24,000 nt of DNA from Methanococcus voltae (GTDB taxonomy: Archaea; AGJL01; Methanococci; Methanococcales; Methanococcaceae), in the NCBI RefSeq assembly GCF_024807655.1, contig NZ_JANUCR010000004.1, forward strand, positions 117,282 to 141,281. The letters are read 5' to 3'. Position numbers and translations under genes: made by a program. The number at the start of each line of letters is the position of its first letter. Positions within the stretch are counted from its first letter, which is position 1. Positions 1 through 24,000 of this stretch are shown here, in pieces. The notes beneath the pieces are model-generated. The model had not been told where the DNA came from. It did not search any database and saw only the letters and a program-made list of their open reading frames with translations.

Positions 1-11
1 TTTCAGCTCAA

Positions 12-926
12 ATGGTAGCAGTAGCTACGATATTCTTTATAATTAGCTTAATAATAACAAAAAAACTATTAATTGAAAATTTACTTATGGATAGGGTGGC
101 ACAGGCATATCCTGTAATAATACTAAATGTAATAATAGATTGCCTACTAATAATGATTTACAATAATTACTATGGAATACACATTATTTTTAGTTATGGA
201 AACTGGATAATACCTATAATAACTGTTATAGGATATACAATAGGATTTAAACTATTTAATGTAAAATACATAAGTTTATTACACTATGACTTTGAAAATA
301 ACTATAGAAAACTTTTAAGAGTTCCTTACGTGGAAAAGGAATCAAAAATAATAGTTAGATGGATTGACAATAAAATAAAAGAGATAATACTACCTAAAGT
401 TAATAACTCTAAGTTATACGATGATTTACTTGATTTTGACGGTGAACTATACGAAATAACAAGTTATGAAGTAGAAGAATACCCAACAAAAGTTTACAAT
501 GAAGAAACGTTCTGGAATAGAATACTTACAAAATTAGAAAAACTACAAGATTATTTAAGAGATTATATAAAAGGTACAATAACGGGTAAAATAACTGTAG
601 AACACTCTAAAATAATGGATAAAGAAATACAAGAAAGTGTACATTTAAAAGGCTCTTTAGAAGCTTTAAATGATAGATTATACAAATTATATGGAGAAAT
701 TTGCAAACTTAAAAATGCAAGAGGTAACGACGTTGTGAATTTAGCACAGCACGGTGTAAATGTAATTATGAGTACATTACCAAACACACAACAGTATTCA
801 GACTTTATAGTAGAACATTTTAAGGATATGGTTGAGGAAGAAGACGATAATTACAAAGTAGAAACTAAAAACGAGGTAGAAAATGGAGAAGGAGCAACTA
901 ATGGAGATGGTCAGCCTAATAGCTAA
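12..926 (+). CDS. hypothetical membrane protein with charged, coiled-coil-like C-terminal half (N-terminus may lie upstream of the window)
   Basis: 304-aa ORF. The first ~90 aa contain three hydrophobic helices (IFFIISLIIT, YPVIILNVIIDCLLIMIY, WIIPIITVIGYTIGF). The rest is charged and heptad-like with an acidic tail. There is no in-frame stop between the window edge and the ATG at 12, so the start is uncertain. The 3' end overlaps the next ORF by 44 nt. No family recognised. Confidence 0.55.
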   Translation: MVAVATIFFIISLIITKKLLIENLLMDRVAQAYPVIILNVIIDCLLIMIYNNYYGIHIIFSYGNWIIPIITVIGYTIGFKLFNVKYISLLHYDFENNYRKLLRVPYVEKESKIIVRWIDNKIKEIILPKVNNSKLYDDLLDFDGELYEITSYEVEEYPTKVYNEETFWNRILTKLEKLQDYLRDYIKGTITGKITVEHSKIMDKEIQESVHLKGSLEALNDRLYKLYGEICKLKNARGNDVVNLAQHGVNVIMSTLPNTQQYSDFIVEHFKDMVEEEDDNYKVETKNEVENGEGATNGDGQPNS

Positions 927-1131
927 CTGCGATAATTTAACGAAGTATGAAAAATTGTACATTTCAATGTGTCCTGAAGACATAAGAAATCAGTTCATTA
1001 AAAAAAGGGCTGAAATGATAGCAAATAGAAAACCTGAAAAAATGGGTTATTTAACACAAACTGCAGAATTAGAAGACTGGGAAAAAGTTGTCGAATTAAT
1101 GGAAACTAAGAGGTTAGAAGCTAATGAATAA
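883..1131 (+). CDS. small hypothetical protein (82 aa)
   Basis: The ORF overlaps its upstream neighbour by 44 nt and its downstream neighbour by 8 nt (ATGAATAATGA junction), which suggests translational coupling. It is charged and helical, with no recognisable motif. Confidence 0.4.
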   Translation: MEKEQLMEMVSLIANCDNLTKYEKLYISMCPEDIRNQFIKKRAEMIANRKPEKMGYLTQTAELEDWEKVVELMETKRLEANE

Positions 1132-1681
1132 TGATTATTTAACCATATCGGAGTTAATAAAACTAAAAAAGGAAAAAGTATCACATTTAGCTTTTATAAT
1201 ATATGGGGCGAGAGGTATGGGAAAAACAACCTGTTTAAGAGGTATGTATGAAGAAATTAAAAAACATACTTCTTATTCTACTATCTTCGCTTATGACGTT
1301 GAAGATATAGATATTTGTGATTGTCTCTTTTTAGATGATTTTGGAACTAAATTTAATAAAAGAGACTTTGCAACAGTTCAAAATAAAGAATTTATGAAAT
1401 TATTACAGGAAGTTAGAACCAATATACCTATAATTGTAAGTTCTTCACCATCTTATTTATTATTAGATAAAGATTTTAGAACATTCTTTAATCCAGCCCC
1501 CATTTTAGCTAAAAATGATAAAATGTTCATTGTTTCTTTAATGGGTAAAAAACTATATGTAAAACACCCTACTGATAAATTCAACAAACAAGAACGTTTA
1601 AAAGAAAATAGGGGACGTAAAGAAAGATTTTATAAACACTTAGATACAATTAAACAATCAAAAGAAAAGAAAAAGAAATGA
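1124..1681 (+). CDS. minimal P-loop NTPase (AAA+/DnaC-IstB-like motif pattern), basic C-terminal tail
   Basis: Walker A is GARGMGKT (aa 28-35). Walker B is LFLDDFG (aa 68-74). A sensor-1-like IPIIVSSS lies ~35 aa later. The C-terminus is lysine-rich (KEKKKK). Only 185 aa. Confidence 0.7.
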   Translation: MNNDYLTISELIKLKKEKVSHLAFIIYGARGMGKTTCLRGMYEEIKKHTSYSTIFAYDVEDIDICDCLFLDDFGTKFNKRDFATVQNKEFMKLLQEVRTNIPIIVSSSPSYLLLDKDFRTFFNPAPILAKNDKMFIVSLMGKKLYVKHPTDKFNKQERLKENRGRKERFYKHLDTIKQSKEKKKK

Positions 1682-3985
1682 TTACTTAATTTTATTATAT
1701 ATTTCAGATATTATCTTATATTCTTTTTCGTTTTTGTTATTATCATCATCTAACCAATTTTTAATATGAGTTTTAGGTAATCCATTTTTAAAGAATACAC
1801 ACATATTATCAAAATTTCGAGCATCTTCTGAAAGTATTTTTTTGTTATAATATCCATTATTCCTTATATCGTAATTTTGATTTACATATCTTATTATATA
1901 TTCGATAGTTAATTCTCGGGATAAGTTAGTAAATTTATTTTGTACTTTTGTACTATTAACCATTTGCAAGACTTCCATAATATAAACAATATCGTCATTA
2001 GTTGATAATTCGTAATCTTCTAAAATCTTAACAAATTTATTTTTTAAATTGTTCAATTGTGTGATTGATTCAGTGCTTATATTGGGCTGTTTAGTATGTA
2101 ATTTACAAATTAATTTTATAGTTACCTCATTAGGTAATGTATTTTTATCTTGATTATCTTGTAGATTATTATCTAAAATTGTATATAATGCGTTAAAGTT
2201 TATTTCAGATAATTTATAAACTGTATCTACAATCATTTTTGTTTTTAACGGATTTACATTATCGCAATATTTGGGATTTAGTAGTAATTCCATTAATCCA
2301 CGGTAATTGGGGGATGGTACATAATTAAGTTCTGAGCTATTATTTGCTAATTTTACAACGATATTTGAAAATGTATTTCCTTCATCAATGTTAATTTTAT
2401 TATCTTTTAATTCTTTATTTAATTTTTTAAAACTATTTAATGTATCTTTTGAAGATAATATATGTATAATATCTTCTTTTGGTTTCGTATAATGATTTAA
2501 TTTAAAATATTTACCCATATTTTTTATATTTAATATATCCTTAGATTCTCCAAAGTCATAAGTTCTAAATACGTAGTTTCGTTCCTGTAATAATAAATTC
2601 TTTGGAATTGTATTTTGTTCAATACTATTAGGAATTAAAATTCCCATAAAATTTTTTAAAATTTCTTTATATTCTTCATCTTCAACTTCAATTAGTAATT
2701 TATTTATTTTTTCCACGTATTCCTTATATTGTGGTACTTCATAATTTGATTGACTATTTTTTCTATTGTCCATATAATAAGTATATTCACTAATAAGTTT
2801 ATATATTTTAGAATAATTGTATTTAAGTATAGATAATCCTAAAAATTCAAATGGGTTAATTTCTTCTTTTACAATACCATATTCAAAAGAAAACATATTG
2901 TGTAATCTGTTAAAATCTCGTTGGTTTCGCAATGTTTTTAATATTTCAAATGAATAAATTAACTCTTCGTAGTCATATTGTTGTAATTCTTTATTATTTT
3001 CAATTATTTTTTCTAAAAAATCTCTTATTAATTCATTTTTTGAAAGTTCAGGGACAGAATATTCTACCTGAATTATTTTTTTAATATATTCGGCTCCTAA
3101 TTTATTATTAAGTATTCTTTTACGTCCTTCTTCTACATATTCATGTTCAGGACTACATTGTACATCAGCAAGAGCTTTGGACACTATTTTTTTATCATAA
3201 CCTAAAATATAAACGATATTTGGAAAGTCTGCTATACATTTAATTAATTTAAACATTAATTTGATTTGTTCGCCAGTTAATCTGTCCAAATCATCTATAA
3301 AAATAACTATTTTTTTATCTAATTCTTTTAAATAGTTAGATAATTTATCTCTTAATATAAAAATATCATGGTCTTCTGAACCATATTTTTTAAAATTTTC
3401 AAATTTTTCTTCATTTTCTTTACTTATATTTCTATAAACGTCATCGCCTGATAAAACACTCCATCCATTACCTACTAATTTTCCAAGTAAGTTTGTAATA
3501 AATCCCACATCTTCCAAAATAACCTTTTTATGATCTGATACTTTAATAATAGTTTGATACATTTTTTCAAAAAATGCAGATATCAACGAATATTCATTTT
3601 CAAAATACCATGGGTTAAAATCCATTGTCGTTATTTCGTTTTTAGCTTTTTCATTTTCTGAAAAAATTTTTTTCATTGCATTAAATATTGAAGTTTTACC
3701 ACAACCCCATTCGCCAGTCACTCCTATTACTGTACTATTGTCATCGTTTTCTATATTAATAATTGCATCAGCTAATAAATCTACTAATTTTTGACGTGAA
3801 ACGTGTAAATCTTCATATTTTTCTAATTCTCTATCTTTAGAGATTTTTATATAATCATTTTGTTCTTGCACTGCTAAATCATCTGAATTATTTAAATCAA
3901 TTTTATATCGAGAAAGTACCGAGGATGTGTTTTTTAATTTACGTCTTTTCGCACTTGAAATGATTGCGGAATTGTATGTGCCCAT
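1682..3985 (-). CDS. KAP-family P-loop NTPase, soluble variant (no transmembrane insert)
   Basis: Motifs are VIGVTGEWGCGKTS (aa ~86-99), then DFNPWYF, then the Walker B IVIFIDDLDRL (aa ~226-236), then FPNIVYILGYD. This order is the KAP NTPase signature as I know it. An AGGTGGT RBS lies 4 nt before the ATG. A ~400-aa helical C-terminal region is uncharacterised. Confidence 0.85.
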   Translation of the reverse strand: MGTYNSAIISSAKRRKLKNTSSVLSRYKIDLNNSDDLAVQEQNDYIKISKDRELEKYEDLHVSRQKLVDLLADAIINIENDDNSTVIGVTGEWGCGKTSIFNAMKKIFSENEKAKNEITTMDFNPWYFENEYSLISAFFEKMYQTIIKVSDHKKVILEDVGFITNLLGKLVGNGWSVLSGDDVYRNISKENEEKFENFKKYGSEDHDIFILRDKLSNYLKELDKKIVIFIDDLDRLTGEQIKLMFKLIKCIADFPNIVYILGYDKKIVSKALADVQCSPEHEYVEEGRKRILNNKLGAEYIKKIIQVEYSVPELSKNELIRDFLEKIIENNKELQQYDYEELIYSFEILKTLRNQRDFNRLHNMFSFEYGIVKEEINPFEFLGLSILKYNYSKIYKLISEYTYYMDNRKNSQSNYEVPQYKEYVEKINKLLIEVEDEEYKEILKNFMGILIPNSIEQNTIPKNLLLQERNYVFRTYDFGESKDILNIKNMGKYFKLNHYTKPKEDIIHILSSKDTLNSFKKLNKELKDNKINIDEGNTFSNIVVKLANNSSELNYVPSPNYRGLMELLLNPKYCDNVNPLKTKMIVDTVYKLSEINFNALYTILDNNLQDNQDKNTLPNEVTIKLICKLHTKQPNISTESITQLNNLKNKFVKILEDYELSTNDDIVYIMEVLQMVNSTKVQNKFTNLSRELTIEYIIRYVNQNYDIRNNGYYNKKILSEDARNFDNMCVFFKNGLPKTHIKNWLDDDNNKNEKEYKIISEIYNKIK

Positions 3986-4075
3986 TGTACCACCTTTTTA
4001 ACAATATAATTAGTTTATTATCTTATCTAATTAATTGTATAAAAATATGATATATTTCAAATTTAAAATATTTTA

Positions 4076-4103
4076 ATATCCTAATATCCGGTTTTTAGGA
4101 TAT
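4076..4103. promoter_or_regulatory. perfect 9-bp inverted repeat (ATATCCTAA-N10-TTAGGATAT) in a divergent promoter region
   Basis: ATATCCTAA at 4076-4084 and TTAGGATAT at 4095-4103. The repeat also contains the direct repeat AATATCC-T-AATATCC. It lies between a TATA-like element for the minus-strand KAP gene (~4038-4047) and a TTTATTTAAATA element (~4110-4121) upstream of the plus-strand cluster. Confidence 0.3.
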
Positions 4104-4171
4104 AAACCGTTTATTTAAATACTTTTTTCGAAATAACTCTTAATTAGAGCTTTAAGAGGTGATTACAATAA

Positions 4172-4435
4172 GTGATTATTAGATATTTAGTTAATAAATT
4201 GGCAGTTCCTATGGCTTCTGTATTGCTTATAATAGCTTCCGTTCTCGCACCTACGGCGTGGTATAGAGCCAAAGTAGCTGAATTTTTACAATCTTTCGGA
4301 TTGTTTATAGGTTGGTCGATAGATGAGGTCTGTGTTTTGCTCGTTGCCGTTTTAATGATTTTAGCATTTTTCATTTCTTACTCCCGCCCAACTGGTAAGA
4401 TTTGGAGGAAAAGGCCTAAAAGAAGACGTTATTAA
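4172..4435 (+). CDS. small membrane protein (2 TM, basic C-terminal tail), GTG start
   Basis: 87 aa. An AAGAGG RBS lies ~12 nt upstream of the GTG. Two hydrophobic helices are followed by WRKRPKRRRY. The overlapping antisense ORF (4144-4374) has no such features. Confidence 0.5.
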   Translation: MIIRYLVNKLAVPMASVLLIIASVLAPTAWYRAKVAEFLQSFGLFIGWSIDEVCVLLVAVLMILAFFISYSRPTGKIWRKRPKRRRY

Positions 4436-4539
4436 TTTTCATTATTTCATATTGCACCTAAACGGAAATAACCTAAAATAAATCTAAATTACTAAGATAA
4501 ACTAAAAATAAAACTAATTGGTACTTTAAGGAGGAAAAA

Positions 4540-4989
4540 ATGGGATATCCAAACAATAAATATAATAATTACAGGGGAGGTGGAGGCAGTTATAAACCTA
4601 AGGTAAATTCTTCAAGTTTTAGGTTCTTGGCTTACGTTGTAGGCTGTGGAATTGCTTTAGGAACTGTATTCTCCGACTTTTTAAGCGTGATACCTGCTGG
4701 ACTTGGTACGATTGTAGGCACACTTATTGAGGGTGTAGGCTATTTCGGGGTCGTCGTGTGCGGATTTATTTTATATGCAACCGCTAAAAGGAAAACTGCT
4801 ATGGATACGCTTTCTTTAGCTTGGCTTTTAGTATTTATAATTCCTTCATTACTAACCAAAGTAATGGCGTTCATACTAAGTTTTGTAGCTCCTGCAGTAG
4901 GTAGTGGCTCTGTTGACGTTATAGTCGGTGGAGTAATCTGTTTAATAACTTTGCTTGCTTTAAGCACGTTATATAATGAATTTGGCTAA
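4540..4989 (+). CDS. integral membrane protein (about 4 TM, Gly-rich helices)
   Basis: 149 aa. A strong AAGGAGG RBS lies 6 nt before the ATG. The N-terminus is polar (YRGGGGSYKPK) and is followed by four hydrophobic segments. Confidence 0.75.
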   Translation: MGYPNNKYNNYRGGGGSYKPKVNSSSFRFLAYVVGCGIALGTVFSDFLSVIPAGLGTIVGTLIEGVGYFGVVVCGFILYATAKRKTAMDTLSLAWLLVFIIPSLLTKVMAFILSFVAPAVGSGSVDVIVGGVICLITLLALSTLYNEFG

Positions 4990-5050
4990 TTGGATGTATT
5001 GCCCTCAATAAAACATATGAATATCAAATTTTAATTTACGAGGTGAATTA

Positions 5051-5410
5051 ATGGGTAATAAAATAGAATTGTTCCCTGTTGGAAAAATAAGCCCTGTGGA
5101 AGCGTTTGGAATTTTAGCCGGTGCTTTTACTCTTTACGATATCGTTTTTAATGCGATAATCTTTGAAAATATCTATTATTCAATAGGGGTTTACGCTTTA
5201 GCTTTCATAGCTGTAGCACTTAGTGATAAATTCGGGAAATTTAAGTCTAAAAGGTTAACAATTTACGAAATAATCGGTATGTTGATTTCTGCTTTTGTGA
5301 TAATCAATTACGGATTTTTACAACTCGATGTATTGAATGAATTTACAATTAAAGTCGTTGCTTGGGGTGCTTGTTTCATTACACTTGTAGCTATGGCAAA
5401 ATCGGATTAA
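5051..5410 (+). CDS. integral membrane protein (3-4 TM)
   Basis: 119 aa. A GAGGTGA RBS lies upstream. The protein is hydrophobic throughout. Confidence 0.7.
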   Translation: MGNKIELFPVGKISPVEAFGILAGAFTLYDIVFNAIIFENIYYSIGVYALAFIAVALSDKFGKFKSKRLTIYEIIGMLISAFVIINYGFLQLDVLNEFTIKVVAWGACFITLVAMAKSD

Positions 5411-5423
5411 ATGAGGTGGATAG

Positions 5424-6014
5424 ATGAAAAAAGGATTAATTCATTTAGCAATATTGATGATATTGACTGTTATTATAAGTCCTATTTCTGCTCATAATAT
5501 AACTCTGAACTCAAATGTTGATGAGTTTACTATTTATGACAATCAAACTGATTTGGGGATTTATAACGATTCTAACGTCATAAATTTGAATGGTACTAAA
5601 AATTTAACATTTATTAAATTAAATTATACAAATATAACTAAATTATTGAATATTAATGAAACAATGGTTATTAATTTAACATTCGTGCCCGTTGAAATTA
5701 TAAATGATACAAATAATACTGAAAATAATTCAAATGACGATTTAAATCAAACTATTAATAATAATACTCTTAATGATACAAATAATACTAATTTAGACAA
5801 TAGAACAATAATTTTAGTAAATTTAGACGATAATGATGATATAAGAGCTCAATTAGAAACTTTAATCAATGATAATTTAGGTATCGTAGTCGTTGGAGGA
5901 ATGGCCTTTATAATCGTTGGTATATGCCTTATTGGCGATAAGAGAAAGAAAAAACCAACATTTGATAATAAAGGATTTGGAAACAGTAACAATAATTACA
6001 GTAAAAAATGGTGA
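5424..6014 (+). CDS. secreted, C-terminally anchored protein with extreme N-glycosylation sequon density
   Basis: 196 aa. A GAGGTGG RBS lies upstream. The Sec-type signal peptide is MKKGLIHLAILMILTVIISPISA. I hand-counted about 17 N-x-S/T sequons in ~125 aa. The C-terminal TM segment GIVVVGGMAFIIVGICLIG is followed by KRKKK. Confidence 0.75.
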   Translation: MKKGLIHLAILMILTVIISPISAHNITLNSNVDEFTIYDNQTDLGIYNDSNVINLNGTKNLTFIKLNYTNITKLLNINETMVINLTFVPVEIINDTNNTENNSNDDLNQTINNNTLNDTNNTNLDNRTIILVNLDDNDDIRAQLETLINDNLGIVVVGGMAFIIVGICLIGDKRKKKPTFDNKGFGNSNNNYSKKW

Positions 6015-6020
6015 TAGATA

Positions 6021-7883
6021 ATGAAAAAACATTATTATCTATTCTTTTTATTTTTACTGATAACAATAAATTCAGCCTTTGCACAGACTGGTTATTATAT
6101 GGAATTTTCCGCAGATTATACGGAAGATATACTCCAACAAAAGTTTAATACCACTTGGCAAGGATACACTCCTCAAATAGAATCAATACAAGGTAATATC
6201 GTATATTTTCAAACTGAAAAAGATGTACTTAGAGCATTTGTGAATCCGTCATATTCAGCAGATAGTTTATTTGTTTCTAACGTAGATTTGTATATAAATA
6301 ACGAATTAACGGAATATACAATATATAAGATGACTTCACAAACAAGTAAAGATTTTAATTATACATCGTATTCACCTTGCGGAGCTTATTTATTTGGTTC
6401 TTCATATGGTAAATACCTCTATTCTGGTTCAAATGTATATTTGGACGGAGTCAGTTGCTGGGGTTCAACTTCGGGAACAGTCTATGGAGATTATAACGCT
6501 ATATTAACTAATGCTGGAACTGTATCCATAATTGCCAATTATGATTCAACACAACCGCCAAATTCTATAGTATGGTTAGTAGCAAAAGGTGCTGTAGATA
6601 TTCCTACAGCTAATCAAAGATTAGTTACACCATTACCGAGAGGTACTATAAAACTTATAGTAGACGACTGTAATTTAAAAATAGGCGGTAAAATACAATC
6701 TATAACTAATAATACAGAACTTTACGTACCTGTAGGAACTTATACTTTAGAATTCTCCAAAGCTGGCTTTTGGAATGAGTCAAGAACTTTAACAGTTATT
6801 GAAAATGAAACTATAAACTTAAATGTTGATTTATTCCCTGAATCATCGATATTTAAAATAAGTCAGTTAGACACCGTAAATACCTATCAAAATAATGAAT
6901 TTGTAGTTAAAATGAACGTAGCCCCTGTACAAGAGGTTACAAGCGTTAGACTTGAATTTCCAACAACAGAAGCAGTTTCTGTAAGAAAAGGAATCGAAGA
7001 AATAACTAAAAATAGCGATAATATATACCAATTAGGAACTATAGGAACAGAGGGAACCGAATTAACTTTAAGATTACCTGCAGGAGCTTTAACCGGTTCA
7101 AGATACATAAATATGAGAATAACCGGTGCAGATTATTCCGGAGAACTCTATGTACAAAATAAAATGATTAACTACAACGTACAAGAATTACCTATACAAG
7201 TTGATATACCAAGTTTAGTAGCTGGAAATAATAATATTAAAATAACTGATAAATCAGGTGGTGCTCAAAGACTTTCAATACTCCTAAAAGACGAAGATAC
7301 GAACGTATATTCAAAAGACTATGATTTAGGAGCTTACCAATCTATTAACTTTGATGTTGACTTAGAAGTTAAAGATTACATATTAACTATTTCTACAGAC
7401 AATTACGAAGCTAAGTATACACTTAATATTAAAAATGCTGTAATAGTGCCTACCAAGAGCTTTGAGATTTCGAAAGGAAGTGAATTAAGAGTCCCTTTAC
7501 AAATAACAAATCCTTACCCATTAACAAAATATTATACTGTAAAATTACAAGGAACTTCTGAAAGCTGTTTAACAAATAATACAGAATTAACTTATTCAAT
7601 AGCTCCACAAGAAACAAAAACGGTTTATGCAATAGCTAATTTAAAAGATAGTTTACAATACGATAGCTATTCAACAATAACTAAAGTAATATTAGATAAT
7701 GAAGAAATACATTCTGAAACTATAACTATAAATATAAAAACATCAGGATTTATCCCTATTATCGATGATGAAAACGGTATAAGTAGTAATACATTAATTA
7801 TCGGTGGAATCACCATTATTATATTAGGCGGTGGAATCCTTTATTTAAGAAGTAGAAAGAAAGGTAAAAAGGTGATAAAATGA
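6021..7883 (+). CDS. large surface protein: signal peptide, PEGA/CarboxypepD_reg-like beta domain, repeated beta-rich modules, C-terminal TM anchor
   Basis: 620 aa. The signal peptide is MKKHYYLFFLFLLITINSAFA. The segment GTIKLIVDD...VPVGTYTLEFSKAGFWNESRTLTVIENETINLNVDL matches the PEGA-like pattern. The C-terminal TM segment LIIGGITIIILGGGILYL is followed by RSRKKGKK. The stop overlaps the next start (ATGA at 7880-7883). Confidence 0.8.
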   Translation: MKKHYYLFFLFLLITINSAFAQTGYYMEFSADYTEDILQQKFNTTWQGYTPQIESIQGNIVYFQTEKDVLRAFVNPSYSADSLFVSNVDLYINNELTEYTIYKMTSQTSKDFNYTSYSPCGAYLFGSSYGKYLYSGSNVYLDGVSCWGSTSGTVYGDYNAILTNAGTVSIIANYDSTQPPNSIVWLVAKGAVDIPTANQRLVTPLPRGTIKLIVDDCNLKIGGKIQSITNNTELYVPVGTYTLEFSKAGFWNESRTLTVIENETINLNVDLFPESSIFKISQLDTVNTYQNNEFVVKMNVAPVQEVTSVRLEFPTTEAVSVRKGIEEITKNSDNIYQLGTIGTEGTELTLRLPAGALTGSRYINMRITGADYSGELYVQNKMINYNVQELPIQVDIPSLVAGNNNIKITDKSGGAQRLSILLKDEDTNVYSKDYDLGAYQSINFDVDLEVKDYILTISTDNYEAKYTLNIKNAVIVPTKSFEISKGSELRVPLQITNPYPLTKYYTVKLQGTSESCLTNNTELTYSIAPQETKTVYAIANLKDSLQYDSYSTITKVILDNEEIHSETITINIKTSGFIPIIDDENGISSNTLIIGGITIIILGGGILYLRSRKKGKKVIK

Positions 7884-9922
7884 AGCGATTAATAGCTTTA
7901 TTAACCTTATTACTTTTAGTTTCTCCAACGTATGCCGTAGATGTTAATAATCCTGTCGATTGGGTTTTAGCACCTATGAAATTTATTACGAATCCATTAT
8001 TTACTGTGACAGAATATGCAGTAGCTGGATTTTATGAGGCATATGACTATATGAACTCATTAGTATTTGGTGAAGATGTAGCATTAATGTTAAACAATAC
8101 TGTAGTTAATCAAACTCTTGAGGAAAAAAGAGACTTTAAAGAGTATGATTTTACAACAGATTCCAAACAACTTTTAGACCTTTTAAAAGAAAAAACAGCT
8201 TCTGAAATGGTTGTTTACACAGTCGATACTTCGGGAAATAATGATATAACTACAAGATTATATGCTCCCGATAAAATATATGGATACTCGGCTTTCCCAA
8301 CAAAATTATCAATTACAAAATGTACTGGGGATTCATTCCACGTAACAAATGTAAAAATATATGTTAAATCCAATAACAATAGTGAAATAAAATATTACTT
8401 ATTAGATAAAACCTATAATCAAACATTTAATCAATTAGAGAACGCTTATGATTCAGAATATGAAATCGAAGGTTCGGATACAGTGGATACAATAATGAAA
8501 GCTCCTGATACACATAGTGTACGAGTTAGAGACTTTACTGCAAATGCAAACGTTGATTACTCAGATATCGAAGAGATATTATCTTCAAATGTAGAACCAT
8601 TTGAAATATACTATGAAGTTCACGGACACATTGAAAAATGGGTCGAATATACTGTAACTGGTGATGATGGAGTTCAAAGAGAAGTTAGAAAGAGGCAAGA
8701 TATACAAGTAGACCATTTAGGAAATACTAATGGTTTAGATGGTAGAATCAAAAACGGAAACTATATGATAGGTTCATTTTCTAAAGGTTCATTACCTGTA
8801 GACTATTTAGAATCTGATGGAGATAAATTAATACCTTATGAATCCGTATGTCAAGGTTCTACAAGTAATATATTAAGCGTATTATGGAGTTCACCCGTAA
8901 ATGCAGTTAATAGAAGCCCTGATATGCGTTATGTATACATAGATAATTGCGGTGAATTATTTACACGTGCAGGAGTTCCCGCTAAAATTTACGACGATGT
9001 TGCAATTGTAACATTAAGAGAAACTACAAACCACGAAATAGAAATATCAAGTAAAAAAGCTATTCAAAAGGGTTATTTTACAAGCGTTGACCCTATCCAA
9101 ATTTACACAAGTTACACAGCTAATAACGAAGAAGATTTATTAGACTTTACAACTTACGGTATCGTTTACGGTGAAATAACAAGAACAGATGGCGTAAAAA
9201 TACCAGTATGGACGATTAATAAACCTACAATATTTGTTTACGGTTCAGAAAGAACTGTGGCAGGTCAAACTTTAGAAGAATTAGACGATTTACGTAGTCT
9301 TTCCGAGTGGGACGAATCGTCAAGAGAAAGAGTTTTAAATATATTAGTCTCTACAAATAATAGTTTAAATAACAAGATAGCAACAGCTGAAAACTATAAA
9401 GAAAAAGCAGAAATAGCGAGTTCTTCAAAAGCGATAGACTGTGCAGATAAAGCAATTGAAAATTATAAAGAAGGTACTGTATTACTTACAGAGCTTCACA
9501 ACAGCTTTATAAAACTTTACGAATCTACTGATTATAATAATGAAAATAAAATAGAAGAAGTAGATGATACTTTAGAAATCGTTAGAGTCTATGAGGTAGC
9601 AGGAGATGAATTCCTTAAGGCATCTAAACTTTATACTTATGGAAAAGATGAACAAGCAGAGCAAGTCGAAAAAGATGCTAAAGATTTGACTGAAAAATCA
9701 GCAGTACCAATATTTGGAAATGGCGGATTAATAGACAATACTAATCAATTTATAGAATGTTGGATTCTAAAGATACCTATAATAGGCGAATCACTTAATA
9801 ACTTAATAAAAAACATACCTTTTGGATATGTAACCTTAATAACCTTAGGATTAATAATTGTAATATATCAAAATAGAAGTTCTGTATCAAAAAGTTATAG
9901 ACGTTATAAAAGACGATATTAA
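7880..9922 (+). CDS. large surface protein: signal peptide, beta-rich ectodomain, ~190-aa helical stalk, C-terminal TM anchor
   Basis: 680 aa. The signal peptide is MKRLIALLTLLLLVSPTYA. A helical, charged region runs from ~aa 455 to 620. An amphipathic segment (FIECWILKIPIIGESL) precedes the TM segment YVTLITLGLIIVIY. The tail is SYRRYKRRY. Confidence 0.8.
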   Translation: MKRLIALLTLLLLVSPTYAVDVNNPVDWVLAPMKFITNPLFTVTEYAVAGFYEAYDYMNSLVFGEDVALMLNNTVVNQTLEEKRDFKEYDFTTDSKQLLDLLKEKTASEMVVYTVDTSGNNDITTRLYAPDKIYGYSAFPTKLSITKCTGDSFHVTNVKIYVKSNNNSEIKYYLLDKTYNQTFNQLENAYDSEYEIEGSDTVDTIMKAPDTHSVRVRDFTANANVDYSDIEEILSSNVEPFEIYYEVHGHIEKWVEYTVTGDDGVQREVRKRQDIQVDHLGNTNGLDGRIKNGNYMIGSFSKGSLPVDYLESDGDKLIPYESVCQGSTSNILSVLWSSPVNAVNRSPDMRYVYIDNCGELFTRAGVPAKIYDDVAIVTLRETTNHEIEISSKKAIQKGYFTSVDPIQIYTSYTANNEEDLLDFTTYGIVYGEITRTDGVKIPVWTINKPTIFVYGSERTVAGQTLEELDDLRSLSEWDESSRERVLNILVSTNNSLNNKIATAENYKEKAEIASSSKAIDCADKAIENYKEGTVLLTELHNSFIKLYESTDYNNENKIEEVDDTLEIVRVYEVAGDEFLKASKLYTYGKDEQAEQVEKDAKDLTEKSAVPIFGNGGLIDNTNQFIECWILKIPIIGESLNNLIKNIPFGYVTLITLGLIIVIYQNRSSVSKSYRRYKRRY

Positions 9923-9930
9923 CTTAAATA

Positions 9931-9941
9931 CTTTTTTTTTA
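9931..9941 (+). terminator. oligo-T tract after the membrane-protein cluster
   Basis: CTTTTTTTTTA lies 9 nt after the stop at 9922. Archaeal terminators are oligo-T runs. The tract overlaps the diverged 5' part of the terminal CRISPR repeat. Confidence 0.35.
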
Positions 9942-12581
9942 TTTTCCTTGTTTTAATGGATTATGCACTGTGACTGCTACGTCTAATTTAATATTCTTTT
10001 CTGTAGACATGTTTCAATCCTTGTTTTAATGGATTATGCACTGTGACACTTGCAGTATTAATCTGTCTAGGTTTCGAAAAACCAGTTTCAATCCTTGTTT
10101 TAATGGATTATGCACTGTGACCCTGTTGCCGTCCGTATTCTCCCAATTTAACAGATTGTTTCAATCCTTGTTTTAATGGATTATGCACTGTGACTTAAAT
10201 ACGGACTTTGCGGGGGTTATATACAATATAGGTTTCAATCCTTGTTTTAATGGATTATGCACTGTGACCATGTCTACTAAACCCCACTCTCTTTCAGTAT
10301 CTGAGTTTCAATCCTTGTTTTAATGGATTATGCACTGTGACTGATGGAGAAGTGACAGGATCTTCCTTCGAAGCATGTTTCAATCCTTGTTTTAATGGAT
10401 TATGCACTGTGACTTATACAAGATTTGCGGTGAAATTGAAATATTAATAACGTTTCAATCCTTGTTTTAATGGATTATGCACTGTGACTTTTAAATTATC
10501 TAAAAGTATTTCAGCTTGTTCCTTGCTGTTTCAATCCTTGTTTTAATGGATTATGCACTGTGACTACAGACATTGCTAAAAAAATATATCATTGTGATAA
10601 TAGGTTTCAATCCTTGTTTTAATGGATTATGCACTGTGACTTTTAACAACAAAAATGTTGTTAGTATCATTTAATTAGTTTCAATCCTTGTTTTAATGGA
10701 TTATGCACTGTGACAAACCATCTGAAGAGTTGCCAAATCATATATATATACAATCGTTTCAATCCTTGTTTTAATGGATTATGCACTGTGACATAGTAAT
10801 CAGCAAAAAGCTAAAGAATTGGAGAATATATGTTTCAATCCTTGTTTTAATGGATTATGCACTGTGACTGATGTACTTAGCTTGCTTTTCTGAGACTCTT
10901 ATCTGCAGTTTCAATCCTTGTTTTAATGGATTATGCACTGTGACAAAATTGTATTCAATTGTACAAAGAAATTTAGTAGGTTTCAATCCTTGTTTTAATG
11001 GATTATGCACTGTGACATGTGTATGTACCTAATCGATTAAGAGATGAACGTTTCAATCCTTGTTTTAATGGATTATGCACTGTGACAAAATCTTGTGGAA
11101 TGACTATTGATGATATTGCAGAGTTTCAATCCTTGTTTTAATGGATTATGCACTGTGACTATCATATTGATTGTATGCTGATGTATAATCAATATTACGT
11201 TTCAATCCTTGTTTTAATGGATTATGCACTGTGACTTTATCATACCCCCATACTTTTAACAAATAGGGTGTGTTTCAATCCTTGTTTTAATGGATTATGC
11301 ACTGTGACTTGTACGAGGCTCGTTAGTATCGGCTATAATGTTAGTTTCAATCCTTGTTTTAATGGATTATGCACTGTGACTAAAATAATAAAATATATTT
11401 CATAATACATTAACAAATTTTGTTTCAATCCTTGTTTTAATGGATTATGCACTGTGACCACAAGATAACAGTACAAAATTTAACGATAGTTTATTAAGTT
11501 TCAATCCTTGTTTTAATGGATTATGCACTGTGACATTTTATCCTCTTAGGTATATTGGGAATAGATATATGTTTCAATCCTTGTTTTAATGGATTATGCA
11601 CTGTGACTAAATATTTATTTAATTATTTAATAGAAATATTTATAGTTTCAATCCTTGTTTTAATGGATTATGCACTGTGACTGACCTTTTTAGATGAATA
11701 GTATTACAAAACAATAATTATGTTTCAATCCTTGTTTTAATGGATTATGCACTGTGACTTTTTTTCTAAAAGGACAGTTCAAAAAATTCTATGATAGTTT
11801 CAATCCTTGTTTTAATGGATTATGCACTGTGACAAAAAGGTCATATAGGATATATTGATGAATCTATATATTGTTTCAATCCTTGTTTTAATGGATTATG
11901 CACTGTGACATTCATATAATATAATTAGTTGAAAAACTAAATATTGAAGTTTCAATCCTTGTTTTAATGGATTATGCACTGTGACTCTTCTGTAAATCGT
12001 CTAACCGCGTGCTTACAGACGATGGTTTCAGTTTCAATCCTTGTTTTAATGGATTATGCACTGTGACACAGATGACGAACCGTACGGACACGGTGCAAAA
12101 AGTGCAAGTTTCAATCCTTGTTTTAATGGATTATGCACTGTGACTTTATTTTATTATGTTGTTTTTAAGTCAACATAAGTTTCAATCCTTGTTTTAATGG
12201 ATTATGCACTGTGACTAAATGGCGTAAAACTATTCATATAAAAGATATTTAGTTTCAATCCTTGTTTTAATGGATTATGCACTGTGACGTTCAGGTTTAC
12301 CCCTTAACCCATCAATTACTTGTCGGTTTCAATCCTTGTTTTAATGGATTATGCACTGTGACCCATATTGTACAAGAACAAAGTTATTATCAAGAAGAGT
12401 TTCAATCCTTGTTTTAATGGATTATGCACTGTGACTAGTGTCGCTATCGGTGCCAGTACACTTATTGCCAGGTTTCAATCCTTGTTTTAATGGATTATGC
12501 ACTGTGACTATTGATATGTTTGAACCACATATCAACGAATTATGGTTTCAATCCTTGTTTTAATGGATTATGCACTGTGAC
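9938..12581 (-). CRISPR. CRISPR array, 36 repeats (35 identical 37-nt repeats plus 1 degenerate terminal repeat) and 35 unique spacers of 33-45 nt
   Basis: The plus-strand repeat is GTTTCAATCCTTGTTTTAATGGATTATGCACTGTGAC. Hand-indexed repeat starts are 9938 (degenerate: TTTATTTTCCTTG...), 10011, 10085, 10158, 10232, 10305, 10377, 10452, 10528, 10604, 10678, 10756, 10832, 10908, 10980, 11050, 11123, 11199, 11272, 11344, 11422, 11498, 11571, 11645, 11722, 11797, 11873, 11949, 12031, 12108, 12179, 12252, 12326, 12399, 12472 and 12545. The reverse complement ends in ATTGAAAC, the source of the typical 8-nt Cas6 5' handle, and the degenerate repeat is at the low-coordinate end. The leader is therefore on the 12582 side and transcription is on the minus strand. 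Confidence 0.97.
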
Positions 12582-13040
12582 ACGTAGTTAAATTATTACT
12601 CACCAATAAGCATTTAAAACAGCTTATAGATTAAACAAAGCTCTATTTAGCCGTATCGCAAAAATAATGTAATTCAGCAATATATAGTTTGTTTCAGACC
12701 CTATATAAAAGTTACCATTTGTATTTTAAAATTATAATTCGGGGTTAGTTGAATATATAAAAAGTAACTCTTTTAATAAATACAAAATAACTAAGAACTA
12801 ATAATCAAACCATACAGAATGAATTGAGCATATAACTAATAGAATAGATTAAACAAATCTCATAGTATCTACTAAATTTTTTAACTCTAAAAAAAGAAGC
12901 TCAGAACGGGCTTAATAATTTTGGATTTTGAAATGCGTTATTACAAAGGTCACGTAAAAATCATACTAAGTATTACTCTACATAATCTCAACGTTTATTT
13001 TTTAAAAAAATATATAAAATCCCTTAAAATATCGTTAAAA
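12582..13040 (-). promoter_or_regulatory. CRISPR leader with two promoter-like GTWAC-TTTTTATATA elements
   Basis: This AT-rich region has no ORFs. Minus-strand TTTATATA boxes lie at 12702-12709 (preceded by GGTAAC) and 12754-12761 (preceded by GAGTTAC). The proximal box is ~120 nt upstream of the first repeat. The 18-mer ATAGATTAAACAAAKCTC occurs twice, starting at 12626 and 12844. Confidence 0.4.
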
Positions 13041-13045
13041 TATAT

Positions 13046-13071
13046 AAAAAGGACAAAACATTGGTTTTGTC
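13046..13071 (-). terminator. hairpin plus T-run terminator downstream of the TPR gene
   Basis: On the minus strand, GACAAAAC-CAAT-GTTTTGTC (a perfect 8-bp stem at 13052-13071) is followed by CTTTTT. It lies ~50 nt after the stop at 13119. Confidence 0.5.
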
Positions 13072-13118
13072 AGTTGTGAAAAATAAAATAGTAAACAATT
13101 AGGGTAAATATTCAGTGG

Positions 13119-15653
13119 TTATCTATAATTAATTAGTGAATCATTAACCGTCACTCCTTTTCTATTCAAATAAATTTCCCATCTATTTTTATTTACAAGT
13201 TTTGGCCCCATTGTTACCTTCTCAATATATTTATCATATTTATTATTTTCATCATTTAGGCTTTTTTCTATATCTATATACATTCGTTCTGGGAATTCTT
13301 CATATTCATTAAATTCTTTCAGAACATGGAATTGTATAGATTCATCATCCGTGGGTAAGGTAACTAAAACTCTCATTTCACGCTCTTCTTTATAATCTGA
13401 CGATTTTATTAAATAGCTAACGTCATTTAGTATGGAAATTATCATATCAGTTACTCTTTCTTTTTCAATTTTGGACGTTAATTCTTCGTAAATTTTATAT
13501 ATTTTTTTTAATTCTATATCGATTTGGTAAGTAAACTCTTCTAATTCACGTAACTTTTCTAGTTCTTTAATATATCGTTTAATATCCTTATATTTTTCAT
13601 ATTTTTTTAAGTTATCAATGATAGTTTTTAGCTCGTTTTGACGGTTTTGATGATCCTTAAAATCTCTAGAAAGACAATCATTTAATTCTTTTTTAGATAT
13701 ATAACTTACATCATATAAATTATAATATATTTTACGTTCTTTTTCAAAATGGGTTAATTCCAAAGGATTTTTGGATTTATTAATATTATCATAACTTTGG
13801 GAATTTACAAATGAGGTATTTAATTCGTCTAAGGATTTATCCATTAATTTCATAGGTTCTAATTGGGGGTCTAACTCATTATCAAAGAAATTTTCTTTAA
13901 AAACTATATTAAGTCCTCCAGCTTCTTCATCGTTATCATTTTTACCATAAGTCCTCCATAAATATAATCTGTCAGTATCGGGTAAAAAACTACCTATAAA
14001 TGTTGTTTGAATACTATATCCGTCATTATTTTTATTAAATAATTCTTTATACTGTTTTTTACATAATTCATTTACTAATAATTTTCCCTCTTCAGGATCG
14101 TTCATATATTTTGCATTATATAATCTAAGGTAAGATTTAGTAAAATTATTCCCTTTATTTTTTTCTTCTTCAAAGTCTTTTTCTGGTACAATTAAGGATT
14201 TAACTGTTGATGGTTTGGTATAATGAACTATTAAATTATTATTAGTTGACTGGTTTTTAGAATTTTTATTATTGATATTAATAGTTTTAATTTGTTTATT
14301 TTTAAAGTCGTTTACTTTTTCCGCAAGACTTATGGTACTTTCTATAAGTTCATTTGTGATTTTTAAATTTTTTAAATTTTTGAGGTAATAATTATTAATA
14401 TATCTTGACATATTTTTTTTATATTTTATATTTTTAGATTCGTTATAATCTTGATTCGATTTTTCAATTTGATCTAATTTATCATATCCAATACTTCTAT
14501 TGAGATATACCTCATAATTATTTTTATCTAACGCAACTGCTCGATTAAGGTCTTCTATTGCTTTCGTTTTATTATTTAGTGTTAGATAAATAAAGCTTCT
14601 ATTATTATAACCCATAGGATTTTTTGGATTTATTTTTATTGCATTATTGAAATCTTCCATGGCATTATCATATTGTTTTAGCTCACTGTACACTATTCCT
14701 CGATTAATATATGCGTCATAATTATTATTATCCAAGTTTATGGCTATATTGTAATCTTTTAATGCTTTATCATATTTTTTAAATATTTTATGCAATGTAC
14801 CTCTTTCAAAATATGATTTTGAATTATTTTGAATATTGATAATATAATTATTGTCTTTTAATGCTTTATCATATTCTCTTAACTCAACATAGATATTTCT
14901 TCTATTTATCAGTGCTTTAACGTTTTTATTATCTAATTCCAAAGCTTTGTTTAAGTAGAATAATGCTTTATCATATTTTTTTAACATTTTATATAATGTT
15001 CCGAGATTATATTTTGTATTGGAATCATTTTTCAACTCATCTGCTTTTTGGAAATCTTCCATGGCATTATTATACTTTTTTAGTTCGCCATATAAGCACC
15101 CCCTATTTTCATAGGCATCAGTATTAGTATAATCTATATTGAGAGCATTATTGAAATCTTCCATGGCATTATTATACATTTTTAATTTGGTGTATATAAG
15201 ACCCCTATTTGAATAAGATTTGGAATCTTTTCTTATACTAATGGCAGTTGTAAAATCATCAATGGCTTTATCGTACTTTTTTAGCTCACTATATATTATT
15301 CCCCTATTGAGATATACATCAGTATATTTAGAATTTAACGATAATGCCATATCGTAATCTTTTAATGCTTCACTATATTTTTTAAGTATTTTATATAACG
15401 TACCTCTATTAAAATACAACTTTGGATCATTATTTTTTAACATAATAGCAGTTGTAAAATCATTGATGGCATTATCATATTGTTTTAGCTCACTATATAC
15501 TATTCCCCTATTAGTATAAAAGTCAGGATTTTTATTTTGAAACTCTTCAATTTTATTTAATTTATCTAAAGCTTCAACATATTTGTGATTCTTTAATAAA
15601 TTGTTAATTTCATAAGGTAATTTACCATATTTTTTAGATACTCTTTTACTCAT
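13119..15653 (-). CDS. TPR-repeat protein (about 11 TPRs) with C-terminal DUF2971-like domain carrying a coiled-coil insert
   Basis: 844 aa. A GGTG RBS lies 7 nt before the ATG. Residues ~10-405 are 34-aa TPR units (recurring Y.NRG..Y..LK.YD.A..DF..A). From aa ~474 the motifs are LIVHYTKPSTVKSLI, LRLYNAKYMNDPEEG, FIGSFLPDTDRLYLWRTYG...GGLNIVF, EEREMRVLV and KVTMGPK. This matches my memory of the Pfam DUF2971 pattern. There is no P-loop. Confidence 0.85.
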   Translation of the reverse strand: MSKRVSKKYGKLPYEINNLLKNHKYVEALDKLNKIEEFQNKNPDFYTNRGIVYSELKQYDNAINDFTTAIMLKNNDPKLYFNRGTLYKILKKYSEALKDYDMALSLNSKYTDVYLNRGIIYSELKKYDKAIDDFTTAISIRKDSKSYSNRGLIYTKLKMYNNAMEDFNNALNIDYTNTDAYENRGCLYGELKKYNNAMEDFQKADELKNDSNTKYNLGTLYKMLKKYDKALFYLNKALELDNKNVKALINRRNIYVELREYDKALKDNNYIINIQNNSKSYFERGTLHKIFKKYDKALKDYNIAINLDNNNYDAYINRGIVYSELKQYDNAMEDFNNAIKINPKNPMGYNNRSFIYLTLNNKTKAIEDLNRAVALDKNNYEVYLNRSIGYDKLDQIEKSNQDYNESKNIKYKKNMSRYINNYYLKNLKNLKITNELIESTISLAEKVNDFKNKQIKTININNKNSKNQSTNNNLIVHYTKPSTVKSLIVPEKDFEEEKNKGNNFTKSYLRLYNAKYMNDPEEGKLLVNELCKKQYKELFNKNNDGYSIQTTFIGSFLPDTDRLYLWRTYGKNDNDEEAGGLNIVFKENFFDNELDPQLEPMKLMDKSLDELNTSFVNSQSYDNINKSKNPLELTHFEKERKIYYNLYDVSYISKKELNDCLSRDFKDHQNRQNELKTIIDNLKKYEKYKDIKRYIKELEKLRELEEFTYQIDIELKKIYKIYEELTSKIEKERVTDMIISILNDVSYLIKSSDYKEEREMRVLVTLPTDDESIQFHVLKEFNEYEEFPERMYIDIEKSLNDENNKYDKYIEKVTMGPKLVNKNRWEIYLNRKGVTVNDSLINYR

Positions 15654-15876
15654 TAAAACACCATTATATTTTATACTTAAAAATGGGGTGAAAATAGTAT
15701 AAAAAATAGTTACATTTAGTACGGAATAAAAACAATACTTTTTTTAAATTTTAAACGATATAAAAAGAATTATATAATTAAGGGACTAATTATTTATTAA
15801 ATTTATATGCATAATATACGCATATTTTATAAAAATAATTTTTAATTTAAATAACTTATTCAATTATAATTTATAT

Positions 15877-18660
15877 ATGGTGGACGATATGGAAGTTGAA
15901 AGCGAATCGCAACTTGAAAATAAATTTATTAAACAATTAGTTAATCAAGGTTATTCAAGAATTAAAATAGAAGATGAAAAAGACTTAGAAAATAATTTTA
16001 GAGAACAATTATATTTACACAATAAAGAAAAATTAGATAATATTCCATTTAGTGATTATGAATTTAACAAGATCATGACTCAGTTATCTGGCAAAAGCAT
16101 ATTTGAAAGTGCTAAAATACTTCGAGATAAATGCATATTAGAGCGTGATGAGGGCAATACTCCTAAAAAAGTATATCTTGAATTTATCGATAGTAATAAC
16201 TTAAATAACAATATATTTCAAGTAACTAATCAAATTACGATGAAAGGAAAGTATGAAAATCGTTATGACGTTACCTTATTAATAAATGGCTTGCCTTTGA
16301 TACAAGTCGAATTAAAAAAGGCAGGTGTCGATATAAAAGAAGCTTTTAATCAAGTTATGAGGTATAGGAAGCATTCTTATAAAGGTCTTTTTAGATACAT
16401 ACAAATTTTTGTAATTGGAAGTAATAAAAATGTTAAGTATTTTGCAAACCGTGATGGGGAAATTTTATTTAATAGTGCTTTCTTCTGGGCTAATGTAGAT
16501 AATAAGCGTATAACTAACTTGGATGAATTTGCAGATAACTTTTTAGAAAAAAATCGTATTGCTAAAATTATTTCCGAATATATGATTATTAACGAGTCGG
16601 ATAAAAATCTAATGGTTATGAGACCTTATCAGATTTATGCGGTTGAATCCATTTTAGACCGTGCCATAAATACGAATAGTAACGGATACGTTTGGCATAC
16701 GACGGGCAGTGGTAAAACACTTACATCTTTTAAAGCAAGTCAATTATTAGCGAATAATCCCAAAATTGACCGGGTTTTCTTTTTAGTTGATAGAAAAGAT
16801 TTGGATGCACAAACAATAAAGGAATTTAATAAATTTGAAAAGGATTCTGTAGATGATACGGATAATACTAAAAATTTAGTTAAGCAAATTCAAGAAATTG
16901 ATAGAAAATTAATAGTTACTACAATTCAAAAAATGAGTATAGCCATTAAATCTGAAAAATATGCTGAAATAATGGACAAATACAAAGATGATAAAGTAAT
17001 ATTCATAATAGATGAATGTCATAGGTCTCAATTTGGTGAAATGCACAGGGTTATAAAAAAGCATTTCGTTAACGCTCAATATTTTGGATTTACAGGTACA
17101 CCAATCTTTAAGGAAAATAAAGGGGCTAAAGACATGGTCACTGCCGATTTGTTTAAAAAATGTTTACATACATATCTTATAAAAGATGCAATTAGGGACG
17201 GTAACGTATTGGGATTCCTTATTCAGTATTTTAAAACTTTTGAAGGTAACTATGATAAAAATGATGATACAAAAATTTATAAAATAAATAAAAAAGAGCT
17301 TTGGAGTACAGACGAACGTATATCCCTAATTTGTAATGACATTGTTAAAAATCATAACTTAAAAACACGTGATAAAGAATACTGTTCTATATTTGCGGTG
17401 GATAGTATTCCATCACTTATAAAGTACTATAATAAATTTAAAGAGTTTGACCACGATTTAAAAATAGCCGGAATTTATACTTATGAAGCTAATGAGGCCA
17501 GTGCGGGCATAAATGCAGAGCATTCTCGGGATATTTTAGAACGAATAATCAGCGATTATAATAAAATTTATAATACGAATTATTCAACAGATACATTTTC
17601 AAATTATTTCATAGATATTTCTAAAAGATTAAAAAATGGCCAAATTGATATTTTACTTGTCGTAAATATGTTTTTAACAGGTTTTGACAGTAAATTATTG
17701 AATACAATTTATATCGATAAAGATATGAAATATCACAATTTAATACAGGCTTTTTCAAGAACTAATAGGGTATATTCTGCGAATAAACCACATGGTAATG
17801 TAGTATGTTATAGAAATTTGAGAGAGAAAACTGAAAATGCTATTCGTTTATTTTCTCAAACGGATGATGTAGATACTGTACTTATGGAAAGCTACGAATT
17901 TTATTTGGATAAATTTAAAGAACGCTTAGAAAAATTACATAATATCGCAAATACGCCTGACGATGTAGATTTGATAGAAGGTGAATCAAAAACTTCCGAA
18001 TTTGTTATGGCATTTAAAAATTTGACTAAGGTACTTGTTACGATGAAGAATTTTGTAGAATTCGAATTTGAAGAGGATAAACTTGGCATTGATGAACAAA
18101 CATATCAGGAGTATAAAACTAAATACCTTATGGTCTATGATGATGTAACTAGAGGTGAATACGAAGGTACATCAGTTCTTAAAGACATAGATTTTAGTAT
18201 TGAGTTAATGTATACCGATAAAATAAATGTGGATTATATTCTCAATCTTTTAAAGAATTTGGATATAGATAATACCAAAAATAGAGATAAAGAAATAAAA
18301 GATATCGTCGATAAGTTGAAAAAGGCAGATAATGAAGAATTAAGATTAAAAGTAGAATTAATACAGGAATTTTTAGAAAAAGAAGTCCCAAAAATTATCG
18401 AATTAAATAATCAGGATGATATTGAATCATTATATTATGAATTTGAAGATAAAAAAAGAACAGAAGAAGTTGAAGAATTTGCAAAAGAAAATAATATCGA
18501 TACTACCAAATTATGGAGCTATGTGGAAGAATATGATTACTCGAAAACTTTGGATAAAAAAGCCGTAGGCGATAGTATTTCAGCTCCATTTTTGAAGAAA
18601 AAGAGAATTATCAATAAAGTTAGCGAATTTATACAATATCAGGCTAAAAAATACGCTTAA
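15877..18660 (+). CDS. hsdR: type I restriction enzyme R subunit (EcoR124-like / type IC pattern)
   Basis: The N-terminal PD-(D/E)xK nuclease motif is YDVTLLINGLPLIQVELKK. Helicase motifs are WHTTGSGKTLT, IIDECHRSQFG, FTGTPIF and LTGFDSKLLNTIYIDKDMKYHNLIQAFSRTNR. The real start may be the ATG at 15889, because GGTGGA lies 4 nt upstream of it. Confidence 0.92.
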   Translation: MVDDMEVESESQLENKFIKQLVNQGYSRIKIEDEKDLENNFREQLYLHNKEKLDNIPFSDYEFNKIMTQLSGKSIFESAKILRDKCILERDEGNTPKKVYLEFIDSNNLNNNIFQVTNQITMKGKYENRYDVTLLINGLPLIQVELKKAGVDIKEAFNQVMRYRKHSYKGLFRYIQIFVIGSNKNVKYFANRDGEILFNSAFFWANVDNKRITNLDEFADNFLEKNRIAKIISEYMIINESDKNLMVMRPYQIYAVESILDRAINTNSNGYVWHTTGSGKTLTSFKASQLLANNPKIDRVFFLVDRKDLDAQTIKEFNKFEKDSVDDTDNTKNLVKQIQEIDRKLIVTTIQKMSIAIKSEKYAEIMDKYKDDKVIFIIDECHRSQFGEMHRVIKKHFVNAQYFGFTGTPIFKENKGAKDMVTADLFKKCLHTYLIKDAIRDGNVLGFLIQYFKTFEGNYDKNDDTKIYKINKKELWSTDERISLICNDIVKNHNLKTRDKEYCSIFAVDSIPSLIKYYNKFKEFDHDLKIAGIYTYEANEASAGINAEHSRDILERIISDYNKIYNTNYSTDTFSNYFIDISKRLKNGQIDILLVVNMFLTGFDSKLLNTIYIDKDMKYHNLIQAFSRTNRVYSANKPHGNVVCYRNLREKTENAIRLFSQTDDVDTVLMESYEFYLDKFKERLEKLHNIANTPDDVDLIEGESKTSEFVMAFKNLTKVLVTMKNFVEFEFEEDKLGIDEQTYQEYKTKYLMVYDDVTRGEYEGTSVLKDIDFSIELMYTDKINVDYILNLLKNLDIDNTKNRDKEIKDIVDKLKKADNEELRLKVELIQEFLEKEVPKIIELNNQDDIESLYYEFEDKKRTEEVEEFAKENNIDTTKLWSYVEEYDYSKTLDKKAVGDSISAPFLKKKRIINKVSEFIQYQAKKYA

Positions 18661-18706
18661 ATACACTAAATACACTAAATACACTAAATACACTAAATAT
18701 ACTTAA
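18651..18706. repeat. 9-bp tandem repeat ATACACTAA x4, flanked by two degenerate 10-bp copies
   Basis: The sequence reads ATACGCTTAA, then ATACACTAA four times (18661-18696), then ATATACTTAA. The first degenerate copy contains the hsdR stop codon. Confidence 0.9.
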
Positions 18707-18838
18707 AATATTTAATTAACTATTACTTTTTTAAATTTAATTAAATGATAAATTAAAATATAGGTAAAGATAATTACGTAATAGATTAATAATATTATAA
18801 TGATAATTTAATAAAATAATAATATATTAAGGGTAATT

Positions 18839-20383
18839 ATGATAACAAGCACTAAACAAAAAGAACAAAAAAATCAATTAAATACTAAATTATGGTCCAT
18901 TGCCAACGATTTAAGGGGTAATATGGAACATAATGAGTTTAAAAATTATATTTTAGGAGTAATTTTTTATAGATATCTTTCTGAAAAATTGGAAAATAGG
19001 GTTTCTAACTTACTTAAAGAAGATAACATAACTTATGCGGAAGCTTGGAATGACGAAGAATACACTGAAGAGCTTAAAGAAGAATTATTAGATGAAATAG
19101 GTTATTATATTGCACCAGAATATTTATTTTCCACAATGGTAAATAAAATAACGAATACTAAAGACTTTACAATTGAGGAATTATCCAAAGCAATTGGTAG
19201 TATAAACGAATCTACACTCGGAACAAAAAGTCAGGATGCTTTTGAAAATTTATTTGACGATTTAGATTTGGAATCCAACAAACTTGGCCAGAAAGTAGAA
19301 GCAAGGTCTAAACTTATGGCTAAAGTACTTTCTAAGATTGCAGAAATTGATTTTAGTCACGAAGATTCTGAAATTGATGTTTTAGGAGATGCTTATGAGT
19401 TTTTAATATCTCAGTTTGCTTCAAGTGCGGGAAAGAAAGCAGGGGAATTTTATACACCTCAACAAGTATCTAAAATATTGGCCAAAATTGTAACGATGGG
19501 TAAAAAAGATTTAAAAAGTGTTTACGACCCAACTTGTGGTTCAGGCTCTTTATTACTTAGGATATCAAAAGAGGCAGATGTACGTAAATTTTACGGTCAA
19601 GAAGTTATATCGACCACTTACAACTTGGCACGTATGAATATGTTATTACACAACGTATCTTATGATAAATTTGACATACAAAATGATGATGTTTTAGAAA
19701 ACCCTAAACATTTGGGTAAAAAGTTTGATGCAGTAGTTGCAAATCCACCATATTCTCAAACTTGGGATAATTCTATGCATAATGATGACGATAGATTTAG
19801 CGAATATGGAAAAATGGCTCCAAATTCCAAAGCAGATTTTGCTTTTGTACAACATATGATTTACCATTTAGCAGATAAAGGTGTCATGGCCGTTGTATTA
19901 CCTCACGGTGTATTATTTAGGGGTAATGCAGAGGGTACTATAAGAAAATACCTTATAAAAGAAAAGAATTATTTAGATGCTGTGATAGGACTACCGTCAA
20001 ATATATTCTTTGGAACGGGTATTCCTACAACTATATTGGTATTTAAAAAATGCAGAGAAACTGGGGACAATGTTTTATTTATAGATGCTTCAAACGATTA
20101 TGAACCTGGTAAAAATCAAAATATACTTAGGGACGAAGACGTTGAGAAAATAATTGATACCTATAAAGAAAGAAAAGCAATTGATAAATATTCAGCGGTT
20201 GCTACTTTGGACGATATAAAAGAAAATGATTACAATTTAAATATTCCTCGATATGTGGATACTTTTGAAGAAGAAGAACCAGTCAATATGGAAAAAGTTA
20301 AAGCAGAAATTAAAGAATTAAAAGAACAATTTTTAAAACAGGATGAAGATTTAGAAAAAATATTAAATGAATTAGAATTATAA
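18839..20383 (+). CDS. hsdM: type I R-M N6-adenine DNA methyltransferase subunit
   Basis: Motif I is DPTCGSGSLLL. Motif IV is VVANPPYS. The N-terminal HsdM_N-like region is WSIANDLRG...FKNYILGVIFYRYLSE. An AGGGTAA RBS lies upstream. Confidence 0.93.
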   Translation: MITSTKQKEQKNQLNTKLWSIANDLRGNMEHNEFKNYILGVIFYRYLSEKLENRVSNLLKEDNITYAEAWNDEEYTEELKEELLDEIGYYIAPEYLFSTMVNKITNTKDFTIEELSKAIGSINESTLGTKSQDAFENLFDDLDLESNKLGQKVEARSKLMAKVLSKIAEIDFSHEDSEIDVLGDAYEFLISQFASSAGKKAGEFYTPQQVSKILAKIVTMGKKDLKSVYDPTCGSGSLLLRISKEADVRKFYGQEVISTTYNLARMNMLLHNVSYDKFDIQNDDVLENPKHLGKKFDAVVANPPYSQTWDNSMHNDDDRFSEYGKMAPNSKADFAFVQHMIYHLADKGVMAVVLPHGVLFRGNAEGTIRKYLIKEKNYLDAVIGLPSNIFFGTGIPTTILVFKKCRETGDNVLFIDASNDYEPGKNQNILRDEDVEKIIDTYKERKAIDKYSAVATLDDIKENDYNLNIPRYVDTFEEEEPVNMEKVKAEIKELKEQFLKQDEDLEKILNELEL

Positions 20384-20395
20384 ATTAAATAAATA

Positions 20396-20406
20396 TTTTT
20401 ATTTTT
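20396..20406 (+). terminator. T5-A-T5 tract between convergent hsdM and hsdS
   Basis: TTTTTATTTTT lies within the 21-nt gap between the hsdM stop (20383) and the hsdS stop (20405). Confidence 0.35.
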
Positions 20407-21652
20407 AACATTTAACTCGTATTTCTCCAGTAAGTAACTTCTGCATTAAACCTTTTTTTTGCATTTTTAAAAGTTCTAATTTTTCCTTTAAAATTTCTAT
20501 TTCTTTATCTTGCAATGATAAAACTTCTGCAATTTGTTCCTGTTCTTCAAGTGTTGGAAGTTGTATTTTCATATTTTTAATGTCTTTTCCATATAAATGA
20601 ACTATTGTAGTTCCTTGTGCATATTTTGCTAATTCATATTTTTTACCATATGTTAAATAATATGCCAAAAATTCGTTATTATATTTATTTTCGTATTTTT
20701 TTCTTAATATATTAATATCTCCCCCCAATATTACGTTTTCTTCATTTATTGCTGTAGCATTTGCTAAATCAATCCCTGTAGTAGTGGTAGATGCGGGTAT
20801 TAATATATCCCCTTTTTCGGAATGTATTTTTTCTTTAAAATCTGTTTTACTAAGCACTTCTTTTATAACTTCAGAATATGTCGTATATAGTTCACCGTAT
20901 AATATGCACTTAAATTTACCATTTTTATTTAACTTTTCTTTAGATAATCCATTACCTTTTAAAAATTTGCAAATTTCACCTAATTTAACTTCTTTCCATT
21001 CTTCATTAAATCCTGGGAAACGAACTTTACCAGTTAATAAATTTTGCATTAAACCTTTTTTATATTCTTCCTTTTTAGAAATTAAATTTTCTAAAGTTTC
21101 AATATGATTATCCCATTTTGTTAAGATTTCCGCAATTTTTTGCTGTTCTTTTAATGGGGGAAGTGGTATACATAAATTTCGTAGTGATTTCAAAGATAAA
21201 TTTTTAATTGTAGAGCCAGTCAATTCCGAATAAAATTGAGAAACAGTTCTGGGAGATTGAATAACATAATAAATAAAATTTTTAATATTTTTATTTTTTA
21301 GATTAATATAAGCCACACTTTTGCCCAACAAAATTTTTTCATTGTTATAATATGAGCAATTTCCAATAGTTCCATTTATCGATAATAATAATGCATCTTC
21401 TGCAATTTTTTGTTTTAATTTATTAAATTCTTCAAAACTTATTAATTTAGTATCGTTAGTATGTACAATAGTCCCATTTTTTAAATTATTTCCATTTATA
21501 AAATAATATTTTCCATTAGTACAATATTTTGGAGTACTATGTATCCCATCACCAATGAAACTACAAACGTCCCCTAATTTTTTAACTTCCCAATCATTAG
21601 GTATCAAACCTATTTTAGTTTCTTTATATCCTTCTTTTATCATTTTTATCAC
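20405..21652 (-). CDS. hsdS: type I R-M specificity subunit (two target-recognition domains)
   Basis: 415 aa. It has two variable TRDs and the duplicated conserved regions LPPLKEQQKIAEIL...KKGLMQNLLTGKVRF and LPTLEEQEQIAEVL...KKGLMQKLLTGEIRV. It is oriented opposite to hsdR and hsdM. Confidence 0.92.
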   Translation of the reverse strand: MIKMIKEGYKETKIGLIPNDWEVKKLGDVCSFIGDGIHSTPKYCTNGKYYFINGNNLKNGTIVHTNDTKLISFEEFNKLKQKIAEDALLLSINGTIGNCSYYNNEKILLGKSVAYINLKNKNIKNFIYYVIQSPRTVSQFYSELTGSTIKNLSLKSLRNLCIPLPPLKEQQKIAEILTKWDNHIETLENLISKKEEYKKGLMQNLLTGKVRFPGFNEEWKEVKLGEICKFLKGNGLSKEKLNKNGKFKCILYGELYTTYSEVIKEVLSKTDFKEKIHSEKGDILIPASTTTTGIDLANATAINEENVILGGDINILRKKYENKYNNEFLAYYLTYGKKYELAKYAQGTTIVHLYGKDIKNMKIQLPTLEEQEQIAEVLSLQDKEIEILKEKLELLKMQKKGLMQKLLTGEIRVKC

Positions 21653-21655
21653 TAT

Positions 21656-21811
21656 TTAATTTTTCCTTATAACAATAGCTTTTTCTCCGTCAAATATTTC
21701 ATGAGTGACATTAACTTCTCTATCTTCTAAATCTTTTAAAATAAATTCTACGTCCGATTTACTTAAAGTTACTGCGAAAGCGTTTCCATTTTTATAAATC
21801 TTTTTAATCAA
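21656..21811 (-). CDS. AbrB/MazE (SpoVT-type swapped-hairpin) like small protein, TTG start; absent from the ORF track
   Basis: My own minus-strand translation is (M)IKKIYKNGNAFAVTLSKSDVEFILKDLEDREVNVTHEIFDGEKAIVIRKN, 51 aa. The K.GNa.AVtLsK ... dg..ivIrk pattern resembles MazE/AbrB antitoxin-type DNA binders. A GGTGAT RBS lies 3 nt before the TTG. The stop lies 3 nt before the hsdS ATG. Confidence 0.5.
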   Translation of the reverse strand: MIKKIYKNGNAFAVTLSKSDVEFILKDLEDREVNVTHEIFDGEKAIVIRKN

Positions 21812-21859
21812 ATTATCACCAAAATTATTCTAACGTAATATACGATGTATCATACAAAA

Positions 21860-21867
21860 TATATAAA
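21860..21867 (-). promoter_or_regulatory. TTTATATA box upstream of the AbrB-like/hsdS transcription unit
   Basis: The minus strand reads CCCTTTATATATTTTG. The box lies ~50 nt upstream of the TTG at 21811. Confidence 0.35.
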
Positions 21868-21872
21868 GGGTG

Positions 21873-21946
21873 GTGGTTGGGGTCTTGTTGGTGGCGTATT
21901 TAATAACATTTTATATTGGCTTGGGACGTGGTTGGGGTCTGTGGCG
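21873..21946. repeat. G+C-rich direct repeat GTGGTTGGGGTCT...GTGGCG x2, spaced 55 nt
   Basis: GTGGTTGGGGTCT occurs at 21873-21885 (followed by TGTTGGTGGCG) and at 21928-21940 (followed by GTGGCG). The repeats lie immediately upstream of the minus-strand TATA box at 21860-21867. Confidence 0.6.
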
Positions 21947-21956
21947 AGCCAAAAGC

Positions 21957-21976
21957 CGAGGGAGTTAAATCCCTCG
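21957..21976 (-). terminator. perfect 7-bp hairpin (CGAGGGA-N6-TCCCTCG), probable terminator of the upstream minus-strand genes
   Basis: On the minus strand the hairpin is followed by GCTTTTGG. It lies ~90 nt after the stop at 22064. No plus-strand gene ends nearby. Confidence 0.35.
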
Positions 21977-22063
21977 TTTGCTCTTGTTTTGCTGTTTAAT
22001 GGTCATAATATCGTTATATTTTTATATATATCGTTATCGTTATAATTATAACTTATATATAAT

Positions 22064-22759
22064 TTATAAAATCTTTAAAACCGTTTCAGCGTATAAATCG
22101 TTTAAGCGGTCTTTAACTCTTTTATCTTTCGGTTTTAAAATTATTTTGCCGTTTTTAAATATTCTTATTTCTCCGACTTCCTTATAAGCTTCTGAAATTG
22201 TTTCTTTAAGTTCTTCAACATCTTTATTAAATGGCTTTTGGTATTCAATGTTAAAATTAAACTCTAAGTTTAATAACTCGGTTAGCTTGTCAAGTTCCCA
22301 AATCATATAATAGGTATCGTTTTCTATACGTCCACCGCTTAAAAGTACTCCTTTTTTATTCATATCTACAATAAAGTTTTTTATATCGTCGTTGCTCATT
22401 TCATTACGTTCTTTTTTTCTTCTTAAGTCCCATATAATATTAGAATAGCTTAAACTTCTCATCAACTGACTTATTTTAAGTTCTTTGGGGTTGGGATACT
22501 TTTTAATAAATATTTTTTCCATTTCTTCATAAGAATTCATATTCATTAAACTTCTTTCGGTCTCTGTATCGACTTTAATTTTATAATTATCCGCTAAAAG
22601 TTCAGAATATATATGTTCTTTCAATCTTCTTGTTAAATCGTGCTTAACGTGGAACATACAAATATTGTAATCTTTTTCAATCTTTTTAAGTTCATTCTCT
22701 AAGTTTTGTACGTTAACTGTTTTATATTCTGAAATTGCTTCCATATTTTCACCAACCAA
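22064..22759 (-). CDS. hypothetical protein (231 aa by ORF track; likely start is the ATG at 22744)
   Basis: The track start is a TTG at 22759. The ATG at 22742-22744 (MEAISEYK...) is preceded by GGTTGGTGA at 4-nt spacing and is more convincing. No family recognised. Confidence 0.65.
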   Translation of the reverse strand: MVGENMEAISEYKTVNVQNLENELKKIEKDYNICMFHVKHDLTRRLKEHIYSELLADNYKIKVDTETERSLMNMNSYEEMEKIFIKKYPNPKELKISQLMRSLSYSNIIWDLRRKKERNEMSNDDIKNFIVDMNKKGVLLSGGRIENDTYYMIWELDKLTELLNLEFNFNIEYQKPFNKDVEELKETISEAYKEVGEIRIFKNGKIILKPKDKRVKDRLNDLYAETVLKIL

Positions 22760-22858
22760 CCTATAATTTAATTTATTTGTTAAATTAATTAATAAATAAC
22801 TAAATAAATAATATATAATAAATAATTAAAAATCTATTAAAATTAATTAAATATTAAA

Positions 22859-23197
22859 TTAATAAATCGTTAATAAAATTGTTTTTTCAAATGTAGACTC
22901 ATAAACATTAGGCTCTACTTTATTATACGTCTTATCTTTTAGATAATCCATCATAGCTTTTGCAAGGTCGTAGTTTTCACTTTTTAAGGTCTTTTCTTCT
23001 AAATTTCTAATGGTATCCCATTTATAATTTTTTATTTCCATTCTGCCGGTTTTAGTATCCATTATTGTGCATTTTTCCGTATCGTCATTATAAACATACT
23101 TCTTGTTAATCTGCGGTAATGTTATTCTAACCATCCATTGGTCTTTAACATTGCATACAATTTCTAATTTTAAAAATACTACTTCGGTTTTTTGCAT
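22859..23197 (-). CDS. hypothetical protein (112 aa)
   Basis: The ATG is preceded by the conserved TTTTAGTTTGGAGTTG motif at 5-nt spacing. No family recognised. Confidence 0.6.
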   Translation of the reverse strand: MQKTEVVFLKLEIVCNVKDQWMVRITLPQINKKYVYNDDTEKCTIMDTKTGRMEIKNYKWDTIRNLEEKTLKSENYDLAKAMMDYLKDKTYNKVEPNVYESTFEKTILLTIY

Positions 23198-23249
23198 CTC
23201 ACCAACTCCAAACTAAAAGATTGATTAAATAAATGATTAAATATTAAAT

Positions 23250-23279
23250 ATTAAATTAATAAATATTAAATTAATAAAT
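23250..23279. repeat. perfect tandem duplication of the 15-mer ATTAAATTAATAAAT (third copy at 22853-22867)
   Basis: Copies are at 23250-23264, 23265-23279 and 22853-22867. All sit at or just after the 3' ends of minus-strand genes. Confidence 0.8.
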
Positions 23280-23282
23280 AAA

Positions 23283-23768
23283 TTAAAATTCAATTTTTTC
23301 AGCTTCTGAAATATTTTCCGTTAAATAATTTACCATGTTCCTAAGGTCCTCTTTTGGAAGTCTCGGAGCTTCTTTATTTAATTCATTTTCATAAAAGTTC
23401 AATTCTTCTTTAAAATCCGTTAAAACTTCATCTTTAAAGCTTTCTAATTTTACACGCTCGTCAAATGGGTCCCGATTTTCTTCAAATGGTATAAACGGAA
23501 TTTTATAAATTTCTATCTCTTTTTTATCCAAATCAACTGTATAATGATATTCAATGTCTGAATGAAAACCCAACCCAGTGCAGTGGCCTTTATTGGCCAA
23601 CATATTTTTAAAAATTTCCGTATCTTCCATATTATACAAATTTCTAATGTCTCCGCCCGCCATACGTCTTAAATAAACATATGCACCCCACGGGTAATTA
23701 TCCGAATGTTTATAGATTACATAGCTTAAACCATTCTTTTTTATTTCGTATGTTCCTCTTGTGCTCAC
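23283..23768 (-). CDS. hypothetical protein (161 aa), GTG start
   Basis: The GTG is preceded by the same TTTTAGTTTGGAGTTG motif at 5-nt spacing. The N-terminus is STRGTYEIKKNGLSYVIYKHSDNYPWGAYVYL and the C-terminal half is acidic. No family assigned. Confidence 0.65.
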   Translation of the reverse strand: MSTRGTYEIKKNGLSYVIYKHSDNYPWGAYVYLRRMAGGDIRNLYNMEDTEIFKNMLANKGHCTGLGFHSDIEYHYTVDLDKKEIEIYKIPFIPFEENRDPFDERVKLESFKDEVLTDFKEELNFYENELNKEAPRLPKEDLRNMVNYLTENISEAEKIEF

Positions 23769-23866
23769 TTTATCAACTCCAAACTAAAAATATTAATTTA
23801 AATAAATAATTAAAAGTAAATTAAAATATTGAAAATCTAAATCGATTATTACAATCTACTACATTA

Positions 23867-24000
23867 TTACGCTAATACTAAGCCCAATTTAATATAATGA
23901 CCTTGACCGGTTCCATCTATCTCATATCTTACTTGCTCGTATTTTTTCGCTTGTTCTGTCGCTAATCTTAACGCTTTTATTTTTAACTCTTCATAATCTT
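23867..24000 (-). CDS. 3' end of a further minus-strand ORF running off the window
   Basis: My own translation is ...DYEELKIKALRLATEQAKKYEQVRYEIDGTGQGHYIKLGLVLA*, with the stop at 23867-23869. The reading frame stays open to the window edge. Confidence 0.4.
   Translation of the reverse strand, partial: DYEELKIKALRLATEQAKKYEQVRYEIDGTGQGHYIKLGLVLA

Follow-up and report, generated by a model that had tools for sequence, protein, structure and literature searches.

Gene content of the region from 4172 to 9922

Six ORFs, all on the plus strand, were confirmed between positions 4172 and 9922 of the window, which is the whole stretch of 24,000 nucleotides of Methanococcus voltae DNA that was analysed. 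They lay where the earlier note had placed six co-oriented genes, and the 13-nt and 6-nt gaps and the ATGA overlap it had described were all seen, as well as an intergenic distance of 61 nt from 4989 to 5051. A Shine-Dalgarno-like motif (GGTG or GGAGG) was located 5-13 nt upstream of the start of each one of the six genes. Syntenic orthologues of all six were found in other genomes, indicating that they are real genes and not chance ORFs.

The first gene (4172..4435, plus strand, GTG start) encodes a protein of 87 aa with two TM segments and a basic tail ending in RRRY, according to hydropathy. Public annotations of the sister strains prefer an antisense ORF of 76 aa at this place (4144-4374 of the window, minus strand), and substitution patterns favoured neither of the two. 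The 87-aa ORF had TM helices, a Shine-Dalgarno-like motif and syntenic orthologues in every related element; for the 76-aa ORF, none of the three was found outside M. voltae. The next two genes, also on the plus strand, encode polytopic membrane proteins of 149 aa (4540..4989), with a Gly-rich N-terminus, and of 119 aa (5051..5410), each with about three to four TM segments by hydropathy, in agreement with the three small multi-TM products originally proposed. Both had orthologues in every related locus, and the 149-aa protein had none in the canonical pT26-2 loci; their identities among M. voltae strains were 97% and 98-99%, respectively.

The fourth gene (5424..6014, plus strand) encodes a protein of 196 aa, which hydropathy identified as a type-I membrane protein with a signal peptide, a short ectodomain, an Asn-rich linker, a C-terminal TM anchor and a basic tail. 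Its signal peptide and its richness in N-x-S/T sequons (n = 18) had been recognised before, but the C-terminal anchor had been missed. The ectodomain resembled the PEGA region of t26-5p proteins.

The last two genes encode proteins of 620 aa (6021..7883, plus strand) and 680 aa (7880..9922, plus strand), and hydropathy bore out the type-I arrangement of signal peptide, ectodomain, TM segment and basic tail that had been claimed for both. The 620-aa protein has an all-beta ectodomain with a PEGA domain (Pfam PEGA, 4.1e-05, above the cut-off), followed by the C-terminal anchor, and phmmer matched it to t26-5p (5.5e-38) and to a PEGA protein of pMEFER01 (1e-41). Two T26-6p Ig-like domains and a helical domain were found between the signal peptide and the C-terminal anchor of the 680-aa protein, with all three Pfam matches above their cut-offs (PF22092, 1.2e-19; PF22265, 2.3e-16; PF20984, 1.5e-09) and a match to PDB entry 2WB7 over residues 101-602 (E=3e-29). 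Its tail ends in KRRY, so that the RRRY and KRRY ends noted previously belong to the 87-aa and 680-aa products.

With 30.9% G+C, the cluster exceeded both the window (27.7%) and the part of the element that precedes it (27.5%). The richness in G+C estimated by eye is real but modest, and it is largely due to the genes of the small TM proteins (33-38%), the gene of the 196-aa protein having just 24%.

Immediately 3' of the last gene there is an oligo-T tract (9923..9945, plus strand) which, judging from its T run, is a probable operon terminator; homology with the related loci L001 and L003 extends no further to the right, and the element, as far as visible, ends here too. Next to it, and outside the module, lies a CRISPR array with 36 copies of a 37-nt repeat (9938..12581, minus strand). 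Reverse-complemented, the repeat ends in ATTGAAAC, which indicates that the array is transcribed from the minus strand and, consequently, that the degenerate last repeat beside the stop codon of the 680-aa gene is the trailer end, which abuts the element; a trailer had indeed been proposed on this side of the cluster. The same junction, with a repeat fragment, was present in L003. None of the spacers of two adjacent CRISPR arrays matched the element.

An integrated element with the six genes at its 3' end

Core genes of the same element were located upstream of the module on the plus strand. The gene at 12..926, clipped at the window edge, encodes the C-terminal 304 aa of a TM/coiled-coil protein with a full length of about 410 aa; the product matched residues 107-410 of the 410-aa L003 protein with 96.7% identity and has N-terminal TM helices by hydropathy and a cytoplasmic part that looked coiled-coil by eye, and orthologues of 455-489 aa were present in every related locus. 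It is followed by the gene of an 82-aa protein (883..1131), which was 100% identical in L003 and had orthologues in all related loci, and by that of a minimal P-loop (AAA+-like) protein of 185 aa (1124..1681), with sub-threshold Pfam AAA matches. Homologues of the latter in M. maripaludis and metagenomes were 50-57% identical, and the structural neighbours of its AF2 model (pLDDT 85) were AAA+/ASCE proteins, with weak and generic matches. Its ATPase activity is uncertain, because about half of the homologues have F or Y instead of the glycine that precedes the Walker A lysine. The suspected connection of this gene with the cluster proved correct, since it is part of the same element and travels with the six genes.

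The P-loop gene and the membrane module are separated by a gene for a PifA-like KAP-family NTPase (1682..3985, minus strand; Pfam KAP_NTPase 1.3e-39, PADLOC PifA 1.6e-50), a defence-type cargo. This defence gene had been taken for a border of the cluster, but it sits within the element. A KAP NTPase with only 35-40% identity occupied the same position in L001 and L003; it was specific to the M. voltae elements and missing from the M. maripaludis and metagenome versions. Other defence genes were found around the element, namely the CRISPR array and a type I R-M system, as well as AAA_15/21 and Pycsar-like genes in L001. An element that carries or adjoins such genes may persist because it benefits its host and not because it is transferred.

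The whole element measures about 17-19 kb and consists of a XerC/D-like integrase gene, a divergently transcribed wHTH regulator and a long operon, whose 3' part contains, in this order, the genes of the TM/coiled-coil protein, the 82-aa protein, the 185-aa P-loop protein and the six module proteins. It was carried by three M. voltae strains, several M. maripaludis strains and vent metagenomes. The gene order from the integrase to 6p was common to M. voltae (L008), M. maripaludis OS7 (L009) and HNP86 (L021), and partial copies were detected in further genomes and on at least 18 contigs from metagenomes. The flanks differed (PolD/YbjQ in OS7, HMD/V4R in L010 and the CRISPR array in M. voltae), and the linkage of the cluster with the integrase, the wHTH regulator and the small P-loop protein was invariable. 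The comparison with related genomes that the earlier note had proposed as a check therefore revealed a conserved unit, with an integrase, in differing chromosomal contexts. Neither att sites nor an excised form were found among the loci retrieved, none of which spanned both ends of the element. These comparisons showed that the six genes, at the 3' end of a mobile element integrated in Methanococcus, make up its predicted membrane and cell-surface module.

That the cluster is linked, without exception, to genes of an integrase and a regulator contradicts the strain-specific and purely cellular glycoprotein island that had also been contemplated. The genes would then encode chromosomal S-layer-associated or envelope proteins unrelated to any mobile element, a proposal in keeping with the signal peptides, sequons and C-terminal anchors, typical of archaeal surface proteins, and with the PEGA domain, common in cell-envelope proteins. 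However, the homologues t26-5p and t26-6p are plasmid-borne, and some copies reside on free plasmids (pT26-2, pGE2 and pMEFER01). Among 1.84 billion representative proteins, moreover, the T26-6p family made up just 30 clusters when grouped at 50% identity; the named members that were looked up all came from Methanococcus. We regard a cellular origin of this kind as hardly tenable.

[quoted passage not shown] Homology searches showed that the last two genes of the cluster are diverged orthologues of t26-5p and t26-6p, the paired, surface-anchored and largest proteins of the pT26-2 core, and that the four genes preceding this pair are, on the same basis, specific to the lineage of their own element. 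Orthologues of the four small module proteins, the TM/coiled-coil protein and the 82-aa protein were found in every related locus and in no canonical locus. When phmmer was applied to the window, L001, L003 and L004, only 5p and 6p were detected, and t26-7p, 11p, 13p, 14p and 15p were not; the same search applied to Methanothermococcus Ax23, as a positive control, recovered 5p, 6p, 7p, 8p, 11p, 13p, 14p and 15p in order. In the reverse search, the proteins of L008, L009 and L010 matched in the canonical locus L011, beyond 5p/6p, just a wHTH regulator and two marginal candidates. The canonical layout is also present in M. voltae PS.

The element resembles the family in the adjacent 5p-like and 6p-like genes, with the same order and overlapping stop and start codons, in the small membrane-protein genes just upstream of this pair, in the TM/coiled-coil gene shortly upstream of the P-loop gene, and in its integrated state with a tyrosine recombinase in the same host order. 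In contrast, it is devoid of t26-7p, 8p, 11p, 13p, 14p and 15p, including five of the seven family-defining genes, and the 5p-6p pair ends its operon instead of preceding 7p-15p. Its 185-aa P-loop protein takes the place of the t26-14p ATPase of about 430-450 aa, which it resembled at the P-loop only (E~1e-4). The integrases of the element were 36% identical across species and only 20% identical, over the catalytic core, to that of pMEFER01, and no tRNA adjoined the element, none being found in the window or in the M. voltae loci. The 6p proteins of the element were 20-28% identical to canonical 6p and grouped, in a rough NJ tree, as a clade that excluded every canonical member from either order; the 5p tree was less clear, with an ambiguous placement of the OS7 5p.

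Loci of M. maripaludis with 5p and 6p only receive a single sentence in Soler 2010 (PMC2926602), and MmaC5_IP1 is called a 'remnant' with two core genes and no detectable limits in Badel 2019 (PMC6972569). The gene order in M. maripaludis OS7 (AP011528.1, about 28-45 kb) and HNP86 was as in the window. These loci are probably the same kind of element, MmaC5_IP1 being compared by its description only. Treated as a remnant and left undescribed in that work, this type of locus appears here to be complete and conserved, with an integrase, a regulator and core genes of its own, and it occurs also in M. voltae and vent metagenomes.

Variation between strains and proposed role of the module

Nucleotide identity between strains was 93-96% from 4000 to 5431 and dropped to about 68-72% in the ectodomain genes. 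At the protein level, the small TM proteins were 93-99% identical between M. voltae strains, whereas the membrane-distal blocks of the three type-I proteins were only 20-45% identical (20-38% for the ectodomain of the 196-aa protein) and their anchors and tails 78-98%. The sharp mosaic boundaries indicate that recombination among circulating elements is ongoing.

The pT26-2 core has been proposed as a DNA or protein transfer system (Badel 2019, PMC6972569), in which the TM/coiled-coil protein 13p and the ATPase 14p would jointly pump DNA (Soler 2010, PMC2926602). The most likely role of the module is to provide the recognition and membrane part of the dissemination apparatus of the element, the vehicle being a membrane-bounded particle or direct cell contact. 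The three type-I proteins would be exported by means of their signal peptides, held by their C-terminal anchors and probably N-glycosylated, and could reach beyond the S-layer to touch a recipient cell, with the fast-varying membrane-distal domains setting the specificity of contact. The nearly invariant small polytopic proteins may constitute a membrane platform, and the TM/coiled-coil and P-loop proteins may handle DNA, as proposed for t26-13p and t26-14p. In this way, the module would serve the spread of the element between cells. As a whole, the reading of the six genes as the surface module of a pT26-2-related mobile element, serving cell-to-cell spread, seems to us reasonably probable.

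Pleolipoviruses and the vesicle-spread haloarchaeal plasmid pR1SE are small dsDNA elements able to integrate, in which the genes of the type-I glycoprotein spikes, of small polytopic membrane proteins and of a small NTPase share an operon. The likeness of the M. voltae element, known here from its genes alone, is one of general gene-set logic; the host lineage is another and there is no detectable similarity of sequence or fold. On this model, the element would be a temperate, capsid-less enveloped virus or a plasmid travelling in specialised membrane vesicles, with the small polytopic proteins as envelope or matrix, the 196-, 620- and 680-aa proteins as spikes for binding to and fusion with new hosts, and the P-loop protein as the counterpart of the pleolipovirus NTPase. 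The gene set (small multi-TM proteins, type-I proteins with short basic tails, 185-aa P-loop protein), the temperate-virus layout (integrase, divergent wHTH regulator, one long operon, about 17-19 kb) and the high variability of the receptor-distal domains between strains all fit this model, as does the lack of a large HerA/VirB4/FtsK-type translocase, unlike canonical pT26-2. Nevertheless, a PHROGs search gave nothing significant for the module, and searches by tblastn against 50,697 phage/virus records and in IMG/VR gave no matches, so the pleolipovirus analogy of the earlier note found no homology behind it. The AF2 model of the 620-aa ectodomain did not match viral spike or fusion proteins either, the fold search returning only generic arrays of Ig-like or macroglobulin-like domains (TM-scores of about 0.15). 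Moreover, the relatives are described as plasmids, with no report of particles in the text available (PMC2926602, PMC6972569). Of the integrated virus-, vesicle- or plasmid-like module first suggested, the mobile element stood, by the t26-5p/t26-6p homologues and the integrase linkage, and the viral part found no support in these searches; a particle envelope appears to us a rather unlikely function.

The generic fold matches of the 620-aa model would be compatible with any adhesin, and adhesin-like domain arrays could also be expected if the element had become immobile and its surface proteins had passed into the service of the host, where they might act as adhesins, mediate cell-cell recognition or mask receptors against incoming viruses or plasmids, alongside the PifA-like gene of the same element. 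The defence genes aboard and around it agree with such a domestication, and so do the persistence of pT26-2 core modules in integrated copies without replication functions and the slower growth after deletion of TKV2 or TKV3, both noted by Badel 2019 (PMC6972569). On the other hand, the integrase, the regulator and the whole operon are intact and syntenic across species at different chromosomal sites, which argues for recent mobility, and the mosaic boundaries point to continuing recombination. A host-serving module is, in our opinion, quite improbable.

The Ig-like domains of PrgB, from pCF10, ranked 43 in the 620-aa fold search with a TM-score of about 0.14, a generic match without homology, and the element differs from pCF10 in having no type IV secretion genes. 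The likeness lies in strings of Ig-like domains that are membrane- or wall-anchored and encoded by a mobile element.

The six-gene module and the integrated element

Six plus-strand ORFs between 4172 and 9922 of the window were recovered with exactly the coordinates and spacing that the earlier note had reported, each one with a GGTG or GGAGG motif 5-13 nt upstream. Hydropathy profiles showed two transmembrane (TM) helices and a basic tail in the 87-aa protein, a polytopic arrangement in the 149-aa and 119-aa proteins, and a signal peptide, an ectodomain, a C-terminal anchor and a basic tail in each of the 196-, 620- and 680-aa proteins. The 196-aa protein bears 18 sequons and has sequence kinship to the PEGA region of t26-5p (5p) of plasmid pT26-2, and the 680-aa protein is 100% identical to a Methanococcus voltae protein. 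The cluster had been thought richer in G+C than its neighbours; a slight and uneven excess was indeed found, but it is only modest (30.9% versus 27.5% in the upstream half of the element, the window having about 27.7%).

In sister strains, the public annotation places a 76-aa ORF (4144-4374, minus strand) antisense to the 87-aa gene (4172-4435, plus strand). Counts of synonymous and non-synonymous substitutions did not discriminate between the two ORFs, because the third codon positions of both frames coincide and substitution patterns are thus uninformative. Only the plus-strand 87-aa ORF has TM helices and syntenic orthologues across every related element; synteny and TM content therefore favour it, and the antisense call in public genomes is probably a strand error. 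The 119-aa protein was also considered as a relative of t26-4p, which has the same length, and the alignments showed no relation between them; in canonical Methanococcales elements, 5p is preceded by small proteins that are soluble and rich in Cys. An exact 14-nt repeat, TTAAATACTTTTTT, lies on either side of the cluster (4115-4128 and 9924-9937). It was not significant, two or more matches having appeared in 11 of 100 shuffles, and is probably a T-rich terminator-like motif. A sigma-70 promoter scan was set aside as not meaningful in an archaeon.

The layout of the element was drawn from the contexts recovered with homologues of t26-6p (6p) and of the P-loop protein. Its left part was read from the sister strain L008 and not from this copy, and no locus among L008, L009 (M. 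maripaludis OS7), L010 (a further genome), L014 and L021 (M. maripaludis HNP86) spans both ends. In the 5' part, a protein of about 180-214 aa is encoded together with a XerC/D-like tyrosine integrase, followed by one or two minus-strand genes, including a MarR-type wHTH regulator, and by a plus-strand operon of about 20 mostly orphan genes, among them that of a conserved 418-452-aa zinc-ribbon protein. After these come a 410-489-aa protein with N-terminal TM helices, within whose gene the window begins, an 82-aa protein, a P-loop protein of 169-193 aa (185 aa in the window, 1124-1681) and then the six-gene module.

Three M. voltae strains share this conserved layout with M. maripaludis OS7, strain HNP86 and one further genome, and it recurs on at least 18 metagenome contigs, with a hydrothermal-vent sample among their sources; M. 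voltae genomes such as those of A3 and PS are without it. Its flanks varied by host (PolD/YbjQ, HMD/V4R or a CRISPR array). The integrases were orthologous across hosts, with 36% identity; the one in L008 belongs to the Phage_integrase family and is no more than a remote relative of the pMEFER01 integrase, with 20% identity over the catalytic core. Iterative searches found orthologues of the 87-, 149-, 119- and 196-aa proteins in every locus with this layout and in no canonical pT26-2 locus. The cluster, in which the earlier note had seen the possible module of an integrated element, belongs to an integrated mobile element as its conserved membrane and surface module, as seen in the conserved integrase-bearing layout and the different flanks in different hosts. 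In practice, a purely cellular island can be excluded, and a host-serving role in an element that is no longer mobile is improbable. The copy in OS7 is at about 28-45 kb of AP011528.1 and is, because of this position, probably distinct from the catalogued MmaOS7_IP1, whose coordinates as printed in the catalogue entry (PMC6972569) seem to include a typo and are most likely about 451-476 kb, by analogy with the sister strain KA1.

The gene that had been proposed as a defence border of the cluster turned out to lie inside the element. It encodes a PifA-like KAP NTPase (1682-3985, minus strand; PADLOC 1.6e-50), which is inserted midway along the operon in opposite orientation, and only in the M. 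voltae copies. Its alleles are 35-40% identical between strains, whereas the flanks are 93-97% identical, and for this reason the element seems to carry the gene as a defence cassette open to exchange. Cargo varied from copy to copy: there was a PAPS-reductase-like gene within the HNP86 element (L021, 5633-6412), a protein with ArdC-N, MPTase-PolyVal and methyltransferase domains just past its 6p gene (L021, 17721-19775), and, in some metagenome copies, a Hel308-like helicase of 710 aa, encoded ahead of the conserved 418-aa gene (metagenome contig L017, 2372-4504).

[quoted passage not shown] The 620-aa protein matched t26-5p of pT26-2 (phmmer, 5.5e-38) and the PEGA protein of pMEFER01 (1e-41), and contained a PEGA domain over the Pfam cut-off. 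The 680-aa protein matched the three Pfam domains that derive from T26-6p, over the cut-off in every case, and its residues 101-602 matched the solved structure of PT26-6P (PDB 2WB7, E=3e-29).

These were the sole matches to pT26-2 core proteins in the window and in the compared loci L001, L003 and L004. No phmmer match to t26-7p at E<=1 was found in these four, and the 7p ORF of L011, the canonical element of Methanothermococcus Ax23, was unmatched by any ORF of L008, L009 or L010 used as query. Likewise, neither t26-11p nor t26-15p was matched in the window, L001, L003 and L004 or by the ORFs of L008, L009 and L010 against L011. The same method applied to L011 as a positive control recovered 7p (3e-28), 11p (1.5e-23) and 15p (6.8e-27), and 5p, 6p, 7p, 8p, 11p, 13p, 14p and 15p were all detected there, in that order; a canonical layout was also judged from gene sizes in M. 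voltae PS (L012). For t26-13p, a protein with TM and coiled-coil or SH3 regions encoded upstream of the ATPase, there was no sequence match in the same loci in either direction; a TM/coiled-coil protein occupies a similar position in the element (window 12-926), but without detected homology. No counterpart of the t26-14p ATPase (about 430-450 aa, HerA/VirB4-like by Phyre2) was found in the element, whose P-loop protein is less than half that size and matched 14p or pMEFER01 only over 34-41 residues around the P-loop (E about 1e-4). Beyond 5p and 6p, the proteins of L008, L009 and L010 gave only the wHTH regulator and two marginal matches against L011. The element thus shares the 5p-6p pair with the pT26-2 plasmids, and nothing else.

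Canonical elements continue from 6p into 7p-15p, whereas in the window 6p is the last gene and is followed by an oligo-T tract and the CRISPR array. In the Methanococcales branch of the family the integrase is of Type II and the target is a tRNA gene (Ser or Leu). No tRNA was found in the window or in L001-L003, nor were att sites found among loci none of which spans both ends of an element.

In a rough NJ tree the 6p proteins of this lineage branched outside all canonical members of both orders, while a rough 5p tree was less clear, leaving the OS7 protein unresolved. Because of this branching the 5p-6p pair looks like an old separate lineage and not a recent capture. The 6p family is very small overall: 1.84 billion representative proteins contained 30 clusters of it, and all the named members looked up were from Methanococcus. 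A scan of a genome collection with the 680-aa protein gave no match, and a scan with the 6p alignment gave a single locus, a canonical element.

One sentence of Soler 2010 (PMC2926602) mentions 5p and 6p homologues in M. maripaludis genomes without other core genes, and the list in Badel 2019 (PMC6972569) includes one two-core-gene "remnant"; the latter text also considers that the pT26-2 core module may be kept by selection as a single unit. Our results show that this core is divisible, the 5p-6p pair being found here with an entirely different set of partners: the small membrane proteins are three others, the P-loop protein is smaller and the integrase is a different one. Since the pair occurs with a different partner set, the comparison points to 5p-6p as a self-contained surface or recognition sub-module. 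Loci of this kind, with 5p and 6p alone, are complete and conserved elements that bear an integrase and have a core of their own; they reach M. voltae and vent metagenomes and are not to be dismissed as decayed remnants. Canonical and atypical elements were both found in M. voltae, which suggests a comparative experiment within one species. We regard the element as a well-delimited lead rather than a discovery.

Strain variation and predicted role of the module

The element is a mosaic between M. voltae strains. Nucleotides 1-1705 of the window are 97% identical to L003 and identity to L001 and L003 is 93-96% across nucleotides 4000-5431, while in the KAP gene and in the three ectodomain genes nucleotide identity is only about 68-75%, with sharp boundaries. 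At the protein level the small TM proteins are 93-99% identical between strains, against 29-48% for the 196-aa, 52-54% for the 620-aa and 62-65% for the 680-aa protein. Divergence is concentrated in membrane-distal blocks, the anchors and tails being conserved, as would be expected if these blocks were exposed, determined specificity and were exchanged by recombination. The variable distal domains lie at residues of about 81-240 in the 620-aa protein and 1-80 in the 680-aa protein. As the membrane parts are almost invariant and the outer domains strongly diverged, this suggests that the outer domains set specificity.

We propose that the module would help the element to spread, with recognition by the variable type-I proteins and a membrane platform formed by the invariant small proteins. 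The TM/coiled-coil and P-loop proteins encoded upstream might be an analogue of the 13p-14p pair, for which pumping of DNA has been proposed (Soler 2010; PMC2926602). The vehicle could be either an enveloped particle or direct cell contact.

A conjugative element of the type IV secretion-like kind was considered through the Pfam domains of VirB4/TraG/FtsK-HerA-class translocases and relaxases, none of which appeared in the window proteins, in ten further L008 proteins scanned or in the precomputed calls for the remainder of L008. Pleolipoviruses have as conserved proteins a VP3-like membrane protein, a VP4-like spike and a VP8-like NTPase, and the earlier note had drawn a likeness to them. This likeness found no backing, because there was no significant PHROGs match and no tblastn match of the 680-aa and P-loop proteins in the phage and virus collection; we found no similarity to any deposited virus, and literature searches returned no described Methanococcus virus or element of this type. 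An enveloped particle as the vehicle is rather unlikely. It is also unlikely that the elements form an undescribed family, living in Methanococcales, of enveloped temperate viruses that lack a capsid or of plasmids that spread in vesicles; the 5p/6p-like and 196-aa proteins would then be receptor-binding and fusion spikes, and the three small polytopic proteins would build the envelope. If that were true, 5p-6p of the whole pT26-2 family would act in host recognition and entry, a role separable from the DNA-translocation part formed by 7p-15p.

The AF2 model of the 620-aa protein (mean pLDDT 75) showed about six beta-sandwich domains in a string, followed by a TM helix. No viral spike or fusion-protein fold emerged: Foldseek returned only generic multi-Ig or macroglobulin-domain proteins from the PDB, and only generic Ig-domain matches from the viral fold library, with TM-scores of about 0.15. 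The model of the P-loop protein (pLDDT 85, pTM 0.81) had as nearest structures AAA+ proteins (Rix7, DnaA, RFC), picornavirus 2C and the N-terminal domain of Zot, with TM-scores of about 0.4, that is, weak neighbours with generic AAA+/ASCE folds; the family profile gave no match in the PDB below E=0.29. The Walker B motif (LFLDDFG) was invariant in the alignment of P-loop homologues. About half of these (P0010, P0011 and L001) have a Walker A motif of the form G-x-R-G-[ST]-[FY]-K-T-T, versus G-x-R-G-M-G-K-T-T, and nucleotide binding may be altered in the copies with the deviant motif.

The CRISPR array and the right flank

A CRISPR array of 36 repeats of 37 nt, transcribed on the minus strand, occupies 9938-12581, with its leader at about 12582-13100; no cas genes were found anywhere in the 24-kb window. 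The junction formed by the 6p stop codon, the oligo-T tract and a truncated repeat, TCCTTGTTTTAATGGATTAT, is common to the window and strain L003, in which the real array (12165-15119) begins about 280 bp beyond the junction, past a 92-nt duplication. The two arrays have no common spacer, trailer end included, even though identity in the adjoining element DNA reaches 97%. Their 71 spacers gave only short chance matches to all the loci compared.

Strain L001 has no array at the corresponding position. In its place there is a gene pair encoding proteins of 409 aa and 520 aa (AAA_15/AAA_21; L001 12210-14995), and guanylate-cyclase/PycTM (Pycsar-like) genes were found further on (L001 19717-21998). 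Because of these genes in L001, the right flank of the element is a variable defence island across strains.

In the window, three orphan genes at 22064-23768 (minus strand; 231, 112 and 161 aa), with no Pfam match, may be part of another mobile element or defence island. Adjoining the CRISPR leader is the gene of an 844-aa protein (13119-15653, minus strand) whose N-terminal half contains about 11 TPR repeats, its C-terminal half of about 440 aa being unassigned, and related TPR proteins are encoded at the matching place in L001 and L003. Between these lies a complete type I restriction-modification system (15877-21652), with hsdR (927 aa) and hsdM (514 aa) on the plus strand and hsdS (415 aa) on the minus strand, converging on them.

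Follow-up and report, generated by a model that had tools for sequence, protein, structure and literature searches.

What does a gene for a long repeat protein do between a CRISPR leader and a type I R-M system? This question is raised by one gene in a 24,000-nucleotide stretch of a Methanococcus voltae contig (hereafter, the window). A sequence-only reading had proposed a single-protein sensor-effector, in which a TPR array is fused to a DUF2971-like domain. We still find a single-protein sensor-effector the best way to read the gene: a DUF2971-type domain does follow the TPR array, an NTPase is lacking and the defence-type neighbourhood is real. We consider it moderately likely that the protein works in the cytoplasm as an abortive-infection immune sensor-effector made of one polypeptide, with a TPR sensor and a DarT-like ADP-ribosyltransferase (ART) effector.

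The gene is complete (13119–15653 on the minus strand, ATG start, stop codon included) and encodes 844 aa. The identical protein was also found on a Logan contig, adjoining the same hsdR. The TPR array, a putative ligand or protein sensor, occupies aa 12–411 (14421–15620, minus strand). Pfam TPR_1 matched with E 7.5e-68 and 222 bits against a cut-off of 27.8 bits, in nine scored stretches, meaning that multiple 34-aa units lie above the Pfam threshold, as in a TPR-repeat protein. In a 34-aa register, units start at aa 12, 46, 80, 114, 147, 181, 215, 249, 282, 315, 349 and 383. The array thus has ~11–12 units of 34 aa, in agreement with the ~11 counted earlier from the letters. An Asn/Lys-rich linker without a domain match follows (aa 412–470; 14244–14420, minus strand); the model is of low confidence towards the C-terminus of this linker.

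The remainder (aa 471–844; 13122–14243, minus strand) is a divergent DUF2971 or DarT-like, ART-like domain and the putative effector. The motifs that the sequence-only reading had listed in this half were all found at their places. H477-Y478-T479 (14217–14225, minus strand) lies at the end of strand beta-1 in the models, is 99–100% conserved in 128 relatives and is the candidate motif I. M517-NDPEEG-523 (14085–14105, minus strand; 98–100% conserved) forms the signature loop of the family, which follows the second strand. GSF at aa 554 is followed by L565-WRTYG-570 (13944–13961, minus strand), the candidate motif II with Y569, and by GGLNIVF at aa 579. Y754-KE-E757-R-E759-M-R761 (13371–13394, minus strand), which overlaps EEREMRV at aa 756, is the candidate ExE motif III directly before a core strand; MGPK follows at aa 815. 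The splitting of this half by an insert was borne out by the AlphaFold model: a disordered stretch (aa 593–639) and long helices (aa 654–746) divide the domain. The helices form a coiled-coil-like insert between core strands (13416–13694, minus strand), and according to the gap profile ~40 aa of it (aa 659–698) are extra with respect to most of the family. Large helical inserts are mentioned in the published DUF2971 description (PMC12522546).

The claim that the protein carries no NTPase motif also held. There was neither a Walker A nor a Walker B motif in the 844 aa, no P-loop in the C-terminal domain and no NTPase family among the Pfam, NCBIfam and PADLOC matches. No transmembrane segment or signal peptide was found in the protein; with no signal peptide and no hydrophobic segment, a secreted effector was dropped as a reading. 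The PADLOC defence models gave no match beyond TPR-driven noise. Matches to 'PrimPol' and 'MamA' in the Pfam, NCBIfam and PADLOC scans were spurious because they were caused by the TPR array.

The assignment of the C-terminus to DUF2971 stood only in part. A direct match to PF11185 had been expected, and its absence had been named as a ground for rejection. Neither the full-length window protein nor its C-terminal half matched PF11185 (gathering score 22 bits) even at E≤1, so that the protein fails this test at face value. Eight of 11 close homologues do match, with a best E of 3.7e-7; precomputed matches exist on P0003, P0004, P0008 and others, the homologue at L047 scores 32.7 bits and Firmicute relatives carry the annotation DUF2971. 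The window protein is homologous to these bona fide DUF2971 members and therefore belongs to DUF2971 transitively, in a divergent subfamily.

The view that DUF2971 has no assigned biochemistry was out of date. The family has been published as a predicted ART that resembles DarT, AbiGi and Tox-ART-HYD1 and has both an ExE motif and a conserved Tyr (PMC12522546). One member, Aristaios, has been validated by experiment (PMC11381338).

The fold of the window domain was compared through AlphaFold models and Foldseek. For a core-only model (core construct as the query, native homologues as alignment rows; pLDDT 81.9), the top nine PDB matches were six DarT, two CteC mono-ART and one Tpt1. The DarT matches comprised 7yk3_C (E 0.036), 7omw (probability 0.91, TM 0.44/0.46), 7yk3_A, 7omy, 7omx and 7omv. 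DarT (7omw, 7yk3) thus came first; the matches are weak, with none at E≤0.001 and TM values of only 0.41–0.46. The model of the full-length domain matched no ART, and nothing at all, in the PDB because the helical inserts dominate it. Neither the domain profile (A2) nor the core profile (A3) found a solved ART among PDB sequences with HMMER, only coiled-coil or eL28 noise, and the BFVD viral fold search returned uncharacterised viral proteins only.

Conservation points in the same direction as the core model. Over 128 relatives, H477 (99%), Y478 (100%), R510 (96%), S555 (99%) and R567 (99%) are kept, and W566, Y569, Y651, K750, Y754, E757, E759 and R761 are 100% conserved; all are intact in the window protein. 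H477, Y569 and E757-x-E759 follow the order of the three ART catalytic motifs, namely His/Arg on beta-1, Tyr (or STS) and Glu or ExE ahead of a late core strand, and lie on or beside predicted core strands. They may be assigned to catalytic roles, and the invariant set of ExE, Tyr and His argues for catalysis. The C-terminal domain is probably an ADP-ribosylating toxin domain.

The comparison with DarTG, an antiphage system that ADP-ribosylates DNA, shows both likeness and difference. Published sequence analysis puts DUF2971 beside DarT (PMC12522546). Compared with DarT, the window domain has large helical inserts, no HMMER-detectable sequence similarity and the pattern H...Y...ExE, a modified H-Y-E. 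Unlike at DarTG, no gene for a DarG macrodomain antitoxin adjoins the window gene. A macrodomain or antitoxin partner was sought more widely and rejected: none of the copies examined has an obvious antitoxin gene, DarG-like or other, beside it, no ORF of at least 60 aa lies between the window gene and the CRISPR leader or hsdR, and the Macro domain is absent both from the top 25 Pfam families reported for 144 neighbours and from the 10 cargo genes scanned (of 18 within the operons). This lack of a partner that could restrain a toxin counts against the sensor-effector reading.

Aristaios is among the closest known systems. It is a DUF2971 protein of 316 aa from the Lactococcus plasmid pUCCL641 and a validated single-gene antiphage system: it makes its host resistant to phage by abortive infection and interferes with transcription of the phage (PMC11381338, PMC13064643). 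Like the window protein, it is a DUF2971-type predicted ART encoded by a single gene without an antitoxin partner in mobile or variable DNA. Aristaios consists of the domain only (~316 aa), whereas the window protein has a longer helical insert and, in addition, 458 aa made up of the TPR array and the linker. The window protein is also archaeal, and its subfamily is too divergent for the Pfam model, which sets it apart from Aristaios as described. A search starting from a Streptococcus member of the family did not reach Aristaios.

The neighbours of the gene are as the sequence-only reading had described them. The type I R-M system (15877–21652) consists of hsdR (15877–18660, plus strand), hsdM (18839–20383, plus strand) and hsdS (20405–21652, minus strand), identified by Pfam and by PADLOC REase_I at E 6.7e-285. 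On the other side lies a CRISPR array together with its leader (9937–13075, minus strand). The array has 35 exact 37-nt repeats, one degenerate repeat and 34 spacers, and its leader of ~490 bp (12582–13075) faces the 3' end of the gene. An AT-rich divergent intergenic region of 223 bp (15654–15876) is common to the gene and hsdR, and the RBS GGTG (15662–15659) lies 5 nt ahead of the ATG, so the RBS and the divergent promoter region were as claimed. The terminator that had been credited to the gene alone is present as a terminator-like site but not private. The hairpin GACAAAAC-caat-GTTTTGTC and its T-run (13046–13071, minus strand; arms 13071–13052, T-run 13050–13046) belong to the leader-proximal flank, which is conserved with another strain.

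A role as a CRISPR accessory was dropped: in M. voltae (L002) the leader adjoins an HNH gene and not the TPR gene. The neighbourhoods of the other homologues, as far as examined, showed neither cas genes nor a CRISPR array that was noticed, which also counts against this role. Self-targeting by the spacers was dropped as well; only chance matches of ≤24 nt were found against the window and loci L001–L009.

Strain comparison placed the gene in a variable slot between conserved flanks (13076–15667). Here the slot holds one gene in ~2.6 kb, compared with five genes in 9 kb in M. voltae GCA_017875625.1. In the other strain, the slot contains two paralogues of the gene. HsdR is 98.3% and the CRISPR leader 90.1% identical to the M. 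voltae strain, and the intergenic region is 97.3% identical as far as the point 15 bp ahead of the start codon. The TPR-ART-like gene is only 42% identical overall to its counterpart (ART domain 55.8%, TPR part 36.9%). As an accessory allele, the gene occupies a hypervariable slot that extends from the type I R-M system to the CRISPR array of an M. voltae-like archaeon.

The sequence-only reading had named no described system with this architecture. The domain profile reached 7,419 cluster representatives, the best matches mostly with TPR arrays, and 649 representatives across Bacteria and Archaea lie at E≤1e-30. TPR plus a DUF2971-type domain is neither unique nor rare; it is a large family. 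No published description of the architecture was found in the literature. At present, its members are annotated only as 'tetratricopeptide repeat protein' and are therefore missed by defence-annotation tools.

A survey of genomic contexts gave a recurring and specific link to R-M systems. Among 144 nearest neighbours from 36 de-replicated loci, the most frequent families were N6_N4_Mtase / MTase_III (7–8) and ResIII (4). An R-M neighbour within 10 kb was found in 19 of 79 loci (13 of 47 clusters), meaning that the linkage is frequent and not obligatory. In bacteria of at least four phyla, 12 complete type III operons of the order mod, TPR-ART, res were tabulated, and L088 is one more with a truncated mod; Res matched REase_III at E 3.9e-221 (PADLOC). 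The Mod and Res proteins of these operons are mutually related (59–99% identity), which speaks for a single cassette that spreads and not for numerous associations of independent origin. The family is thus repeatedly wired into R-M loci. Enrichment in defence islands had been anticipated; the strongest context signal is instead this specific R-M link, which had not been foreseen. Not all homologues share it: 60 of the 79 loci have no R-M genes within 10 kb, most contexts in Bacteroidota and Streptococcus show no R-M neighbour, and the Methanocaldococcus infernus homologue is surrounded by housekeeping genes.

The M. infernus copy bears on the explanation that the protein is a housekeeping or regulatory ART, or an inert scaffold. 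The TPR array would then recruit a cellular partner and might regulate the neighbouring restriction enzyme (e.g. in restriction alleviation). Most TPR proteins serve as scaffolds, none of the defence HMMs matched and the evidence for the ART fold is statistically weak, all of which fits. The strain-variable presence in a hypervariable slot does not, nor does the grouping of paralogues within single loci (two or three family genes together in five bacterial loci). The gene also evolves faster than its flanking genes, and the invariant ExE, Tyr and His set favours catalysis. We regard this explanation as quite improbable.

The R-M link itself raises a sub-model of defence in which the protein is a guard of the restriction complex. 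It would stay latent under, or monitor, the adjacent complex and fire when a phage anti-restriction factor disables it. There is a documented precedent in PrrC with EcoprrI and T4 Stp, where PrrC takes over as the second line of defence after restriction has been countered (PMC1484252, PMC3458546). PrrC in the type Ic R-M system EcoprrI and the window gene are alike in that a putative latent toxic effector lies in or beside an R-M locus. The likeness is one of gene placement: PrrC joins an ABC-type NTPase to an RNase, whereas the window protein has no NTPase and an ART-like effector. The sub-model is consistent with the recurrence of family genes inside the type III mod...res operons, often 2–4 bp from res, and with the divergent orientation to type I hsdR both in the window and in L055. 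The promoter region in common with hsdR is 97% conserved, an N6_N4 methyltransferase adjoins an M. maripaludis copy and a Type ISP enzyme lies near a Nitrospira copy.

The rate of change along the gene speaks against a guard. In 66 operon pairs, the median identity was 64.8% for Mod, 70.5% for Res, 52.5% for the ART domain and 42.5% for the TPR part. The TPR-ART gene thus evolves faster than the genes that flank it, and the TPR array is its most diverged part, both between strains and between operons. As HsdR, Mod and Res stay conserved while the TPR half changes fastest, a variable foreign ligand fits better than the host's own R-M complex. Moreover, in L014 the gene persists at the same hotspot in the absence of both mod and res, most family loci (60 of 79) have no R-M neighbour within 10 kb, and unrelated cargo genes housed in the mod...res interval suggest a cargo hotspot and not functional coupling. 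In our view, a guard is unlikely.

Mobility suggests yet another explanation, namely that the gene is a selfish toxin or an addiction module. In this view, the ART toxin would stabilise its mobile R-M cassette or integrated element, or act in competition between elements, with no sensing of viruses. Family members travel with the horizontally spreading type III cassette across phyla and are found on plasmids; tblastn of plasmids with the window domain gave only one match, a TPR protein, and tblastn of phages gave no relatives. The M. maripaludis copies lie in integrase/MCM elements beside Schlafen-AlbA_2, methyltransferase and toxin-antitoxin genes, a context that fits an immune sensor-effector too, and integrases, resolvases and toxin-antitoxin genes adjoin members of the family. 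The only DUF2971 protein tested, however, acts against phage (PMC11381338). No cognate antitoxin gene was detectable among the neighbours and the scanned cargo, and a long, fast-diversifying TPR array is unnecessary for addiction. We give this explanation little credence.

Thus, the protein is probably an antiviral, restriction-linked abortive-infection sensor-effector. Related designs are known. DSR2 joins an N-terminal SIR2 NADase to a C-terminal HEAT-like sensor for a phage protein and has no STAND NTPase. DSR2-like proteins and the window protein are alike in combining a helical-repeat sensor and an NAD+-using effector (putative here) in one polypeptide without a STAND NTPase switch. The window protein differs in placing the sensor first and the effector second, in its canonical TPR sensor and in its ART-like effector. 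With the Avs/STAND proteins, it has in common a repeat-type (often TPR) sensor, an effector domain and fast evolution of the sensor; the defining central STAND NTPase is absent and the domain order is reversed.

Domain composition, residue conservation, fold resemblance, the genetics of the variable slot and the R-M link rest on direct observation; for trigger, catalysis, target and immune phenotype, we infer the following course. The TPR array (~11–12 units) would act as the sensor and bind a protein or peptide made by an incoming virus or plasmid, and this ligand might be a factor that disturbs restriction. Binding would relieve autoinhibition or alter the oligomeric state, and the helical insert is a candidate for the coupling element. 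The C-terminal domain, a divergent DUF2971 with a DarT-like ART core, would then become active, use NAD+ and ADP-ribosylate nucleic acid or an essential protein. As a result, replication or transcription would be halted in the invader and probably in the cell too. A wider claim is put forward tentatively, as something that may well not hold: TPR-ART proteins would be unrecognised, widespread restriction-coupled immune effectors, lodged between mod and res in type III systems and set beside type I systems. Their diversifying TPR array would sense proteins of the phage, among them perhaps anti-restriction factors, their DarT-like domain would then ADP-ribosylate nucleic acid, and the window gene would be the first ART-based abortive-infection effector described in Archaea.

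If correct, an NTPase-free design of a repeat sensor plus an ADP-ribosyltransferase would join the prokaryotic immune proteins, and ART-based immunity, as in DarTG and Aristaios, would be extended to Archaea. It would also bring to light that a conserved operon of the order mod, TPR-ART, res is spreading from phylum to phylum. This operon offers a directly testable layered defence, in which restriction is backed by a putative toxin, and the invariant H/Y/ExE residues and the readily swapped TPR arrays make for obvious mutants and chimeras.

The gene at 13119-15653 of the window (minus strand) was a genuine ORF of 844 aa. A sequence-only reading had described it as an array of about 11 TPR units, and this agreed with the Pfam result: TPR_1 matched at E 7.5e-68 in nine scored stretches, and the 34-aa register (unit starts at aa 12, 46, 80, 114, 147, 181, 215, 249, 282, 315, 349 and 383) gave about 11-12 units. 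All seven C-terminal motifs it had listed were found in the same order: HYT at aa 477, MNDPEEG at 517, GSF at 554, LWRTYG at 565, GGLNIVF at 579, EEREMRV at 756 and MGPK at 815. The 844 aa contained neither Walker A nor Walker B, as expected from the claimed absence of an NTPase motif, and neither a hydrophobic segment nor a signal peptide was found in the protein. Lys, Asn and Tyr made up about 35% of its residues. The GC content of the gene (24.1%) was lower than that of hsdR (27.9%) and hsdM (30.3%), with a whole-window average of 27.7%. The predicted expression signals were also present: an RBS (GGTG) 5 nt upstream of the ATG; 3' of the stop codon, a hairpin at 13071-13052 with a T-run at 13050-13046; and an AT-rich intergenic region of 223 bp shared with the divergent hsdR.

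Both expected flanks, a CRISPR leader and a type I R-M system, were present. The CRISPR array (9937-13075 including the leader) comprised 35 exact 37-nt repeats and, at its end, a degenerate one; its 34 spacers were 33-45 nt long. As the reverse complement of the repeat ends in ATTGAAAC, the leader faces the 3' end of the window gene. There were no cas genes in the 24,000-nt window, and no spacer matched the adjacent element or the other fetched sequences (loci L001-L009). The type I genes hsdR, hsdM and hsdS lay on the opposite side of the gene, with hsdS (20405-21652, minus strand) on the strand opposite to hsdM and convergent with it. Past hsdS (21653-24000), three minus-strand ORFs of 231, 112 and 161 aa may be additional island cargo; the 231-aa and 161-aa ORFs had no Pfam match.

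The block at 12-9922 has the appearance of an integrated element, either a plasmid or virus-like. Encoded in it are a small AAA ATPase (1124-1681), a number of membrane proteins (4172-6014), two large proteins that are secreted or anchored (6021-9922) and a homologue of protein T26-6p from the pT26-2 plasmid family (7880-9922); in this homologue, Pfam detected the T26-6p Ig-like and helical domains (E from 1e-19 to 1e-9). The window contained neither a tRNA nor an integrase. A 767-aa KAP-family P-loop NTPase (1682-3985, minus strand; Pfam E 1.3e-39) on the far side of the CRISPR array matched the PADLOC PifA model (E 1.6e-50). PifA is a phage-exclusion protein of the F-plasmid. The gene is a candidate for a second abortive-infection gene in the window.

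The C-terminal half had been assigned to DUF2971. A direct assignment failed, as PF11185 gave no match to the 844-aa protein at thresholds up to E≤1 in Pfam; at face value, this is the outcome that the earlier reading had named as refuting its claim. The homology stood through its relatives: of the 11 sequences in the domain alignment, 8 matched PF11185 independently. An Aerococcaceae member reached 32.7 bits (cut-off 22 bits), and Streptococcus members link to plasmid proteins annotated by NCBI as 'DUF2971 domain-containing protein'. The nearest relatives of the domain, at 31-45% identity, were Methanococcus voltae and M. maripaludis proteins, and PF11185 matched several of these. The window protein thus belongs to a divergent subfamily of DUF2971; the domain is clearly homologous to DUF2971 proteins, with transitive membership.

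The statement that DUF2971 has no assigned biochemistry was outdated. The family is a predicted ADP-ribosyltransferase (ART) with a modified H-Y-E site, a strictly conserved Tyr, an ExE motif and large helical inserts separating core strands, and most resembles DarT, AbiGi and Tox-ART-HYD1 (2025 survey, PMC12522546). Aristaios, a DUF2971 protein of 316 aa, was validated as a single-gene abortive-infection system in Lactococcus (2024 study, PMC11381338); a later report describes interference of Aristaios with phage transcription (PMC13064643).

Conservation across 128 domain sequences was 99% for H477, 100% for Y478, 99% for T479, 96% for R510, 97% for N513, 98-100% for M517-G523 and 99% for S555. 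W566, Y569, Y651, K750, Y754, E757, E759 and R761 were each conserved in 100%, and the window protein kept every one of these residues. In the predicted structure, the His lies on the first strand, the Tyr after the third strand and the ExE directly before a late core strand. This order fits the requirement of an ART core, in which these residues would be catalytic.

AlphaFold plus Foldseek, proposed earlier as a check of the fold, gave a divided result. With the full-domain model (pLDDT 72.6), no match was found in the PDB. When the variable inserts were deleted and the core alone was modelled alongside 47 native homologues, the model reached pLDDT 81.9 and pTM 0.75. Its top nine matches among 350,542 PDB chains were six DarT entries, two of the mono-ART CteC and, ninth, a tRNA 2'-phosphotransferase. 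The best were 7yk3_C (DarT, E 0.036) and 7omw (DarT with NAD+; prob 0.91, TM 0.44/0.46); the remaining DarT entries were 7yk3_A, 7omy, 7omx and 7omv. As no PDB match of the core model reached E≤0.001, the result is weakly consistent with a DarT-like fold. HMMER searches with the domain and core profiles detected no solved ART among PDB sequences. In a search of viral structures (BFVD) with predicted model m3e6d34866a78, the best matches (prob 0.9-0.99, E 0.004-0.04) were all uncharacterised; they came from giant viruses, baculoviruses, an iridovirus (IIV-6 422L) and a mycobacteriophage, and may be overlooked ART- or Tpt1-like proteins.

The C-domain-only profile found at least 252 clusters in one database, the majority with TPR Pfam matches. 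In a library clustered at 50% identity, 7,419 representatives were found at E≤1e-3, 2,424 at ≤1e-10 and 649 at ≤1e-30. The domain was at the extreme C-terminus in 129 of 129 sequences examined and was preceded by at least 100 aa in 113 of them (median 213 aa); the N-terminal region of the window protein was among the longest. The TPR count ranged from about 7 to >20, and Firmicute members had little or no recognisable TPR. The earlier claim of an architecture without a known system held for the literature searched, where no description of a TPR-DUF2971 fusion was found, but the architecture itself is common. Two to three such TPR-ART genes per locus occurred in five bacterial loci (L021, L038, L041, L052 and L069), with greatly differing TPR lengths within a locus (e.g. 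465, 610 and 977 aa in L041). By analogy, these loci resemble clusters of diversifying immune receptors.

We surveyed the context of relatives at 79 loci from species-representative genomes (47 clusters at 60% identity) and scanned the 144 nearest (±2) genes around the 36 clusters with good flanks. The top Pfam families were N6_N4_Mtase (7), ResIII (4) and DEAD (4); in PADLOC, the models for type III methyltransferases led, with 8 members (best E 2.3e-179). Mapping with seed proteins showed a same-strand operon of mod (540-580 aa), one to three TPR-ART genes with variable cargo, and res (843-865 aa) in Nitrospirota, Gammaproteobacteria, Dehalococcoidia and Thermodesulfobacteriota. Gaps were frequently 2-40 bp and some genes overlapped. 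Res matched REase_III (E 3.9e-221) and Mod matched MTase_III (E 1.3e-138). Since Mod and Res are related across the operon loci (59-99% identity), the operons represent one spreading cassette. In Porisulfidus (L055), the family gene was divergent from type I hsdM/hsdR, as in the window. M. maripaludis copies sat within an integrase/MCM integrated element, next to Schlafen-AlbA_2, N6_N4 methyltransferase, PAPS reductase, an NTase toxin-antitoxin pair and a resolvase. No R-M gene lay within 10 kb at 60 of the 79 loci. The Methanocaldococcus infernus copy had housekeeping neighbours; a housekeeping role for the window protein is a less likely reading.

This type III R-M lineage was found in at least four phyla, with many of its loci from sponge-associated MAGs, and its mod-res interval acts as a cargo hotspot (L012, L013, L017, L021, L039, L041, L051, L052, L056, L059, L062, L069, L070 and L083). 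Other cargo included an 811-aa kinase fused to an ORC/CDC6-like ATPase, a second methyltransferase, DUF1828 proteins, a class-3 lipase, DUF6765 and a weak HEPN protein; no macrodomain was found among the cargo genes scanned (10 of 18). In Nitrospirales, L012, L013 and L014 shared a chromosomal hotspot between a B12-binding radical-SAM gene pair and DUF3047/MetH, where toxin-antitoxin genes (PIN or PemK), a methyltransferase, TPR-ART and res occur in varying sets. In L014, TPR-ART was kept and both mod and res were lost.

The repeated embedding of family genes in R-M loci would suit a more specific rival, a guard of the restriction complex analogous to PrrC (PMC1484252, PMC3458546). Against this, the R-M proteins that a guard would bind are conserved, and the sensor half evolves more rapidly than they do: median identities in 66 operon pairs were 64.8% for Mod, 70.5% for Res, 52.5% for the ART domain and 42.5% for the TPR region. 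The ART domain had diverged beyond both Mod and Res in 65 of the 66. Moreover, family genes persist at hotspots without R-M genes.

The window was compared with a second M. voltae genome (GCA_017875625.1, L002). The hsdR and hsdM genes with the shared intergenic region were 97.3% identical in DNA (HsdR protein: 98.3%), and this identity stopped 15 bp upstream of the start codon of the window gene. On the other side, the CRISPR leader showed 90.1% identity across 504 bp, up to a point 44 bp beyond the stop codon. The conserved flanks enclose a single gene (2.6 kb) in the window and five (9 kb) in L002: a positional TPR-ART orthologue, DUF2254, a 582-aa protein, another TPR-ART gene that is a paralogue (P0001), and a gene for an HNH protein. 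The orthologue was 42% identical to the window protein overall (ART domain 55.8%, TPR region 36.9%). The locus is a hypervariable slot. In L002, the DUF2254 membrane protein and the 582-aa multi-pass protein without family match (5901-9533) separate the two paralogues, and the 216-aa HNH protein behind them (12011-12661) weakly resembles type IV methyl-directed restriction enzymes.

The best-supported reading of the window protein is a cytoplasmic single-polypeptide abortive-infection sensor-effector; an addiction toxin is less likely. The architecture, the conserved catalytic-type residues, the weak fold resemblance, the hypervariable slot and the R-M linkage come from the analysis itself; we infer trigger, catalysis, target and phenotype as follows. 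The fast-evolving TPR array would recognise an invader-encoded protein. Recognition would release the autoinhibition of the DarT-like domain, possibly by way of the helical insert or by altering how the protein oligomerises, and the freed domain would consume NAD+ and ADP-ribosylate nucleic acid or an essential protein. On the effector side, the protein would be closest in working to Aristaios or DarT. It is not a DarTG system, as DarG is missing, and not Avs/STAND, as it has no NTPase; its overall logic is likened to that of DSR2-type proteins, which are NTPase-less repeat sensors. In the literature searched, no description was found of the TPR fusion, of its embedding in R-M loci or of its occurrence in archaea.
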